NCBI GenBank assembly: GCA_964474055.1
Contig: CAYYRT010000407.1
Location: 1,110-65,109 of the forward strand
Origin: an uncultured Acidimicrobiaceae bacterium
GTDB taxonomy: Bacteria; Actinomycetota; Acidimicrobiia; Spongiisociales; ZC4RG35
DNA: 64,000 nt
Direction of reading: 5' to 3'
Shown: one piece after another, positions 1 to 64,000 of the stretch
Layout: each line of letters starts with the position of its first letter
Position numbering within the stretch: the first letter of the stretch is position 1
Program-made: the position numbers and the translations under genes
Notes under the pieces: model-generated
The model's input: the letters and a program-made list of their open reading frames with translations, nothing else
Told to the model about the DNA's origin: nothing
Databases searched by the model: none

Positions 1-975
1 GAGACCTTCGTCCGCAACGACTCGTCCAGCTCGGTCGACCAGCTCGGTCTTCGTCGGGGTCGGCAAGTTTACAATCAGAACACTCTCGGAGCTACGGTAG
101 ATTGGCTGTTAGACCAGGTCGCCACGCAGGCCTACTACCGCAACGTGCTGTTTCTCAACGAGGGCGGGAGTTCAAACAATACCAACACCACTGCAGGTGC
201 CTCCGCCAACGAAGATGATCAGATGACGCATATTCTCGGAGTGAACGCCGCAACCCGCGTCTTGACCGACTATCTGATCCGGGTGGGATATGAGTTCTCA
301 CGGACCGACGCACTCAACGGCGGGAACAGAGATTCGGCCAACACGAGCAACACCGTCTTTGCGTCCGCCTCTCGGCAGTTTGGCTTGTACGCGACCGGCG
401 GTCTGTCGACCTCCGCTCAGTTCCAGACCGAAGATAGCACCCGTGTCTACAACGTGTCTCTCTTCGGGGCCTACGGCTTGCCCACTGGGCTCTCGCTGTC
501 TGCCGCCGTGGGCTACAGCATTCTACAGAGCGACACGCAGGACAGCGAGGGCATCATCACGGCTAACGTCGCGGCCAGCTACCGCTTCGCGCGGGCTGTC
601 CTTTCTGTGGGCGTGTTTCAGGACTTCCGCCAGACTGCCCAGCAGGGCCAGAACTTTGGGACCGTCCAGACCCGGTCCTACTTCGGGAGCTTCCTTTACC
701 AGTGGACGCCGTTTATCAACACCGTGCTCAATGTGACTTACAGCGAGAACGAACCCACTGGGACCGGCAATCAGCGCGGCGGGGGAAGCCAGAACATGCT
801 CACGTACGGAGCTGGCGTGAACTGGCAGGTGTTGCGCTGGCTGACCGCGAGCTTGCAGTACCAATACAGCAGGCAAACCGGAGGCGATACCTTCAGCAAC
901 AATCAGCCGGGGCAGGCTGGGACCGGCGATTACGCCGAGAATCGCGCGACCCTCAGCCTCTTCGCGACGTTCTAG
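1..975 (+). CDS. 5'-truncated putative outer-membrane beta-barrel protein. The frame is open from base 1. Possibly the PEP-CTERM-locus-associated OMP.
   Basis: Frame 1 is open from position 1 to the stop at 973-975. The protein is Gly/Ser/Thr/Asn/Gln-rich with alternating hydrophobic residues and ends in ...ATLSLFATF (terminal aromatic beta-signal). Confidence 0.5.
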   Translation, partial: ETFVRNDSSSSVDQLGLRRGRQVYNQNTLGATVDWLLDQVATQAYYRNVLFLNEGGSSNNTNTTAGASANEDDQMTHILGVNAATRVLTDYLIRVGYEFSRTDALNGGNRDSANTSNTVFASASRQFGLYATGGLSTSAQFQTEDSTRVYNVSLFGAYGLPTGLSLSAAVGYSILQSDTQDSEGIITANVAASYRFARAVLSVGVFQDFRQTAQQGQNFGTVQTRSYFGSFLYQWTPFINTVLNVTYSENEPTGTGNQRGGGSQNMLTYGAGVNWQVLRWLTASLQYQYSRQTGGDTFSNNQPGQAGTGDYAENRATLSLFATF

Positions 976-1102
976 CGTCGCGGTTGTTACCCGCCGCGCA
1001 AACGTTGCACTGATTCACCAAGCGTTAAGTTTCTACTTTAATTCGCTATTTTATCGCGGTCAACGCTGATGGGAACGCGTCCGCGCAGATTTCCGTAGAA
1101 GA

Positions 1103-1122
1103 TGGAAAGGATTGCCCAATCC
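1103..1122. promoter_or_regulatory. Inverted repeat GGATTG-CC-CAATCC (within TGGAAAGGATTGCCCAATCC) about 88 bp upstream of the sigma-54 -24 element. Candidate enhancer (UAS).
   Basis: Perfect 6-bp arms with a 2-bp spacer, read directly from the sequence. Resembles the repeat at 44281-44298 upstream of the second sigma-54 promoter. Confidence 0.3.
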
Positions 1123-1202
1123 GTGTAGCGAAAGACCCCGAGAAATGATCGCGATTTTGTATTGTATTCAGTGAGTTAACTGCGTCTCGTCTGGTTCCGG
1201 CT

Positions 1203-1218
1203 TGGCACCGTGCTTGCT
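1203..1218 (+). promoter_or_regulatory. Sigma-54 (RpoN) -24/-12 promoter TGGCAC-N5-TTGCT driving operon 1.
   Basis: Exact match to the consensus TGGCAC N5 TTGCW at 1203-1218 in a lower-GC intergenic stretch, directly upstream of the first operon gene. Expected chance frequency in this window is about 0.1. Confidence 0.55.
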
Positions 1219-1233
1219 CCATCAGGGGCACGC

Positions 1234-2604
1234 ATGCTTCGGATCTTCCGGCACTATGTCTCGGGACTCGCGCTTGTCCTCTTCATGGGGGACATCGCGG
1301 TCATTTTCGCTGCTTCGTACGTCACCGAGCTCTCCGCAGTGTGGCCGGGCTATGGGCACTTCGTGTTCCGCACGCTAGAGATTAGCTTTGTAATTACCTT
1401 CATCCTCTACCTGGGCGATCTCTATCAGCCCCGCCAGGTGCTCGGACGTCGGGAGCTAATGGCCCGTGTCCTGACCTACCTGGCGACCGCGGCTATGGTC
1501 GTGGCGGCCGTCGGCTTCGCGGTCCCACCCCTGCGTCTGAGCCGCTCGGCCTTCCTCGGAATATTCCTGCTTACCACGCCAGGCATCATGATCTGGCGCG
1601 CCGCGCTTCTGGGAGCCTGGTCGCAGCAGCAGCTGATGCTTCGAGTGCTCGTCCTGGGGACCGGTCAGGTCGGTCGTCTCATCGCCGGGCTCGAGCTGAC
1701 CAGCGCCAGGCCATTCCGGATCATTGGGTTTTTGGACGACGCCCCTGACGCCGCGGACATGCTGCCGGACGGTCACGTCTTGCTCGGGAAGATCCAGGAT
1801 CTGGACTCGCTCGTGGAGGAAACCCGCCCGGACATCGTGGTCATCGCGCAACTGGACCGACGGGGCTGCTTCCCCACCAAGGCGCTGCTGGAGTGCCGTC
1901 TCCGTGGCATCCGCGTCGAGGACTGGCCGACCTTCTACGAAAAGGCTGAGGGCAAGATCCTCGTGACGGCCGTGCGACCGAGTTGGCTGATCTTCTCTGA
2001 CGGTTTCGTCAAGACGCCTCGTACTGAAATCATCAAGCGCTTGTTCGACATCACTTTGGCCCTGGCTGGCCTGGTTCTGTCGATCCCCTTGATGCTCATC
2101 ACCGCGATCGCGATCAAGCTGGAGTCTCCCGGACCGATTCTCTACCGGCAGCCTCGGCTGGGCAAGAACGGGTGCGTGTTCATCCTGAACAAGTTCCGGT
2201 CGATGCGCCAGGATGCCGAGAAGGACACCGGGCCCGTTTGGAGCGGACAGCGAGACCCGCGGATCAACCGGGTGGGCCACGTCCTGCGGCGCGCTCGGCT
2301 AGACGAGCTGCCGCAACTCTTCAACGTGCTCGTCGGCCACATGAGCTTCATCGGGCCGCGCCCGGAACGCCCGGAGTTCGTCGCCGAGCTACAGAAGCGG
2401 ATCCCGTTCTACATGGAGCGCCTGGCCGTGAAGCCGGGTCTCACCGGATGGGCACAGGTGAAGTATCAGTACGGCTCCTCGGTAGACGACGCGATCGAGA
2501 AACTCCAGTACGACCTGTACTACATCAAGAATCTTTCATTGTTCCTAGATCTCCTGATTGTTCTTAACACAGTGCAGGTAGTTATCTTCGCCCGGGGGCG
2601 TTGA
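1234..2604 (+). CDS. Polyprenyl-phosphate sugar phosphotransferase (bacterial sugar transferase, WbaP/EpsB-like). Priming enzyme.
   Basis: N-terminal TM helices and a C-terminal catalytic domain with ...RLDELPQLFNVLVGHMSFIGPRPERPEF..KPGLTGWAQV. The ORF-track start GTG 1210 overlaps the sigma-54 promoter, so ATG 1234 (or 1285) is preferred. Confidence 0.8.
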   Translation: MLRIFRHYVSGLALVLFMGDIAVIFAASYVTELSAVWPGYGHFVFRTLEISFVITFILYLGDLYQPRQVLGRRELMARVLTYLATAAMVVAAVGFAVPPLRLSRSAFLGIFLLTTPGIMIWRAALLGAWSQQQLMLRVLVLGTGQVGRLIAGLELTSARPFRIIGFLDDAPDAADMLPDGHVLLGKIQDLDSLVEETRPDIVVIAQLDRRGCFPTKALLECRLRGIRVEDWPTFYEKAEGKILVTAVRPSWLIFSDGFVKTPRTEIIKRLFDITLALAGLVLSIPLMLITAIAIKLESPGPILYRQPRLGKNGCVFILNKFRSMRQDAEKDTGPVWSGQRDPRINRVGHVLRRARLDELPQLFNVLVGHMSFIGPRPERPEFVAELQKRIPFYMERLAVKPGLTGWAQVKYQYGSSVDDAIEKLQYDLYYIKNLSLFLDLLIVLNTVQVVIFARGR

Positions 2605-2647
2605 CCAACGTGAGCGGCCCAAACAAAGCCAAGGAGACCAGCATCTG

Positions 2648-4876
2648 ATGGAGACCAGGACGGTCCTCAAACAAGTGGCGGTCTCGCTTTTCGCCCGGCG
2701 CAAGAAATGGATCGTTCTCACGGCGCTCGCCGCGCTCTTGCTTCTGGTGCCCGCTGCGTACTTGCTTTCCAAGGAGCCGCCGCGCTATCGAACAACGGCG
2801 ACGATTCTGATCGAGAACAGAGTCGGCCGCGAGCCGTTATTCCAGGAGTTTACGCGCAGCAGACCGGTCGCGGTCCAGCTCGCGATCCTCCAGAGCCGTC
2901 TCCTTGCCGCCTCCGTCGTGGAGGCGCTGCCCCCCGCCTCGCTCGAGGACCTGTTGCACAACCCGTACGGCCGCGATTACCTGGGGGAGCTGGTGGAGTG
3001 GCTGGGCAGCCTGCGCGGCCGCCAGGAGGTGGTCGCTGCGACCCCGCAGCGTCGCGCCGTCGCGGAGCTTCGCCGGGATCGCGTGAAGTTTACCAGTCCG
3101 TCGAGCGGTGCCACGGGCATCGTGGAGATCTCGGCCGAGGCGTCGCAGCCTCAGGTCGCGCTCGATATCGCCAACACGTATATCGAAGTGCTGCTGGCCC
3201 GGACCCGCTCCTTCAATGTGGACGACGCGAAGGCCACGCGGGAGTACCTCTCGCAGCAGGCAGTGCAGGTATCAGACGCACTCTCCCGCAATGAGTCTGC
3301 GCTCCGGGCGTTCACACTGTCCCGGGGCGGAGTCCAGATCCCTGCGAAAAGCGCGGACACGGCGCAGCGTCTCTCACAGCTCGAGACGACGCTGGCCGAG
3401 GTTCAAGCCAACAAGAGCATCAGCCAGACCCGCCTATCCCCGCTCAAGTCGAAGCTCGAATCCATGCCGGTCAGCCCGTCCACGCGCAAGACGATGGTTG
3501 CGGCGGCGCCAGTGAATCCGGCCAATACCCAGCGGCTCCTCTCGAAGCTCGGCAGTCTAGAGGCGCAGATGGTCGAGGCGAAGACCCGCTACTCCGAGGA
3601 CCACCCGCGAATTCGTTCGCTCGCCCAGCAGATCGGCGAGGTGCAGCGAGAGTTGGGCGAGACGATCAAGGACTCGATCCCTGCGAGCACCGGAGGGGCT
3701 CGCGTGGCGATTGCGCCCGATGACCGCGCCGCGTTCGCGGAGATGGTGACCGCGCTGGAAACATCAATCGTCTCCCTGAGCGTACAGGAGAACGCGCTGA
3801 AGGATCAGATCGTGGCCGCGCGGCGAGATCTGACCGGTCTCTCGAAGGACGAGCTGGAGTTTCGGCGGCTCGCGTCGGAGGTCGAGACCAGCCGCAAGCT
3901 CAGCACGCTCCTCTCCGACAAGCTCGGGGCAGCTCGGATCCGCGAGCAGGGTGAGATGAATGTCGTGAAGGTGATCGATCCGCCGGGCTTTCCCACCACC
4001 GCGCCCAACCAGCGCCGCATCCAGTTCGTGGGTTTGGCCCTGGCGCTGGCCCTGGTCATCGGTCTCGTCGCGCCGGCGACCGCGGAGTACTTCAACCGGG
4101 CCATCATGGGCGAGGACGACATCAAGCAGCTCACCGGCTTTCCCATCCTGACCGTGGTGCCGCAGGTGTCCTCGGAGAGGATGAGCTTCAGCTCGCGCCC
4201 GGGCGAGAGCCGGCAAGGGCCGCAGGAGGAGTACCACCTCTTCGTCGATGCCTTCCGGCGCCTCCGCGTCGAGCTGCAGATGATCAACGACACTGTCCCG
4301 CTTCGGAAGATCCTCGTCGCGAGCTGCCTGCCGTTCGAGGGCAAGTCCACGGTCGTCTTCAATCTCGGCCTGGCCTTTGGCGAGGCGGGGAGGCGTGTGA
4401 TCATCGCGGACGCCGACTTCCACCGACCGACGCTGCATCGGATCGCCAACGCCCCGCACCGCAAGGGGATCACCGATCTCCTGGCCGGCACCAGCAGTCT
4501 GATCGACACGATGATGCGAGTCACCGATAACGTCCAGCTGGCGCCGCGCGGCGACGCGTTGAGCGCTCCTTCGCGCTCGGGCCTGGGCACGGAGCGCCTG
4601 CCACGGATTCTCGGCGACATGTCCGACGAGGCTGACTACGTCATCATGGACTCCTCGCCGATTCTGCTGGTTCCGGACAACCTATACATGGCCGCGGCGG
4701 CGGACGGCATCGTGCTCGTGGTGGCGGTGGCGCAGACCCGGCCGCGGGACTTGCTGCGCACGAAGGCGATTCTGGAGCGAGCCGGCACCCCGATCGTTGG
4801 CGTGGTCCTGAACCGGACTCCGGTGAAGCAGCTGAGTTCGTACTACAAGCAGTACAGCGGCTACTACGGTTCTTGA
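2648..4876 (+). CDS. wzc: Fused polysaccharide co-polymerase / BY tyrosine autokinase (Wzc/GumC-like).
   Basis: N-terminal TM + Wzz-like periplasmic coiled-coil region and a second TM. C-terminal P-loop ATPase with Walker A PFEGKST, Walker A' VIIADADFHRP, Walker B VIMDSSPIL, and a Tyr-rich tail YYKQYSGYYGS. Confidence 0.8.
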   Translation: METRTVLKQVAVSLFARRKKWIVLTALAALLLLVPAAYLLSKEPPRYRTTATILIENRVGREPLFQEFTRSRPVAVQLAILQSRLLAASVVEALPPASLEDLLHNPYGRDYLGELVEWLGSLRGRQEVVAATPQRRAVAELRRDRVKFTSPSSGATGIVEISAEASQPQVALDIANTYIEVLLARTRSFNVDDAKATREYLSQQAVQVSDALSRNESALRAFTLSRGGVQIPAKSADTAQRLSQLETTLAEVQANKSISQTRLSPLKSKLESMPVSPSTRKTMVAAAPVNPANTQRLLSKLGSLEAQMVEAKTRYSEDHPRIRSLAQQIGEVQRELGETIKDSIPASTGGARVAIAPDDRAAFAEMVTALETSIVSLSVQENALKDQIVAARRDLTGLSKDELEFRRLASEVETSRKLSTLLSDKLGAARIREQGEMNVVKVIDPPGFPTTAPNQRRIQFVGLALALALVIGLVAPATAEYFNRAIMGEDDIKQLTGFPILTVVPQVSSERMSFSSRPGESRQGPQEEYHLFVDAFRRLRVELQMINDTVPLRKILVASCLPFEGKSTVVFNLGLAFGEAGRRVIIADADFHRPTLHRIANAPHRKGITDLLAGTSSLIDTMMRVTDNVQLAPRGDALSAPSRSGLGTERLPRILGDMSDEADYVIMDSSPILLVPDNLYMAAAADGIVLVVAVAQTRPRDLLRTKAILERAGTPIVGVVLNRTPVKQLSSYYKQYSGYYGS

Positions 4877-4878
4877 CG

Positions 4879-6228
4879 ATGACCCCTAACCCTCTAGCGA
4901 ATGGGAGTGCCCAGGACGTGTGGACCCAGCTATTGCTCGAAAAGCTCAAGACGCGCAACGCGCGCGTTAGTATCGTCGGCCTCGGCTACGTGGGTCTGAG
5001 CCTAGCGGTCGAACTGGGGAAGGCCGGCTTCACGGTTCGCGGCGTCGACTTGGACCTGGTGCGAGTCAACTTGCTGAACCGCGGCGAGACGTATTTGGTA
5101 GACGTCCCGGCCGAGACCGTCGCGCGGCTGGTGAGCGCGGGCCGGCTTTCCGGCTCGACTTCGTTCGAGGAGGCGGCGACCGCCGACGTCATCATCATTT
5201 GCGTCCCCACCCCGTTGCGCAAGACCAAGGAACCGGATATCTCGTACATCCTCTCGGCGGTGGAGAGCCTTCTGCCCCACCTGCACGCTGGCCAGCTCAT
5301 GGTGCTCGAGAGCACGACGTATCCGGGCACCACCGAGGAGGCGGTCCAGCCGCAGCTGGAGGCGAGCGGCCTTGTGATCGGACGGGACTTCTTCCTGGCG
5401 TTCTCCCCAGAGCGGGTCGATCCTGGCAACAAGCACTTCACCACCGCTACGATTCCAAAAGTCGTCGGGGGCGTCACCGTGGACTGCACGAAGCTTGCCT
5501 CGGCCCTTTATAGCCAGGTAACCAATACCGTGTTCGAGGTCTCGAGCCCGCGCGTTGCCGAGACCGCCAAGCTGCTCGAGAACACGTTCCGCAGTGTCAA
5601 CATCGCGTTGGCCAACGAACTGGCCTTCGCCTGCCGAAAGATTGGCGTGGATCCGTGGGAGGTCATCGAGGCTGCTGCCACGAAGCCATTTGGGTTCATG
5701 CCATTCTACCCAGGGCCCGGTATCGGTGGGCACTGCATCCCAGTCGATCCACTGTATTTCTCCTGGAAAGTGCGGCTGACGGGCTACGAAGCTCAGTTCA
5801 TCGCGCTGGCCGATCAGGTCAACCGGGGCATGCCCGAGCACGTCGTCGCGCTCGTTGGCGATGCGCTGAATGATCGGGCCCGTGCTTTGCGCGGATCGTC
5901 GGTGCTCGTCATGGGCGTCACGTACAAGGCCGACGTCAATGATATCCGCGAATCGCCCGCGCTCGAGATCCTCGAGACGCTAGAGAAGAAGGGCGCCCAC
6001 GTGTCGTACGCGGATCCATACACGCCACAGCTGGCGGTGGGGGAACTCAAGCTCACCGCGGTCGAGCCGACCGGCGATGCTCTCGCTGCGGCCGACTGCG
6101 TAGTGATCCTGACCAGCCACTCGAGCTTCGACTATGGCCTCATCGCGGAACGGGCTCCCCTGGTGGTCGACACGCGCAATGCGCTCAGGGCCTATCGTAA
6201 CGGTCGGGCTTCCATCGTGACACTCTGA
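4879..6228 (+). CDS. Nucleotide-sugar 6-dehydrogenase (UDP-ManNAc/UDP-GlcNAc dehydrogenase family, WecC/WbpA-like).
   Basis: Rossmann motif VSIVGLGYVGLSLAVEL. The catalytic-Cys region GIGGHCIPVDP is present and the length (449 aa) fits the UDP-glucose/GDP-mannose dehydrogenase family. Adjacent to wecB. Alternative TTG start at 4873 overlaps the wzc stop. Confidence 0.8.
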   Translation: MTPNPLANGSAQDVWTQLLLEKLKTRNARVSIVGLGYVGLSLAVELGKAGFTVRGVDLDLVRVNLLNRGETYLVDVPAETVARLVSAGRLSGSTSFEEAATADVIIICVPTPLRKTKEPDISYILSAVESLLPHLHAGQLMVLESTTYPGTTEEAVQPQLEASGLVIGRDFFLAFSPERVDPGNKHFTTATIPKVVGGVTVDCTKLASALYSQVTNTVFEVSSPRVAETAKLLENTFRSVNIALANELAFACRKIGVDPWEVIEAAATKPFGFMPFYPGPGIGGHCIPVDPLYFSWKVRLTGYEAQFIALADQVNRGMPEHVVALVGDALNDRARALRGSSVLVMGVTYKADVNDIRESPALEILETLEKKGAHVSYADPYTPQLAVGELKLTAVEPTGDALAAADCVVILTSHSSFDYGLIAERAPLVVDTRNALRAYRNGRASIVTL

Positions 6229-6237
6229 GGAGCGGCC

Positions 6238-7245
6238 ATGCGCACCGTTCTCGTGACTGGCGGCGCCGGGTTCATCGGGTCGCACCTAGTGGACCAGCTC
6301 CTGGACGGAGGAGCCGCGGTACGCGTTCTGGACAACCTGTCCACTGGCTCGCTGGTCAATTTGAAGGTGGCGGCCGAGCGGCACTCGCGCGACGGGGCGG
6401 TCGTCAACAGCAGTCGCCTCGAGGTCGTGATCGGGGATGTGCGGGATCGGGAGGTACTCCGGAAGGCGCTTCGCGATGTGAAGTACGTGTTCCATCTGGC
6501 GGCGCTGCCGGGGGGTTCAGGCGCGGCGGGAGATTTCGCGGACGTTCACGCGGTGAACGTGGAAGGCACATTGAACCTGCTGCACGGCGCCCTCAGGGAA
6601 GGCGTGTGGCGGGTTGTCCTTGCGTCGTGCGCGTCGGTCTACGGCAGCGGGGACACGGTGGCGGTCTCCGAGGACGCGCCGTTACGGCCGACTAGCCTGT
6701 TCGGAGCGTACAAGGTGGCTGCGGAGACCTACTGCCAAGCCTTCCACGCCCGGCATCAGCTCGACATCGTCGTCCTCCGCTACTTCAGTGTGTACGGCCC
6801 GCGGCAGAAGGCAGTTCCCGGGGGGCCGCTTCTCGCGAACCTGATCGGGGCGATGCGCAAGCGGCGGCCGCTCGAGCACTACAGGAGCACGAGGACGGAC
6901 GACGTCATTTACGTCGAGGATGCCGTCGCCGCTACGTTGGCTGCCGCGCGCGCGCCGCGCGCCGGTGGACAAGCGGTCAATGTTGGGTCGGGAGAGATGA
7001 CGAGTATCGGCGACGTGCTCCGTATCCTGAGTGGTCTTCTGGGGACGCCGGTCGATGTCGGACTTCTGAAACGCTGGGAGGGCGAGCCGCGTGGTGTCAT
7101 CGCGGACACGTCCCGTGCCAGGGCATTGCTGGATTTCGTTCCGCGGATCTCGGTTACCGCGGGGCTCGCGGAGGTCGTACGGGGGCTGGTCGAGGCTGAT
7201 CGGCTGGAGAGCCTTGCGCTGGCTCACGTAGGACTGGATGATTGA
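6238..7245 (+). CDS. NAD-dependent epimerase/dehydratase (SDR family, UDP-sugar 4-epimerase-like).
   Basis: N-terminal VLVTGGAGFIGSHLVDQLL Rossmann motif and a YxxxK region (YKVAAETY). GAGGAG RBS upstream. Confidence 0.8.
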   Translation: MRTVLVTGGAGFIGSHLVDQLLDGGAAVRVLDNLSTGSLVNLKVAAERHSRDGAVVNSSRLEVVIGDVRDREVLRKALRDVKYVFHLAALPGGSGAAGDFADVHAVNVEGTLNLLHGALREGVWRVVLASCASVYGSGDTVAVSEDAPLRPTSLFGAYKVAAETYCQAFHARHQLDIVVLRYFSVYGPRQKAVPGGPLLANLIGAMRKRRPLEHYRSTRTDDVIYVEDAVAATLAAARAPRAGGQAVNVGSGEMTSIGDVLRILSGLLGTPVDVGLLKRWEGEPRGVIADTSRARALLDFVPRISVTAGLAEVVRGLVEADRLESLALAHVGLDD

Positions 7246-8114
7246 TGGTCCCGATCCACAACGCCTTGACGTTTGACGTGGAGGAATACTTCCACGCGGA
7301 GGTCTTCGCGGGAGTGGTACGGCAGGAGCAGTGGGCATCGCTTGAGAGCCGGGTCGCGCCGGCGACGGAGCGGGTGCTTGCGCTCCTCGCCGAGACCGGC
7401 TCCCGGGCCACCTTCTTCGTCCTTGGCTGGGTCGCGGAGCGCCATCCGAAGATGGTGCGGAGCATCGCGGCCCAGGGTCATGAGGTGGCCTGCCACGGCT
7501 ACGGCCATCAGATGATCACGCGCCTGAGCCGTGCCGAGTTCAGAGAGGATATCCACCGCGGTAAAGGCGCGGTGGAGGACGCCGCGGGCGTCGCGGTGAC
7601 CGGCTATCGCGCGCCGACGTTTTCGGTGCTTCGCGAAACACTCTGGAGTCTCGAGGTTCTCGCGGAAGCCGGCTTTGAGTACGACTCGAGCATCTTTCCG
7701 ATCGTCCACGATCGCTACGGGATCCCGGATGCTCCACGGTTTCCGCATCGGCTTCGCGCCGGCCGCGGCAAGGAGATCACCGAGTTTCCGCTCTCCACGG
7801 TGGCTCGGTTCGGGTGGCGGTTCCCGGTGGCGGGCGGCGGGTACTTTCGGCTCTTCCCGTATTCGGTCACGCGCTGGGCGCTAGGCCAGCTCAACGCTCG
7901 CGAAGGCCAGCCGGCCATGGTCTACCTGCATCCGTGGGAGATGGATCCCGAGCAGCCCCGGCTGCCGGTGGGCTGTGTAGCTCAGTTCCGCCACTCGGTG
8001 AACACCGGCTCTACCGTCTCGAAGCTGCGCCGGCTGGTTCGGGAGTTTGCGTTCGCGCCGGTGAGGGACGTGCTCGCCACCGCTGGGGCCATAGGTTGGG
8101 GCAGGGTCGCATGA
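7245..8114 (+). CDS. Polysaccharide deacetylase (NodB fold). Resembles the PEP-CTERM-locus subfamily.
   Basis: TFDVEEYFH..RATFFVLGWVAERHP..GHEVACHGYGH motifs (metal-binding Asp/His). TGATG overlap with the upstream gene. Confidence 0.75.
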   Translation: MVPIHNALTFDVEEYFHAEVFAGVVRQEQWASLESRVAPATERVLALLAETGSRATFFVLGWVAERHPKMVRSIAAQGHEVACHGYGHQMITRLSRAEFREDIHRGKGAVEDAAGVAVTGYRAPTFSVLRETLWSLEVLAEAGFEYDSSIFPIVHDRYGIPDAPRFPHRLRAGRGKEITEFPLSTVARFGWRFPVAGGGYFRLFPYSVTRWALGQLNAREGQPAMVYLHPWEMDPEQPRLPVGCVAQFRHSVNTGSTVSKLRRLVREFAFAPVRDVLATAGAIGWGRVA

Positions 8115-9199
8115 GGATTCTGGCAGTCGTCGGAGCCCGGCCGAACTTCGTCAAGATCGCGCCGATCATGGCCGAGCTCGCGGAGTATCCGTACATCACG
8201 ACCACGCTGGTGCACACCGGACAGCACTACGATGCTCAGATGTCGGACTCTTTTTTCGCGAACCTGGAGATTCCGCGACCGGACACCAACCTCAAGGTGC
8301 AGGCGGGGGGTGCGATCGGCCAGATCGCGGAGATCATGACGCGGATCGAGCCCGTTCTCGACCGCTTTCACCCCGACATGGTGGTGGTCGTGGGCGATGT
8401 TAACTCTACGGTGGCGGCGACCATCGCGGCGGTGAAGATGGGCCGACCGGTGGCGCACGTCGAGGCGGGCCTGCGCAGCTTCGACCGTACCATGCCGGAG
8501 GAGGTGAACCGGATCCTCACCGACTCTATCTCGGATCTGCTTTTCACGAGCGAGCCGTCGGGAGAGGAGAATCTGCTCCGGGAGGGCGTCGCTTCCGAGA
8601 AGATTCACTTCGTGGGAAACGTGATGATCGACACGCTGTTCCGCTACCGAGAGCGGGCGCGGCAGTCTAAGGTGCTGGATCGGCTCGCGCTGTCCGCGGG
8701 CGGATACGTGGTCCTCACCCTCCACCGGCCCAGCAACGTGGACGACGAGGGCACCCTGGGGATGCTGCTCAGCGCGGTCGCCCGCATCCAGGCAGAGATC
8801 CCGGTGGTCTTCCCGGTGCATCCGCGGACACGCCGGCGACTCGAGGCGCTCGCGAGCGTCCTGACGCCGATGCCTGGGCTCCGGTTGGCAGACCCAATGC
8901 CATACCTGGACTTTCTTCAGCTCATGGCCGAGGCGCGTTGCGTGCTAACGGACTCGGGAGGCATTCAGGAGGAAACCACCGCCCTCCGCATCCCGTGCCT
9001 AACGCTGCGGCAGAACACCGAGCGGCCGGTCACGGTGATCCGGGGGACGAATCGCATCGTGGGCACGGAACCGGCTGCGATCTATGAGAGCTGGCGGGAG
9101 GTCGTGGACGGCAAGTGGCCGGCGGGCGAGTTGCCGGAGCTGTGGGACGGCAAGGCGGCTGCCCGCATCGCTCGCGTGCTTCTCGAAGCCGCGAGATAG
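8111..9199 (+). CDS. wecB: UDP-N-acetylglucosamine 2-epimerase (non-hydrolysing).
   Basis: MRILAVVGARPNFVKIAPIM..HTGQHYD..FDRTMPEEVNRILTD..LTDSGGIQEE hallmark motifs. ATGA overlap with the upstream gene. Confidence 0.85.
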   Translation: MRILAVVGARPNFVKIAPIMAELAEYPYITTTLVHTGQHYDAQMSDSFFANLEIPRPDTNLKVQAGGAIGQIAEIMTRIEPVLDRFHPDMVVVVGDVNSTVAATIAAVKMGRPVAHVEAGLRSFDRTMPEEVNRILTDSISDLLFTSEPSGEENLLREGVASEKIHFVGNVMIDTLFRYRERARQSKVLDRLALSAGGYVVLTLHRPSNVDDEGTLGMLLSAVARIQAEIPVVFPVHPRTRRRLEALASVLTPMPGLRLADPMPYLDFLQLMAEARCVLTDSGGIQEETTALRIPCLTLRQNTERPVTVIRGTNRIVGTEPAAIYESWREVVDGKWPAGELPELWDGKAAARIARVLLEAAR

Positions 9200-9207
9200 G
9201 CCGCTCC

Positions 9208-10233
9208 GTGGACGTTCGATCTCTCACGACCGAGACCGTTGATTGGGACGCCTTCGTGCGGAGCACGGCCGGCGGCACCCCCTTTCACCTGATGGCCTGG
9301 AAGCGCGCGGTGGAGAACACCTTCGGCCACCGGGCGCACTACCTGATGGCGGTCCGGCGCGGAGGCCTGGAAGGCGTCCTGCCCCTCTTTGAGGTGCGCG
9401 GGTTGCTCGGGGGCCGTGGGCTCGTGTCAATCCCGTATGCCGTCTACGGCGGGATCTGCGCGTCGGCCGAGCCCGCGCGCGTGGCCCTGCTGGCAGCCGC
9501 TCGAGAGCTGGCTACGAGGACCGGCACCCAGTACGTGGAGCTCCGCCATCGGGCGGACCGGCAGATCGAGGGTCTGCCCACGAAGTCGCTGTACGCGACC
9601 TTCGCGCGGCCGATCACTGCGAGCGACGAGGAGAATCTGAACGCTATCCCGCGCAAGCAGAGGCGGATGACACGGCTGGGCGCCAGGTACGGACTGCGCG
9701 CCGAGGTCGGCTTGCGTCATCTCGACGCCTTCTGGCACGTCTATGCCCACAGCGTGCACGCGCTCGGCTCGCCGGTCTTCCCGCGACGGCTCTTCCACGC
9801 GATCGCCCAGGAGTTCGGAAAGGAGTGCGAGCTCCTGACCGTGTGGAAGGACCAGCAGATGGTCTCCGGGGTCCTGGCCCTGTTCTACGAGGACCAGGTG
9901 CTGCCGTACTACGGGGGCGCTCTCCGGGAGGCGCTGAAGTACTCGGTCAACGACTTCATGTACTGGGAGCTCATGTGCCACGCGGCACGGGCGGGTTGCC
10001 GGACGTTCGATTTCGGCCGCAGCCGCGAGGGCACGGGCGCCTACGACTTCAAGCGTCACTGGGGCTTCGAACCCGTGCCGCTTCCGTATCAGTATGTCCT
10101 CGCGGACGGTGAGAGCATTCCGAACCTCAGTCCCTCGAATCCGAAGATGCACATGGCGGTGCAGGCCTGGAAGCGCCTGCCCCTTCCCGTGACCAAGGTC
10201 GTCGGCCCCCGGCTGACGAAGTACCTGCCATGA
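9208..10233 (+). CDS. FemAB-family protein (aminoacyltransferase-like). Resembles the PEP-CTERM/exosortase-associated FemAB subfamily.
   Basis: About 340 aa with ..WDAFV..TPFHLMAWKRAVE.. and the general FemAB/GNAT-like architecture. GTG start at 9208 inferred immediately after the wecB stop. Confidence 0.65.
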   Translation: MDVRSLTTETVDWDAFVRSTAGGTPFHLMAWKRAVENTFGHRAHYLMAVRRGGLEGVLPLFEVRGLLGGRGLVSIPYAVYGGICASAEPARVALLAAARELATRTGTQYVELRHRADRQIEGLPTKSLYATFARPITASDEENLNAIPRKQRRMTRLGARYGLRAEVGLRHLDAFWHVYAHSVHALGSPVFPRRLFHAIAQEFGKECELLTVWKDQQMVSGVLALFYEDQVLPYYGGALREALKYSVNDFMYWELMCHAARAGCRTFDFGRSREGTGAYDFKRHWGFEPVPLPYQYVLADGESIPNLSPSNPKMHMAVQAWKRLPLPVTKVVGPRLTKYLP

Positions 10234-11471
10234 ACATCCTGATGCTGGGCCGCTGGCTGCCCCCGCCGCGCCGCGCCGTCCGGGCTATGCGCGAGTACCA
10301 GTTCGCCGGCCAGCTCAAGAACGCGCACCGGCTGACGCTCGCGTTCATGGCCGACAATCCGGACTCGGCCGGTCCCATCTCCGCGCTGCGGAGCGAATTC
10401 GGCGACCTCGAGTTCGCGGTGATTCCGCGCGGCTGGAAGTCCCTGTCGAGCGCCCTCCGCCTCGTGACCGGGGAATCCTGCACGCTGTCGTACTTCCGCT
10501 CGGAGGCGCTCCGGACCCGGCTCGCCGATCGGCTGCGGCGGACGCACTACGACCTCATCTTCGTGTCCTCCTCGACGATGATCCAGTACGCCCTGGAGGC
10601 GGACCCGACCATCCCGATGGTGATGGACTTCGGGAGCGTCGGCTCCGAGTGGTGGCTGCAGCAGGCCGAGCGTGGCGCCTTCCCCGGCACGCGGTTTTTC
10701 CGGACGGAGGCTGCGCGCCTGCGCGCCGCCGAGGCGCAGGCGGCCCGGCGGGCGGTCCTTTTGCTGTCCGACACCGCCGAGGCGGGGCGGATCGTCGAGT
10801 CGCTGTCGCCGGGCGCTAGGCCCACGGTCGTGCCGAGCGGAGTGGACGTGGAGGCCTTCCCGGCGCACCCGCCGGCCGGCAAGGTGCCGACCGTGATCTT
10901 CAGCACCTCGCTCACCGATGAAGCCGAGGTCAAGGACGCGGTGGACTTCTGCGAGTCGGTGGTTCCGGCGGTGCGCGCTCGGGTGCCGCAGGCGCGGTTC
11001 GTCGTGGCGAGCAAGGACCCGATCACCAATCCAGGAGCGGCGGGACGGCTGCGCGGCGTCGAGCTGCTCCAGTCGACCGACCTGCGCCTGCTCTTCCACG
11101 ATCGCGCGGTGGCGGCGGGGCCGCTGCACGCGGGATTCGACGTGCGCGGCAGCGTGCTCGAGGCGATGGCGGCCGGGATCCCGGTGGTCGCGAGCGGGCG
11201 GGTCCGGGAGCACCTGAGCGCGACCGCGGATGTCGAGCTGCGGGTTGGGGACACCGCGCCCGAGTTCGCCCGCCACGTGGTCGAGCTCCTGTCGAACAGC
11301 TCGGAGCGTCAGGCGATGGGCGCCAACGGGCGGCGCTTCGTGCGCGCGAACTTCTCCTGGGAGGTCTTCGGGGCTCGCCTGGAGACCCTGCTCACCGGCG
11401 CCGTGAAGAGCCGGTTGACCACGAACGGGGGCCCGGAGTCTCGGCCGATCCCGGCCGCGTTTGGCGGGTGA
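10230..11471 (+). CDS. Glycosyltransferase family 4. A diverged tandem paralog of the next gene.
   Basis: GT4 C-terminal E..(x7)E-like region. Paralogous to 11471-12685, but the N-terminal PYPPxxGDKxR motif is replaced by LPPPRRAVRAMR. ATGA overlap with the upstream gene. Confidence 0.65.
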   Translation: MNILMLGRWLPPPRRAVRAMREYQFAGQLKNAHRLTLAFMADNPDSAGPISALRSEFGDLEFAVIPRGWKSLSSALRLVTGESCTLSYFRSEALRTRLADRLRRTHYDLIFVSSSTMIQYALEADPTIPMVMDFGSVGSEWWLQQAERGAFPGTRFFRTEAARLRAAEAQAARRAVLLLSDTAEAGRIVESLSPGARPTVVPSGVDVEAFPAHPPAGKVPTVIFSTSLTDEAEVKDAVDFCESVVPAVRARVPQARFVVASKDPITNPGAAGRLRGVELLQSTDLRLLFHDRAVAAGPLHAGFDVRGSVLEAMAAGIPVVASGRVREHLSATADVELRVGDTAPEFARHVVELLSNSSERQAMGANGRRFVRANFSWEVFGARLETLLTGAVKSRLTTNGGPESRPIPAAFGG

Positions 11472-12685
11472 TGCGTATGCGCATTCTTATGCTCGCGCAC
11501 CGGATCCCGTATCCGCCGCATACCGGGGACAAGACGCGCGCCTTTCACATCGCGCGTCACCTGGCACGCCACCACGACCTGACGCTCGGCTTCCTCGTCG
11601 AGGAGCGAGCCGATCTTGACGAGCTCAACGGCCTACGGGAGGTCGTCCCTAACGTCGAGTTCGGGCGGCTCTGGAAGCCGTGGAGCCTGCTCAAAGGTCT
11701 CGTCGGACTGACCACCGGTGGGTCGATCAGCCTCCCGTACTTTCACTCGCGGAAGCTTGAGCGGCGCGTGACGCGCCGAGCCGCCGAGACCCCCTACGAT
11801 CTCGTCTACCTCTCCTCCACCCCGATGGCGCAGTACGCGCGCGCGCTCGGGGTGCCGGCGGTGATGGACTTCGTTGACGTGGACTCGGACAAGTGGCGCC
11901 AGTACGCCGAGCACAGCCGCCCGCCCCGGAGCTGGCTCTACCGGACCGAGGGTCGCCGACTCCAAGCCGCCGAGGCCGACATCGCACGCTGGGCGAATCT
12001 CTGCGTGCTCGCCACCAAGGCCGAGGAGACCCTGCTCCGCTCGTTCGCACCGTGGGCCCGCACCGCGGTGGTCACGAACGGCATCGCCCTCGACTACTAC
12101 AAGCCGGTCGAGCGCGAGAGCGTGCCCCCCGCCGTGATCTTCACCGGGGCCATGGACTATCTGCCCAACATTGACGCGGTCCGGCACTTCTGCGACGAGA
12201 TGTTGCCCCGGATCCGGCAGCGAGTTCCCGAGACGCGCTTCTACATCGTCGGGCTGAATCCTCCCGGGGAAGTCCGGCGCCTCGTCGACATCCCGGGGGT
12301 CGTGGTCACCGGCACGGTCCCGGATGTGCGGCCCTACTACGGCCGCGCCGCGGTCTGCGTGGCGCCGCTACGCATCGGCCGGGGCGTCCAGAACAAGGTT
12401 CTCCAGTCAATGGCGATGGGTGTGCCGGTGGTGGCCAGCAGCGTGGCCCAGCGGGGACTCGAGGCGGTGCCCGGCAAGCACCTGTACGTCGAGGACGACC
12501 CCATCGCGGTCGCCGATCGCGTCGTGTCGCTGCTGGCTTCGCCCGCAGCCGCCGCGGCCATGGGCCTTCAGGGGCGCGCGTTCGTCGAGTCACACCACTC
12601 CTGGGACGCCTCCTGCTCGCGCCTCGAAAGCATGCTCCTGACGCTCGCCAGGCCCGGCGCGCATCTCGCGCGGATGCCCGCATGA
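11471..12685 (+). CDS. Glycosyltransferase family 4, PEP-CTERM/EpsH1-system-associated sugar-transferase type.
   Basis: N-terminus MRILMLAHRIPYPPHTGDKTRAFH is the characteristic start of this family. GT4 C-terminal domain present. Confidence 0.8.
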   Translation: MRMRILMLAHRIPYPPHTGDKTRAFHIARHLARHHDLTLGFLVEERADLDELNGLREVVPNVEFGRLWKPWSLLKGLVGLTTGGSISLPYFHSRKLERRVTRRAAETPYDLVYLSSTPMAQYARALGVPAVMDFVDVDSDKWRQYAEHSRPPRSWLYRTEGRRLQAAEADIARWANLCVLATKAEETLLRSFAPWARTAVVTNGIALDYYKPVERESVPPAVIFTGAMDYLPNIDAVRHFCDEMLPRIRQRVPETRFYIVGLNPPGEVRRLVDIPGVVVTGTVPDVRPYYGRAAVCVAPLRIGRGVQNKVLQSMAMGVPVVASSVAQRGLEAVPGKHLYVEDDPIAVADRVVSLLASPAAAAAMGLQGRAFVESHHSWDASCSRLESMLLTLARPGAHLARMPA

Positions 12686-14577
12686 GCGTCCCCGTGCCCT
12701 TCCTTGAAGCGCAGGCGTTCTCCGTCATGGGCGGGCTCGCGCCCGCGCCGGCCCGCCCGGTCACGGGCGAGGCGCTTCGGGCGATGGCTAGGCGCGTGAT
12801 CCAGGAGCCGGGCGCCATCTGCGCAGGGGCCGAGCCGGTCGGTCTGTTCGGCTCCGGCCGGGCCCGGATCGAGCGCGGCGACGCGGTCTGGGTGGCCGCG
12901 GAAGCCGACCTGCTAAACCTGGACGAGCTGCGCGCCGTGGCCGGGCTCGACGAGGCGCAGGCCCAGGCCGGCCTGCTCTCGCGCCTGTACGAGATGGAGG
13001 GGCCTGCGTTCCTCCGGCGGCTGCGCGGCGCCTTCGCTGTGGCGCTGTGGGACCGGCGGCAGCGGGCTCTGCTCCTGGCCGTGGACCCCTTCGGGATGAG
13101 GCGTCTGTACTACGCGGCCGATGTCCGGGGTACCGCCTTCGCGTCGCGCCTGGCCGCGCTGCGGGCCGGCCTCGCCCAGGCAGCGCCCATCGAGCCGGCC
13201 GCCATCTTCAGCTATCTGAACTTCGGCTTCATTCCGGCGCCCGAGACGCCCTTCACCGGCATCCGCCGCGTGCCCCCCGGACACGTGTTCCACGTCCGTC
13301 AGGGCTACAGCAAGCTCGAGCCCTACTGGGACATGAGCTACCCGGAGGAGCGCCACCGGGAGGAACGCGCGGCGGCCAGCTTGTACCGGCTGAGCCACGA
13401 AGCGGTTCGCGAGGCGCTGGCGCAGTCGGATCCGAGCGAGATAGGCGCCTTCCTGAGTGGGGGGACCGACAGCAGCACGGTGGTCGGCCTGATGACCCGC
13501 ATCACGGGGGGGGCGGTCCGCGCGTTCTCGATCGGCTTCCACGAGGATCGTTACGACGAGCTGCAGTACGCGAAGCTGGCCGCGCGGGCTTTCGGCGCGA
13601 CCCATCACACGCGGATCATCAAACCCGACGACGCGCTCGCCGCGCTGCCGCGGCTCGTCGAGGCCTACGACGAGCCCTTTGGCAACAACTCCGCCATCGG
13701 GGTCTACTTCTGCGCGCGCTTGGCCCGCGAGTACGGGGTCTCCCGGCTCCTGGCTGGCGATGGGGGCGACGAGATCTTCGGCGGCAACGAGCGGTACCGC
13801 ACCGATCGCATCTTCGCCCGCTACTCGAGCCTGCCCGCCGCGCTCCGTCACGGATTGCTCGAGCCGGTGCTGCTCGGCCTGCCCGTCGGCGTGCCCGGCA
13901 TCCTGGGCCGGGCCCAGCGCTATATCCGCCGCGCCAACATCCCGAACCCGCGCCGGTTCTACTCCTACGAGTTCCACGTCGCCCAAAACGCGGTTGAGAT
14001 GCTGGAGCCGTCTTTCCTGCGGCAGGCGGCGGCCACGGGGCCGTGGGGCGTGCTCGAGGAGCACTTCGCCCGCGTCCAGGCCAGCTCCGAGCTCAACCGA
14101 CTGATGTACCTCGACCTCAAGCTCACGATCGGCGACAACGACCTCTTCAAGGTCACCCGTACGTCCGAGCTGGGCGGCGTCGAGGTGCGCTTCCCATTCC
14201 TGGACCGGCCGCTGGTCGAGTTCACCGGCACATTGCCGCCCGAGTTCAAGGTGCGTGGGCTCGAGAAGCGGTATCTGTTCAAGCGCTCGTTCCGCGGGCT
14301 CCTGCCGAAGGAGATCCTGGCCAAGCAGAAGCACGGCTTCGGCGTGCCCACGTCCGACTGGCTCCGGAGCCATCGGGGGATTCGCGAGATGGCGCGCGAC
14401 GTCCTGCTGGAGAGCCGGACCGCGGACCGTGGGTATTTCCGGCGCGGAGTTCTGGAGCGCCTGTTCGAGCAGCTCGTCGCGGACAGCACGCCGTTCTACG
14501 GGGACGTCCTCTGGACGCTCCTGATGCTCGAGCTCTGGCACCGCCGTCACGTAGACGGCTGCGGGCTCGGCGGATGA
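12682..14577 (+). CDS. Asparagine-synthetase-like amidotransferase lacking the N-terminal catalytic Cys (degenerate glutaminase domain).
   Basis: Synthetase-domain PP-loop AFLSGGTDSS and conserved AsnB C-terminal blocks are present. The N-terminus has no MCG, HRGPD or YNGEIYN motifs. ATGA overlaps on both sides. Confidence 0.75.
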   Translation: MSVPVPFLEAQAFSVMGGLAPAPARPVTGEALRAMARRVIQEPGAICAGAEPVGLFGSGRARIERGDAVWVAAEADLLNLDELRAVAGLDEAQAQAGLLSRLYEMEGPAFLRRLRGAFAVALWDRRQRALLLAVDPFGMRRLYYAADVRGTAFASRLAALRAGLAQAAPIEPAAIFSYLNFGFIPAPETPFTGIRRVPPGHVFHVRQGYSKLEPYWDMSYPEERHREERAAASLYRLSHEAVREALAQSDPSEIGAFLSGGTDSSTVVGLMTRITGGAVRAFSIGFHEDRYDELQYAKLAARAFGATHHTRIIKPDDALAALPRLVEAYDEPFGNNSAIGVYFCARLAREYGVSRLLAGDGGDEIFGGNERYRTDRIFARYSSLPAALRHGLLEPVLLGLPVGVPGILGRAQRYIRRANIPNPRRFYSYEFHVAQNAVEMLEPSFLRQAAATGPWGVLEEHFARVQASSELNRLMYLDLKLTIGDNDLFKVTRTSELGGVEVRFPFLDRPLVEFTGTLPPEFKVRGLEKRYLFKRSFRGLLPKEILAKQKHGFGVPTSDWLRSHRGIREMARDVLLESRTADRGYFRRGVLERLFEQLVADSTPFYGDVLWTLLMLELWHRRHVDGCGLGG

Positions 14578-15581
14578 GCGCGCTGACCTCGTCGCTGCTG
14601 CGCTGGACGGCCACCGGGCTGCACGCGGCCTGCCTGTCGGGACCCGTGTCGCGGGCTCTCGGCTACGCGAGCGCGGCGCCGACCTTCCCGATCCTGTCGT
14701 ATCACCGGGTCAACGACGAGGGTGATCCGTTCTTTCCCTCGCTGCCCACCGAGATCTTCGAGCGGCAGATGACCTTCGTGGCCCGCGTCTACGTGGTACT
14801 CACGGTCGAGGAACTTGCCGAGCGCATGCGGAGGCGAGCGGTGCCGCGCAACGCGCTGGCCATCACTTTCGATGACGGTTATCGGGACAACCTGACCTAC
14901 GCCGCCCCGATCCTCGCACGGCTCGGGCTTCCCGCCACCGTCTTCCTCGCCACCGGGCCGATCGCTGGCGGAGAGTCCCTGTGGTTCGATCGCCTGGCCG
15001 CGGCCTTCAAGCAAGCCGCCACCCTCGCCTGGCGGGCGCCCTGGGGTGAGAGGCTGCCCCTCGAGACGCCGGCCCAACGCCTGGCCGCGCTCGGGCAGAC
15101 GCTCGGCCGCTTCAAGCGACTCGTCAACGAGGAGCGGCGACGCAAGGTCGAGCAGGTCCTGCTGACGCTAGGAACCGGTGACGACCGTCCGCTCAAGAAC
15201 CTCATGCTGGGCTGGGACGACGTGCAGGCGCTGATGGGTCTCGGCATCACGATCGGCGCCCACACCGTGACCCATCCAATCCTGTCCCAGCTCACACCGG
15301 AGGAAGCCCACGCCGAGATCTTCGAGTCGCACCGTATGATCAAGGCGGCCTGCGGCCGGGCCCCGCGAGCGTTCGCGTACCCCAATGGGCGGCCCGACGA
15401 CTATAGTCCAGCGATCCTCGCGCTCGTACGCGAGGCGGGCTTCACGTGCGCGGTGACGACCACGTTCGGCGTCAACACCCTGAGCACGCCGCCTTACGAG
15501 CTGCGCCGGGGCGGGCCGTGGGAATCCCATCTACCAACCTTTGCGCTCAAACTCGCGGGCTACCGGCTGACCGAGGCGTGA
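14574..15581 (+). CDS. Polysaccharide deacetylase (NodB/CE4 family).
   Basis: ILSYHRV..ALAITFDDGYRDN..ATVFLATG..HTVTHPIL motifs typical of NodB-fold deacetylases. Confidence 0.75.
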   Translation: MSALTSSLLRWTATGLHAACLSGPVSRALGYASAAPTFPILSYHRVNDEGDPFFPSLPTEIFERQMTFVARVYVVLTVEELAERMRRRAVPRNALAITFDDGYRDNLTYAAPILARLGLPATVFLATGPIAGGESLWFDRLAAAFKQAATLAWRAPWGERLPLETPAQRLAALGQTLGRFKRLVNEERRRKVEQVLLTLGTGDDRPLKNLMLGWDDVQALMGLGITIGAHTVTHPILSQLTPEEAHAEIFESHRMIKAACGRAPRAFAYPNGRPDDYSPAILALVREAGFTCAVTTTFGVNTLSTPPYELRRGGPWESHLPTFALKLAGYRLTEA

Positions 15582-15604
15582 GAGATCCCGAGGAGATCTG
15601 AGCC

Positions 15605-17287
15605 ATGTGCGGAATCGTCGGATACGTTGGCAACCGGAACGCCGCCGAGATCATCGTGGACGGCCTGAAGCGGCTCGAGTATCGCGGCTACGACTCGGCC
15701 GGTGTCGCGGTGGTGGACGGAGACCGGATCGAGCTCCGGCGGGCGGCGGGGAGAATCGCAGAGCTCGCGAGGCTGCTGCAGGAGCGGCCGGTTGGGGGCA
15801 CCGTCGGTCTCGGCCACACGCGCTGGGCGACTCATGGCCGTCCGTCGGAGGTCAACGCGCATCCACACGGTGACTGCACCGGCTCTCTGGTGGTCGTGCA
15901 CAATGGCATCCTCGAGAACTACTTGAGTCTCAAGGAGCGCCTACTCGAGCACGGTCACCGGTTCCGGTCCGAGACGGATACCGAGGTGATCGCGCACCTC
16001 GTGGAGGCGCACATCTCCAATGGCCTTCCCCTGGCCGCCGCCGCGCAGGCTGCGCTCCGAGAGGTGCGGGGAGCGTATGCGATCGGCATTCTTTCGATAA
16101 GCGCGCCGCGACAGCTCATCGTGGCCAAGCACGGCGCGGGCGCGGTGGTGATGGGACTGGGCGCAGACGAGATCCACGTCGCCTCCGACATTCCCGCTTT
16201 GCTCCCACATACCCGCGACGTGCTAGTTCTGGAGGACGGCGAGACGGCCGTCGTGACGCCGGCCGGGATCTGCCTGAGCACGGTGGATGGCCGCAGCGTG
16301 AGTCGGGCCCCGATCCGTATCACGTGGGATGCCACCATGGCGGAAAAAGGCGGCTATCGCCACTTTATGGCAAAGGAGATCTTCGAACAGCCGCGGGCGG
16401 TGACCGACACCTTCCTGGGACGTGTGGACATCGAGCACGGCTCGGTGAGCATTCCCGAGGCCAAGCTGACGCCGGACCTTCTCATCCCGATCCAGCGGGT
16501 CGTCCTGGTCGCCTGCGGCACGTCCTATCATGCCGCCTTGATAGGACGGACGATGGTCGAACGCTTGGCCGGGCTGCCTGCCGACGTCGCGGTCGCGTCC
16601 GAGTTCCGATATTCGGACCTGATCTTGGGGCCCGGCACCTTGATCGTCGCTATCTCTCAGTCCGGGGAGACCGCCGATACGATCGGCGCCGTGAAGGCGG
16701 GGCGGCGGTTGGGAGCCCCGGCGCTGTCCATCACGAATGTCGTAGGCTCAGCGCTTGCTCGTGAGTCAGATGGCGTGGTCTACACCCACGCCGGTCCGGA
16801 GATCGGCGTGGCCTCGAGCAAGACCTTCACGGCCACGCTTGCCGCGTGCTACATGCTGGCTCTCGCGATGGGCCGCATTCGCGGCCATCTGAGTGAGGCG
16901 GACGGGCGGAAGCGGGTCGAAGATCTTCTCGAGATGCCGAGGCTCATGGAGTCCGCCCTCACCGCCGACGCGCCTGCGGCCGTGCTCGCGCGAAAGCTTA
17001 CCGCCTACGAACACTTGCTATATCTTGGGCGCGGGGTTCAGTATCCGGTGGCACTGGAGGGCGCACTGAAAATGAAAGAGATCTCATACGTGCACGCCGA
17101 AGGGTACGCCGCCGGTGAGATGAAGCATGGACCGATAGCGCTGATTGACGACCGGATGCCGGTGATCGCGATAGCTCCTCGTGACCCATCCCACGACCGC
17201 ATGCTGGGCACGATCGAAGAGGTGCGGGGGCGAGACGGACACGTAGTCGCGCTGTGCCATGCGGACGACGCCGCGATCGCGGAGTAG
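15605..17287 (+). CDS. glmS: Glutamine--fructose-6-phosphate aminotransferase-like protein (GlmS-like). About 50 aa shorter at the C-terminus than canonical GlmS.
   Basis: MCGIVGYVG N-terminal nucleophile and two SIS domains (GTSYHAAL; AISQSGETADT; EGYAAGEMKHGPIALID). Ends at ...ALCHADDAAIAE without the conserved C-terminal tail. Confidence 0.75.
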   Translation: MCGIVGYVGNRNAAEIIVDGLKRLEYRGYDSAGVAVVDGDRIELRRAAGRIAELARLLQERPVGGTVGLGHTRWATHGRPSEVNAHPHGDCTGSLVVVHNGILENYLSLKERLLEHGHRFRSETDTEVIAHLVEAHISNGLPLAAAAQAALREVRGAYAIGILSISAPRQLIVAKHGAGAVVMGLGADEIHVASDIPALLPHTRDVLVLEDGETAVVTPAGICLSTVDGRSVSRAPIRITWDATMAEKGGYRHFMAKEIFEQPRAVTDTFLGRVDIEHGSVSIPEAKLTPDLLIPIQRVVLVACGTSYHAALIGRTMVERLAGLPADVAVASEFRYSDLILGPGTLIVAISQSGETADTIGAVKAGRRLGAPALSITNVVGSALARESDGVVYTHAGPEIGVASSKTFTATLAACYMLALAMGRIRGHLSEADGRKRVEDLLEMPRLMESALTADAPAAVLARKLTAYEHLLYLGRGVQYPVALEGALKMKEISYVHAEGYAAGEMKHGPIALIDDRMPVIAIAPRDPSHDRMLGTIEEVRGRDGHVVALCHADDAAIAE

Positions 17288-17309
17288 AGAGAGGCGGCAA
17301 GACATCGCC

Positions 17310-17828
17310 ATGACCACCCGGACGTCGATATCGTTTCGGACGAGACGCGTGTTGAGCAGCACCGTATTGGGCGGTGCCCTCGTATTGGGTAGTAGCCTGT
17401 CGACGGCGGCGCCGGGGCGGGCGCAGGTAGGCCAGCCGGTTGATCTCTTCAATCACACGTTCGACCGTAAGGTCGTCACCGTGCAGGTGCGCTCTGCTCT
17501 TCCCACCGCGGTCGATGGGCTCGAGCGGCTCGTGACCGCGACAGACGTCCGACAAGCACAACAGGCGATGGTGTCGATCAGGAACACGTATCGTTACCTG
17601 CGGGCGGCACAGGAGAGCATCACCCTCATTCATCAGCAAGCCAAGTACCCTGATCCGCTCGCCCCGGTGTACGCGAAGCGGATGTGGGAAGTGCGCGCCC
17701 ATTTGCTCAAGTGCCTTGATACGCGCGACACTCTCACCCCTGACAACCCAGAAAGTGTGGCCATGTGCGCCGACGAGCTCACCGAGGGAATTCGGAAGCT
17801 TCGCATCCTGGTCACACTCTTGCCGTGA
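17310..17828 (+). CDS. Hypothetical small secreted protein (predicted signal peptide).
   Basis: N-terminus MTTRTSISFRTRRVLSSTVLGGALVLGSSLSTAAPGRAQ is signal-peptide-like. It fills the only gap in the operon and its stop overlaps the downstream start (TGATG). Confidence 0.4.
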   Translation: MTTRTSISFRTRRVLSSTVLGGALVLGSSLSTAAPGRAQVGQPVDLFNHTFDRKVVTVQVRSALPTAVDGLERLVTATDVRQAQQAMVSIRNTYRYLRAAQESITLIHQQAKYPDPLAPVYAKRMWEVRAHLLKCLDTRDTLTPDNPESVAMCADELTEGIRKLRILVTLLP

Positions 17829-19147
17829 TGCCAATTCGCGACCTGGGGCTTCTCATAACGGTGATGGTCCTGCTGCCGATATGCATCGTGAGGCCATGGA
17901 TTGGGGTGCTGGTCTGGTCCTGGCTCGGTTACATGAACCCGCATCGGCTCACGTGGGGGTTCGCGTATAGCGTTCCATTCTCGATGATGGTGGCGGTACT
18001 GACTTTGGTGGGATGCGTGTTCACGAGCGAGCGGCGGCCGTTCGTGTGGAGCCGCGAGGTGGTCGCCCTCATGACGCTGTGGCTGTGGTTCGGGATCACG
18101 ACGGTGTTCGCGGTCTATCCGGACACGGCCATGGCAAAGTTTGTCGAGTTTTCGAAGATCATGCTGATGGCGGTTCTCGTCGTGCCGCTCTTCCAGGACC
18201 GGCGCAAGCTGAGGATACTGTTTCTGGTCATCGCGGCGTCGCTCGGCTTCTATGGGGTAAAAGGCGGGCTCTTCGTCTTGCAGACGGGCGGAGAATGGCA
18301 AGTGTTGGGTCCGCCCGGTTCGTTTTTCGAGGCGAATACCGAGCTGGCGCTGGTCTTGAACATGGCCCTCCCGTTGTTGTTCTATCTGGCACGGGAGGAG
18401 TCCCACAAGTGGAGAAGACGTGGCTTGTGGGCGTCATTCCTTCTGACGCTACTTGCCATTCCCTTCACGTACTCGAGAGGTGGCGTGCTGGGCCTGGCGG
18501 TGGTCGTCACGATCCTGTTTTTGAGGGTGCGTCGACGCCTGGTCTGGATCCCAATCATCGCCGTCGGCCTGTTGGCGTTCGCGATCTTTACGCCCGAGAA
18601 ATGGGTGAGTCGAGTCCAGACCATCGAAGAGTACGAGGTTGACGAGTCCGCTCAGCTCAGGTTCATGTCATGGCGAGTGGCGATGATGATCGCAGCGGAC
18701 CGCCCCGTGCTAGGAGGGGGGTTCAAGGTCTTCACGGACCGCGCCACTTATGACATCTATCTTCCCGGATATCCGCGCGCGTTTGGCCACGATGCGCACA
18801 GTATCTACTTCAATCTGCTGGGTGAACACGGCTGGGTCGGGCTCGGGTTGTTCCTACTCCTGGTCGGATTCTCGATGTTGACCCTCCTCAGGATTCGGCG
18901 GCTGGCCAAGGCAAACCCCGAAGTGGCGTGGGCGGGCAACTATGCACATATGGTCCAGGCGAGCCTCGCGGCCTACCTGGTGACGGGAGCATTCATAAGC
19001 GTGGCATATTTCGATCTTGCGTATCAGCTTCTGGTGATGATTCCGGTTCTTCACGTGGTAGCAGTTCGGGAGGTCGCGGCCCGGCAGAGCGCGCCGGTTG
19101 CGCCTCCATTGCCAGGCGCGGCTCGCATTCCCGCAAGAGCCAAGTGA
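17828..19147 (+). CDS. O-antigen ligase / Wzy_C-domain membrane protein (putative polymerase or O-glycosylation ligase, exosortase-system type).
   Basis: About 11 TM helices, a periplasmic-loop block ..FTYSRGGVLGLAVVV.. and a C-terminal region typical of Wzy_C/RfaL-like proteins. Confidence 0.7.
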   Translation: MPIRDLGLLITVMVLLPICIVRPWIGVLVWSWLGYMNPHRLTWGFAYSVPFSMMVAVLTLVGCVFTSERRPFVWSREVVALMTLWLWFGITTVFAVYPDTAMAKFVEFSKIMLMAVLVVPLFQDRRKLRILFLVIAASLGFYGVKGGLFVLQTGGEWQVLGPPGSFFEANTELALVLNMALPLLFYLAREESHKWRRRGLWASFLLTLLAIPFTYSRGGVLGLAVVVTILFLRVRRRLVWIPIIAVGLLAFAIFTPEKWVSRVQTIEEYEVDESAQLRFMSWRVAMMIAADRPVLGGGFKVFTDRATYDIYLPGYPRAFGHDAHSIYFNLLGEHGWVGLGLFLLLVGFSMLTLLRIRRLAKANPEVAWAGNYAHMVQASLAAYLVTGAFISVAYFDLAYQLLVMIPVLHVVAVREVAARQSAPVAPPLPGAARIPARAK

Positions 19148-19148
19148 G

Positions 19149-21020
19149 ATGTGCGGCATCGCCGGTCTGCTCCGGTTGGATGGCGCCCCGGTGGACCCGG
19201 CGATTGTTCGGCGCATGACCGACATTCTGGCCCACCGCGGTCCGGACGGTGAGGGATTCCACGTGGACGGACCGGTGGGGCTCGGCCACCGGCGTCTCGC
19301 GATCATCGACCTGGCGGGGGGCCGTCAGCCGATGGCCACCGCCGATGGAGCGATCTGGATCACGTACAATGGCGAGATCTACAACTACCGCGAGATCCGG
19401 CGAGAGCTGGGCGGTCTCGGCTTCGATCTCCGCTCCGCCTCGGATACCGAGGTCATCCTCGCGGCCTACGAGGCCTGGGGAGTGGGGTGTCTGGGTCGCC
19501 TGCGGGGGATGTTCGCCTTCGCTATCTGGGATGGGCGGCGGCGGCGGATCTTCATGGCGCGGGATCGGGTCGGCATCAAGCCGCTGGTTTACGCCTGGGA
19601 TGGCCGGTGCCTGCGGTTCGCCTCGGAGATCAAAGCTCTTCTCGAGGATCCCGCCGTTTCCCGTGAGCTCGACTGGGGAGCCGTTCGGGACTATCTTACG
19701 CATCACTACGTCTCCGCGCCTCGGACCATCTTCCGCGGAATACAGAAGCTGCCGCCGGCATCGTATCTGCTCTGCTCGCTTGACGGCAGTGAGCCCAAGG
19801 TTGAGAGCTATTGGGACCTGCACATGGCGCCGGACGCGAGTCTCAGTGAGAGCGACTGGACTGAGCAGCTCGAGTACCTCCTGAACGAGACCGTCCAGCT
19901 CCATATGGTCAGCGACGTTCCGGTGGGTGCCTTCCTCAGCGGTGGGATCGATTCCAGTAGCGTGGTGGCCTGTATGGCCCGCGCATCCGCCGGTCCAGTG
20001 AAGACGTTCTCTATCGGTTTCGACGAGCAGAACTTCGACGAGCTACGGTACGCGCGCCTGGTCGCAAAACGGTACGGAACCGAGCACTTCGAGATGATCG
20101 TGAAGCCCGACGTGATGAGCGTCCTGCCCCGCCTGGCTTGGCAGTTTGACGAGCCATTCAGCGATGCCTCGGCGATCCCAACGTACTGCGTAGCGAAGGT
20201 CACTCAGGAGCATGTAACCGTTGCTCTCTCCGGCGACGGCGGCGATGAGAGCTTCGCCGGATACCGCCGCTATGCCCATGCGTTGGATCTGCATCGCCGG
20301 ATCGACCGGACGCCGGCTTCTCTCGCCAAGCCTCTACTCCGGTGGGCCGCCGCCCGGCGGAGCCCAGGGGCCCGGGGGCGCGAGTTCATGGCGCTGCTCG
20401 GCATGTCGCCACTGGACCGATATCACCGGATGATGACGTATCAGTCGGAGGAAACGCTGGCGGCCCTGTTGACGCCCGAAGCCACCGCAAACGTGGTGCT
20501 CGACGCGGGGTCGACGGGATTCGGGCGCCTGGCGGCCGCGGCGGGCACCGACGACTACCTTTCGATGCTTCAGTACATAGACGTCCACCACTACTTGCCC
20601 GGGGACATCCTGACCAAGGTGGACCGGACGAGCATGCTCACATCGCTCGAGGCCCGAGTGCCGCTGCTCGACCACGTGCTCATGGAACACGCGGCCCGTA
20701 TGCCCTCCGACGCCAAGCTCCGAGATGGGATGGGGAAGCACGTCCTGAAAGAAGCGATGCGACCTCACCTGCCGGCGGAGATCCTGGACCGTCAGAAGAT
20801 GGGGTTTGGTGTGCCTCTGGCTACGTGGTTCCGAAAGGACCTGAAGGACTTCGCGCGTGACCTTCTGGCGGATCACCGAACCCGACAACGAGGGATCCTG
20901 CGGCCCGACACCGTGAGTCACTTGTTGGATATACACATCACCGGGAACCGTGACTACTCGTCTCAGCTGTGGTCCTTCATCTGCCTCGAGCTCTGGTTTC
21001 GTACGTGGTGGGACAAGTAA
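19149..21020 (+). CDS. asnB: Asparagine synthetase (glutamine-hydrolysing) family amidotransferase.
   Basis: MCGIAG N-terminus, HRGPDGEG, RLAIIDL, YNGEIYNY and PP-loop AFLSGGIDSS. Confidence 0.85.
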   Translation: MCGIAGLLRLDGAPVDPAIVRRMTDILAHRGPDGEGFHVDGPVGLGHRRLAIIDLAGGRQPMATADGAIWITYNGEIYNYREIRRELGGLGFDLRSASDTEVILAAYEAWGVGCLGRLRGMFAFAIWDGRRRRIFMARDRVGIKPLVYAWDGRCLRFASEIKALLEDPAVSRELDWGAVRDYLTHHYVSAPRTIFRGIQKLPPASYLLCSLDGSEPKVESYWDLHMAPDASLSESDWTEQLEYLLNETVQLHMVSDVPVGAFLSGGIDSSSVVACMARASAGPVKTFSIGFDEQNFDELRYARLVAKRYGTEHFEMIVKPDVMSVLPRLAWQFDEPFSDASAIPTYCVAKVTQEHVTVALSGDGGDESFAGYRRYAHALDLHRRIDRTPASLAKPLLRWAAARRSPGARGREFMALLGMSPLDRYHRMMTYQSEETLAALLTPEATANVVLDAGSTGFGRLAAAAGTDDYLSMLQYIDVHHYLPGDILTKVDRTSMLTSLEARVPLLDHVLMEHAARMPSDAKLRDGMGKHVLKEAMRPHLPAEILDRQKMGFGVPLATWFRKDLKDFARDLLADHRTRQRGILRPDTVSHLLDIHITGNRDYSSQLWSFICLELWFRTWWDK

Positions 21021-21022
21021 GC

Positions 21023-22150
21023 ATGGGTCCGGTCGTCGCCCATGTAGTGCATTCCCTGGACGTCGGTGGCCTCGAGAACGGCGTGGTGAACCTCGTCAAC
21101 ACAGCGGGCCTCCGCTTTCGGCACGTCATCGTGTGCATGACCACTGCCGGCCCATTGCGGGATCGGCTTGACCCCGGCGTCGAGGTGGTGACGGTCGGCA
21201 AGCGTCCCGGGCAGGACTTGGCCGCCGTCGTTCGCCTGATACGCTTGCTGCGCGCGGTCCGCCCTGCCATCGTCCACTCACGCAACTGGGCGGCCCTCGA
21301 TGCCGTCCCGTCCGCCCGGCTGGCCGGGGTTCGCGTGATCGTCCACGGTGAGCACGGGCGAGAGGCCACGGACCCCGAAGGGCGTAGCGAGCGCCGGAAC
21401 CGCATCCGCCGTCTTATTCATCCGCTGGTAAGCCAGTTCGTTACGGTCTCCCGCGACCTCGAGCGTTGGTTGATCGAGGACGTCCGTCTGCCGGACCGGA
21501 AGGTCACGGCGATCCCGAACGGGGTGGACGTGACGCGGTTCGGTTGCCCCGATCGCCGGGCGGCTCGGCGATCGCTGGGCCTGCCGGACGATAGCCTCGT
21601 TCTAGGCACGGTGGGCCGCCTGGACCCGGTGAAGGACCAGGCTGGCCTGCTGCGTGCGTTCGCCGATCTGCTGCCCGCGCATCCGGAGGCGTGGCTCATC
21701 GTGGCCGGAAACGGCCCCTGCCGCGAGAACCTGCACGGGCTGGCGGCCAGCCTCCGAATCTCCGAGCGGGTGCGATTTCTTGGCGAGCGCCCGGACGTGC
21801 CTGTTGTGCTGGCTGCCATGAACCTCTTCGTGCTGCCCTCGATCGCGGAGGGTATGTCCAACACGCTGCTGGAGGCCATGGCGAGCGGCCTTCCGGTGGT
21901 GGCCACCCGGGTCGGCGGCAATCCCGAGCTGATAGAGGAAGGCGTTAACGGCCGGCTGGTCCCCGCCCAGGACTCGGGTGCTCTCACTGCCGCCATCGCA
22001 GGCTATCTCGACGATCCCCACCTCCGCGCCCTTCACGGCAAGGCTTCGCGCGAGCGGGTGGCGAGCTCCTTCAGCCTCGAGCGCATGACTGAGGCCTACG
22101 TGAATCTGTACGGCCGGCTTCTGGCCCGCCGGGGCTGGACCGGAGTCTGA
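21023..22150 (+). CDS. Glycosyltransferase family 4 (second PEP-CTERM/EpsH1-associated sugar-transferase type).
   Basis: N-terminus MGPVVAHVVHSLDVGGLENGVVNLVN. GT4 C-terminal domain with EGMSNTLLEAMASGLPVVAT. Confidence 0.8.
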   Translation: MGPVVAHVVHSLDVGGLENGVVNLVNTAGLRFRHVIVCMTTAGPLRDRLDPGVEVVTVGKRPGQDLAAVVRLIRLLRAVRPAIVHSRNWAALDAVPSARLAGVRVIVHGEHGREATDPEGRSERRNRIRRLIHPLVSQFVTVSRDLERWLIEDVRLPDRKVTAIPNGVDVTRFGCPDRRAARRSLGLPDDSLVLGTVGRLDPVKDQAGLLRAFADLLPAHPEAWLIVAGNGPCRENLHGLAASLRISERVRFLGERPDVPVVLAAMNLFVLPSIAEGMSNTLLEAMASGLPVVATRVGGNPELIEEGVNGRLVPAQDSGALTAAIAGYLDDPHLRALHGKASRERVASSFSLERMTEAYVNLYGRLLARRGWTGV

Positions 22151-22151
22151 C

Positions 22152-24074
22152 GTGTGCGGCATCAACGGCGTTGTCTACACGGATCCGCGCCATCCCGTGG
22201 ATCGCGCCCTGCTACGTCGTCTCACCACGACGCTGGCCCACCGGGGACCGGATGCCGACGGCTTCTTCTGGGAAGAAGGCGCCGCCCTGGGCCACCGTCG
22301 GCTCAGTATCATCGACCTCTCCACTGGCGATCAGCCAATCTTCAACGAGGACGGCACCAAGGCGGTGGTCTTCAACGGCGAGATCTACAACTTCCACGAG
22401 CTGCGAGCCGATCTCACCGCGCTTGGCCATCGCTTCGCTACGGCTTCCGACACCGAAGTGCTCGTCCACGCCTGGGAGGAGTGGGGCGACGGGTTCGTGG
22501 CCCGGCTGCGAGGTATGTTCGCTTTCGCCCTCTGGGATCGCCGCCACCGCCGGCTCCTCCTGGCCCGCGACCGGGTGGGCAAGAAGCCGCTCTACTACAT
22601 CCACGATGAGGAGAGGCTGCTCTTCGGCTCGGAGTTGAAGGCCCTTCTCGGCGATCCGTCGGTGAAGCGAGCCGTCAATCTGGAGGTGCTGGACGACTAC
22701 CTCACCTTTGGCGCGGTGCCGGCCCCGCGCACGATCTACCAAGGTATCCAGCAGATCCTGCCGGCGCACTACCTGGTCTGGGAAGGTGGGCGGGTCCGCA
22801 CGACTGAGTACTGGGATCTCACGTATCGCTCCGGCCCGGCGCGCGGGGAAGCGGCCTGGTTGGAGGAGTTCGAGGACATCTTCAGCGAGGCGGTGCGGCT
22901 TCGCATGATTTCAGATGTACCGCTGGGCGCCTTTCTCTCCGGTGGCGTGGACTCGAGCGCGGTGGTGGCAGCGATGGCCGCCCAGGCCTCGCGGCCGGTC
23001 ATCACGACGAACGTCTCCTTCGCCGAAAGCGCCTTCGACGAGGCGTCCCACGCCCGGACCGTGGCCCGCGCGCTGAATACCGAGCACCATGAGCTCCTTG
23101 TCGAGCCGCGGGGCGCGGACATTCTTCCTGCACTGGTCTGGCATCTCGACGAGCCCTTTGCCGACTCCTCGGCGATGCCGACGTACTACGTCGCCCGCGC
23201 AGCTCGGCAGCGCGTGACGGTGGCCCTGTCTGGTGACGGTGGGGACGAGATCTTCGCAGGCTACCAGTGGCGCTACGGCTTGAACCTGGTCGAAGCGCGC
23301 CTCAGGCGGCTGATCCCGGGCCCGGTCCGCCGCAACCTGCTGGGTCCGCTCTCTACGGTGTGGCCCAAGGCGGACCGTCTGCCGCGCCCGCTGCGGTGGA
23401 AGTTCCTCCTGCGGAACCTAAGCCTCGAGGCCGAGCACGCCTACTTCCATGATATGAGCCTCTTCACGGCCGCCGATAAGCGGGGACTCTTGACCGATGG
23501 GTTCCAGCGCACGCTCAACGGTTACGATCCCTATCCCGCCTTCCAGAGACACTTTGACCGAGTACGCGGCGCCGATCACCTCAGCCGGCTTCTCTACGTG
23601 GATCTCAAGACCTGGCTGCCCAACGACATCCTGGTTAAGATGGATCGAATGGCTATGGCCAACTCCCTCGAGGTCCGGTCACCGCTCCTCGATCACAAAG
23701 TCATTGAGTTCGCCGCGACCCTGCCCTCGGAGCTCAAGTACCGCGGAACCACCTCGAAGTACTTGCTCAAGCGCTACACCGAGCGGCGGGTCCCGGCCTC
23801 GGCCGTCCACCGTCCGAAGATGGGCTTCTCCATACCGCTAGCGACCTGGCTGAGGCGCGAGCTACGTCCGACGGCGGAGCAGTTACTCCTCTCCGAGCGC
23901 GCGCTCGAGCGGGGCTATTTCCGACCGGCTCAGATCGGAGCGATGTGGGCGCGTCATCAGGACGGTAGCCACGACCACTCGCACCATCTGTGGGCGCTGA
24001 TGATGCTCGAGCTGTGGCACCGGCTCTTTGTCGATCAAGCGCCAACTCTGACCGCGCCGGATGCTGCGCGATGA
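22152..24074 (+). CDS. asnB: Asparagine synthetase (glutamine-hydrolysing) family amidotransferase.
   Basis: GTG start then CGINGVV, HRGPDADG, RLSIIDL, FNGEIYNF, PP-loop AFLSGGVDSS. Confidence 0.85.
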   Translation: MCGINGVVYTDPRHPVDRALLRRLTTTLAHRGPDADGFFWEEGAALGHRRLSIIDLSTGDQPIFNEDGTKAVVFNGEIYNFHELRADLTALGHRFATASDTEVLVHAWEEWGDGFVARLRGMFAFALWDRRHRRLLLARDRVGKKPLYYIHDEERLLFGSELKALLGDPSVKRAVNLEVLDDYLTFGAVPAPRTIYQGIQQILPAHYLVWEGGRVRTTEYWDLTYRSGPARGEAAWLEEFEDIFSEAVRLRMISDVPLGAFLSGGVDSSAVVAAMAAQASRPVITTNVSFAESAFDEASHARTVARALNTEHHELLVEPRGADILPALVWHLDEPFADSSAMPTYYVARAARQRVTVALSGDGGDEIFAGYQWRYGLNLVEARLRRLIPGPVRRNLLGPLSTVWPKADRLPRPLRWKFLLRNLSLEAEHAYFHDMSLFTAADKRGLLTDGFQRTLNGYDPYPAFQRHFDRVRGADHLSRLLYVDLKTWLPNDILVKMDRMAMANSLEVRSPLLDHKVIEFAATLPSELKYRGTTSKYLLKRYTERRVPASAVHRPKMGFSIPLATWLRRELRPTAEQLLLSERALERGYFRPAQIGAMWARHQDGSHDHSHHLWALMMLELWHRLFVDQAPTLTAPDAAR

Positions 24075-25261
24075 AGGTGCTTCACGTTCTCGACCACTCC
24101 GTGCCGACCATGAGCGGCTACAGCACACGGAGTTGGAACATCGTCCACTTTCAGCGCGCCCTCGGGCTGGACCCGGTGGTCCTCACCTCACCCAAGCATC
24201 CCGCGCCCGGACCCGAGCGGGACGTGCTCGACGGGATCAACCACTATCGTACGCCGAGGCCGTCCGGGCTGCCGGCCCGGGTACCCTACGCGAGCGAGGT
24301 GGCGCTGATGCTCCGCCTCACTGGCCGGATTGTCAGGGTCGCGCGCGCCGAGGGCGCCCGCATCCTCCACGCGCACTCGCCGGTGCTGAACGGACTGCCG
24401 GCTCTCTGGGCGGCTCGCCGCCTCGGAATTCCCGTGGTGTACGAGGCCCGGGCGTTCTGGGAAGACGCCGCCGTGGATCACGGCACCACGCGCGAGGGAT
24501 CGGCCCGCTACCGGATTACGCGGCGATTGGAGACGGCGCTCTTCCGGCGGGCGGATCGCGTCGTGGTCATCGCGGCCGCCATGCGGGACGAGATCGCCCG
24601 GCGCGGGATCCCGGTCTCCCGCGTCACGGTGGTGCCGAACGGGGTGGACGCCGACCGGTTCCGCCCGCTCCCGCGCAACGAAGCCCTCGGCCGCCGCTTC
24701 GCACTGAACGGTGGTTGCGTCCTGGGTTTCATCGGCTCCTTCTATCGGTACGAGGGCCTGCAGTTCCTCGTGGAGGCCGTGCCCGACCTCCGCCGGCGAC
24801 TCCCCGGAGCGCGTGTGCTTCTGGTGGGAGCGGGCGAAGAAGACGCTTCCCTTCGGGCGCTCGGGACCGAGTTGGGGGACGCCGTGATCTTCGCCGGCCA
24901 GGTGCCTCACGCCGAGATCCAGCAGTATTACTCGCTGATCGATATCTTCGTCTGCCCGCGGCTGCGCATGCGCCTGACCGAGCTGGTTACCCCGCTCAAG
25001 CCTCTCGAGGCGATGGCCATGGGCCAGGCCGTGCTGGCCAGCGACGTGGGCGGGCTTGCGGAGCTCATCGAGGATGGGGTGACCGGCGTGCTGTTTCCCG
25101 CTGAGTCGAGCTCCGGCCTCGTCGCGGCGGCGGGCCGCCTCGGGAGCGATCGTGAGGCACGACTGCGGATGGGCGAGCGGGCCCGGCAGCTGGTGCTCAA
25201 GGAACGGACGTGGCGTCAGGTTGTGGGCCGCTATCTGCCGCTCTACGAGGCCATCCGGTAG
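24071..25261 (+). CDS. Glycosyltransferase family 4 (exosortase-A-system-associated type).
   Basis: N-terminus MKVLHVLDHSVPTMSGYSTRS..LTSPKH is the hallmark of this GT subgroup. C-terminal EAMAMGQAVLASDVGG. ATGA overlap with the upstream gene. Confidence 0.8.
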   Translation: MKVLHVLDHSVPTMSGYSTRSWNIVHFQRALGLDPVVLTSPKHPAPGPERDVLDGINHYRTPRPSGLPARVPYASEVALMLRLTGRIVRVARAEGARILHAHSPVLNGLPALWAARRLGIPVVYEARAFWEDAAVDHGTTREGSARYRITRRLETALFRRADRVVVIAAAMRDEIARRGIPVSRVTVVPNGVDADRFRPLPRNEALGRRFALNGGCVLGFIGSFYRYEGLQFLVEAVPDLRRRLPGARVLLVGAGEEDASLRALGTELGDAVIFAGQVPHAEIQQYYSLIDIFVCPRLRMRLTELVTPLKPLEAMAMGQAVLASDVGGLAELIEDGVTGVLFPAESSSGLVAAAGRLGSDREARLRMGERARQLVLKERTWRQVVGRYLPLYEAIR

Positions 25262-25267
25262 ACGATC

Positions 25268-26503
25268 ATGCGTGTCCTGGTGCTCAGCTCCGTGTTTCCG
25301 AACGCTCGTCAACCCACTCTTGGGGTGTTTGTGCGGGAACGCATGAAGCGTGTAGCCAAGGGGTGCGAGGTGGTGGTCGTGGCCCCGCGGCCGTGGTTCC
25401 CGTTCGACCGCGTGGCTCGGCCGCAGTGGTGCGACATCGCGGCCACCGAAGACCAGGACGGCCTCCGTGTCTACCACCCCCGTGTGCTGTCCGTCCCGGG
25501 TACCCTCAAGTTCCTGGATGGTGTCCTCTACGCGGTGTCGCTGGTCAGGTTCCTATCGAAGCTGAGAAGGCGCTTCCCTTTCGACCTGATCGACGCCCAT
25601 TTCGCATACCCGGACGGGCTGGCGGGAGCACTCCTGGGGCGCGCTTTCCGGTGTCCGGTCGTGATCACCCTCAGGGGTAGCATCGTGCGGCTGTCGACCT
25701 ACCCGTTGCACCGCCCGCAGCTGCGCTTCGCGCTCGGAAGGGCGGCGCGGGTCATTGCGGTCAGCCAGTCGCTCAAAAGCGTGGCCGTAGGACTCGGCAT
25801 CGCTCCGGAGAAGGTCCGCGTCATCGCCAACGGCGTCGACACCGTCCATTTCTATCCTCGGGACCGAGAGGAAGCACGGCGTCATCTTGGTCTGCCGACC
25901 GGCCGGACCATTCTCATCTCGGTGGGCGGCCTGAACGAGGGAAAGGGCCATCACCGTGTGGTCGGGCTGCTCCCGAACCTCCTTCGACAACACCCCGACC
26001 TGCTCTTCGTCATCGTCGGGGGAGATCGTCCCTCAGACACCGTGCGCCCTTTACTCAACCGTCTCGTGCAGCGGGAGGGACTGGCCCGGCACGTCCTCGT
26101 GGCCGGCGAGCGGCCCCACGAGGAGATACCTTTCTGGCTGGCCAGCGCGGACCTGTTGTGCCTGGCGACCCGATCAGAGGGTTGGGCGAATGTCCTCCTG
26201 GAGGCCAGCGCCTGCGGCCGGCCGGCGGTCACGACGCGGGTCGGCGGCAACGCTGAGGTGCTTCCGGACGAGCGGTTTGGCCTCCTGGTTGCTCCGGACG
26301 ACGATCGAGCACTCGAGGAGGCTCTTCTGAGCGCCCTCCGGCGGACGTGGGATGCGGCGGCCATGGTCGCTCACGCGCGCGCTCACTCATGGGATCAGGC
26401 TGCAGGCGCCGTCCTGGAGGAGTTCCGCCGGCTCGTGAACGAGCCGGCACCCACGCCTGCCGTCGAGTCGCCACGGCGCCCCGTGGAGAACGTGGGCTGT
26501 TGA
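25268..26503 (+). CDS. Glycosyltransferase family 4.
   Basis: GT4 N-terminal domain (MRVLVLSSVFPN...) and C-terminal ..GWANVLLEASACGRPAVTTRVGG. Confidence 0.75.
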   Translation: MRVLVLSSVFPNARQPTLGVFVRERMKRVAKGCEVVVVAPRPWFPFDRVARPQWCDIAATEDQDGLRVYHPRVLSVPGTLKFLDGVLYAVSLVRFLSKLRRRFPFDLIDAHFAYPDGLAGALLGRAFRCPVVITLRGSIVRLSTYPLHRPQLRFALGRAARVIAVSQSLKSVAVGLGIAPEKVRVIANGVDTVHFYPRDREEARRHLGLPTGRTILISVGGLNEGKGHHRVVGLLPNLLRQHPDLLFVIVGGDRPSDTVRPLLNRLVQREGLARHVLVAGERPHEEIPFWLASADLLCLATRSEGWANVLLEASACGRPAVTTRVGGNAEVLPDERFGLLVAPDDDRALEEALLSALRRTWDAAAMVAHARAHSWDQAAGAVLEEFRRLVNEPAPTPAVESPRRPVENVGC

Positions 26504-27906
26504 TGCACCCTCTCCTCGTCCGTCACATCGTTCTTCCACTTCACGAGCGGCTCAAGCGGACGCCCACATTCGCATGGCTGAAGAGGCTCGAGAGGAGCCA
26601 GTGGCTCGACCGCGACCGGCTCCTCGATCTCCAGTTCGCCCGCCTGCAGGAGCACGTCCGGTTCGCCTACGAGCACACCGTCTACTACCGCCAGTTGCTG
26701 GACGAGCGCGAGCTCCCTCCTCACCGCATCCAGTCGCCGGACGATTTCCGTCGCATTCCGCCGCTGACGCGAGAGCTGATTCGGCGGAACTTCTCGGATC
26801 TCCAGGCGCGCGGCGCGCGGCTCGGGCGCGTGCAGCGGATCTCGACGGGCGGTTCCACCGGTGCCCCCATCACCCTGCTAGTGGATATGAGCGTCGGGAT
26901 CGACATCGCGGTGCGCCACCGGGCCCACCGCTGGTTCCAGGCCGAGCCGGGAGCGCGCGAGATTGTGCTGTGGGGATCGCCGATCGAGCTGGGCCGCCAG
27001 GACCGGGTCCGATCCTTCCGCGACTGGCTCTTGAACTCCCGGCTCCTGTCCGCGTTCGACCTCGGCGAGCCCGCGTTGGGCCGCTACGCGGAGGTGGTCG
27101 AACGACACCGACCCGAGGTCATGTACGGGTACGCGAGCGCGATATACCTCCTGGCCCGATACCTCGAGCGCCAAGGCTGGCATCCCACCTGGAAGCTCAA
27201 GGCAATCTTCACGACGGCCGAACCGCTGCTGGACTTCCAGCGCCACACCATCCAGTCGGTGTTCCGCTGCCCCGTGGCGGTCGAGTACGGCGCCCGGGAC
27301 GCCGGCCACCTGGCGGACGAGTGTCCGATGGGTAGTCTGCACATTCCGGCAGAATGCACACTGCTCGAGACGGAGGGGCGCACCGCCGACGGCCTGGGCG
27401 AGATCCTTGTCACAAACCTCTATTCACCAGCGATGCCTATCATCCGCTACCGCACCGGTGACATGGGCGAGATGGCCGACGGGCCCTGCCGCTGTGGCCG
27501 CTCGCTTCCCGTGCTCAAACGCGTGGAGGGGCGCCGTACCGACTTCCTGATCACGCCGGGGGGACGTGTCATGCATGCGCTCGGGGTCATCTACATCCTG
27601 CGGGAGGTGCAAACCATCAAGGAGTTCCAGGTCGTCCAGGAAGCGCTGGACCGGGTGCGCGTCGACGTCGTTCCCGAGCCAGCCTTCTCGGACCGCGAGC
27701 GAGAAGGCATCGAGCACCGGATCCGGACGCTCCTGGGGGAAGGGGTCGAGGTTCTTGTCCACGTCACCACCGGCATCCCCCACGCTCCCTCGGGGAAGTT
27801 TCGATTCGTGATCTCGCATATCGCCGACGCATACCTCGAGGGGATTCTCGCCGGGGTACCGGCGCCGGCGCAGACCTCGCCCACACCTGGGTCAGTTGGC
27901 AGGTAG
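26503..27906 (+). CDS. CapK / phenylacetate-CoA-ligase-like adenylate-forming enzyme.
   Basis: ..RISTGGSTGAPI.. adenylation core motif, PaaK/CapK-like length and layout. TGATG overlap with the upstream gene. Confidence 0.65.
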   Translation: MHPLLVRHIVLPLHERLKRTPTFAWLKRLERSQWLDRDRLLDLQFARLQEHVRFAYEHTVYYRQLLDERELPPHRIQSPDDFRRIPPLTRELIRRNFSDLQARGARLGRVQRISTGGSTGAPITLLVDMSVGIDIAVRHRAHRWFQAEPGAREIVLWGSPIELGRQDRVRSFRDWLLNSRLLSAFDLGEPALGRYAEVVERHRPEVMYGYASAIYLLARYLERQGWHPTWKLKAIFTTAEPLLDFQRHTIQSVFRCPVAVEYGARDAGHLADECPMGSLHIPAECTLLETEGRTADGLGEILVTNLYSPAMPIIRYRTGDMGEMADGPCRCGRSLPVLKRVEGRRTDFLITPGGRVMHALGVIYILREVQTIKEFQVVQEALDRVRVDVVPEPAFSDREREGIEHRIRTLLGEGVEVLVHVTTGIPHAPSGKFRFVISHIADAYLEGILAGVPAPAQTSPTPGSVGR

Positions 27907-27910
27907 GCGG

Positions 27911-28945
27911 ATGACTTGGCGCCTCTATCCCACGACGGCCTTTGCGGAATATCGCCCTCTCTGGGACAAGACCAACGGGCTGCAGGATGATCATCCCCTG
28001 CTGGATTCAGGGTTTGTCGCTTTGCTTCTCAAGTATTTCGGTTCCGATGCCACTCGGCTTGCGGTGTCAACAGACGCTCCCGGTGCCGCTCTTGCTCTCG
28101 TCCAGTCCTCCGGGCTCGGGACCTGGCAAACCTTCCAGCCTTCTCAGGCCCCGCTCGGGCTCTTGGTGTTCTCGTCTCGCCTCGGTGCCGACCTCCGCAT
28201 TCGTGAGCTTCTCCACCAGTTACCGGGGTACGCCATTGTGCTCTCCGTCCTTCAGCAAGACCCCGACTTCACCTCCTTGCCGGCCGCGGAAGATCAGCCC
28301 CGTGTGGAGCGATTGGACTACATCCAGACGGCGCGGCTGACCCCTTCGGGATCCTTCGACGACTACTGGGGCCGGCGTGGCAAGAATCTCACCCACAACC
28401 TCTCCCGTCAGCGTCGCCGGCTCGCGAAACAGGGAGCGACGCTGGAGCTGGTGAGCGATCGCGACCCCGCCGCCGTGGCGGAGGCGATCGGGGAGTATGG
28501 GCGCCTCGAGAGTCTGAGCTGGAAAGCTGAACACGGCACGGCGGTGAGCCCAGACAATCCCCAGGGGCTGTTCTATCGCGACGTGCTCGAGTACTTCTGC
28601 GCGCGAGGAGAGGGCGTGATCTACCGGCTGCTGCTGGATGGCAAGGCCGTTGCGTGCGATCTTTGCATCGAACGCAAGGGGATGCTGGTCGTGCTCAAAA
28701 CCACCTACGACGAACGGGTTTCCGGCTATTCATTGGGTCTTCTGCTCCACGAAAGCATGTTCCGGGCGGTCTTCGACGAAAAGCGCATCAAGGTCATCGA
28801 ATTTTACGGACGGGTCCGCGACTGGCACACGAAGTGGACCGATGAGATCCGCACGATGTATCATCTCACGCTCTATCGGCACGCATGGGTCCCGCGAGCC
28901 CGTCGTCTCATTCGCGCATGGACAAGCCGCGGAGCTCGCGGATGA
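27911..28945 (+). CDS. CelD/BioF2-like (GNAT-fold) acyltransferase-like protein.
   Basis: About 345 aa with no obvious TM. Layout as in CelD-like proteins that accompany CapK-like enzymes. Alternative TTG start at 27896. Assignment from overall pattern only. Confidence 0.45.
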   Translation: MTWRLYPTTAFAEYRPLWDKTNGLQDDHPLLDSGFVALLLKYFGSDATRLAVSTDAPGAALALVQSSGLGTWQTFQPSQAPLGLLVFSSRLGADLRIRELLHQLPGYAIVLSVLQQDPDFTSLPAAEDQPRVERLDYIQTARLTPSGSFDDYWGRRGKNLTHNLSRQRRRLAKQGATLELVSDRDPAAVAEAIGEYGRLESLSWKAEHGTAVSPDNPQGLFYRDVLEYFCARGEGVIYRLLLDGKAVACDLCIERKGMLVVLKTTYDERVSGYSLGLLLHESMFRAVFDEKRIKVIEFYGRVRDWHTKWTDEIRTMYHLTLYRHAWVPRARRLIRAWTSRGARG

Positions 28946-29973
28946 GTGTCACCATCCGTCGCGCCGTCCTCGAGGCCGACGGCGACCGCATGGTCAAGCT
29001 ATTCGCCGCTCACCTCAACTCTGCCTATGACCAGGCGCGCTTCGACTGGCTCTACCGCGCCAATCCCGACGGGCCCGGTCGGGCCTGGCTCGCGGTCGAC
29101 AGCGAGACGGGAGATCTGGTGGGCACTGCCGCCGCGATACCGCGCCGAGTGCTGATGGGCGGCGAAGATCGACTGGCCTTCGCCTTTAGCGACTTCTGCG
29201 TCGTGCCGACATTCCGCGTGCTCGGGCCGGCCCTCCGATTGCAGCAGGCCTGCCTCGCGCTGGTCGCCGAAGGCGACGCCCTGTTCGGTTACGACTTCCC
29301 GTCGGCCGGGATGACGGCGATCTACCGGCGCCTCGGCATACAACCTTTCGGGCACATCTCCCGGTTCGCCCGACCTCTTCGGAGTGGTCGAAGGATCCGT
29401 GCCCTCGGGCTTCCTTCGCCGGTCGCCGTGCCGCTCACGGGCGTCGCCGACTTTCTCCTGGTGCTCACGGGACCAAGTCGCCGGCGCCGGGATATCGAGG
29501 TGGCATTGCATCGCGGAGCGTGTGGGCCAGAATTCTCACTCCTCGACCGGAATTGCAGTGATCAGTCCACCGTGAGGCTTCGCCGTTCGGCCGAGTATCT
29601 GAACTGGCGTTTCCTCGCGAATCCATTCCAGCACCACGAGATTTTCAGCGCGCGTTCGGGGGGAACATTGCTCGCTTACGCGGTGGTCGCGTCGCAGCCG
29701 GAGACGCCCACCGTAGTTGATCTCTTCGGCCCCTGCGATCGGAATGTGATCCAGACGCTCATCGCGGGTGTCACAGCCCGTCTGCGCGCCCGCGGCGCCA
29801 TCACGCTGAGTATCACGCTCCTGGAAACCCACCCCTGGGCAGGTCTTGTCCGGCGACTCGGCTTTCGTCGGCGCGAGTCCTCGCCCGCGATTCTCTACGC
29901 TCCTGACGCCTCGGCGATGTCCCGGCTGACGGGCTCGCCGTGGCTCCTCACCTGGGGGGACCGAGACAGTTGA
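28942..29973 (+). CDS. GNAT-family N-acyltransferase-like protein.
   Basis: Central ..DLVGTAAAIPRRV..FAFSDFCVVPTFR..ACLALV.. resembles the acyl-CoA N-acyltransferase core. ATGA overlap with the upstream gene. Confidence 0.5.
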   Translation: MSVTIRRAVLEADGDRMVKLFAAHLNSAYDQARFDWLYRANPDGPGRAWLAVDSETGDLVGTAAAIPRRVLMGGEDRLAFAFSDFCVVPTFRVLGPALRLQQACLALVAEGDALFGYDFPSAGMTAIYRRLGIQPFGHISRFARPLRSGRRIRALGLPSPVAVPLTGVADFLLVLTGPSRRRRDIEVALHRGACGPEFSLLDRNCSDQSTVRLRRSAEYLNWRFLANPFQHHEIFSARSGGTLLAYAVVASQPETPTVVDLFGPCDRNVIQTLIAGVTARLRARGAITLSITLLETHPWAGLVRRLGFRRRESSPAILYAPDASAMSRLTGSPWLLTWGDRDS

Positions 29974-29990
29974 CCTTTGACGGGGGCGCT

Positions 29991-30254
29991 ATGGCTGGCA
30001 CTCACACCGCCGATCGAATCAAGGCGTTCATCCTCGATCACTTCCCCTTGGCTCGTGGGCGCTCGTTACGGAACGATGATCGTCTCTTGGAGAACGGTCT
30101 CCTCGACTCGCTGGGCGTTCTGGACCTCGTGGCCTACCTCGAGCGGGAGTTCCAGATGGTCGTCTCTGACGACGAATTGCTACCCGAGCATTTCGAAAGC
30201 ATCGATCGTCTCACCCGATTTGTCGACCGTAAGCGTGGCGGGACCGCACGATGA
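29991..30254 (+). CDS. Acyl carrier protein (phosphopantetheine-binding).
   Basis: 88 aa. ..ENGLLDSLGVLDLVAYLE.. carries the DSL phosphopantetheine attachment motif. Confidence 0.7.
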   Translation: MAGTHTADRIKAFILDHFPLARGRSLRNDDRLLENGLLDSLGVLDLVAYLEREFQMVVSDDELLPEHFESIDRLTRFVDRKRGGTAR

Positions 30255-31312
30255 CTGGCGACACTCCCCGGCGCGTCGCGGTGGTGATTCCCTTCTATCA
30301 ACGCGAACACGGTATCCTTTCGAAGGCGGTGACGTCCGCCCTCGGGCAGCTCGATGTCGAGGAGTTTGAGATCATCGTGGTCGACGATGGCTCGCCGGTC
30401 TTGGCCCAGGATGAACTGGCTCCACTCCTTACGCACAACCGAGATCGCCTGCGTGTACTTCATCGATCGAACGGCGGTCCCGGCGCGGCTCGAAACACCG
30501 GTCTTGATGCGGTCAGCCCGGAGACCACGTACATTGCCTTTCTCGATTCGGACGACACGTGGGCCCCCAGTCATCTGCATCGCGCCGTGGCGGCCCTGGA
30601 CCAGGGCTACGACTTCTACTTCTCGGACTTTTTCCAGCTCGACCAAACGATCAGTGCGTTCCGACGTGCCGGGCGCATCGAGCCGTCGCACCACCCCGCG
30701 CTACGCGGTCTTTCCGCGATGCACGAGTGGAGCGGAGACATGCTCGCCCAGATCCTCACCGGCAATGTCATCGGCACTTCCACCGTCGTGTACCGGCGCG
30801 CCTGCTGCCCGGAGCTTCGATTCCACGAGGACTATTCGCATGCCGGCGAGGACTATCTCTTCTGGCTCGATGTCTCGACCCGGACGACACGGTTTGTCTT
30901 TTCCTCGGACAACGAGTGCACCTATGGCAAGGGGGTCAACATGTACACCGGGTCGGGGTGGGGTAGCGCGGGCTCACTCCGGCGAACTCTGTGCGAGATG
31001 AAGTACCTGAAGGCCGTCAGGCGCCGGTATCCCCTGAGTCCGGCGCTGTCCAGCCACGTCGCGAGGGGTCGCAGACGTCTGCGCAGTTACTTTGTTCGTG
31101 ATGTGCTGCATCGCCTGTTCCGTCGAGAGCCTCTGGACCCTCACGTGCTGCTGGAACAATTGCGCCACGACGTGTGGAGCGGGGTCCTATTCGCACCACT
31201 CGCTTGCCTCATCGCGGTCTCTGCCATCAAGGCGAAGCTCACGGTGGCGCGCACGGGCGGCGCCGCGGCCGCCCTGGTGACCTCCCTCAAGGACACGACA
31301 TGGACTATTTGA
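30251..31312 (+). CDS. Glycosyltransferase family 2.
   Basis: VAVVIPFYQRE..IVVDDGS..AFLDSDDTW (DxD) motifs. Confidence 0.8.
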   Translation: MTGDTPRRVAVVIPFYQREHGILSKAVTSALGQLDVEEFEIIVVDDGSPVLAQDELAPLLTHNRDRLRVLHRSNGGPGAARNTGLDAVSPETTYIAFLDSDDTWAPSHLHRAVAALDQGYDFYFSDFFQLDQTISAFRRAGRIEPSHHPALRGLSAMHEWSGDMLAQILTGNVIGTSTVVYRRACCPELRFHEDYSHAGEDYLFWLDVSTRTTRFVFSSDNECTYGKGVNMYTGSGWGSAGSLRRTLCEMKYLKAVRRRYPLSPALSSHVARGRRRLRSYFVRDVLHRLFRREPLDPHVLLEQLRHDVWSGVLFAPLACLIAVSAIKAKLTVARTGGAAAALVTSLKDTTWTI

Positions 31313-32871
31313 TCCATCACATGCTGCGCACCAGCGCTGGGCGCACGCCGCAGAAGGAAGCGCTGGTCCACAAGGAGCAGCGACTCACGTATCGCGACGC
31401 GTGGGCTCGGGTCAGCGGGTTCGCGGAGGGGCTGACGCGTGCCGGGCTTCAGCGAGGCGATCGGGTTGGCATCTATCTTGAGCCATCCGTCGCCCAGGCG
31501 ATGTCCATCTTCGGCGTCTCCAAAGCTGGGGGCGTCTTCGTTCCCGTCAACAGTCTGCTGTTCCCGGACCAGGTTGCCCACATCGCGCGGAACTGCTCGA
31601 TGCGGTTTCTGGTGGCCCCGGCCTCTCGCCTCTCGGCGCTAGCGGCCATCCATTCAGAGGTGCCGTCTCTGGAATCTGTCGTGGTAGTGGCGGATGGCGG
31701 CCCGGTTCACAGCCCTTGGCCGGCCCACGATTTCGAGGCCTTGTGCCGGCTCGAGGCCAGTGAGACCGAGCGAGAGGCGGGGATCGAGAAGGACTTGGCC
31801 GCCATCCTGTACACATCGGGCTCCACCGGGAAGCCCAAGGGCGTGATGCTGAGTCACGCACAGGTCATGGCCGGCAGCTCCATCGTCTCGAGCTACCTGG
31901 AGATCACCGCTGCCGACCGCATCCTCGCCATCCTCCCCTTCACCTTCGATGCCGGCCTGAACCAGATCATGACCGCCTTCCAGCAGGGGGCAACGATTGT
32001 CCTGATGACCTTTGTCTTCGCCCGGGAGATCGTTCAAGCTCTTCTACGCGAGCGAATCACCGGCCTCGCCGGCGTGCCGACGCTCTGGAGCCTGCTGTCC
32101 CACGGAAGCGCGACCCTCGACAAGCAACCGCTGCCTCATCTCCGCTACATCACAAATACCGGCGGCGCGATGCCGCAGCCGATACTCGCCACATTGCGGG
32201 CAGCACTGCCCGGTACTCGGGTCTTTCTCATGTACGGGTTGACCGAGGCTTTCCGCTCCACCTACCTTCCGCCCGAGGAGCTGGATCGGAGGCCGACCTC
32301 AATTGGGAGAGCCATCCCGAATACGGAGATCCTCGTGATCAACGAGGACGGTCAGCTCAGCAAGCCCGGCCAGGTCGGCGAGCTCGTCCACCGGGGCCCC
32401 ACGGTCTCGATGGGTTACTGGGGTGAGCCTGAGCTGACCGCGCAGGTCTTGAGACCGCACCCGTTGCGCGCGCCGCAGCTCGGCGAAGCGGAGAAGGTCT
32501 GCTACTCGGGCGACTATGTGACCATGGACGAGGAGGGGTATCTCTTCTTCGTTGGACGGCGAGATACGATGATCAAGTGCTCCGGGTTCCGGATCAGCCC
32601 GACCGAGGTCGAGGAGGTGCTGTTTCAGAGTGGGCTGGTCAAGGGCGCCGCGGTCATCGGCGTGCCCGATCCGAGCCTTGGCCAGTTCATCAAAGCCTTC
32701 GTTGTCGGAAAGGACGGAGGCTCGCTCAATACCGAGGAGCTGCTCCAGTTCTGTTCAGAACGCAGCCCGCGTCACATGGTTCCCAAAGTCATCGAGATAG
32801 TCGACGATCTCCCGAAGACTTCGAGCGGCAAAGTAGACTACCCCGCCCTGCGTCGGCGGGAGGGCCTCTGA
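31300..32871 (+). CDS. AMP-dependent synthetase/ligase (acyl-CoA / acyl-carrier-protein ligase, exosortase-associated type).
   Basis: ILYTSGSTGKPKGVMLSH (A3 motif), YGLTE, GDY..DEEGYLFFVGRRDTMIKCSGFRISPTEVE, ..SSGKVD. Confidence 0.8.
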   Translation: MDYLIHHMLRTSAGRTPQKEALVHKEQRLTYRDAWARVSGFAEGLTRAGLQRGDRVGIYLEPSVAQAMSIFGVSKAGGVFVPVNSLLFPDQVAHIARNCSMRFLVAPASRLSALAAIHSEVPSLESVVVVADGGPVHSPWPAHDFEALCRLEASETEREAGIEKDLAAILYTSGSTGKPKGVMLSHAQVMAGSSIVSSYLEITAADRILAILPFTFDAGLNQIMTAFQQGATIVLMTFVFAREIVQALLRERITGLAGVPTLWSLLSHGSATLDKQPLPHLRYITNTGGAMPQPILATLRAALPGTRVFLMYGLTEAFRSTYLPPEELDRRPTSIGRAIPNTEILVINEDGQLSKPGQVGELVHRGPTVSMGYWGEPELTAQVLRPHPLRAPQLGEAEKVCYSGDYVTMDEEGYLFFVGRRDTMIKCSGFRISPTEVEEVLFQSGLVKGAAVIGVPDPSLGQFIKAFVVGKDGGSLNTEELLQFCSERSPRHMVPKVIEIVDDLPKTSSGKVDYPALRRREGL

Positions 32872-34178
32872 TGGTGGACCGGGTCTCCACTCTGATCGCT
32901 CGGCACTTCATGGAGTCCGGGGGCCAGCTGGCGATCGGCGGCCTTCCCATCGGGCCTATCGCATCGGAGTTCGGCACCCCGTTCTTCGTCTACAGCGCGG
33001 ACGTGCTGGATCGCACGTGGGCCCGCCTGCGACAGACGTATCCGGCCGAGTTCTCGATCAGCTACTCGGTGAAGGCGAACCCCAATCGGGCGATCGTCCG
33101 GTACTTCCTTGGCCAGGGGTGTGGTCTAGAGGTCGCGTCGGCAGGCGAGCTGACTCTGGCCCTCGCGGCGGGCTGTCCTCCTCAGCGTATCATGTTTGCC
33201 GGGCCGGGTAAGACGGAGACGGAGCTACGCCTCGCGTTGAATCGGCGCATCGGCGAGATCCACATTGAATCCCTCACTGAGGCCCAACGCATTGGCACCA
33301 TCGCCGCGAGTGTCGGCGAGCCGGCCCGGATCGCTCTCCGTGTCAATCCGAGTGCCGACGCCCAGGGTGGGGCAATGCAGATGGGAGGCAAGCCTGCCCC
33401 CTTCGGCGTGGACGAGGAGGTGCTCGAGGAAACCCTGGACCAGCTCCTCCGCAATCCGAATCTTTCGGTTCGGGGAATCCACCTGTTCAGCGGGACGCAG
33501 ATTCTCGACTACACGGTTCTCGTTCGCCAGTACGAAAAGGGGCTGGCTTTGGCACGCCGTGCTTCCAAGCACCTGCCGGGTCCGCTTCGGACGCTCGATT
33601 TCGGCGGAGGTCTGGGGGTTCCGTATTTCACGGGAGAGTCCGAGCTCGACATGGACTCGCTGGCCGCCCGCCTGCGAGAGCTGGTGGACGAGGTTCGATC
33701 CGACAGGCTGTTGGCCGGTACCCAGCTCGTGATCGAACCCGGGCGATATCTGGTCGCGGAAGCGGGTATCTATGTCGCCCGGATCAACGACATCAAGGTA
33801 TCTCGAGGCAAGACGTTCCTGATCATCGACGGAGGGATGAACCATCATCTCGCCGCTTCAGGAAACCTCGGCCAGGTCATCAAGCGCAATTTCCCGGTGG
33901 CCATTCTGAACAAGATAAGGCGTGAAAGCTCTGGACGGGTCGACGTGGTCGGGCCCCTGTGCACGCCGCTGGATACGCTGGCCCGCGACGTTGAGCTACC
34001 GGGGGCCGAGATTGGCGATTTGCTCGGGATCTTCTGTTCGGGAGCCTATGGGCTCACGGCCAGCCCGGTCCACTTTCTGAGCCATCCGCTGCCTGCCGAA
34101 GTCTTGGTCGAGGCGGGCGTTCCACGGCTGATAAGGGGCCGGCGAGAGGTCCGAGAGGCCCTTGACGATCTCGACTGA
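32871..34178 (+). CDS. PLP-dependent decarboxylase, Orn/DAP/Arg decarboxylase fold (exosortase-associated type).
   Basis: ..TPFFVYS..ISYSVKANPN.. (PLP-Lys region), ..LDFGGGLGVPY.., C-terminal ..CGSGAYG. TGATG overlap with the upstream gene. Confidence 0.8.
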   Translation: MVDRVSTLIARHFMESGGQLAIGGLPIGPIASEFGTPFFVYSADVLDRTWARLRQTYPAEFSISYSVKANPNRAIVRYFLGQGCGLEVASAGELTLALAAGCPPQRIMFAGPGKTETELRLALNRRIGEIHIESLTEAQRIGTIAASVGEPARIALRVNPSADAQGGAMQMGGKPAPFGVDEEVLEETLDQLLRNPNLSVRGIHLFSGTQILDYTVLVRQYEKGLALARRASKHLPGPLRTLDFGGGLGVPYFTGESELDMDSLAARLRELVDEVRSDRLLAGTQLVIEPGRYLVAEAGIYVARINDIKVSRGKTFLIIDGGMNHHLAASGNLGQVIKRNFPVAILNKIRRESSGRVDVVGPLCTPLDTLARDVELPGAEIGDLLGIFCSGAYGLTASPVHFLSHPLPAEVLVEAGVPRLIRGRREVREALDDLD

Positions 34179-34245
34179 GGCTCTTGCGCGCGCCGCCCGG
34201 GGCCCCACCTTCCGTGTCCGGCGTGAGCCGAGGTTGACGGCTCGG

Positions 34246-35370
34246 ATGCTCACTCCATCGATCAAGAGGCGACCACTGCCCGTGCCGGTCGAAGGTAGTC
34301 CAACCTTCTATCTTTTCTGGGCCCGCAGCGGGATCTACCAGAGCCTTCGCGTGCTCGGGTTGGCTGCAGGGGACACCGTGCTGGCTCCCGCGTACCATTG
34401 CGCCTCTCTCGTCGATCCGATCCTTCAGTCCGGAGCTTCGGTCCGCTTCTTTCAGATCCGCCGGGACTGCTCCGTGGACCTCGACGACATCCGCGCCAGG
34501 ATCGACCGCCGCACTCGCGCGATCATCGCCGTCCACTATTTCGGCTTTCCGCAACCACTGCGGGAGCTCCGGACGCTATGTGATGAGCGCGGCTTGTTTC
34601 TCATAGAGGACTGCGCGCACGTGCTGAGTGGGCATTCCGAGGGTCACGCCCTCGGGAGTGTTGGTGACGTCAGCGTGTTCAGCTGGAGGAAGTTCCTGCC
34701 TCTGTACGACGGGGGCGTGCTGGCGGTCAACAACCCTGCCCTGGCCCCCTCGCTCCGTCTGACCGATCCTTCCAGACTGCTCCGGCTGCGGATATGGAAG
34801 AATCTGCTGGACCGGCTGGTGGATGACTCCTCATTCGGAGAATCAGAGGCGTTTCGCGGCATCCTTCGGGCCGTATCGAAGCTCGGTCGGCGGATCGCTT
34901 CTCGGGGCCAGCAATCCGCGTCACTCGCCGTCAACAACTACAGCCTGGATTTGGAGCCGGAGGCGCTGAGCCTCGGCATGTCCGGCCCGTCACGCCGCAT
35001 GTTGCGTCAGGCGGATTTCGCCGAGATCATTGAAGCTCGGCGGCGGAACTACCGGATGCTCCAGGTGCGGCTGACGGGGGTGCCCACCGTGGCGCCTTTG
35101 TTCCCTGCTCTTCACGAGGGCGTCTGCCCATGGGTGTTTCCTCTCGTGGCGTCGGGCCGCCGCGGCTTTCATCTGGAGCTTCGGGCCAGAGGTATTCCGG
35201 CCGTGACCTGGGGAGAGGTGATCCATCGCGATCTTCCCCTGCACGAGTTCCCGGCCGCCCGGTTCCTCTACGAGCATGCCGTTTTCGTGCCGGTCCACCA
35301 AAGCCTTACCGAGTCCGACCTGGAGACTACCGTCGAGGCCATCCGAGCGGTCGCGACCGACCGCGCATGA
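34246..35370 (+). CDS. DegT/DnrJ/EryC1/StrS-like PLP-dependent aminotransferase (sugar aminotransferase-like).
   Basis: ..GDTVLAPAYHCASLVDPI..AIIAVHYFGFP..LFLIEDCAHVLSG..VFSWRKFLPLYDGG pattern. Alternative TTG start at 34162. Confidence 0.5.
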   Translation: MLTPSIKRRPLPVPVEGSPTFYLFWARSGIYQSLRVLGLAAGDTVLAPAYHCASLVDPILQSGASVRFFQIRRDCSVDLDDIRARIDRRTRAIIAVHYFGFPQPLRELRTLCDERGLFLIEDCAHVLSGHSEGHALGSVGDVSVFSWRKFLPLYDGGVLAVNNPALAPSLRLTDPSRLLRLRIWKNLLDRLVDDSSFGESEAFRGILRAVSKLGRRIASRGQQSASLAVNNYSLDLEPEALSLGMSGPSRRMLRQADFAEIIEARRRNYRMLQVRLTGVPTVAPLFPALHEGVCPWVFPLVASGRRGFHLELRARGIPAVTWGEVIHRDLPLHEFPAARFLYEHAVFVPVHQSLTESDLETTVEAIRAVATDRA

Positions 35371-36647
35371 GATCGCTGCTCATGGTCGCCTTCCACTACC
35401 CCCCCTGCGTGGGGAGCAGCGGCGTCTTGCGGACACTCAAGTTCTCACGGTATCTCCCGGACGTCGGCTGGCGCCCGCTGGTGCTGACCGCGCACCCTCG
35501 TGCCTATGAGCGAACGGGATTCGATCAGCTAGGCGAGATCCCTCCAGGCGTTGAGGTTGCTCGCGCGCCGGTGGTGGATTCGTTTCGACATCTGGCCTTT
35601 CGTGGGCGGGCCCTCCGGATCACCGCCCTTCCTGATCGATGGGTCACCTGGTGGGTCGGCGCGGTGGCCACGGGACTGTGGCTCATACGCCGGCGGCGGC
35701 CAGCCGCGATCTGGTCGACGTATCCTATTGCGACGGCGCATCTGATCGGGCTCGCCCTTCATCGACTCACCGGTCTTCCTTGGGTCGCGGACTTCCGGGA
35801 CTCCATGACAGAGCCCGGCTACCCCCGTGACCCCTGGACCCGCCGTGCCTATCTCGCCATCGAGCGGCAGACGGTCAGACGGGCGTCTGCCCTCGTCTTC
35901 ACCGCCCGCTCCACGCGAGCCATGTACCTCGAGCGCTATCCAGGCCTCTCGCCCGACCGCTGCTTCGTTGTGCCCAATGGATACGACGAAGCCGATTTCG
36001 TCGCCCTGTCCGCGCCAACGGGGCGGTGCCCATCGGAAGGTGCGTTGCGCCTGCTCCATGCCGGCTTGATCTATCCGGAAGAGCGCGATCCGCGTCCGTT
36101 CTTTCGCGCTCTGGCCCGGCTGAAGCGCGCCGGCGTCGTCGCCCCCGACACCGTGTCCATCGAGCTTCGCGCGTCAGGGTCTGAGCGCGAATATGCGCGC
36201 CTCCTCGGCGAGCTGAACATCCTGGAGCTAGTCCGCCTCCTCCCGGCGCTTTCGTACCGGGACGTTCTCCAGAACGGCCTGGCCGCCGACGCTCTACTTC
36301 TCCTGCAGGGTCCTACCTGCAATCATCAGATTCCGGCGAAGCTCTACGAATACCTGCGGCTGGGCAAGCCAATCCTCGCCCTGACCGACGCCCGGGGCGA
36401 CACGGCGGCGGTTCTCGGTGAGACTGGAGGCGCGACCACCATCGATCTGCTCGACGAGGATGCGCTGTACCGTGGCCTGCCGTCTTTCCTGGACTCCGTC
36501 CGCAACGGCACCCACCCGGTGCCGGATGCGACAATCTCCGCCCAGTACGCGCGTCACAACCAGGCCGGCGCGCTCGCCCGCCTGTTGACTACGCTCGTGG
36601 AGCGCTCCGATCCGGCGCCCAGAGTGCACACGGGAGTTCGTCTATGA
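35367..36647 (+). CDS. Glycosyltransferase (GT4-like N-terminal domain).
   Basis: MRSLLMVAFHYPPCVGSSG.. typical GT4 N-terminal start. ATGA overlap with the upstream gene. Confidence 0.6.
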   Translation: MRSLLMVAFHYPPCVGSSGVLRTLKFSRYLPDVGWRPLVLTAHPRAYERTGFDQLGEIPPGVEVARAPVVDSFRHLAFRGRALRITALPDRWVTWWVGAVATGLWLIRRRRPAAIWSTYPIATAHLIGLALHRLTGLPWVADFRDSMTEPGYPRDPWTRRAYLAIERQTVRRASALVFTARSTRAMYLERYPGLSPDRCFVVPNGYDEADFVALSAPTGRCPSEGALRLLHAGLIYPEERDPRPFFRALARLKRAGVVAPDTVSIELRASGSEREYARLLGELNILELVRLLPALSYRDVLQNGLAADALLLLQGPTCNHQIPAKLYEYLRLGKPILALTDARGDTAAVLGETGGATTIDLLDEDALYRGLPSFLDSVRNGTHPVPDATISAQYARHNQAGALARLLTTLVERSDPAPRVHTGVRL

Positions 36648-36994
36648 GATATCGATACCGGCTTTCTCTCATCGGTGCGGTCCTCTGGAGCGTGTCCCTG
36701 ATACCAAGCGGCTACGTCGACGACAGGCCTCGAAGCGCGCAGGCCCAGGGCGCCCCCGGGCGGGAGCCGAGTCCCGGCTCGTCTCAGGATGCCGGTGTCT
36801 CCACCCCGCTCAACCCGACCGCTGGCGCCCACATGGACAGCTATGACTACGATAGGCGGAACCGCGTCATAGTCAGCACGAGCTACGGGGAGAGCCAGTT
36901 CCGGATGTGGGTCTGGAGGCCTGATGACAGTGTCTGGAGGGAACTGCCCGTCGACACCCGCCCGACCGAGCTGTGGGCCTGGGGCTATCGGTGA
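36644..36994 (+). CDS. Hypothetical small secreted protein.
   Basis: Signal-peptide-like MRYRYRLSLIGAVLWSVSLIPSG. ATGA overlap with the upstream gene. Confidence 0.4.
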   Translation: MRYRYRLSLIGAVLWSVSLIPSGYVDDRPRSAQAQGAPGREPSPGSSQDAGVSTPLNPTAGAHMDSYDYDRRNRVIVSTSYGESQFRMWVWRPDDSVWRELPVDTRPTELWAWGYR

Positions 36995-37008
36995 AAGCCC
37001 GCGAAGCC

Positions 37009-39993
37009 ATGAACCGCTTGACCTTCGTTGCGGCCCTGGTGTCCTTCTGCGTGCCCATCTTCGTTCCCGGGCCGTCCGCGACGGAGCCCGGCGGGTCCGC
37101 GGGGGAGGTCTCGATCGTCTATTCCCGTTGCCTCCGGATGGAACGCGCGGCTCCAGTCACTCACACCGTGGTCGTGAACGGTAGGCCGGTCAAGGTAGAC
37201 AAATCGCTGGGCCACTCGGATGTGCTCGATGTCCTGCCCGATATCAGTAACTTCTTCGGGGGGTTCACCGCACCCTGTGACCTCATCCTCCGCAATGGGT
37301 CCGGGGCAGAGCGGGTCCTGTACGATTGTGCCTCACGGTCGACGGACCAGGGTGCGTGCGCAGCCCTTGACGCTGCCGTGTCGTTCGACGCGAAGACCAT
37401 TGCCTTCGCAGTCTTTCGAGGTCCGATCCAGCGGCGTACCCTCGATCTCCCTCCCAAGTTCTTTCATCCCGCCGCGGCCGACGGCAGATCTCTGCGGATT
37501 GCCCTCCCCAACGCCTACCTCGAGAGTCGTGAAGCCCAGCTCTTCCTCGTGGATGTCGCCACCGGCAGAGTGACCGGTCTCCCTCACCGCGCCGGCGTCT
37601 TCGACTCCGGTCCGGCGTGGCTCTCGAATGGTCGGCTGGCATTCACCTCCACGCGGAGCGGCCAGTTCTCCACTTTGGTCTCCGACCTTCAGCGCCCCGC
37701 CTCACAGATCTTCACGAGCGATCCGGATGGGCGCAACGTCGAGAAGGCCAGCTATCATGCGCTTGCCGGGGAGCAGCATCCGTTTCAGCTGAAAGACGGG
37801 CGTGTCGCCTTGAGTAGCTGGCAGCTCTTTGGAATGCTGCCGTATCGGAACGACAACGGCTCCGCCGGTAGCTTCGGCACGCTCGACAACTTCTTCCACG
37901 TCTACTCCCAGCATCCGGACGGGGCGAATCCGTTTCCCCTCTTTGGCCAGCACACCACGAATCTGGGAACCTACCCGAGCCCATACCCCGCCCACTTTGC
38001 CGCCCATTTCGCCACGCAGGGCAGCGACGGCCGGTTCTGGGTGGCCGATTACTATCGCGGCAACAATTCCGGTCTCGGACAGGTCGTCGGCTTCCCCCTG
38101 CCGCCGATCGGCCAGGAAGGCATCGCTCCCAATCGCGCGTCTCATCTTCATGACATCTATCGACCCGAAGGGTTTACCATGCTCACGCGGTGGGCGAGCG
38201 GTTTCGACGCCATGGCCGGGCCTATGCCCCCGCCGTCGGTCCGGCTTCCCACGTATCGCGATCCGCTCGCCCTCGTCGGCAAGATCAGCCATCCGGCCGC
38301 GTTGCCGAAGAACGCGCTACTCATCACCTGGGCCGCGGGCGGTTGCAGTACCGTGACCGGCGGGTACCTGGAGATGGAGATGCTGACCCGCTTGGGCCGA
38401 GACAACCCCGGATGCGACGCCGGCATCTACCGGACGTCGCGCATTCCGTCGCGGCATCCATCCGATCTTGTCCAGATCGTGAATCGCCGCGAGTATCACG
38501 AGATCATGGCGCGGGCCGTGGTTCCGTACTCCGTCATCTACGGCATCGAGAAGCCCGCTGCCATTCCTCGGGCGGAGCTGGCCGCGGCGGGTGATCCGGA
38601 CCTCGTGCCCGGTACCCCGTTCGGTGTTCTCGGCGCCTCATCGATCATCCTCCGCGAGACGCGGCCGGTAGGCGGAATCCCGTTTTCGGGGACGCCCTTC
38701 GCCTTCAGTCTCCAGGGAACGGACACCGTCGACTACAAGGACGAGGAGCTGTGCGGTATCCGGATTCTCGCCGTGCAGCCGAACCAGCGCGAGGAGTACA
38801 AGCGGTACAAGACGACCGTCGGCGAGCGGGTCGTGATCCTGGGCGAGTTCCCGGTACACAAGAGGGACCGCGCCGGGAACTCTCCTCGCGACCCGACCGG
38901 CGCACCCGATACCTCTTTCAAGGTGCGCTTCCCCGCCAATACCCCATACCTGATGCAGGGGATCGATTGCCTGGGCCGCACCTTGAATACCGACCAGACG
39001 TGGCAGCACCTCAGGCCGGGCGAGCTGAAGACCTGCAATGGCTGTCATGTTCATGGCAAGGAGGGACTGCCCTTCAACAAGACCGCCGCCGCTGATCCCG
39101 GGTATCGAGCGGTTCGCCTGGGCGAGGGCAGCGTCCCATTGCTGGCAGGCGGCTCGCGGGCATCGGTTCAGGTGGTGAGCAGGCCCGGGTACGGCCTACA
39201 GTTCGAATTCGAGCGCGACGTGTTTCCCATTTTCCAGCGCCGTTGCGCGGGCTGTCATTCGGGCACCGCGCCGGCCGCCGGCGTGGTGCTGGACCTTCCC
39301 GGGACCGGACCTGGGTCCACGTACGATCGCCTTGTCCGGGATCGCGGGCAGCGATTCGTGCCGGACGGCCGCCGCTACCCCCATCCTATCCGCAAGCCCC
39401 AGCTGACGAAATACGTCCGCGCCCTCAACGCTCGCGGCAGTCTGCTCTACTGGAAGGCCATCAACCAGCGAACCGACGGCCGGACCGACACAACGTACAC
39501 GCGCGCGGCCGGTCCAGGATGGGAAGACGTGGACTTCGGGCCCTCCCATCCGACGAGCATCACCCCGGAGGAGCTGGCCACCCTCTCCAGATGGCTCGAC
39601 ACGGGTGCGGCCGCCCAGGCCGGTTTCCTTGCCGACACCACGCCTCCTACTCTGCACCTGGCCGCGGGTGTTCACGGTCAGGCGGTGACCACTCTTTACG
39701 TCGGAACCGTGGATGTTTTTAGCGGCATTGATCAGGCGTCCCTCGAGGTCTGCGTGGTGGCCGGCGATGGCCGTTGTGGTCCGAACCTGGCGCCCAGGGC
39801 CGACCCCGCCGGCGTTGTGAGCATCAGCTTCCGAGAGCCGATTTCCAGCCCGGATGTCGAGGTTCGCGGACGCGTGCGCGACCTGGCCGGTAACGAGACG
39901 CAAGTCCAACACACCTTAGGATGGCTAGTCGAGAACACGGCCCCAGGCCGCCAGACGCCCACGGCGGGGGCTTCCGGTGCTCCCCGTCGATAG
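37009..39993 (+). CDS. Large (~995 aa) secreted beta-propeller protein with two CxxCH motifs and a PSCyt1-like C-terminus (putative c-type cytochrome domain protein).
   Basis: Signal peptide MNRLTFVAALVSFCVPIFVPG, PD40/TolB-like repeats, CNGCH and CAGCH motifs, C-terminal ..ITPEELATLSRWLDTGAA. Confidence 0.6.
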   Translation: MNRLTFVAALVSFCVPIFVPGPSATEPGGSAGEVSIVYSRCLRMERAAPVTHTVVVNGRPVKVDKSLGHSDVLDVLPDISNFFGGFTAPCDLILRNGSGAERVLYDCASRSTDQGACAALDAAVSFDAKTIAFAVFRGPIQRRTLDLPPKFFHPAAADGRSLRIALPNAYLESREAQLFLVDVATGRVTGLPHRAGVFDSGPAWLSNGRLAFTSTRSGQFSTLVSDLQRPASQIFTSDPDGRNVEKASYHALAGEQHPFQLKDGRVALSSWQLFGMLPYRNDNGSAGSFGTLDNFFHVYSQHPDGANPFPLFGQHTTNLGTYPSPYPAHFAAHFATQGSDGRFWVADYYRGNNSGLGQVVGFPLPPIGQEGIAPNRASHLHDIYRPEGFTMLTRWASGFDAMAGPMPPPSVRLPTYRDPLALVGKISHPAALPKNALLITWAAGGCSTVTGGYLEMEMLTRLGRDNPGCDAGIYRTSRIPSRHPSDLVQIVNRREYHEIMARAVVPYSVIYGIEKPAAIPRAELAAAGDPDLVPGTPFGVLGASSIILRETRPVGGIPFSGTPFAFSLQGTDTVDYKDEELCGIRILAVQPNQREEYKRYKTTVGERVVILGEFPVHKRDRAGNSPRDPTGAPDTSFKVRFPANTPYLMQGIDCLGRTLNTDQTWQHLRPGELKTCNGCHVHGKEGLPFNKTAAADPGYRAVRLGEGSVPLLAGGSRASVQVVSRPGYGLQFEFERDVFPIFQRRCAGCHSGTAPAAGVVLDLPGTGPGSTYDRLVRDRGQRFVPDGRRYPHPIRKPQLTKYVRALNARGSLLYWKAINQRTDGRTDTTYTRAAGPGWEDVDFGPSHPTSITPEELATLSRWLDTGAAAQAGFLADTTPPTLHLAAGVHGQAVTTLYVGTVDVFSGIDQASLEVCVVAGDGRCGPNLAPRADPAGVVSISFREPISSPDVEVRGRVRDLAGNETQVQHTLGWLVENTAPGRQTPTAGASGAPRR

Positions 39994-40060
39994 GGCCCAG
40001 TTGACGCTTACCTCAAGGCGTGGGCCCCGCCTCGCCGGCGAGGCGAGAAGGTCGCCCGTG

Positions 40061-41281
40061 TTACCGCTTTCCTCCAGGCGGGTCGCTCCTTGTAAAGCGG
40101 TACGCCCACGTTCGCCTCCCGGAGGCCGCGTCGGTGAGGAAGATATAGAGATTGTTGATGGGGTCGTAGTCCAGTGCGTGAAACGCGAGGGTGCCGATCT
40201 TGGCATCCTGCGTCGACGACGCTTGCATGCGTTGTGAGGTCCAGTGTTTCGTCAAGGGATCATAGGCGTAAAACGTTCCGTCGAGGACTCCACCGCCGAT
40301 GACCATGTTGGCGGCGTCGTAGGCCCATCCTGATTCCTGTGAGTTGGGAATGTCTCCCGTCATCCCCGTCACCTCCGACACCCGTGGTCCCTTCGATGCA
40401 ACTTCGAAGACCCGGGTCGGCGATCCGCGGGCGACCAGGTACATCCTCCGGTTCGGAGGAAAATAGACCAGGTTATTCGCGTATCCGACGGTGGCGGGTA
40501 CATCTGCCAACGTGTCCACCTTCTGAGTCGCCGGATCGTACCGCCATAGACGTCCAGGACTAGCATTGACGCCGAGCCCGATGATCAGGATCAACTTAGA
40601 CTCGGGATCGTACTCCGCGGCCGCTGCGTAGTACCACGTGCTATCCGCAGGGGCGCGACTATATGTCCATCGTGGTGTCGCCGATAGGAGGTCGTAGTGA
40701 GCGATCTTCGCTCGTCCAGGAATCCCACCACTCGTCAGGATGATGAAGTGCTTCTCATTTCCCACCTCGGCTACCGCCAGCATGTCATAGGTATGGCGGA
40801 CGACCGGGTGCCCGGTACTGATCCACGCGCCTCTCTCCGTGTCATTGTTGGCAGCGGTCATTGCCGCCGCGGGAGTCGAGCGATACAGACTCCCCCATTT
40901 CAGCGTATTTAGGTCGAAGGCAGCGATATCCGTCCGGATCGCCGGCCCGTGCCCGCCACCGAACATGAGCATCCGATGATGGTGGGAGTCGTACCGGAAG
41001 CCACTGTAGTCGGTGATGAACTCGCACCCGGTGGGACGGTCAGCTGGCTCACTGCAGGTATAGCGTCCCAGATCCAGAGCCGTGCCGGGAGGAATATTCT
41101 GCAGGGTTGGGTTTGGACGGGGCATGACGCTTCCCCCCGATCGGTCCCTCTCCGTCTTTGCCTCCCGGTACTGCACCGACCGAACCGTCTGCGGCTCGGC
41201 AAGCGCAGCCGCCAGCGCGCACTCCCCCAACACCAGCGTCAGCACCATCACAACCACCCTACTCCCCCAGCTCCAGTTCAC
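40061..41281 (-). CDS. Secreted hypothetical protein, probable beta-propeller (Kelch/galactose-oxidase-like).
   Basis: GTG start with an AAGGAGG RBS, signal peptide, repeated Gly/Trp/Tyr-rich blade-like segments. Confidence 0.5.
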   Translation of the reverse strand: MNWSWGSRVVVMVLTLVLGECALAAALAEPQTVRSVQYREAKTERDRSGGSVMPRPNPTLQNIPPGTALDLGRYTCSEPADRPTGCEFITDYSGFRYDSHHHRMLMFGGGHGPAIRTDIAAFDLNTLKWGSLYRSTPAAAMTAANNDTERGAWISTGHPVVRHTYDMLAVAEVGNEKHFIILTSGGIPGRAKIAHYDLLSATPRWTYSRAPADSTWYYAAAAEYDPESKLILIIGLGVNASPGRLWRYDPATQKVDTLADVPATVGYANNLVYFPPNRRMYLVARGSPTRVFEVASKGPRVSEVTGMTGDIPNSQESGWAYDAANMVIGGGVLDGTFYAYDPLTKHWTSQRMQASSTQDAKIGTLAFHALDYDPINNLYIFLTDAASGRRTWAYRFTRSDPPGGKR

Positions 41282-41362
41282 CCGACTGTCCCCTCCTTGA
41301 GGAACGGCGCAATCAACAGAGCAGGATGCAATATCTCCTCCGGCGTCTCGAGCGGGAGTTGG

Positions 41363-42592
41363 CTATCGCCTCACGTCGGGACGGATAGGCCCGCTCGGCC
41401 GCTCGATCGCTCCGGTGCTGGCCGGGACTCGTCGCGGGGTACCGAAAAAGTCATCGTCCACCTGGGTCCGGTCAACCCCTGGTATCGCGGCGCCGATGAG
41501 TAAGGAGCCGAGGAACGGCGAAAAATCAAGCCCTTCGGTGTTCGCGAAGCAGGCCACCCACGTGCAGTTCACGTTGCCCAGGAGACGGAGACCGGGGCGA
41601 GCGGCAGGCAGGACCGGGGTGCCGACCCGGCCATGAACTGCGTTGTTCAGGATCGATGCCTCCACCGGTTCATTGTCTGCGATCCAGATGGCCGCCTGCC
41701 GGTTGCCGTAGACGCTATTGTGCGCGACGATGACCCCACGCAGAAGACCCCGACCCTGATAGTTTTCGAGTCCGATGCCCGCTTTGAAGTTGCCGACGGC
41801 CACGTTGTTCCGCACCAGTACCGGTCCACCCGCGATCACGATGCCGGACGAGGTGCGGGATCCGGATACGAAGTTGCGCTCGACCACGCTCATATTTAGC
41901 AGATCGCGCGCGCCATAGACCATGATGCCGGGGCCTTTGGTGTCTTGAATCATATTGCCCCGGATGACGCCGGACGAGTTCAGCTTCACCTGGAGGCCAT
42001 AGCCCACCTCGGAGCCGGACGCGCTCACCCCCTGAATGTGGTTGCCCTCCACGACCAACCCCGAGATGGTGCACCCAAACCCGTCGTGGCACCCGAAGTA
42101 CATGCCGGTAGCGAGGGACTCGGCGATCACGTTGCGTCTCACGGCTAGCCCGTGCACGCTGGCGTGGGTCGATGCGACTGCGATCCCGCCCAGCTGGAAA
42201 AATCGACAGTCCTCGATCGTGATCCGGTTCCCTGACATGATCCGGATGCCATCCGCCTCGCCGAAGTTTCCCCAGAATTCAAGGCCCCGGATTGTGACGT
42301 CGCTCGCCTTGACCTCGAGCAAGTTGACCGGGCGGCCCGAATACGACAGGCGCGGTCGACGCGCGGGATCGGCGGCCCGGATCACGAGGGGCAGCCCAAT
42401 CTGCCCCCCCCGGTGGATCACGCAGCCCGCCCGATAGTCGCCTGCTTCGAGCACGAGCTCTTCGCCCGGCGCCAACGACTGAATGGCGACGCAGAGATCC
42501 GTCGCGGGGCCGATTTCGAGACCACGAGCGGGAGCGGGAGAAAGAGCGAAGACGGTAAGCAGGAGTGCCAGACCGATGAGCGCAGGCATCAA
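41363..42592 (-). CDS. Secreted right-handed parallel beta-helix repeat protein (pectin-lyase fold). Candidate polysaccharide lyase, epimerase or hydrolase.
   Basis: Signal peptide MMPALIGLALLLTVFALSPAPA. Repeated ..GN.I.DC.., ..RNNV..GN.. and ..HNSVYGN.. beta-helix coil motifs. Confidence 0.6.
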   Translation of the reverse strand: MMPALIGLALLLTVFALSPAPARGLEIGPATDLCVAIQSLAPGEELVLEAGDYRAGCVIHRGGQIGLPLVIRAADPARRPRLSYSGRPVNLLEVKASDVTIRGLEFWGNFGEADGIRIMSGNRITIEDCRFFQLGGIAVASTHASVHGLAVRRNVIAESLATGMYFGCHDGFGCTISGLVVEGNHIQGVSASGSEVGYGLQVKLNSSGVIRGNMIQDTKGPGIMVYGARDLLNMSVVERNFVSGSRTSSGIVIAGGPVLVRNNVAVGNFKAGIGLENYQGRGLLRGVIVAHNSVYGNRQAAIWIADNEPVEASILNNAVHGRVGTPVLPAARPGLRLLGNVNCTWVACFANTEGLDFSPFLGSLLIGAAIPGVDRTQVDDDFFGTPRRVPASTGAIERPSGPIRPDVRR

Positions 42593-42717
42593 CTCTCATC
42601 TTACACGAGCCTTGGCGGCCGCTTTTCACTTCCCCGCGCGGATCGGAGGATCACGGTGGAAGCGTGCTAGACTGAGCGCGCCGTCCAAGCCTGCTGCCCG
42701 GCAAGGTGGCGTCACAT

Positions 42718-43140
42718 ATGGCGGACAAGCTCGAACCGAGCCCTCATCTCTACGAGGAAGACGACCTGCGTCATCTTCTCGCCAGGGAGGTGCTGCGTTC
42801 GACGCGCTACCAGGATTTCCTCACGCTATGCCTCATCCGGGTCGCGTCGGCGGAGCCCTCCCTCCGGGACGCGATCGCTCGACAGGTCGCCGAGATGCTG
42901 CGATCCACTGACCTGGTCGGGAGCATCGGTGAGGATATCGCGGTGTTGCTCGTTCACACCCCGGATACGGAGGCGATCATGATCGCCTCCCGAATCCGTG
43001 ACCGAATCGACCGCCCGTCCGTGCCTCCCTCGGCCGGCGCGGTCGTCCTCCACATTGGGCTGGCGTGCTTTCCGGTCGACGGCACGAGCGATGACGCACT
43101 CCTGGCGTGTGCCCAAGCTCGCCTGGAGACGGCGCGGTGA
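42718..43140 (+). CDS. Stand-alone degenerate GGDEF-domain protein (I-site RSTD retained, A-site GEDIA). Putative c-di-GMP receptor.
   Basis: ..RSTDLVGSIGEDIAVLLVHT...RIRDRI......LHIGLACFPVDG..ALLACAQARL matches the C-terminal half of GGDEF. AAGGTGG RBS upstream. Confidence 0.55.
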   Translation: MADKLEPSPHLYEEDDLRHLLAREVLRSTRYQDFLTLCLIRVASAEPSLRDAIARQVAEMLRSTDLVGSIGEDIAVLLVHTPDTEAIMIASRIRDRIDRPSVPPSAGAVVLHIGLACFPVDGTSDDALLACAQARLETAR

Positions 43141-43222
43141 GGCGCCGGAAGGCACTATCTGGGTTGTGAGGGGAGCGCAAGTCGGCTAGGATCGCGGTCC
43201 AGACGGAGGTGGTGACGGCGGC

Positions 43223-43861
43223 ATGGCTCTCTACATGGTCGAACGCGATCTCAATCATGTCGCGCCCGAGCAGTTTCGCCTCGACCAGAAAGACATCGCC
43301 TCCGCCTGCTTCCAGCTCAAGGCGCGGGGCAAGCGCATCCGGTACATCAGCAGCGCGGTGGCACCCGCGGACGGCCGCGCCTTCGATCTCTTCGGCGCGG
43401 ACGACGCCGAGCTCGTCACGGATGCCCACGCAACCGCGGGCGTCCAGTATCTCCGGATTGTCGAGATCCTTGACCTGACACCAAGCTTCATCCAGCGCAG
43501 CACGTCTCGTCCGCGACGACCCCCCGAGTGGGCCGCCGGGGGTGCGGACTGCGCGGGTAAAGCGAAAGGGGCCACGCACGCCATGACCGTGAACCCAGAG
43601 TTGACACGATGGCTCTCCGAGGGCCAGCGGCTCTTCGGCGTATGTCTGGAGACGCTCGAGAACCTCGAGCGGCTGCAGACCGAGAACACCATGCTCCGAG
43701 AGGAAACGGCCCGCCTGCGCCACCGCGTTGACCTCCTGCAGACCGATCGGGCCGAGATGGTGGCGGCCTTCAATGACCTCGCGGGCCACGTTACCCAGGT
43801 TGTGGACCACATCATCCAGAAATCCGAGGATGGCGAGGGAAGCGCAGCCACCGGGGCATAG
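43223..43861 (+). CDS. DUF4242 (SCO4226-like) domain protein with a C-terminal coiled-coil extension.
   Basis: MALYMVERDL..FDLFGADDAELVTDAH..IVEILDLTP resembles the DUF4242 family. C-terminal heptad-rich segment LETLENLERLQTENTMLREETARLRHRVDLLQ. Confidence 0.45.
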   Translation: MALYMVERDLNHVAPEQFRLDQKDIASACFQLKARGKRIRYISSAVAPADGRAFDLFGADDAELVTDAHATAGVQYLRIVEILDLTPSFIQRSTSRPRRPPEWAAGGADCAGKAKGATHAMTVNPELTRWLSEGQRLFGVCLETLENLERLQTENTMLREETARLRHRVDLLQTDRAEMVAAFNDLAGHVTQVVDHIIQKSEDGEGSAATGA

Positions 43862-44280
43862 CCTCCGGAGTGTAAGACTTACACCCGAGGTCGAAAAGTT
43901 CCCACTAACCGGGAAGGGGGAAGACGGATGCGTTTGACCCCCAACCCTGCCTGCGTCAAGAATCCTCTTACTCCAGCTTGAGGTCCCATATGTGCAAATG
44001 AGCTGTGCATACAACGCGGCCCGCCGTGTTCGGAGTAAATCGTCTCCTGAGTCGACAGGTTGATCGTCGCCTTAACTTACTGATAAACATGAGAGAGTTT
44101 GCGGGAGCGCGTTTCGATCGAGGGATGCACTCTCGTGTCACCGTGAAGCGGCCATCACATTCCTTCACGGTCCACGCAATAGTTGCGGTAGATGACCTGA
44201 GACTCAAGTATCGGAATAATATACGTTTATGTTCTCACCGGCCCTGTGGCGTCAGCAACATTCAGATCGTCCGTCAGAAA

Positions 44281-44310
44281 GGAATGGGATTTCCCATTAT
44301 GTGAATGGAA
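44281..44310. promoter_or_regulatory. Inverted-repeat cluster AATGGGA-TT-TCCCATT plus CCATT-N5-AATGG about 90 bp upstream of the sigma-54 -24 element. Candidate enhancer (UAS) for a bEBP.
   Basis: Perfect 7-bp arms with a 2-bp spacer at 44283-44298 and an overlapping second IR to 44308. Same distance and similar sequence to the repeat at 1103-1122. Confidence 0.35.
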
Positions 44311-44378
44311 TTGCCGGGCTATGGACTGAGTCTCGCCTGTTAGAACGGGCACTTGAACGGACTGGGTACTTTGCGGGG

Positions 44379-44394
44379 TGGCACCTAATTTGCT
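44379..44394 (+). promoter_or_regulatory. Sigma-54 (RpoN) -24/-12 promoter TGGCAC-N5-TTGCT upstream of the enhancer-binding-protein gene.
   Basis: Exact consensus match 63 bp upstream of ATG 44457, at the 3' end of a low-GC 600-bp leader. Confidence 0.6.
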
Positions 44395-44456
44395 TAATCT
44401 AATCACGCAACTCCTATGGCCCACCTTTCATACCCAGAGTAACGGAAGACGAAGCG

Positions 44457-45847
<1,391 letters not shown>

Positions 45848-45851
<4 letters not shown>

Positions 45852-47437
45852 GCGACGCGCTGCGCGGCCTGGACGACGGCGATGCCGCTCCGCGCGGGGG
45901 CTCGGCCCTCGACCGCCTCCGGCAGGCCTGGAGCCGGCGCAAGTGGCTCGGCATCCTGGTGGTCCTGCTGCCCCTCACCGCGGGCGTCAGCGTCATCATG
46001 GCCCTGCCCGATCTCTACCAGTCCACCGCCCTCGTCATGATCGAGCGGCAGCAGGTGCCCGAGGCCTTCGTCCGCCCGACCATCACCAGCCAGCTCGAGA
46101 TCCGCCTCCAGACGATCAGCCAGGAGATCCTGAGCCGCTCGCGGCTCGAGGCCCTGATCCAGCGATTCAATCTCTATCCCGAGATGCGGACGCCCGCGTC
46201 GAGCGAGCAGGCGGTGAACCGGCTCCGGACCGACATCCGCCTGGAGCTGAAGTCCAGCGACAACAACCGCGCCGGCACCACGACCGCCTTCGCGCTGTCG
46301 TACCGGGGGCGCGATCCCCAGACCGTGGCGCAGGTGACCAATACCCTGGCTTCCTTCTACATCGAGGAGAACCTCAAGGCGCGCGAGCGGCAGGCGACGG
46401 GCACCGCGGAGTTCCTGCGGGTCCAGCTCGCGGACGCCAAGAGGCGCCTCGACGAGCAGGAAGCGCGGGTGAGCGAGCTGCGCCGCCGCTACATCGGCCA
46501 GCTCCCGCAGCAGATGCAGGGCAATCTCGCCACGCTGGACTCCCTCACCCAGCAGCTCCGGATCAACAGCGACAACCAGGTGCGGCTCGTCGAGCGGCGA
46601 GACCAGCTCGCGGCCCAGCTCACGCAGGTGCGCGCCATGTCCGGCGATGAGACCGATGAGATGCGGCTGGCCCGGTTCAAGCGGGAGCTGGCCACGCTCC
46701 GCATCAAGTACACGGATCTCTGGCCGGACATCATCCGGCTCAAGGACGAGATCGCCACACTGGAGAAGCAGATGGCCGAGCCGAAGCCCAAGAGTACGGC
46801 CAAGACGCCCCTGCCTCCCAGCCCGGAGGTCATGCGGGTGCAGGAGATGCTGGGAATGGCCGAGACCGAGCTGAAGCTGGCCAAGCAGGACGAGCAGCGG
46901 ATCCGCCGCGCGATCGACGTGTACCAGACACGAGTCGACAACGCGCCGCGGAGCGAGCAGGAGTTCCAGGAGATGACCCGGGACTACCAGGCGACCCGGG
47001 AGCTCTACCAGACGCTCTCCAAGCGCTACGACGAGGCCCTGCTCGCCGAGAGCATGGAGCAGCGGCAGAAGGGCGAGCAGTTCCGGGTGCTCGATTCCGC
47101 ATTGCCCTCGTCCGTGCCCACCGCGCCCCGGCGGTCGCGGCTGCTGCTGGCCTGCATCGCGCTGTCGCTGGCCCTCGGGGCCGGGGCGGTGGTGCTCGCC
47201 GAGATGCTCGACACCTCGTTCCACTCGACCGACGACCTGCGCGCCTACACCACCGTCCCCGTGCTGGTCAGCATCCCGCGGATCCTGACCCAGTCGGACT
47301 CGCGCCGGGAGCGGTGGCGGTTCCGCTTCGCGACGGTGGGGGTGCTGGTGTGCCTCGTGGTGGTCGCGGGCTCCTGCTACATCTTCGCCTACGGCAACGA
47401 GCAGCTCGCCCAGCTCCTCTCACGCGGAAAGGCCTGA
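45848..47437 (+). CDS. Polysaccharide chain-length determinant (Wzz/GumC-like, PEP-CTERM-locus subfamily).
   Basis: N-terminal TM ..WLGILVVLLPLTAGVSVIMAL.., long periplasmic coiled-coil and a C-terminal TM ..LLACIALSLALGAGAVVLA... ATGA overlap with the regulator gene. Confidence 0.75.
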
Positions 47438-47446
47438 GCGGGCGCG

Positions 47447-48508
47447 ATGGCCATCTACCTCGACTTCTACGGGCTGGAGCGGGCTCCGTTCGGGCCCACC
47501 GCGGACCCGGACTTTCTCTACCTGACCCCCGGACACAAGGAGGCGCTCGCCCAGCTCCTCTACGCCATCCAGGAGAAGAAGGGCTTCATCCTGGTGACCG
47601 CCGAGGTCGGGATGGGCAAGACCACGCTGCTGCAGGCCCTCCGCCACGAGCTCGACAGCACCACCGCGGTGGCCTACGTCTCGAACTCGATGCTGCCCTT
47701 CCCCGGCATCCTCGAGTACATGCTCGAGGAGTTCGAGATCCAGAAGCCCGGCGAGTCCCACGCGCAGCGGCTGGTGGTGCTCCAGAACTTCCTGCTGGAG
47801 CGGCACCGCACCGGCCAGAGCACGGTGCTGATCCTCGACGAGGCGCAGAATCTCTACCCGCAGACGCTCGAGCAGATCCGGCTGCTGTCGAACTTCGAGA
47901 CGACCAAGGAGAAGATCCTCCAGATCGTGCTCGTCGGCCAGCCGGAGCTCCTGGCCCGCCTCGAGCTGCCCGAGCTGCGCCAGCTCAAGCAGCGCATCGG
48001 GATCCTCTGCACGATCCCGGCGATGACCAGCTCGGCGAGCCGGAACTACATCCGGACGCGGCTCCGGCTGGCCGGTGCCCGGGACCTGGGCATCTTCACG
48101 GAGGAGGCGCTGGCCCGCATCTCGTCGCAGGCCGGCGGCATCCCCCGTGTGGTCAACACGGTCTGCGATCATTGCCTGCTGATCGGGTACGCCGATCAGA
48201 CGCGGCGCATCGACGCGGACATCGTGGACCAGGCCCTCTCCTATCTGCACGGCGGCGCGCCCATGCGCTCGCGGCGGCGCGTGCGCGAGCACGACCGCCA
48301 GCTCTCGTCGCCGCGCGTGGCCCGGCGGCGGGCCCGCAGCCGCATGAGCTCCCTCGGCTGGGGTGTGCTCGGCGTGTCCACCGCGGTGGTGGCCGCCGTG
48401 GTCGCGCTCATCTGGACGCATCCCGAGCTCGTGACGGAAGCGCTCCATGTCTCCTCCGAGCACCTCGAGGATCTCGCGCGCGGGCTGCGCTCGCTGGTCG
48501 GCCTGTGA
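47447..48508 (+). CDS. ExeA/GspA-like AAA ATPase (putative secretion ATPase of PEP-CTERM loci).
   Basis: MAIYLDFYGL..PF start, Walker A ..VTAEVGMGKTTLL.., Walker B ..VLILDEAQNL.., ..LQIVLVGQPEL.. Confidence 0.75.
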   Translation: MAIYLDFYGLERAPFGPTADPDFLYLTPGHKEALAQLLYAIQEKKGFILVTAEVGMGKTTLLQALRHELDSTTAVAYVSNSMLPFPGILEYMLEEFEIQKPGESHAQRLVVLQNFLLERHRTGQSTVLILDEAQNLYPQTLEQIRLLSNFETTKEKILQIVLVGQPELLARLELPELRQLKQRIGILCTIPAMTSSASRNYIRTRLRLAGARDLGIFTEEALARISSQAGGIPRVVNTVCDHCLLIGYADQTRRIDADIVDQALSYLHGGAPMRSRRRVREHDRQLSSPRVARRRARSRMSSLGWGVLGVSTAVVAAVVALIWTHPELVTEALHVSSEHLEDLARGLRSLVGL

Positions 48509-49563
48509 GCAAGTTCCAGAAGGCGCTCGAGCAGGCCCAGCGCGACCGGGCTCTCCGCCTGCGCCCGACCCCCGCCCCGCCCAGGGAGGCCCCCGCGGAG
48601 ACCGAGGAGCATGCGGCCCCGGCCCCGGCCGAGCCGCAGAACGGGCATCCGGCCGAATCGCGCGCGGCGTGGCCGGCCCCCCCGCCGCCCCCCGCTCCGC
48701 GCCCGCAGCCGCCGAGCCAGGCGCGGCCGCCGCGGCGCCGGCGCCCGGTCGGGATCACGGAGGCGGTGGATGACCACATGGTGAGCCTCGTGGCCCCGTC
48801 GAGCCTGGAGGCCGAGCAGTACCGGGCCCTGCGCCACGTGGTCGAGCAGAAGCGCCGGACCGAGAACATGTCGATCATCGCGGTCTCGAGCCCGGCGGGC
48901 GGTGACGGCAAGACCACGACCGCGATCAACCTGGCCGGCGCCCTGGCCCAGGCGCCCGACGCGCGGGTGCTGCTGGTCGAGGCGGATCTCCGTCGCCCGT
49001 CCATCGGCGCGCTGCTCGGCCTGGGCGATCCGAACGCGCCCGGCCTGGTCCATGGGATCCTCGACCCCCGCCTCACCCTGGCCGACATCGTCCAGCCGCT
49101 CACCATGTTCAACCTGAGCGTGGTCGTGGCGGGCCAGACGCCGCCGAGCCCGTACGAGGTGCTCAAGTCGCCCCGCCTCGCGGAGCTGCTCGACGAAGCG
49201 CGACGCGACTACGACTTCGTGATCCTCGACACGCCGCCCCTGGTGCCGGTGCAGGATTATCGCGTGATCGCCCGCCTGGTGGACGGCATGGTCCTGGTGG
49301 TCGCGGCGCATCGTACCCCGCGGCCGATGCTGGAGGCCGCGTTCGAGATCCTCGATCCCGCCCGCATGATCGGGCTGGTGTTCAACGGCTACGACCACTT
49401 GCTGGCCGGCCGGAGCATGGGCTATTACGACGGCTACAACGGGCCTCGCTCGGGCCACCGGGGCTCCGCCGCCGGCAGTCCCGGCACTCGACTGGGCCGT
49501 CTCCTGCGCCGCGGGGGCGGGTCCCGGACCAGGAGCCGGCGCGCCGGAGACTCCGAGCCGTGA
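48505..49563 (+). CDS. BY-family protein tyrosine autokinase (EPS / PEP-CTERM locus type).
   Basis: GTG start giving MSKFQKALEQA (typical N-terminus). Pro-rich linker, Walker A SPAGGDGKTT, A' VLLVEADLRRP, Walker B DFVILDTPP, Tyr cluster MGYYDGYNG. Confidence 0.75.
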   Translation: MSKFQKALEQAQRDRALRLRPTPAPPREAPAETEEHAAPAPAEPQNGHPAESRAAWPAPPPPPAPRPQPPSQARPPRRRRPVGITEAVDDHMVSLVAPSSLEAEQYRALRHVVEQKRRTENMSIIAVSSPAGGDGKTTTAINLAGALAQAPDARVLLVEADLRRPSIGALLGLGDPNAPGLVHGILDPRLTLADIVQPLTMFNLSVVVAGQTPPSPYEVLKSPRLAELLDEARRDYDFVILDTPPLVPVQDYRVIARLVDGMVLVVAAHRTPRPMLEAAFEILDPARMIGLVFNGYDHLLAGRSMGYYDGYNGPRSGHRGSAAGSPGTRLGRLLRRGGGSRTRSRRAGDSEP

Positions 49564-50918
49564 GGCTCGCGATCCTCGAAGGCATCGTGCTGTTCCTGGC
49601 GGTGTCCGGGAGCATCTTCGCCTGGGGTCAGCTGCTGATCGTGGACTGGATCGACGTGGGCCAGGCGGTCTGGCAGTCGGCGGCGGTCTCCCTCTGCTGC
49701 ATCGTCGCCTTCTACTACAACGACCTCTACGACCTCCAGGTCGTGCGCAGCTTCAGCCTCTTCGCCTCCCGGCTCCTGCAGTCCTTCGGGGTGGCGCTCA
49801 TCCTCCTGGCCGCCTTCTACACCCTGCTCCCCGCCACCCAGATCGCGGGAGGCCCGTTCTTCTCGAGCCTGCTGGTGAGCGCCGGCCTGCTGGTGCCGCT
49901 GCGGGCCGTCGGCTACTTCTTCATGCGCCACCGCGCCTTTGCCGACCGGGTCCTGATCCTCGGGACCGGTCCGCTCGCCCGGCGGCTCCTGCACGAGATC
50001 GAGGCCCGCCCGAACTTCCGCTACGCCATCGCGGGCGTCGCCGATGACGGGGCCGGCACTGCGGAGGGCGCACTGCCCTACCCGGTGCTGGGACCGCTCG
50101 AGCGGCTCGACAAGATCATCGAGGAAGTGAAGCCGGACCGCATCATCGTCGCCCTCAAGGAGCGGCGGGGCCGGATGCCGGTGAACCAGCTGCTCGAGTG
50201 CGGGGCGCGCGGCATCCTCGTCGAGGACGGCCTGCGGACCTACGAATCGTTCACCGGCAAGCTGCCGATCGAGTCGCTGACGCCGTCCTTCCTCATCTTC
50301 TCGGGGGCCTTCCGCAAGTCCCGCCTGCAGCTCGCGGGCCGGCGCGTCGTGAGCGTGGTGGCCGCCACCGTGGGCCTGCTGGCGGCCTCGCCGCTGATGG
50401 CGCTGATCGCGGCGGCGATCAAGCTCGATTCCCGTGGCCCGGTGCTCTACGTGGACGAGCGCGCGGGGCTCGGGGGCCGGCCCTTCAACCTGCTGAAGTT
50501 CCGCACGATGCATCCGGTCCCGGCGGGCGAGACGGCGGGCGCGTCGGTGTGGGCGCGCGACGACCACTCCCGGATCACCCGGGTCGGCCGCTTCATTCGC
50601 AAGCTCCGCCTCGACGAGCTGCCGCAGTTCTGGAACGTGGTCCAGGGCGACATGGACCTGGTCGGTCCCCGCCCCGAGATCCTGGCCAACGTGCAGCCCA
50701 TGAGCGAGCGGATCCCCTACTACTCGCTCCGGCATTCGGTCCGTCCCGGCCTCACCGGCTGGGCCCAGACCCGCTTCGGCTATTCGGTCAGCCTCGAGCA
50801 GGTCACCGAGAAGATGCGGTACGACCTGTTCTACATCAAGCACATGTCCTTCTGGCTCGACCTGCGGATCCTCGTGGACACGGTCAAGATCATGCTCTTC
50901 GGGCGCGGGGCCCAGTAG
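49560..50918 (+). CDS. Polyprenyl-phosphate sugar phosphotransferase (second priming sugar transferase, EpsB/WbaP-like).
   Basis: ..RLDELPQFWNVVQGDMDLVGPRPE..RPGLTGWAQ.. catalytic motifs and N-terminal TM helices. Confidence 0.85.
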   Translation: MRLAILEGIVLFLAVSGSIFAWGQLLIVDWIDVGQAVWQSAAVSLCCIVAFYYNDLYDLQVVRSFSLFASRLLQSFGVALILLAAFYTLLPATQIAGGPFFSSLLVSAGLLVPLRAVGYFFMRHRAFADRVLILGTGPLARRLLHEIEARPNFRYAIAGVADDGAGTAEGALPYPVLGPLERLDKIIEEVKPDRIIVALKERRGRMPVNQLLECGARGILVEDGLRTYESFTGKLPIESLTPSFLIFSGAFRKSRLQLAGRRVVSVVAATVGLLAASPLMALIAAAIKLDSRGPVLYVDERAGLGGRPFNLLKFRTMHPVPAGETAGASVWARDDHSRITRVGRFIRKLRLDELPQFWNVVQGDMDLVGPRPEILANVQPMSERIPYYSLRHSVRPGLTGWAQTRFGYSVSLEQVTEKMRYDLFYIKHMSFWLDLRILVDTVKIMLFGRGAQ

Positions 50919-50931
50919 CCCCGGTCCCGCC

Positions 50932-52098
50932 GTGAGCTCCGTGGAAGTCCTGTTCTGGGCCTGTTCTCTCCTTGCCGCCCACACGTATCTGCTCTACCCC
51001 GTCTTCCTGCTCGCGGCGTCCTCGCTCGTCCAGGCCTGGCGGGATCTGCGGGCGCCGCGCGACCGGCGGCCGGCCGTGACCGCTCCGGCCGCGCTGCCGC
51101 CCGTCTCGCTGATCGTCCCGGCCCACAACGAGGAGCGCCGCCTGCCCGACAAGCTCGCCAACCTGCGCGCGCTCGACTATCCGCCGGACCGCCTCCAGGT
51201 CGTCTTCGTTTCGGACGGCTCCACCGACGGCACCAACGCGATCCTCGAGGCGGCGGCGGGCGGGCCCATCGAGGCGCTCTACCTGCCGGTCCGGTCCGGG
51301 AAGGCGAGCGCGGTCAACCAGGCGGTCGGCCGGGCCCGCCACGCGATCCTGGTCTTCTCCGACGCCGCCACCCTCTTCGCCCCCGCCGCGGTCAGGACCC
51401 TGGTACGCCACTTCGCCGACCCGCGCGTGGGCGCCGTGTGCGGCGCGCTCCGGTTCGAGGCCAGCGCCGAGTCGCAGCAGACGGAAGGCGTCTACTGGCG
51501 CTACGAGTCCATGCTGCGCCTGCTCGAGTCGCGGCTCGGGGTGACCCTCACCGCGAGCGGGGCCATCTACGCGCTCCGGCGGGAGTGCTTCGTGCCCCTC
51601 CCGGCGGACACGCTCGTGGAGGACCTCCTGGTGCCCGTCAACACCCGCCGCGCGGGCTTTCGCGTGCTCTACGACCCGGACGCCGTCGGCACCGACTTCG
51701 CGCCCGCGACCGTCGCGGGCGAGTTCACCCGCCGGGTCCGCATCGCGACCGGCAGCTTCCGGGCGCTCGGCCAGCTCCTGCGGGGCCCGCTCGACCCGAT
51801 GACCGCGTTCGCCTTCTTCTCGCACAAGCTCCTGCGCTGGGTCCTCCCCTTCCTGCTGCTGGGCATGCTGATCAGCAGCGCCCTGCTGTGGGAGCGGGGC
51901 CTGTACCGCGCCCTGTTCGCCGCGCAGCTCGTGTTCTACGCCTGGGCCCTCCTCGGCTGGGCCTTCCGCCGGCGCGTGCAGGGCGTCCGCTTCGCACTGG
52001 TCGCCTACTACCTGTCGGCCATGCACCTGGCCTTCCTGGTGGGGTTCGTGCGCTTCCTGGCCGGCCATCGCGGCGTGGCGTGGCGCCGGGTCTCGTGA
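50932..52098 (+). CDS. Glycosyltransferase family 2 (membrane-anchored).
   Basis: ..VSLIVPAHNEE..VVFVSDGSTDGT.. and ..LVED.. DxD-type motifs. N- and C-terminal TM helices. Confidence 0.75.
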   Translation: MSSVEVLFWACSLLAAHTYLLYPVFLLAASSLVQAWRDLRAPRDRRPAVTAPAALPPVSLIVPAHNEERRLPDKLANLRALDYPPDRLQVVFVSDGSTDGTNAILEAAAGGPIEALYLPVRSGKASAVNQAVGRARHAILVFSDAATLFAPAAVRTLVRHFADPRVGAVCGALRFEASAESQQTEGVYWRYESMLRLLESRLGVTLTASGAIYALRRECFVPLPADTLVEDLLVPVNTRRAGFRVLYDPDAVGTDFAPATVAGEFTRRVRIATGSFRALGQLLRGPLDPMTAFAFFSHKLLRWVLPFLLLGMLISSALLWERGLYRALFAAQLVFYAWALLGWAFRRRVQGVRFALVAYYLSAMHLAFLVGFVRFLAGHRGVAWRRVS

Positions 52099-52105
52099 GC
52101 CGGCC

Positions 52106-53041
52106 ATGAAGGCGAGGCTCCTCGAGCTCCTGGTCTGCCCCACCTGCAAGGGGGATCTGGCCCTCCGGGCCGATCAGGTCACCCACGGCGAGATCGTCAC
52201 CGGCACGCTCGCCTGCGCTCCGTGCCGGGCCGCCTACCCCGTGGCCGCCGGCATCCCGCGGTTCACCGCCCAGGACGCCTACGCCGAGAGCTTCGGCGAC
52301 GAGTGGCATCGCTTCCGGACCGTCCAGATCGACTCCCTGAACGGCAGGACGGAGTCCGAGGACGGCTTCCGGCGGAAGACCGGGCTCGGCCCCGAGGACC
52401 TGCGCGGCCGCCTGGTCCTGGACGCCGGGGCGGGCGCCGGCCGCTACGCGGAGGTCATGGCCCGGTGGGGCGCCGAGGTGGTCGGGGTGGACCTCACCCG
52501 CGCGGTGGACGCGGCGGCCCAGAACCTGCGCGCCTATCCCACCGCGCACCTGGTGCAGGCCGACATCTTCGCCCTGCCCTTCCGCGACGAGACGTTCGAC
52601 GTGGCGTACTCGATCGGCGTGCTCCACCACACCCCGGACACCGCGGCGGCCTTCCGGCGGGTGGCGGCGCTCGTCAAGAAGGGCGGCCAGCTGGCGGTGT
52701 ACGTGTACCAGGCGGGCGGGCTCATGCGCTACACGTCCGACGCCCTGCGCGTGGTCACCACGCGGCTGCCGCGGCCGGTCGTGTACTGGGGCTCGACCGC
52801 GGCGATCCCGATCTACTACCTGCACCGCCTCCCGGTGGTGGGGCGCGCCCTCGAGGTGCTGCTGCCGACCATCGGGCATCCCCACTGGCGCTGGCGCTGG
52901 CTCGACACCTTCGACTGGTACACGCCGCGGTACCAGTGGAAGCACCGCTATCCGGAGGTGTTCCGCTGGTTCCGGGAGGCCGGCTTCAACCTCGTGCACG
53001 TCGCGGACGAGCCCATCTGCGTGCGCGGGGTGAAGAGCTGA
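52106..53041 (+). CDS. Class I SAM-dependent methyltransferase with an N-terminal Trm112-like zinc ribbon.
   Basis: LLVCPTCKG...CAPCR (Cys4 ribbon). SAM motif I LVLDAGAGAGRYAE and ..AYSIGVLHH.. motif. Confidence 0.7.
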   Translation: MKARLLELLVCPTCKGDLALRADQVTHGEIVTGTLACAPCRAAYPVAAGIPRFTAQDAYAESFGDEWHRFRTVQIDSLNGRTESEDGFRRKTGLGPEDLRGRLVLDAGAGAGRYAEVMARWGAEVVGVDLTRAVDAAAQNLRAYPTAHLVQADIFALPFRDETFDVAYSIGVLHHTPDTAAAFRRVAALVKKGGQLAVYVYQAGGLMRYTSDALRVVTTRLPRPVVYWGSTAAIPIYYLHRLPVVGRALEVLLPTIGHPHWRWRWLDTFDWYTPRYQWKHRYPEVFRWFREAGFNLVHVADEPICVRGVKS

Positions 53042-53043
53042 GC

Positions 53044-54351
53044 ATGCGCAGCAGGCGCCTGCGCTTCCCGGGCAGCGGCCGCCAGGCATTCGCCTACGGC
53101 GGGCTCCTGCTCTTCACGGCCCTGCTCTACCTCCGCCCGAACGAGTGGCTGCCCATCGGCACCTTCCCGATCGTCCGCATCGTCGCGCTGGTCACGCTGG
53201 CCGCCTTCTTCGTGGACCAGCTCACGGCGCGGCGGCCCATCTCCGTGCTCCCGCGGGAGCTGAAGCTGCTGCTGGGAATCACGGGCCTGATGCTGCTCGC
53301 CATTCCGCTCGGCCTGGATCCGGCCGCCAGCTTCGGCGGCTTCAAGAACAACTTCCTCAAGTGCCTGCTGATCTTCATCCTGATGATCAACGTGGTCACG
53401 TCCTACGAGCGTTTGATCCGCCTCCTCGAGGTGACCACGCTCTGCGCCACCTTCATCGCGCTCGGTACGCTGTACGAGTTCGCCGCCGGCCGGAACCTGG
53501 CCCACGGGTACCGGGCCGTCGGGTTCGTGGGCGGGATCTTCGGCAACCCGAATGACCTGGCCCTCGCGCTGAACATCCTCCTGCCCATCGCGATCGCCCT
53601 CACGCTGAGCCGATCCACCCCGGGACAGAAGATGCTCTACGGCGCGTGCAGCGGGCTGCTGGCGATGGCCGTCGTCGCCACCTACTCGCGCGCGGGCTTC
53701 ATGACGCTGGCCGGGCTGTCCGCCGTGCTCCTCTTCCGGTTCCGGCGGAGGTACCCCGCGTTCATCGTGGTCGGAGTGGTCGCGGGCGTGGCCCTCGTGA
53801 TCCTGGCCCCCGGGAGCTTCTGGGAGCGGATCTTCACGATCTTCGACGCGTCGAACAATCCTTCCGCGGCGCAGAGCTCGGAGCTGCGCTGGGCCCTTAT
53901 GTGGCGCGCCCTCGCGGTGGCCGGGTTCAATCCGCAGCGGTGGCTGTTCGGCATCGGCATGTACAACTTCCACATCGTCTCGGTCATGGAGCTGGCCCAG
54001 CACAATGCCTACCTCCAGCTCTTCAACGAGGTCGGGCTGCCGGCGCTCATCCTCTACGTGCTGTTCATCGTGACGGTCATCCGGCACATGGGGCGGATCG
54101 TGAAGCTGTACGAGGGGGTCCGTGCGTATCGCGATGTCTGGGTGATGGCGGTGGGGATCCAGACCGGGCTGATCGCCTACGCGGTGGGCAGCTTCTTCGC
54201 GCCGGTCGTGTACCTCTGGTACCTGTACTACGTGGCGGGATTCGCGGTCTGTCTCAGGCAGGTGGTGGTGGCCGGCAACCGGACGCAGAAGGTCGCCGTT
54301 CCCACGGAGAGCCCTCGACGTGTGTGGTATCTACGGCGCGCTCAGCAGTGA
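53044..54351 (+). CDS. O-antigen ligase / Wzy_C-like polytopic membrane protein (second copy in the window).
   Basis: About 10-12 TM helices, ..ATYSRAGFMTLAGLSAVLL.. loop block analogous to the 17828-19147 protein. Confidence 0.65.
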   Translation: MRSRRLRFPGSGRQAFAYGGLLLFTALLYLRPNEWLPIGTFPIVRIVALVTLAAFFVDQLTARRPISVLPRELKLLLGITGLMLLAIPLGLDPAASFGGFKNNFLKCLLIFILMINVVTSYERLIRLLEVTTLCATFIALGTLYEFAAGRNLAHGYRAVGFVGGIFGNPNDLALALNILLPIAIALTLSRSTPGQKMLYGACSGLLAMAVVATYSRAGFMTLAGLSAVLLFRFRRRYPAFIVVGVVAGVALVILAPGSFWERIFTIFDASNNPSAAQSSELRWALMWRALAVAGFNPQRWLFGIGMYNFHIVSVMELAQHNAYLQLFNEVGLPALILYVLFIVTVIRHMGRIVKLYEGVRAYRDVWVMAVGIQTGLIAYAVGSFFAPVVYLWYLYYVAGFAVCLRQVVVAGNRTQKVAVPTESPRRVWYLRRAQQ

Positions 54352-56179
54352 CCCGGGTCGTCCGGTCGAGGCCGAGCTCCTCGAGCGGATGGGACGGGTT
54401 CTCATGCATCGCGGCCCGGACGGCGGAGGTACGCACCGGTCCGGGCCGCTCGGGATGGGCATGCGCCGCCTCAGCATCATCGACCTCGCCGGCGGCGACC
54501 AGCCCATGGCCAACGAGGACGGCACGATCTGGGTCGTCTACAACGGCGAGATCTACAACTACCGGCTGCTCGCGGCCGACCTCCGGAGCCGCGGCCATCG
54601 CTTCGCGACCTCGTCCGACACCGAGGTGCTGCTCCACCTCTACGAGGAGCACGGCGAGCGCTGCGTCGAGCACCTGCGCGGGATGTTCGCCTTTGCGATC
54701 TGGGACGCGCCGCGGCGCACGCTCTTCCTGGCCCGCGACCGGTTCGGCATCAAGCCGCTCTACTACGCCGTCACGCCGCAGGGGCTGCTCTTCGGATCCG
54801 AGCTGAAGGCGCTGCTCCAGAGCCCGTGGCTGCCGCGCCGGCTCGCCGACGAGGCGCTCCTCGCCTATCTGCAGCACGGCTACGTGCCGGATCCCCAGTC
54901 CATCCTGCAGGGCGTGGTCAAGCTGGCGCCGGGCCACACGCTGCTCGTCGAGGACGGCCGGCCGAGAGAGCCGAAGCGCTACTGGCACGCCACCCCGTTC
55001 CTTCGTGAGAGCGGGGGCGAGCCCGACGAGGGCGAGGCGGCCGAGCGCCTCTGGGCCGGGCTGGAGGACGCGGTCCGATCGCACATGGTGAGCGACGTGC
55101 CGGTCGGGGCGTTCCTCAGCGGCGGGCTCGATTCGAGCGCGGTCGTGTCCATCATGGCGCGCGCGTCGAGCCGGCCGATCAAGACCTTCTCGGTGGGCTT
55201 CCGCGAGGACCGCTACAACGAGCTGCCCCACGCCCGCCAGGCCGCCGAATGGTGCGGTACCGACCACCACGAGCTCATGGTGGAGCCGAACGACCTGAAG
55301 GTTCTCGACGAGATCCTGGGCGGCTTCGACGAGCCCTTCGCCGACTCCTCCGCGATTCCGACGTATCTCGTCTCCCGCCTGGCCCGGGAGCACGTCAAGG
55401 TGGTCCTGTCGGGGGACGGTGGGGACGAGCTGTTCGCCGGCTACGAGCGCTACCAGGTGGACCACAGCCGGCGGCGGCTCGGGCTCCTCGGAGACCTCCA
55501 TCTCGGCGGACCACTCCGGGCTCTCAGCGCGGTGTTGCCGGTCGGGCGCGGCAAGAACACGCTACGCAACCTCTCCCTGCCCCGCGTGCGCCGGTACCTC
55601 GACACGCTCTCGCTGTTTCCCGACGGCCCGCTCACCGAGCTGATCGGACCCGCGCGCGGGGTCCCGGTCAGCCCGCTCGTCGCCATGGTGGATCCGGAGC
55701 TCGATCCCCTGTCCCGCCTCCAGGACCTGGACCTCAAGAGCTACCTGCCCGGCGACATCCTGACCAAGGTCGACCGGATGAGCATGGCCAACTCTCTCGA
55801 GGCGCGGGTGCCGCTGCTGGACCACCATCTGGCCGAGTACGCCTGCGGCCTGCCGCCGGCGATGCGGATGCGCGGAGGGGTGAAGAAGTACCTGCTCAAG
55901 CGCGCGCTCCGCGGTCGGATCCCGGCGGAGCTGCTCACCCGCCCCAAGCAGGGCTTCGGCGTCCCGCTGGAGTCCTGGTTCTCGGGAAGCATCCGGGGCT
56001 TCTTCCGCGACCGCCTGGGCGACGGAAGTCGCCTGGCCGCCATCGGCATCCAGGCGCAGGGCCTCCGGACGCTGCAGGAGCGCTTCGAGCAGACCGGCCG
56101 GCGCGACTATTGCGACCGCCTCTGGGCCCTGGTCGTGCTCGACCATTCGGTGCAGCGGCTCTTCGGGGCGGCCGCATGA
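54320..56179 (+). CDS. asnB: Asparagine synthetase (glutamine-hydrolysing) family amidotransferase.
   Basis: GTG start then CGIYG, HRGPDGGG, RLSIIDL, YNGEIYNY, PP-loop AFLSGGLDSS. Confidence 0.85.
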   Translation: MCGIYGALSSDPGRPVEAELLERMGRVLMHRGPDGGGTHRSGPLGMGMRRLSIIDLAGGDQPMANEDGTIWVVYNGEIYNYRLLAADLRSRGHRFATSSDTEVLLHLYEEHGERCVEHLRGMFAFAIWDAPRRTLFLARDRFGIKPLYYAVTPQGLLFGSELKALLQSPWLPRRLADEALLAYLQHGYVPDPQSILQGVVKLAPGHTLLVEDGRPREPKRYWHATPFLRESGGEPDEGEAAERLWAGLEDAVRSHMVSDVPVGAFLSGGLDSSAVVSIMARASSRPIKTFSVGFREDRYNELPHARQAAEWCGTDHHELMVEPNDLKVLDEILGGFDEPFADSSAIPTYLVSRLAREHVKVVLSGDGGDELFAGYERYQVDHSRRRLGLLGDLHLGGPLRALSAVLPVGRGKNTLRNLSLPRVRRYLDTLSLFPDGPLTELIGPARGVPVSPLVAMVDPELDPLSRLQDLDLKSYLPGDILTKVDRMSMANSLEARVPLLDHHLAEYACGLPPAMRMRGGVKKYLLKRALRGRIPAELLTRPKQGFGVPLESWFSGSIRGFFRDRLGDGSRLAAIGIQAQGLRTLQERFEQTGRRDYCDRLWALVVLDHSVQRLFGAAA

Positions 56180-57321
56180 CGCATCCTCCGCACGGCGTGC
56201 TGCTCATGGGCGACACGCTCAACCTCGGCGGGACCGAGGGGCAGTTCGTCGAGGTCGCGTGCGGTCTCGATCGCTCGCGCTGGCGCCTCGAGGTCGCCTG
56301 CATCCGGGCCGAGGGCCCGCTGCGGGCCCGCCTGACGGGGGCCGGGATCGAGCCGTGGAGCTGCAACGGCACCTCGTTCTCGTCGCCCCGGTTCATGGCG
56401 ACGATCCTCGGCCTCGCGCGGCGGATGAAGACCCTGCGCATCGACCTGGTCCATTCCTTCGACTTCTACGGCAACCTGCTCGCGCTCCCCGCGGCCCGGA
56501 TCGCGCGCGTGCCCGTCATCATCGCGAGCCAGCGGGACCTGGGCGAGCTGCGGCCCAGGCACCAGCACCGCATCCACGGCGGGATGCTCCGCCTGGCCAC
56601 CCATATCACGGTGAACTCGTCGGCGGTCGCGGATCGGCTGAGCGGGAGCCGGGCGGCGCGCGCCGGCCGCTTGACCGTCATCCACAACGGCGTGGACGTG
56701 GCGCGCTTCGCCCCCGCGAGCGCTCCGCCCGTCGCGGAGACGCTGCAGGTCGGGTCCCTCGCCAGCCTGCGCGGCTACAAGGGCGTGCGCGAGCTGGTGG
56801 AGGCCGCCGCCGAGGTGAAGCGCTCCGCCCCGCGCGTCCGCTTCGTGGTCTGGGGCGAGGGCCCGCTCCGGGCCGAGCTCGAGCGCCGCATCCAGGCGCT
56901 GGGCCTGTCGGACACCGTGCGCCTGCCCGGCGCCACCCGAGAGCCCGAGGCCGCCCTCCGCCAGTGCCGGATCTTCGTGCACCCTTCCCTCAGCGAGGCC
57001 TCGTCCAACGTGGTGCTCGAGGCCATGGCGACCGGGTTGCCGGTCGTCGCCACCACCGCCGGCGGGACCCCCGCCCTGGTCCAGCACGGCCACTCGGGGT
57101 TGCTCGTGGCGCCGGGCACCCCTGCCGCGCTGGCCGCCGCCGTGCTCTCGCTGGTCTCGGATCCATCGCTCGCGGCCCGGCTCGGCGCGGCGGCGCGGCT
57201 CCGCGCGGTCGGCGAGTTCGGCATGGACCGGATGCTCCAGCGTCTCGAGGCGCTCTACCTGCACGCGCTCGGCGTGGATCCGCAGCCGTCGGTCGGAGTC
57301 GGCGCGGTGGCCCGGTCATGA
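56176..57321 (+). CDS. Glycosyltransferase family 4.
   Basis: GT4 C-terminal ..EASSNVVLEAMATGLPVVATTAGG.. ATGA overlap with the upstream gene. Confidence 0.75.
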   Translation: MTHPPHGVLLMGDTLNLGGTEGQFVEVACGLDRSRWRLEVACIRAEGPLRARLTGAGIEPWSCNGTSFSSPRFMATILGLARRMKTLRIDLVHSFDFYGNLLALPAARIARVPVIIASQRDLGELRPRHQHRIHGGMLRLATHITVNSSAVADRLSGSRAARAGRLTVIHNGVDVARFAPASAPPVAETLQVGSLASLRGYKGVRELVEAAAEVKRSAPRVRFVVWGEGPLRAELERRIQALGLSDTVRLPGATREPEAALRQCRIFVHPSLSEASSNVVLEAMATGLPVVATTAGGTPALVQHGHSGLLVAPGTPAALAAAVLSLVSDPSLAARLGAAARLRAVGEFGMDRMLQRLEALYLHALGVDPQPSVGVGAVARS

Positions 57322-58439
57322 GCCGGGCCCGGGTCGTGCTGGCCGGCTTCTATCCGCCGCCGTACGCGGGCGAGCCCATTCACGTCAAGCAGCTCGCTCG
57401 GTTCCTCCGGGACCGGGGCGTCGAGGTCGAGGTGCTGAACCTCAACCGGCACGCTCCTCCGAGCGATGAGTACCGCGGCGCCACGACGCCCTTCGCGCTG
57501 ATGCGCCTCCTCCTGACCATGCCCGGGCGCTCCTCCGTCCTGCACCTGCACACCAACGGGCATAGCTGGAAGAGCTGGCTCATGATCGCCGCCGCGGCCC
57601 TCGGCGCTCGCCTGAAGGGCACGCGCACGATCCTGACCATCCACTCCGGGCTGTTCCCCGGCTACGTCGCGACGCTCGGACGGCTCGCGCGCGCGCTGGC
57701 CAGGGCAATCCTTCGCTCCTTCGCGAAGGTGATCGGCGTCAACCGCGACATCGGCCGAGCCATGGAGGGCCTCGGCATCGGCGGCCCGGACCTCGCGGTC
57801 ATCCCCGCGTTCCTCGGAGTGCCGGACTCCGCGGCGCTCGCGCCGGAGGACCGCGCGCGCATCGACGGCTTCCGTCCGGTGCTGATGGTGGTCGGCGGGG
57901 GCGATCGCGACCCGGAGCAGGGCCTGCCGACGGTCATCGAGACACTGCCGGCGCTCATCGCGCTCTTCCCGCGACTGCGCGCGATCTTCGTCGGCTGGCA
58001 GGTCGGACTCAAGACGAATCCGCTCCTCGCGGCGGGCGGCCTGGGTGAGCATGCGCTCTGCCTCGGCGAGATCTCGCACGAGCGGTGCCTGGGCTTCCTG
58101 CAGCAAGCCGACGTGGTCGTCCGGTCCACCTTCGCCGACGGGGACGCCATCACGGTTCGCGAAGGCCTCGATCTGGGCGTTCCCGTGGTCGCCAGCGACA
58201 CCGCCTTCCGCCCGCCCGGGGTCGTCCTGTTCCGGAAGGGCGACAGCCGGGATCTGCTGGCCAAGCTGACGGACGTGCTCGCGGTGCCGGCGGCCGGCCG
58301 CGAGGCCTCGGCGGGCGCGGTGACTCCGGCCCAGAGCCTCTGGCAGATCTACGCGGAGCTGGTGGGCGGCGATGGCACGGCGGGCTCCTGCGCCACCCCA
58401 CCGCGGCGTCAAGGGCGCGCGCCGGTGACCCCGCCATGA
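57318..58439 (+). CDS. Glycosyltransferase-like protein (GT-B fold, GT4-like).
   Basis: N-terminal ..VLAGFYPPPYAGEPIHVKQL.. and C-terminal ..DAITVREGLDLGVPVVASD.. resemble GT4 halves. ATGA overlap with the upstream gene. Confidence 0.55.
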   Translation: MSRARVVLAGFYPPPYAGEPIHVKQLARFLRDRGVEVEVLNLNRHAPPSDEYRGATTPFALMRLLLTMPGRSSVLHLHTNGHSWKSWLMIAAAALGARLKGTRTILTIHSGLFPGYVATLGRLARALARAILRSFAKVIGVNRDIGRAMEGLGIGGPDLAVIPAFLGVPDSAALAPEDRARIDGFRPVLMVVGGGDRDPEQGLPTVIETLPALIALFPRLRAIFVGWQVGLKTNPLLAAGGLGEHALCLGEISHERCLGFLQQADVVVRSTFADGDAITVREGLDLGVPVVASDTAFRPPGVVLFRKGDSRDLLAKLTDVLAVPAAGREASAGAVTPAQSLWQIYAELVGGDGTAGSCATPPRRQGRAPVTPP

Positions 58440-60552
58440 ACGCCCGCCGCCTGCTCCAGATGGGGCCGGCCGAGGTCTACGGTCGAGCCCGCCAGGAGAT
58501 CTCCAAGCTGGCCGACCGCCACGCGCCGGGCCTGCGGCCCGGGTCCCGCCCGGAGCAGCGGGTCGCCGCCGAGCTCCCGTCGCACCGCTTCTTCCCCGGC
58601 GCCCTGGACCCGGCGACCATCCCCGCGCTCGATCGTCTGGTGCCCGGAAGCCGGCGTCGGGTGCTGGAGGCCGCCGAGTCGCTCCTGGGCAATCGCTTCG
58701 ACCTGCTCGGCCATCGTGCCCTCGACTTCGGCGACCCGATCGACTGGCATCTGGATCCGGTGAGCGGCCGCCGAGCGCCGCTCCGGCACTGGAGCCTGAT
58801 CGATCCGTTGGACGCCGACGTCGTGGGCGACAGCAAGGTGATCTGGGAGCTGAGCCGTCACCAGTGGCTGGTCCGGCTGGCCCAGGCCCATCGCCTGACC
58901 GGCGACGACCGGTTCGCGATGGCGTGCGCCGCGCAGGTCACGGCGTGGCTCGACCGGAACCCCCGCGGCATGGGTATCAACTGGGCCAGCAGCCTCGAGG
59001 TGGCCTTCCGCCTGATGTCCTGGTCGTGGGTGCTGCACCTCCTCCATGACGCCCCGGTCTGGCCCGCGGGGCTGCGCGAGCGCATGCTGGCGTCGCTCAG
59101 CGCGCACGCAAGCCACGTCGAGCGGTATCTCTCGCACTACTTCTCGCCGAACACGCACCTGACCGGCGAAGCGCTCGGCCTCTTCCATGCGGGGGGGATC
59201 TTTCCCGGCCTGCCCCGCGCCGCACGGTGGCGCGACCTGGGCCGGAGCATCCTGGAGCGTGAGGCGCTGCGCCAGATCCTCCCCGACGGCGTGTACTTCG
59301 AGCAGTCCACCTGCTATCAGCGCTACACGGCGGAGATCTACCTCCAGTTCATCGCGCTGTCCGAGCACAACGGCCTGGAGGTGTCCGGTGCCGTCCGGGA
59401 GCGAATCGGGCGGCTGCTGGACGCCTTGCTGGCATTGCTCGGCCCCGACAGGTCCATGCCCCGGATCGGCGACGCCGACGGCGGCTGGCTCCTGCCGCTC
59501 GACCTGCGGGCGGCCGATGACGCCCGCGGGGTGTTCTCGACCGCCGCGGTGGTCTTCGAGCGGCCCGACTACGCCTGGGCTTCGGAGGGCCTCCAGGCGG
59601 AGACGCTCTGGCTCCTGGGCCCGTCGGCTGCCGCGGCCATGGCGCGGCTGTCGCCCCACCCGCCGCGCTCCGCGCCGTCCCAGGTTCTTCCGCATGGCGG
59701 TTACGCGGTCCTGCGGGAGCACTGGCGGCCGGACGCCGACCAGGTGATCCTCGACGTCGGTCCGCTCGGCTGTCCGAACAGCAGCGGGCACGGGCACGCG
59801 GACCTGCTGGCCCTGCAGTGCTCGTTCCGGGGACGCCCGTACGTGGTGGACCCCGGCACCCTGGGCTACACCGCCACCGGCGGCGACCGCGCGCACTTCC
59901 GCGCGACCGCCGCGCACAGCACGATCGAGGTGGATGGCCGGGGCCAGGCCGTGCCGCGCGGCCCCTTCGGCTGGCACGCCAGGCCCCGCGCGCGGCTGCT
60001 CCGCTTCGGAGCCAACGACGCTTCGCTGCACTTCGCCGAGGGCGCGCATCGCGCCTACGAGGACCTTCCCGGCTCGGTGCGCCACCGCCGCGGCGTGATC
60101 CTCACCCGGGCGCCGGGGTTCTGCGTGGTCGTGGACGATCTGGGCGGCGCCGGCGAGCATCACCTTGATCTGCGATTCCAGCTCGCCCCCATGCCGGTCG
60201 CCGTCACCGGGGACCAGTGGGTCCGGGCGGGCATGCCCGGCGCGGAGGGTCTGTTGATCCGCGCATTCTCGACCGTCACGGTGAAGGCCACGGTGGCCGA
60301 GGGGGATCTCGAGCCGCGCCGGGGCTGGATCGCTCCGGTCTACGGGGTCCAGATGCCGGCGCCGATGCTGGTCTACTCGCTCGTCGCGGCGCTCCCCGTC
60401 CGGCTCGTCACCATCCTGCTGCCGACGGACTGCGGCATCGACCCGTCGTCCATCGCGCCCATCGTCCGCGACGGCGTGCTGACCGGGCTCTCGCTGGATG
60501 GCGATCGCGCCCGCCTGTTCCTGGACGGGCCGTCGCTCGAGCGGCCGACGCC

Positions 60553-60556
<4 letters not shown>
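58436..60556 (+). CDS. Heparinase II/III-like protein (polysaccharide-lyase-like, alginate-lyase / heparinase II/III family).
   Basis: 706 aa. N-terminal alpha/alpha-toroid-like region (..WELSRHQWLVRLAQA..) and C-terminal ..GHGHADLLAL.. / ..HSTIEVDG.. blocks characteristic of Hepar_II_III_N and C domains. Confidence 0.6.
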
Positions 60557-63311
<2,755 letters not shown>

Positions 63312-63315
63312 CCCC

Positions 63316-64000
63316 ATGCGGATTCTCTGGGTCAAGGTCGGCGGGCTCTGGCCGCTCGACATGGGCGGGCGCCTGCGGAGCTTCAATACCATCGCCGAGC
63401 TCGCGCGCCGGCACCGCGTGACCGTGCTGACCACGCACGGGCCCGCGGACGACACCGAGGGGCTCGCGGCCCGGCTGACGGCGTGCGAGCGCATCGTCTC
63501 GGTGCCCCACGCGATTCCGAAGGCGGGGACACCCCGCTTCGCGGCGGCCCTGGCCCGGTCCTGGCTCTCGCCCTACCCGGTCGACCTGTGGAAGTGCCGG
63601 GTCCCCGCGCTTCAGGCCCATGTCCGGGAGGCCCTGGCCGCGGGCGTGGACGTGTGCGTGGCCGATTTCCTCGTCGCCATGCCGAACGTGCCGGCCGGTG
63701 GGCGGGCGCCCATCCTCCTCTTCGAGCACAACGTCGAGTATCTGATCTGGAAGCGGCTCCACGACGTCGAGCGCGGCACCCTTCGCCGGGCCCTGCTCGG
63801 CATCGAGTGGCGGAAGATGCGCCGCTACGAAGCGCGGGCCTGCCGGCGCGCGGCGCTCACCGTCGCCGTCTCCGAGGCCGACCGCGCGCTGCTCGGGGCC
63901 GGTGCCCGCGATGCCGACATCCGCGCGATCCCCACCGGGGTGGACACGACCTACTTCCACCCCAACGGGACCGTGGAGAAGCCCGCCACGCTGGTCTTCA
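63316..64000 (+). CDS. 3'-truncated glycosyltransferase family 4 (PEP-CTERM/EpsH1-associated sugar-transferase type). Continues beyond the window.
   Basis: N-terminus MRILWVKVGGLWPLDMGGRLRSF.. is paralogous to 11471-12685. The frame is open to the end of the window. Confidence 0.6.
   Translation, partial: MRILWVKVGGLWPLDMGGRLRSFNTIAELARRHRVTVLTTHGPADDTEGLAARLTACERIVSVPHAIPKAGTPRFAAALARSWLSPYPVDLWKCRVPALQAHVREALAAGVDVCVADFLVAMPNVPAGGRAPILLFEHNVEYLIWKRLHDVERGTLRRALLGIEWRKMRRYEARACRRAALTVAVSEADRALLGAGARDADIRAIPTGVDTTYFHPNGTVEKPATLVF

What the first reader, a model, noticed from the sequence alone, without database searches (positions are those of the whole stretch)
37009..39993. A ~1000-aa secreted beta-propeller protein with two CxxCH motifs and a PSCyt1-like C-terminus closing the EPS operon
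The last gene of the 39-kb operon encodes a protein with a signal peptide, PD40/TolB-like repeats, two c-type heme-binding motifs (CNGCH and CAGCH) and a C-terminus resembling the Planctomycete-type cytochrome C (PSCyt1) domain.

A putative heme protein co-transcribed with polysaccharide biosynthesis is unexpected. It could be a redox-active matrix or anchor protein, or a lectin-like EPS-binding module. It also hints at a PVC/Acidobacteria/Gemmatimonadetes-like lineage.
Basis: partly seen in the sequence, partly recalled or inferred. Interest (0 to 1): 0.65.

Follow-up and report, generated by a model that had tools for sequence, protein, structure and literature searches.

The report
Hydrazine-synthase-alpha-like diheme protein in EPS locus
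The last gene of this exopolysaccharide gene cluster encodes a secreted two-heme protein built like the alpha subunit of anammox hydrazine synthase; it belongs to a widespread, catalogued family of unknown function that lacks the features needed to make hydrazine.

Summary
The ORF is real: 37009-39993 (+), 994 aa, with a signal peptide. Its two CxxCH motifs are far beyond chance (0.006 expected) and invariant in 116 close and 92 distant homologs.

The domain assignment is wrong. There is no PSCyt1 hit, and the C-terminus is an Ig-like domain. The protein is an 'HzsA-related protein': a beta-propeller, the Pfam HZS_alpha middle domain (40.6 bits, cut-off 26.6) with heme 1, a small cytochrome-c-like domain with heme 2, then the Ig-like domain. 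The AlphaFold model (pLDDT 92) matches hydrazine synthase alpha over its whole length (5c2v_A, E=1.8e-26).

It is not hydrazine synthase. It scores 30 bits against an 800-bit cut-off, lacks the Tyr591 ligand (the family motif is CxGCHxH) and has no beta/gamma partner.

About a quarter of full-length homologs carry cell-surface sorting tags. The gene lies in or beside EPS loci (XrtA markers confirmed in the window and Thalassotalea) in two unrelated clades, but not in myxobacterial or Nitrosomonas loci. A Kelch-like propeller gene is adjacent in about a quarter of loci and fused in two homologs.

The best reading, which is inferred, is an extracytoplasmic heme enzyme acting in or on the EPS matrix. 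The family is already catalogued; the EPS link seems new. Interest is moderate.

The parts
37009..39993 (+). Gene for the 994-aa HzsA-related diheme protein, stop codon included
   Evidence: ORF. The exact 994-aa product is on record in NCBI. Full-length homologs reach E=0. AF2 model: pLDDT 92.2, pTM 0.92.
37009..37080 (+). Signal peptide (aa 1-24, predicted cleavage after PSA)
   Evidence: Hydrophobic core LTFVAALVSFCVPIFV with mean hydropathy 2.2. Residues 1-29 have pLDDT below 50.
37111..38688 (+). N-terminal beta-propeller domain (about aa 35-560) with conserved His/Tyr/acidic residues (H257, H315, H333, Y348, Y349, D400)
   Evidence: All-beta secondary structure. Foldseek matches TolB and other propellers. 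Weak PD40 hit. Conservation.
38761..39048 (+). HZS_alpha middle domain (Pfam PF18582, aa 585-680)
   Evidence: E=1.2e-10, 42.2 bits against a 26.6 cut-off on the isolated segment. 40.6 bits on the whole protein.
39034..39054 (+). Heme-1 motif CNGCHVH (C676, C679, H680, H682). Family signature: PGE-x3-C-x-G-C-H-x-H
   Evidence: Translation. Invariant in 116/116 close homologs. H682 is kept in 99% and E672 in 98% of 92 distant members. Aligns to CSGCHYGSY of 5c2v_A.
39196..39618 (+). Small, mainly helical cytochrome-c-like domain with heme 2 (about aa 730-870). H847 is the candidate distal ligand.
   Evidence: Aligns to the heme alpha-II region of 5c2v_A and to PccH 4rlr_A. Only sub-threshold Cytochrome_CBB3, Cytochrom_C and PccH hits, and no PSCyt1. 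H847 is invariant in 116 homologs.
39244..39258 (+). Heme-2 motif CAGCH (C746, C749, H750)
   Evidence: Translation. Invariant in 116/116 and 92/92 homologs.
39649..39915 (+). C-terminal Ig-like beta-sandwich domain (aa 881-969) with conserved Cys915/Cys923. HZS alpha has no such domain.
   Evidence: Seven strands at high pLDDT. Only a weak Big_3_2 hit. The distant ~800-aa relatives end at about aa 868 of the query.
36644..36994 (+). 116-aa remnant of a Kelch-like secreted protein (internal deletion of about 280 aa), directly upstream
   Evidence: Its N- and C-terminal parts match the two ends of the 398-aa gene at L006:8531-9727. The same 116-aa ORF appears in an independent Logan assembly, L053.
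40061..41281 (-). Kelch-like six-bladed beta-propeller protein with a signal peptide, convergent with the heme gene. Candidate partner.
   Evidence: AF2 pLDDT 88, and the top PDB matches are Kelch domains. Homologs sit next to HzsA-related genes in 9 loci. A similar domain is fused in P0035 (E=6e-10) and P0020.
41363..42592 (-). Right-handed beta-helix (CASH/NosD-like, Pel9A-like) secreted protein. Candidate polysaccharide-active partner.
   Evidence: Pfam Beta_helix 6.7e-20 and NosD 9.3e-12. Pel9A-like hits on orthologs. Homologs lie next to HzsA-related genes in L006, L014 (3 copies) and L037 (2 copies).
1210..36647 (+). XrtA/PEP-CTERM-type exopolysaccharide biosynthesis locus upstream on the same strand
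   Evidence: NCBIfam hits above curated cut-offs: TIGR03013, TIGR03006, TIGR03019, TIGR03087, TIGR03097, TIGR03098. TIGR03099 scores 457 against 478. Pfam finds GT4, GT2, Asn_synthase, DegT and GNAT genes.

Best explanation
Shown: the gene encodes a Sec-exported member of the catalogued 'HzsA-related protein' family. Its four modules are a beta-propeller, the HZS_alpha middle domain carrying c-type heme 1 on an invariant CxGCHxH motif, a small cytochrome-c-like domain carrying heme 2, and a C-terminal Ig-like domain. The first three reproduce the architecture of hydrazine synthase subunit alpha. It is not a hydrazine synthase.

Inferred: it works outside the cytoplasm, in the periplasm and probably on the cell surface or in the matrix, as a heme-dependent redox enzyme. 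By analogy with HZS alpha, heme 1 would be the catalytic site, lying near the conserved polar residues of the propeller and middle domain. Heme 2 would be an accessory or electron-relay heme.

Inferred: in this organism it serves the XrtA-type exopolysaccharide system, modifying or processing the polymer or its amino/amide substituents, or doing redox chemistry within the matrix. It probably acts with the neighbouring Kelch-like propeller and beta-helix proteins. The substrate and reaction are unknown.
For: Identity:
- Pfam HZS_alpha scores 40.6 bits against a 26.6 cut-off.
- PDB sequence matches at both heme motifs go to 5c2v_A, with profile E=1.3e-13.
- The model (pLDDT 92) gives 5c2v_A as by far the best fold match: E=1.8e-26, TM 0.61 on the target, 977 aligned columns. 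The next hits are propellers alone at about 1e-8.
- Full-length homologs of about 50% identity are named 'HzsA-related protein' by their sources.

Heme and enzyme character:
- Both CxxCH motifs are invariant in 208 homologs.
- H682, E672, D634 and S636 are kept in at least 98% of distant members, and H333, H257, Y348, Y349 and D400 in 87-95%.

Location:
- The protein has a signal peptide.
- 50 of 198 full-length homologs end in MYXO-CTERM-like or GlyGly-CTERM-like surface-sorting tags, and many carry extra Ig/cadherin-like repeats.
- Five conserved Cys pairs fit disulfides in an oxidising compartment.

EPS link:
- The gene sits in or beside EPS loci in the window, L004, L006, L010 and L053, and in Colwellia psychrerythraea (L009), Thalassotalea ND16A (L012), L025 and L026.
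- In L012 the XrtA markers TIGR03098 and TIGR03099 score above their cut-offs.

Partners:
- A Kelch-like gene is adjacent in 9 loci and fused in P0035 and P0020.
- A beta-helix gene is adjacent in 4 loci.
- No other cytochrome is encoded in the 64-kb window.
Against: - No activity, cofactor content or localisation was measured, so the function is inference from fold, conservation and neighbourhood.
- The EPS context is absent from Chondromyces (L008), Nitrosomonas (L007), a Burkholderiales MAG (L011) and most myxobacterial-type metagenome loci. The family's core function therefore cannot require an XrtA locus.
- Kelch adjacency holds in only about a quarter of informative loci.
- BLASTP found no significant similarity between the window's Kelch2 protein and P0020, or between its beta-helix protein and P0097.
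- The window protein itself has no surface-sorting tag, so it may stay in the periplasm.
[quoted passage not shown] The 'relay' role for heme 2 is therefore weak.
- No model coordinates were available, so I could not check whether the conserved residues surround heme 1.
Confidence: 0.55

Rival explanations
1. It is a matrix- or surface-bound electron-transfer cytochrome. It would be held in or on the exopolysaccharide and pass electrons to or from extracellular acceptors, as the Geobacter Xap polysaccharide anchors c-type cytochromes. No chemistry of its own would be involved.
For: Two invariant c-type heme sites. Homologs carry surface-sorting tags. The gene sits in EPS loci. The Ig-like domain could serve for attachment.
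Against: There are only two hemes in about 970 residues. In the structural homolog the equivalent hemes are not within efficient transfer distance (bioRxiv 10.1101/2023.01.22.525020). The OmcA/MtrC family score is negligible: 13 bits against 209. No other cytochrome is encoded in the window. Heavy conservation of polar residues in the propeller is not expected for a wire.
Confidence: 0.15
2. It does nitrogen-oxide or hydroxylamine chemistry like its anammox relative, for example binding or detoxifying NO or NH2OH, or forming N-N or N-O bonds. Its position next to EPS genes would be incidental.
For: The only characterised relative, HZS alpha, condenses NH2OH and NH3 at the equivalent heme (bioRxiv 10.1101/2023.01.22.525020; bioRxiv 10.64898/2026.02.25.707902). 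The family occurs in Nitrosomonas, in two copies on one contig (P0064 and P0079). A published suggestion holds that hzs-like genes form a broader enzyme family with alternative substrates (PMC10732223).
Against: The Tyr591 proximal ligand is absent, replaced by a CxGCHxH motif. There is no beta/gamma partner to deliver NH2OH. Most carriers are heterotrophs (Myxococcota, Alteromonadales). No nitrogen-cycle genes lie next to the gene in any locus inspected. Published analysis of other HzsA homologs also found the key residues missing (PMC12758564).
Confidence: 0.15
3. It is a non-catalytic structural, adhesin or lectin-like protein. The propeller would bind the polysaccharide and the hemes would only stabilise the fold.
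For: Beta-propellers and Ig-like domains are common glycan- and protein-binding modules. Homologs add cadherin-like, Big and FN3 repeats.
Against: Absolute conservation of both heme motifs plus H682, E672, D634 and S636 down to about 31% identity points to chemistry. About 50% identity across phyla over 950 residues is unusually high for an adhesin.
Confidence: 0.1
4. The first reader's domain reading: a PD40/TolB-type propeller fused to a Planctomycete-type cytochrome c (PSCyt1) domain at the C-terminus.
For: The stretch FERDVFPIFQRRCAGCH resembles, from my recollection of that family, the start of PSCyt1 domains. The same motif type occurs in PccH and in the heme alpha-II region of HZS alpha.
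Against: No PF07635 hit at E<=10 on the whole protein or the isolated domain. No PSCyt2/PSD1-type domains were found. The heme domain is not C-terminal. The whole chain matches HZS alpha instead.
Confidence: 0.02

Closest known systems
Hydrazine synthase alpha subunit (HzsA, kuste2861; PDB 5C2V chain A) of anammox bacteria
   Same: Same order of modules: N-terminal beta-propeller, middle domain with a CxxCH heme, then a small cytochrome-c-type domain with a second CxxCH heme preceded by the D-[IV]-x-P-I motif. Whole-chain Foldseek match with E=1.8e-26 and TM 0.61. Pfam HZS_alpha scores above threshold.
   Different: Only 14% identity. 30 bits against the 800-bit NCBIfam equivalog cut-off. Heme 1 has CxGCHxH in place of CSGCHYGSY, so the Tyr591 ligand is missing. 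No beta/gamma (HzsBC) partner gene. Extra C-terminal Ig-like domain. About 200 residues longer. Found in EPS loci, and homologs carry cell-surface tags, rather than in an anammoxosome pathway.
'HzsA-related protein' / HZS_alpha-domain proteins of non-anammox bacteria (e.g. Chondromyces crocatus P0045, Polyangium aurulentum P0094, Nitrosomonas marina P0073, Thalassotalea ND16A P0097, Colwellia psychrerythraea P0106)
   Same: Full-length homologs at 46-51% identity and 94-96% coverage, with the same invariant motifs and Cys pairs. This is the family the window protein belongs to.
   Different: The window protein lacks the MYXO-CTERM or GlyGly-CTERM tails and the extra Ig/cadherin repeats that many members carry. 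No member has an experimentally known function.
HzsA homologs co-located with fused HzsBC-like genes (clades I-IV of Hagglund et al. 2025, PMC12758564; Phycisphaerae UBA1845, PMC10732223)
   Same: Distant relatives of HZS alpha in which the residues key to hydrazine synthesis are not conserved. The Phycisphaerae locus L003 found here is of this type: a 30%-identity hit with a 1023-aa diheme ORF next to it.
   Different: Those homologs are defined by an adjacent beta-gamma-like multiheme gene. The family here never has one in the loci inspected. It instead occurs alone, as paralog pairs, or with Kelch-like and beta-helix genes.
Cytochrome anchoring by exopolysaccharide in Geobacter sulfurreducens (Xap system) and the cslA-glxA-dtpA glycan system of Streptomyces. 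Both are cited from my own knowledge and were not tested here.
   Same: Both are precedents for extracellular heme proteins that depend functionally on, or cooperate with, a polysaccharide synthesis locus. In Streptomyces a Kelch-type propeller oxidase (GlxA) works with a heme peroxidase.
   Different: No homology to those heme proteins. The window's Kelch-like protein gave generic Kelch domains as its best fold matches, with no galactose-oxidase or GlxA entry among the 50 listed.

Membership tests
Hydrazine synthase alpha subunit (NCBIfam NF052339, equivalog) | Whole-protein HMM score at or above the curated cut-off (800 bits) | tested here: not met
   30.2 bits, with only aa 634-688 matched.
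Hydrazine synthase alpha subunit | Three-domain architecture: beta-propeller, middle heme domain, C-terminal cytochrome c domain | tested here: met
   Foldseek 5c2v_A: E=1.8e-26, TM(target) 0.61, 977 columns. Pfam HZS_alpha 40.6 bits against 26.6. Both heme regions align.
Hydrazine synthase alpha subunit | Tyr591 (CxxCH +4) as proximal ligand of heme alpha-I, with the CxxCH histidine diverted to a zinc ion | tested here: not met
   The HMMER alignment puts K684 opposite Tyr591, and this position varies across the family. An invariant His sits at +2 instead. Whether H680 or H682 ligates the iron could not be tested.
Hydrazine synthase alpha subunit | Encoded with HzsB and HzsC (beta-propeller plus CCP/MauG-like diheme subunit) | tested here: not met
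   No other ORF with two or more CxxCH in the 64-kb window, nor beside family members in the other loci. The only exception is the distant Phycisphaerae locus L003.
HzsA-related protein / Pfam PF18582 (HZS_alpha) family | PF18582 hit above the gathering threshold | tested here: met
   40.6 bits (whole protein) and 42.2 bits (isolated segment) against 26.6.
HzsA-related protein / Pfam PF18582 (HZS_alpha) family | Full-length similarity to named members, with the two heme motifs conserved | tested here: met
   E=0, 46-51% identity over 94-96% of the query to P0045, P0073, P0094, P0097 and P0106. The motifs are invariant.
PSCyt1 (Pfam PF07635, Planctomycete cytochrome C) | Match to the PF07635 profile | tested here: not met
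   Absent at E<=10 for the whole protein and for aa 720-880 alone. Only sub-threshold Cytochrome_CBB3, Cytochrom_C and PccH hits.
TolB / PD40 beta-propeller proteins | PD40 repeats above threshold, or a match to the TolB equivalog model | tested here: inconclusive
   PD40 scores 13.9-16.6 bits against a 20.9 cut-off. TIGR02800 scores 10.7 against 343. Fold-level similarity of the propeller to TolB is clear at E about 3e-8, so it is a TolB-like propeller but not TolB.
PEP-CTERM / exosortase A substrate | C-terminal PEP motif, then a hydrophobic helix, then a basic tail | tested here: not met
   The tail ...ENTAPGRQTPTAGASGAPRR has no PEP motif or hydrophobic helix. No PEP-CTERM-like tail was found in 198 homologs or in any window ORF.
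XrtA-system EPS locus (as an accessory gene of the locus) | Located within a gene cluster carrying XrtA-system marker families | tested here: met
   Window: TIGR03013, TIGR03006, TIGR03019, TIGR03087, TIGR03097 and TIGR03098 above their cut-offs. The same holds around the Thalassotalea homologs for TIGR03098 and TIGR03099. No exosortase gene itself was identified in the window.
OmcA/MtrC-type outer-surface multiheme cytochromes (TIGR03507) | Match to the decaheme family model | tested here: not met
   13.2 bits against a 209.3 cut-off. The protein has only two heme motifs.

The most novel reading that the evidence does not exclude
The roughly 1000-aa HzsA-related proteins could be a so far unrecognised class of extracellular heme enzymes that chemically tailor the biofilm matrix. 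Possible reactions are oxidation, cross-linking, or N-N/N-O bond formation on the amine- and amide-rich substituents that XrtA-type loci install through their asparagine-synthase, aminotransferase, decarboxylase and acyl-ligase genes. They would act with a Kelch-like propeller and a beta-helix glycan-active protein. This surface-enzyme family could also be the pool from which anammox bacteria recruited the alpha subunit of hydrazine synthase.
Probability: 0.12. Interest if true: 0.8.

Novelty: new member of a known kind. Interest (0 to 1): 0.42.

Why it matters
Hydrazine synthase is one of the most unusual enzymes in the nitrogen cycle. Its origin is debated: de novo birth, or recruitment of older heme proteins (PMC12758564). 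This gene belongs to a sizeable, well-conserved family that shares the whole alpha-subunit architecture (232 clusters at E<=1e-30 among 1.84 billion representatives). The family occurs in ordinary heterotrophs and nitrifiers, is exported and often surface-anchored, and sits repeatedly in exopolysaccharide loci.

If its reaction were found, it would show what the alpha-subunit scaffold does outside anammox. It might also reveal a heme-dependent step in biofilm or floc matrix formation, which matters for activated-sludge floc formers that use PEP-CTERM/XrtA systems. As it stands, this is a correct re-annotation plus a gene-neighbourhood lead, not a new mechanism.

Tried and rejected
- PSCyt1 was tested on the whole protein and on the isolated heme-2 region, with no hit, and rejected.
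- True hydrazine synthase was rejected on HMM score, the missing Tyr ligand and the missing beta/gamma genes.
- I looked for a galactose-oxidase/GlxA-like copper oxidase in the neighbouring Kelch protein. Its model returns generic Kelch domains as the best matches, with no galactose-oxidase or GlxA entry among the 50 listed, so no claim is made.
- Rosetta-stone test by BLASTP: the window's Kelch2 protein against the fused domain of P0020, and its beta-helix protein against the tail of P0097, were not significant. A custom Kelch HMM did match the P0035 fusion. The P0097 tail gives only a sub-threshold NosD hit.
- The beta-helix neighbour has no sequence match in the PDB.
- The NosD-like hit raised the idea of N2O-reductase-type copper-centre assembly. 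I dropped it: the window's annotated ORFs gave no NosZ, NosF, NosY or NosL match, and beta-helix (CASH) proteins are common polysaccharide-active enzymes.
- The genome-contig scan returned only 3 loci and no close relative, so the source organism was not identified.
- Model coordinates are not exposed, so I could not measure distances between the conserved residues and the heme site.
- Literature searches found no paper linking hydrazine-synthase-like proteins to EPS, exosortase or MYXO-CTERM. One search failed on term length.
- All-vs-all clustering of ORFs in the loci gave mostly alternative-frame artefacts of high-GC DNA and generic myxobacterial kinases.


Full report
**1. The observation**

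An ORF on the + strand runs to the stop at 39993. The ATG at 37009 gives 994 aa. That exact 994-aa product is on record in NCBI on a 96.9-kb contig. The same gene order is also seen in an independent Logan assembly of run SRR10083321.

The N-terminus (MNRLTFVAALVSFCVPIFVPGPSA|TE) has a strongly hydrophobic core (mean hydropathy 2.2). It is disordered in the structure model, as expected of a Sec signal peptide.

CNGCH lies at aa 676-680 and CAGCH at aa 746-750. From the protein's composition only 0.006 CxxCH motifs are expected, and none of 5000 shuffles had two. This is the only ORF in the 64-kb window with two such motifs.

**2. Domain identity**

- Pfam gives one hit above threshold: HZS_alpha, the middle domain of hydrazine synthase subunit alpha (40.6 bits against a gathering score of 26.6; 42.2 bits on the isolated segment aa 561-719).
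- PSCyt1 does not appear even at E<=10, on the whole protein or on aa 720-880 alone. That region gives only sub-threshold Cytochrome_CBB3, Cytochrom_C and PccH matches.
- PD40 is below threshold.
- By sequence, the only solved structure matched is 5c2v_A, hydrazine synthase alpha. It matches at both heme motifs (E=5.5e-7 with the single sequence, 1.3e-13 with the family profile).
- An AlphaFold2 model built on 116 homologs is confident (pLDDT 92.2, pTM 0.92). Its best PDB match by a wide margin is 5c2v chains A and D: E=1.8e-26, TM 0.61 normalised to the target, 977 alignment columns, 14% identity. TolB and other propellers follow at about 1e-8.

The protein therefore has four modules:
- a beta-propeller (about aa 35-560);
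- the HZS_alpha middle domain carrying heme 1;
- a small, mainly helical cytochrome-c-like domain carrying heme 2 (about aa 730-870);
- an Ig-like beta-sandwich (aa 881-969), which hydrazine synthase alpha lacks.

HZS alpha heme alpha-II and Geobacter PccH share that stretch.

**3. It is not a hydrazine synthase**

- The NCBIfam equivalog model scores 30 bits against a cut-off of 800.
- In HZS alpha the heme alpha-I motif is CSGCHYGSY. There the CxxCH histidine (His587) binds zinc and Tyr591 ligates the iron (bioRxiv 10.1101/2023.01.22.525020; PMC12758564). Here the aligned residue is Lys684, a variable position.
- Instead a histidine two residues after the CxxCH histidine is invariant: C-x-G-C-H-x-H. 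This motif, preceded by P-G-E, holds in 116/116 close homologs. In 92 relatives of only 31-39% identity, H682 is kept in 99% and E672 in 98%.
- No HzsB/HzsC-like gene is present in the window or beside any family member inspected. The one exception is a distant Phycisphaerae locus (L003) of the type already described in the literature (PMC10732223; PMC12758564).

**4. The family**

The word-indexed search returned 173 homologs. The best are unnamed metagenome proteins at 88-91% and about 70% identity. Next come full-length relatives at 45-55% identity:
- Chondromyces crocatus;
- Polyangium aurulentum;
- Labilithrix;
- Nitrosomonas (two copies on one contig);
- a Burkholderiales MAG;
- Thalassotalea sp. 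ND16A;
- Colwellia psychrerythraea.

Several of these are named 'HzsA-related protein', 'PD40 domain-containing protein' or 'MYXO-CTERM sorting domain-containing protein' by their sources.

An exhaustive HMMER scan of 1.84 billion cluster representatives gave 1333 hits at E<=1e-3, 483 at 1e-10 and 232 at 1e-30.

Besides the heme motifs, five Cys pairs are conserved (41/90, 107/117, 446/469, 582/654, 915/923). So is a set of polar residues: H257, H315, H333, Y348, Y349, D400, D634, S636, E672 and H847, among others. This pattern suits an enzyme with a defined pocket.

Of 198 full-length homologs, 50 end in a MYXO-CTERM-like or GlyGly-CTERM-like sorting signal. None has a PEP-CTERM. Others add Ig, cadherin-like or FN3 repeats. 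Much of the family is therefore displayed on the cell surface. The window protein has no such tag.

**5. Genomic context**

Upstream on the same strand, 1210-36647 is an XrtA/PEP-CTERM-type exopolysaccharide locus.
- NCBIfam scores above the curated cut-offs for TIGR03013, TIGR03006, TIGR03019, TIGR03087, TIGR03097 and TIGR03098. TIGR03099 is just below (457 against 478).
- The locus also holds three asparagine-synthase paralogs, several glycosyltransferases, GNAT acetyltransferases and a DegT aminotransferase.

The heme gene is the last + strand gene. Two convergent genes follow: a Kelch-like propeller (40061-41281) and a right-handed beta-helix protein (41363-42592). Beyond them lie a sigma-54 response regulator and a second EPS cluster.

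The EPS association recurs in two clades.
- Own clade, in metagenome contigs: L006 and L053 (the 91%-identical ortholog and the window's own sequence); L004 (70%, where the gene sits inside the locus); and L010 (66%, next to a flippase, a sulfotransferase and an Asn-synthase-like gene).
- Independently in Alteromonadales: Colwellia L009, Thalassotalea L012, and the metagenome loci L025 and L026. In L012 the XrtA-associated ligase and decarboxylase score above their cut-offs.

It is absent in Chondromyces (L008), Nitrosomonas (L007), the Burkholderiales MAG (L011) and most myxobacterial-type metagenome loci.

Other neighbours also recur.
- A custom HMM finds the Kelch-like gene next to the heme gene in 9 loci, about a quarter of those with enough flank.
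- A matching Kelch domain is fused to the heme protein in P0035 (E=6e-10), and a Kelch-like domain by Pfam in P0020.
- Beta-helix genes are adjacent in the window, L006, L014 (three copies) and L037 (two copies).
- Five loci carry two adjacent HzsA-related paralogs.

**6. Mechanism: shown and inferred**

Shown: export signal, two conserved c-type heme attachment sites, HZS-alpha architecture, surface tags in homologs, recurrent EPS/Kelch/beta-helix neighbourhood, and no partner cytochrome.

Inferred: the protein is an extracytoplasmic heme enzyme. Heme 1, near the conserved residues of the propeller and middle domain, would be the reactive centre, as heme alpha-I is in HZS. Heme 2 would be accessory. 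In this organism the protein would act on or within the XrtA-type polysaccharide matrix.

The nature of the reaction is open. With no dedicated electron donor encoded nearby, an oxidant such as O2 or H2O2 is plausible but untested.

Rivals are a pure electron-transfer matrix cytochrome, HZS-like nitrogen-oxide chemistry unrelated to EPS, and a non-catalytic adhesin or lectin. The rival-explanations section weighs each of these.

**7. Comparison with what is known**

The family is already catalogued (Pfam PF18582; source names 'HzsA-related protein'). A 2025 study of HzsA homologs reported that no protein with another experimentally confirmed function was among the top structural matches to the alpha subunit, and that the key HZS residues are not conserved (PMC12758564). 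That study focused on homologs next to beta-gamma-like genes.

I found no paper linking HZS-like proteins to EPS, exosortase or MYXO-CTERM systems.

**8. Verdict**

The gene is a new member of a known but uncharacterised family. The recurrent EPS/Kelch/beta-helix context and the CxGCHxH signature are useful leads of moderate interest.

Noticed in passing
window 36644-36994 (+): A 116-aa ORF between the last glycosyltransferase and the heme gene is an internally deleted remnant of a ~398-aa Kelch-like secreted protein. Its N- and C-terminal parts match the two ends of the intact gene at L006:8531-9727, and about 280 residues are missing. The same remnant is present in an independent Logan assembly (L053).
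   Followed up: yes
window 45740-63311 (+), with GC rising from about 0.62-0.66 to 0.70-0.74 after about 48 kb: A second, separate polysaccharide cluster. It holds a GNVR chain-length protein, a ParA/tyrosine-kinase-like ATPase, a Bac_transf priming transferase, GT2, Wzy_C, two more asparagine synthases, GT4 and a heparinase II/III-like protein. A sigma-54 response regulator precedes it (44457-45851; PEP_resp_reg scores 349 bits against a 503 cut-off). The window holds five asparagine-synthase paralogs in all.
   Followed up: partly
window 26347-27906 (+) and 42977-44014 (-): Two long ORFs (519 aa and 345 aa) inside or beside the locus have no Pfam match at E<=0.01. The 519-aa ORF occupies the position where the related locus L004 has a Polysacc_synt flippase. 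No exosortase (XrtA) gene and no PEP-CTERM-tailed ORF were found in the window.
   Followed up: partly
L012 5955-13683; L025 5640-13918; L020 2625-9563; L035 9746-16690; L037 9917-16170: HzsA-related genes occur as adjacent paralog pairs in five loci. The pairs are tandem in the Thalassotalea-type loci and convergent in three metagenome loci, which hints at a heteromeric or two-enzyme arrangement.
   Followed up: no
window 40061-41281 (-), alignment A2: The Kelch-like neighbour family (283 homologs in Minicystis, Acidobacteria, Methylomirabilota, Rokubacteria, Bdellovibrio and others, often fused to Calx-beta, FN3, dockerin or T9SS tails) has near-invariant GGGH (aa 108-111), RHT-x-D (162-166), H368, and several Tyr and Trp residues. 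These might form a metal or active site. The fold search gave only generic Kelch domains.
   Followed up: partly
window 40029-40044: A perfect 16-nt palindrome, GCCTCGCCGGCGAGGC, lies in the 67-bp gap between the convergent heme and Kelch-like genes. It could be a bidirectional terminator stem without a T-run. The simple terminator scan did not call it.
   Followed up: no
L003 2731-7575 (Phycisphaerae MAG JADHXQ010000145.1): The only locus with a second diheme ORF (1023 aa) next to the hzsA-like gene. This is the hzsA-like plus fused hzsBC-like arrangement already described for Phycisphaerae, and it differs clearly from the family studied here.
   Followed up: no

Follow-up and report, generated by a model that had tools for sequence, protein, structure and literature searches.

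A stand-alone mini-GGDEF protein with a lost catalytic site and a conserved I-site, a candidate c-di-GMP receptor linked to sigma-54 activators in EPS loci

In the 64-kb stretch of DNA analyzed here (the window), a genuine gene was identified which encodes a stand-alone mini-GGDEF protein, named sGGDEF in the following. The protein is predicted to be catalytically dead, and in its family the constraint on the I-site is, by the alignments, much stronger than that on the A-site. It is proposed that this single, dead GGDEF domain senses c-di-GMP and feeds the signal into a sigma-54 EPS circuit via the enhancer-binding protein encoded nearby, a reading to which we give an even chance. An earlier note on this DNA had suggested such an input from a dead GGDEF with a retained I-site. 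This idea is partly supported, as it still stood after each computational test and was strengthened by some of them. The coordinates of the features are listed in Table 1.

Table 1. Features of the sGGDEF region and of the associated EPS genes (positions are those of the window).
Feature	Position	Strand	Basis or remark
Exact sigma-54 promoter, second site	1203..1218	+	18 bp before ATG 1235 of the TIGR03013 glycosyltransferase
Shine-Dalgarno-like AGGTGG	42704..42709	+	8 nt before ATG 42718, seen in the sequence; homologues begin at the equivalent Met
sGGDEF, stand-alone mini-GGDEF, predicted catalytically dead, 140 aa	42718..43140	+	ORF from ATG, Pfam, AF2, Foldseek, homologues
R27 codon, equivalent of the secondary I-site Arg (PleD R313; T. 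maritima tDGC R115)	42796..42798	+	MAFFT mapping to PleD
R41 codon, in place of the Mg2+-binding Asp (PleD D327)	42838..42840	+	alignments; R or K in about 97% of homologues
RSTD, RxxD primary I-site motif (R62, D65)	42901..42912	+	aligns with PleD R359/D362
G71-E72-D73-I74, degenerate GG(D/E)EF remnant, one Gly deleted	42928..42939	+	profile alignments
R92 codon, third primary I-site residue (PleD R390; PelD R402 analogue)	42991..42993	+	HMMER alignment to PleD
Companion gene, 212 aa, SCO4226-like (DUF4242) N-terminal domain and C-terminal coiled coil	43223..43861	+	PF14026, E-value 4.8e-8
Regulatory spacer, 595 bp, conserved	43862..44456	+	invariant blocks in the alignment of 8 orthologous spacers
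Palindrome GTGTAAGACTTACAC in the spacer	43870-43884		
NtrC-site-like TGCA-N9-TGCA in the spacer	43993-44009		
CGCAATAGTTGCG in the spacer	44175-44187		
GGAA-N6-TTCC in the spacer	44281-44294		
Exact sigma-54 -24/-12 promoter TGGCACCTAATTTGCT	44379..44394	+	63 bp before the activator ATG
Sigma-54 enhancer-binding protein, receiver - AAA+ - Fis-type HTH, atypical receiver	44457..45851	+	Pfam
XrtA-system polysaccharide chain-length determinant	45848..47437	+	TIGR03007 294.6 (cut-off 278.85); synteny

The open reading frame described in the earlier note was found as stated; it starts with an ATG and is preceded by a ribosome-binding site. The region upstream holds no in-frame extension, as had also been claimed, since an in-frame TAG is located at 42673-42675; this stop codon rules out that sGGDEF is the 3′ part of a full cyclase. 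A GTG at 42706 was considered as start codon and rejected, as it lies inside the Shine-Dalgarno sequence and the homologues begin at the ATG. The gene is divergent from a beta-helix gene (41363-42592, minus strand), again as described before, the product of which has a signal-peptide-like N-terminus. The beta-helix gene is not a conserved partner, as orthologous loci differ in their upstream genes. An Rfam scan of 42400-44600 gave only two chance matches, both sub-threshold.

The protein is matched by the Pfam GGDEF model (PF00990) with 29.9 bits (gathering score 23.8, E-value 5.5e-7) and by TIGR00254 with 36.1, slightly below the cut-off of 37.4, and the profile of its family matched 26 solved GGDEF chains (best E-value 1.4e-10). 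Its AF2 model (pLDDT 87.5, pTM 0.82) resembles solved GGDEF domains in Foldseek with an E-value of 4e-9 and TM-scores of 0.77-0.84 (4urg, 4iob, and others), and all of the top 50 matches are GGDEF domains (TMq 0.66-0.84). The model comprises helices at residues 14-31, 47-60, 83-98, and 125-139 and strands at residues 35-42, 66-70, 73-79, and 111-118, and the palm-like beta-alpha-alpha-beta-beta-alpha-beta-alpha core is present according to AF2 and Foldseek. The beta4-beta5 hairpin is lacking, and the C-terminal strand is also absent in the subfamily to which sGGDEF belongs. Residues 1-13 are predicted to be disordered, the rest forms one domain, and neither a membrane anchor nor an extra docking domain was found in the model. 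The protein had been taken for the C-terminal half of a GGDEF domain, but the family profile aligns residues 17-141 with the whole GGDEF domain of 6d9m (177-311). It is about 10 residues shorter in this alignment, because the beta1-alpha2 GTP-binding loop is trimmed. Judged by profile and model, sGGDEF is a complete yet compact GGDEF fold.

The loss of the A-site, which the earlier note had stated, was borne out. The metal-binding Asp is replaced by R41, the guanine-binding loop of PleD (N335/D344) has given way to a shorter, variable segment, and one glycine of the GGDEF motif is deleted. The RSTD followed by GEDIA was likewise read correctly, with RSTD at residues 62-65 and GEDIA at residues 71-75 (42928-42942). 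The register in which GEDIA equals GGEEF was rejected; the profile alignment sets -G71-E72-D73-I74 opposite PleD G368-G369-E370-E371-F372. In the homologues this position reads G-x-D-I/V in subfamily 1, with residue 72 fully variable, and x-D-G-I in subfamily 2. The GG(D/E)EF motif, the metal Asp, and the guanine-binding Asn/Asp of active diguanylate cyclases are all missing, and on the evidence of these residues catalysis is excluded.

Conservation of the I-site was counted in 211 stand-alone homologues from both subfamilies. R62 and R92 are invariant (211/211), D65 is present in 209 of them, and R27 occurs in each of the 210 homologues which cover its position. The ortholog alignment, named earlier as a check of RxxD conservation, thus speaks for the motif, and the A-site position drifts freely. 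RxxD is no structural requirement of the GGDEF fold, because only 57% of cyclases generally possess it (PMC4215984). In PelD, binding of c-di-GMP requires R367, D370, and R402 (PMC8461298), and the same site is used by the dead GGDEF domains of PopA, SgmT, and BcsE. Furthermore, an isolated GGDEF domain dimerizes via two c-di-GMP molecules which bridge RxxD and the secondary Arg (PMC4215984). Two features of I-site receptors are found in sGGDEF, namely a conserved RxxD and the completing Arg (R92) in the same domain; a further one, the placement of the GGDEF domain within a multidomain output protein, is absent.

The stand-alone homologues comprise 88 clusters of the sGGDEF subfamily and 343 clusters of a second subfamily with about 40% identity to it, nearly all of them 140-180 aa in length. 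This family is more than a product of chance. The protein persists in over 400 clusters which show strong purifying patterns, and it is therefore not encoded by a pseudogene. In an exhaustive profile search, many more small degenerate GGDEF proteins which keep RxxD were detected in metagenomes. In close relatives of the domain, degenerate GGDEFs stand in tandem and are joined to a domain of the HD-GYP type (Pfam HD_5), a class of c-di-GMP phosphodiesterases. The 150 best representatives include fusions to HD-GYP (HD_5), GAF, and Roadblock domains and none to a sigma-54 AAA+ domain. Within the window, neither another GGDEF domain nor an active cyclase or phosphodiesterase was found.

A sigma-54 activator is encoded downstream on the same strand in 14 of the 16 informative loci, and in two loci (L009 and L017) the gene is present with no activator nearby. 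The linked loci belong to uncultured Rokubacteria, which are known from metagenomes alone. Two gene orders were observed. Type 1 (the window, L001, L002, L004, L005, and L012-L014) consists of sGGDEF, a coiled-coil gene, a spacer with a sigma-54 promoter, the activator, and the chain-length determinant. Type 2 (L006-L008, L010, L011, and L016) consists of activator 1, a sigma-54-type promoter, sGGDEF, activator 2, and a Wza-like exporter, and the operon continues from this exporter into a priming transferase. Its promoter lies about 118 bp upstream of sGGDEF (about 193 bp in L010) in five of the six loci, L016 being unscanned. The gap between sGGDEF and activator 2 measures 8-11 bp, which suggests co-translation of the two. 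For the window, the earlier note had placed the gene immediately upstream of the sigma-54 regulator. This has to be corrected, as the companion gene and the spacer lie between the stop codon and the regulator's ATG. Co-regulation with the activator is indirect here, because another gene and a promoter-bearing spacer separate the two.

The companion gene directly follows sGGDEF in eight independent type-1 loci, and its coiled coil is strongly conserved. An RsiG-like c-di-GMP motif (E-x3-S-x2-R-x3-Q-x3-D) was not seen in the coiled coil by eye. The sigma-54 promoter of the spacer recurs in L001, L002/3, and L004 with its position unchanged and is present in all eight aligned spacers. Exact TGGCAC-N5-TTGC sites occur twice in the 64 kb (0.03 expected), both just 5′ of gene starts, and the second one is likely a target of the sigma-54 circuit. 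No sigma-54 promoter precedes sGGDEF in the window or in any type-1 locus.

Markers of an XrtA/PEP-CTERM EPS locus were identified above the curated cut-offs, namely TIGR03007, TIGR03013, TIGR03006 (deacetylase), and TIGR03098 (acyl-CoA ligase). The XrtA/PEP-CTERM priming glycosyltransferase, which starts with the ATG at 1235, reaches 483.4 with TIGR03013 (cut-off 393.35). The start of the chain-length determinant overlaps the stop codon of the activator (ATGA).

The activator of the window scored 348.9 with TIGR02915, for which the cut-off is 502.6, and the generic NifA, AtoC, and NtrC models scored higher. In all seven orthologues, the acidic DD pair of its receiver reads A-(T/A/G), the conserved T/S is replaced by Ala, and three residues are deleted after the acceptor Asp, which itself is retained. 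The receiver Lys is kept in six of the seven (Thr in L005). In activator 2 of the type-2 loci, the acceptor is an Asn. Judged by these substitutions, the receiver of the window activator lacks the features of a phosphorylatable one and looks unable to take normal phosphoryl input. The linked activators would need another input, because the canonical receiver chemistry is absent. No PrsK-like kinase was found among the ORFs scanned. A motif resembling the LFRS of FleQ ('LWRSP') was not used as evidence, since it is out of register, presumably by about five residues.

Based on this, the following mechanism is proposed. Selection would have kept only the allosteric I-site face of sGGDEF, that is R62-x-x-D65, R92, and the secondary-site R27. 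An intercalated c-di-GMP dimer at RxxD/R92 would act as a bridge, reaching either R27 of a second sGGDEF, which would give a ligand-dependent dimer as with isolated cyclase domains, or arginines of a partner protein. The likeliest partner and output would be the co-located sigma-54 enhancer-binding protein, which would drive the sigma-54 promoters of the XrtA/PEP-CTERM-type EPS locus, its own included. We infer the binding of c-di-GMP, the dimerization, the contact with the activator or the coiled-coil protein, and the direction of the effect on EPS expression. As for the activator, a separate c-di-GMP sensor would not be required, because FleQ, VpsR, and EpsI/Nla24 bind c-di-GMP themselves.

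A more specific form of this mechanism, which we put forward only tentatively and hold to be unlikely, takes c-di-GMP as a glue. It would dock sGGDEF onto the non-phosphorylatable receiver of the activator and switch the oligomerization or the ATPase of the latter. In PleD, the c-di-GMP dimer at RxxD/R390 is cross-linked to arginines of the pseudo-receiver domain of the same protein. sGGDEF would then correspond to one half of an inhibitory clamp like that of PleD, split off as a separate protein, with the pseudo-receiver sitting on the sigma-54 activator.

The I-site evidence would be identical if sGGDEF were a c-di-GMP receptor which, like PelD and BcsE, targets the polysaccharide machinery at the post-translational level, so that the linkage to activators merely reflects shared membership in an EPS locus. 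Possible targets would be the tyrosine autokinase, the chain-length determinant, a glycosyltransferase, or the exporter. The dead-GGDEF receptors characterized so far from EPS loci all have the synthesis machinery as their target (PMC8461298), and the type-2 operon does extend into the exporter and priming transferase. However, a sigma-54 activator is the only neighbor common to both gene orders, and the EPS enzymes in the vicinity are not the same (type 1 has an XrtA-type chain-length determinant, type 2 a Poly_export protein). The short gap to activator 2 suggests co-translation with an activator, and neither a membrane anchor nor a further docking domain is present in sGGDEF. A target in the machinery is therefore considered rather improbable.

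To the same rather low degree we consider that sGGDEF is a partner of the activator, either anti-activator or co-activator, without any ligand, its Arg and Asp residues together with the TRYQDF motif forming a protein-protein interface. The synteny with activators fits such a partner, and the family possesses an invariant motif of its own, T29-R30-Y31-Q32-D33-F34 plus C38, which has no role in known I-sites. In addition, some degenerate GGDEF domains, e.g., TmoK, do not bind c-di-GMP (PMC4877007). Against this, the invariant residues are exactly the three c-di-GMP contacts of PleD and PelD plus the secondary-site Arg, and retained ligand binding is a more economical explanation than a chance reuse of the whole set.

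Less probable still is that sGGDEF binds another nucleotide with its I-site face (e.g., pGpG, 3′3′-cGAMP, or (p)ppGpp) or buffers c-di-GMP without a specific partner. Among solved structures, the closest in sequence is 6d9m, a Rec-GGDEF from Geobacter and presumably GacA, the Hypr cyclase which makes cGAMP. Furthermore, PleD has been crystallized with (p)ppGpp (9g85, 9g86), and there are the two orphan loci without a nearby activator. Sites of the RxxD plus R390 type, however, are known only as c-di-GMP sites, and the conserved gene order favors a specific partner. Finally, an active diguanylate cyclase or the decaying fragment of one, to which only the Pfam/TIGRFAM GGDEF match and database names like 'diguanylate cyclase (GGDEF)-like protein' point, can practically be dismissed in view of R41, the deleted loop, the missing Gly, the family-wide variation of the motif, the in-frame stop upstream, and the stand-alone form kept across the clusters.

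To our knowledge, dead GGDEF domains which sense via the I-site are well known but always reside within larger output-bearing proteins, and c-di-GMP control of sigma-54 activators is known only via direct binding to the activator. The literature yielded no report of an enhancer-binding protein targeted by a degenerate stand-alone GGDEF, nor of a connection of Rokubacteria to c-di-GMP. If the proposed role is true, the sGGDEF family would represent the minimal I-site receptor, a lone domain of 140-160 aa, and a trans-acting adaptor for enhancer-binding proteins with apparently non-phosphorylatable receivers. If c-di-GMP indeed acted as glue, the pair would form a two-protein, second-messenger substitute for phosphorylation in an enhancer-binding protein. 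At least two EPS systems of Rokubacteria would make use of it, and perhaps also the wider metagenomic pool of mini I-site GGDEFs. The class of small degenerate GGDEF proteins which keep RxxD may be broad and overlooked, because annotation pipelines label its members 'diguanylate cyclase' or 'hypothetical'. Being small and soluble, and with a model of high confidence, sGGDEF lends itself readily to binding and structural studies, and it would be a first handle on the regulation of the large XrtA/PEP-CTERM EPS loci in an uncultured soil phylum.

The nearest relatives of sGGDEF by fold and sequence are the ordinary cyclase domains of T. maritima tDGC (4urg/4urs), PleD, and WspR. They share with it the primary site, consisting of RxxD and the helix Arg, as well as the secondary Arg. 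In contrast, they are active enzymes with GGDEF/GGEEF, the metal Asp residues, and the guanine-binding Asn/Asp, all of which are lost in sGGDEF, which is therefore left with an inhibitory site without anything to inhibit.

The likeness to PelD and PopA drawn in the earlier note concerns the proposed function only, and it does not extend to sequence and fold or to the extra domains of these proteins, which are absent here. PelD of P. aeruginosa is also a dead GGDEF encoded in an EPS locus, and its triad R367/D370/R402 corresponds to R62/D65/R92 (PMC8461298). However, it is a membrane protein (four TM helices plus a GAF domain) which targets the synthase complex, whereas sGGDEF consists of one soluble domain (140 aa) and is linked to transcription activators; PelD was absent from the detectable sequence relatives of sGGDEF and from the top 50 structural matches. 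PopA (Caulobacter) and SgmT (Myxococcus) also combine a degenerate A-site with a kept RxxD I-site, and their binding of c-di-GMP serves protein recruitment or localization and not catalysis. In these two proteins, the GGDEF forms the C-terminus of a response regulator or kinase with several domains, whereas sGGDEF has no other domain and is also devoid of the GTP-binding loop. BcsE, which belongs to enterobacterial cellulose secretion and contains a GIL/degenerate GGDEF, differs in being large, multidomain, and active on the secretion machinery, and no sequence relationship to sGGDEF was detectable with the family profile.

On the side of the activators, PrsR (TIGR02915) shows the same domain order as the activator of the window and is also connected to an XrtA/PEP-CTERM-type EPS locus, but the latter remains below the equivalog cut-off and its receiver has no acidic pocket. 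FleQ, VpsR, and EpsI/Nla24 share the logic proposed here, the control of an NtrC-like activator of EPS genes by c-di-GMP. Whereas these activators bind c-di-GMP themselves, the sensing would here be left to a separate small I-site protein encoded near the activator.

The stand-alone mini-GGDEF protein (sGGDEF) is matched by the Pfam GGDEF model at residues 56-143 with 29.9 bits (gathering score 23.8), and its TIGR00254 score is slightly under the cut-off. With a profile built from 29 family members, residues 17-141 align to the entire GGDEF domain of the Geobacter Rec-GGDEF protein 6d9m (E 1.4e-10), and not only to its C-terminal half, as had been assumed in the earlier note; the profile also matches 25 more solved GGDEF chains. 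The AF2 model, made from the family-profile alignment, is confident (pLDDT 87.5, pTM 0.82), and each of the 50 best Foldseek matches from the PDB is a GGDEF domain (E down to 4e-9, best TM 0.77-0.84), the isolated T. maritima domain being among the best. Based on this alignment, the model and the structural matches, sGGDEF is an entire yet compact GGDEF fold, in which the stretch from beta1 to alpha2 is shortened by about 10 residues, the beta4-beta5 hairpin is replaced by a short variable loop, and the last strand is missing in subfamily 1, to which the window protein belongs.

The GTG at 42706 was rejected as start, as it lies inside the ribosome-binding site and homologues start at a Met equivalent to ATG 42718. 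The frame is shut upstream by an in-frame TAG; therefore a longer protein cannot be encoded, which bears out the earlier exclusion of an extension to a full GGDEF domain.

Features of the window, with their positions
Feature	Position	Strand	Remark
Priming glycosyltransferase promoter	1203-1218		second exact sigma-54 promoter, 18 bp 5' of ATG 1235 (MLRIFRHY...)
Asparagine-synthase-like paralogues	12682-14577, 19098-21020, 22152-24074, 61401-63311
Protein of ~1000 aa	36973-39993
Secreted Kelch-like protein	40061-41281
Secreted Pel9A-like beta-helix protein	41363-42592
In-frame TAG	42673-42675
Ribosome-binding site AGGTGG	42704-42709	+	5' of ATG 42718
sGGDEF ORF	42718-43140	+	140 aa
Coiled-coil companion protein	43223-43861		212 aa, SCO4226-like (DUF4242) N-terminal domain
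Spacer	43862-44456		595 bp
Palindrome GTGTAAGACTTACAC	43870-43884		conserved
TGCA-N9-TGCA	43993-44009		conserved palindrome, NtrC-site-like by sequence
Element CGCAATAGTTGCG	44175-44187		conserved
Element GGAA-N6-TTCC	44281-44294		conserved
Sigma-54 activator	44457-45851	+	receiver 44457-44840

The PleD reference sequence was checked against PDB chains and then aligned to the family. R41 of sGGDEF is found where PleD has the metal-binding D327, the guanine-binding N335 and D344 are missing together with their segment, and GG(E)EF reads -G71-E72-D73-I74 with one glycine deleted. In subfamily 1 (91 sequences) any residue is found at position 72 and G71 in 72, whereas the second stand-alone subfamily (subfamily 2, 120 sequences) shows x-D-G-I at this place. 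Judged from these replacements, catalysis is lost, in agreement with the A-site (catalytic site) loss noticed before. We exclude that sGGDEF is an active cyclase, and also that its gene is a pseudogene. A single cysteine, Cys38 (codon 42829-42831, strand beta1), lies three residues N-terminal of the replacing arginine and is present in 88/90 sequences of subfamily 1 and 120/120 of subfamily 2.

The I-site (c-di-GMP inhibitory site) is kept. RSTD and GEDIA lie at residues 62-65 and 71-75, as described earlier; R62, D65 and R92 align with PleD R359, D362 and R390, and R27 with the secondary-site R313. In the ortholog alignment that had been proposed as a check of RxxD, R62 and R92 are invariant in the 211 sequences of both subfamilies and D65 is present in 209, while R27 is found in all 210 sequences covering the position. 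The family-specific motif T29-R30-Y31-Q32-D33-F34 is invariant as well, and C38 nearly so; we know of no I-site role for these residues. RxxD is found in 57% of cyclases (PMC4215984), so the fold as such does not account for the I-site conservation. C-di-GMP binding by PelD requires R367, D370 and R402 (PMC8461298), a triad of exactly the kind found in sGGDEF.

The named homologues all originate from Rokubacteria/Methylomirabilota MAGs or soil and sediment metagenomes. Subfamily 1 comprises 88 clusters with 45-100% identity to the window protein, and subfamily 2 comprises 343 clusters of about 40% identity and about 163 aa, with a canonical-looking C-terminal GGNxVV. When 1.84 billion representatives were searched exhaustively with a profile, 17 matches fell below 1e-30 and 498 fell below 1e-10; the best 150 include many more proteins of 145-190 aa with a degenerate A-site, in which R-x-(T/S)-D-h-h-G and ERIR are kept. 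Three metagenomic proteins of about 570 aa (P0235, P0241, P0248) carry two tandem degenerate, RxxD-keeping GGDEF domains, close relatives of sGGDEF, and, C-terminal to these, an HD-GYP-type domain (Pfam HD_5).

Contrary to the earlier note, sGGDEF is not located immediately upstream of the activator; the companion gene and the spacer intervene. This type 1 order (sGGDEF, SCO4226-like/coiled-coil gene, spacer of 580-690 bp, activator, XrtA-type chain-length determinant) was found in eight independent loci (window, L001, L002, L004, L005, L012, L013, L014), with an opposite-strand Cupin_8-like gene between sGGDEF and the coiled-coil gene in L004 and L014. The genes 5' of sGGDEF are not constant (beta-helix, UDP-glucose dehydrogenase or epimerase). 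The companion gene, which always follows sGGDEF in type 1 loci and is missing from type 2 loci, encodes a conserved linker TSR(P/S)RR and a C-terminal coiled coil whose conservation is very strong (...EMVAAFNDLAGHVTQVVDHI.QKSEDGE).

In the type 2 loci of subfamily 2 (L006, L007, L008, L010, L011, L016), sGGDEF stands between two sigma-54 activators at the head of a different exopolysaccharide (EPS) locus: Rec-AAA+-HTH activator, sigma-54-type promoter, sGGDEF, a second activator starting 8-11 bp after it, and Wza-like exporter and priming transferase. In the five loci scanned, the promoter lies about 118 bp (L006, L007, L008, L011) or about 193 bp (L010) 5' of sGGDEF. The upstream activator of L007 seems frameshifted near its C-terminus (5380-5700), with the Fis-type HTH in another frame, probably a long-read assembly error and not biology. 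Over these two unrelated arrangements, a sigma-54 activator lies downstream on the same strand in 14/16 informative loci; L009 and L017 have none near the sGGDEF homologue, and the L015 contig was too short to judge.

In the 64 kb there are two exact copies of the sigma-54 consensus TGGCAC-N5-TTGC (0.03 expected). The first site, 63 bp 5' of the activator ATG, is conserved in eight aligned spacers, as TGGCAT in L005 and L012. The second precedes a TIGR03013 XrtA/PEP-CTERM priming glycosyltransferase gene, the first of a long + strand array; its leader would be unusually short. The spacer is conserved block by block in eight orthologous loci and looks like a multi-site enhancer region. The 5'-UTR after the activator promoter is also conserved, and an IHF-like ATCAAGTACTTG of the consensus is degenerate in the window.

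TIGR03007, TIGR03013, TIGR03006 and TIGR03098 all score above their cut-offs, which marks an XrtA/PEP-CTERM-type EPS locus. Its four asparagine-synthase-like paralogues match TIGR03108 (XrtA/PEP-CTERM amidotransferase) below the cut-off and score above that of generic asparagine synthase. The ~1000-aa protein encoded directly upstream of the Kelch-like and beta-helix proteins has no NCBIfam match; its ortholog (L001 3677-6661) is matched, in precomputed annotation, by Pfam HZS_alpha (hydrazine synthase alpha-like). The activator is PrsR-like, yet below the equivalog cut-off. In its receiver the acidic DD pair and the conserved Thr/Ser are both missing, and three residues are deleted after the acceptor Asp. 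Since these changes are identical in seven orthologues, the domain is probably a pseudo-receiver. In type 2 loci the receiver-like domain of the second activator has an Asn at the acceptor position; thus the activators that follow sGGDEF in either type of locus look incapable of ordinary phosphoryl input. No histidine kinase was found among the ORFs scanned.

The most economical reading, to which we give about an even chance, makes sGGDEF an I-site-only c-di-GMP sensor, which would supply the input that these receivers cannot take, either by ligand-bridged dimerisation or by docking on the activator; in type 1 loci the coiled-coil companion may participate. All functional steps beyond sequence and synteny we infer. 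It is unlikely that sGGDEF has a PelD-like post-translational role or acts as a ligand-free adaptor, and still less probable that it binds a different nucleotide or serves as a buffer. Within the sensor reading, c-di-GMP binding is more likely than activator targeting.

Both I-site receptors and sigma-54 activators that respond to c-di-GMP are already established. Unreported are the predicted single-domain, minimal I-site protein, its tight and recurrent linkage to activators whose receivers are non-canonical, and such a system in an uncultured phylum; the literature search found no paper on such a stand-alone I-site GGDEF/sigma-54 activator system. The system is testable and plausibly general. 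Functional precedent exists in FleQ, VpsR and EpsI/Nla24, NtrC-like activators through which c-di-GMP governs EPS. However, there the activator itself binds the nucleotide, whereas sGGDEF is proposed as a separate sensor.
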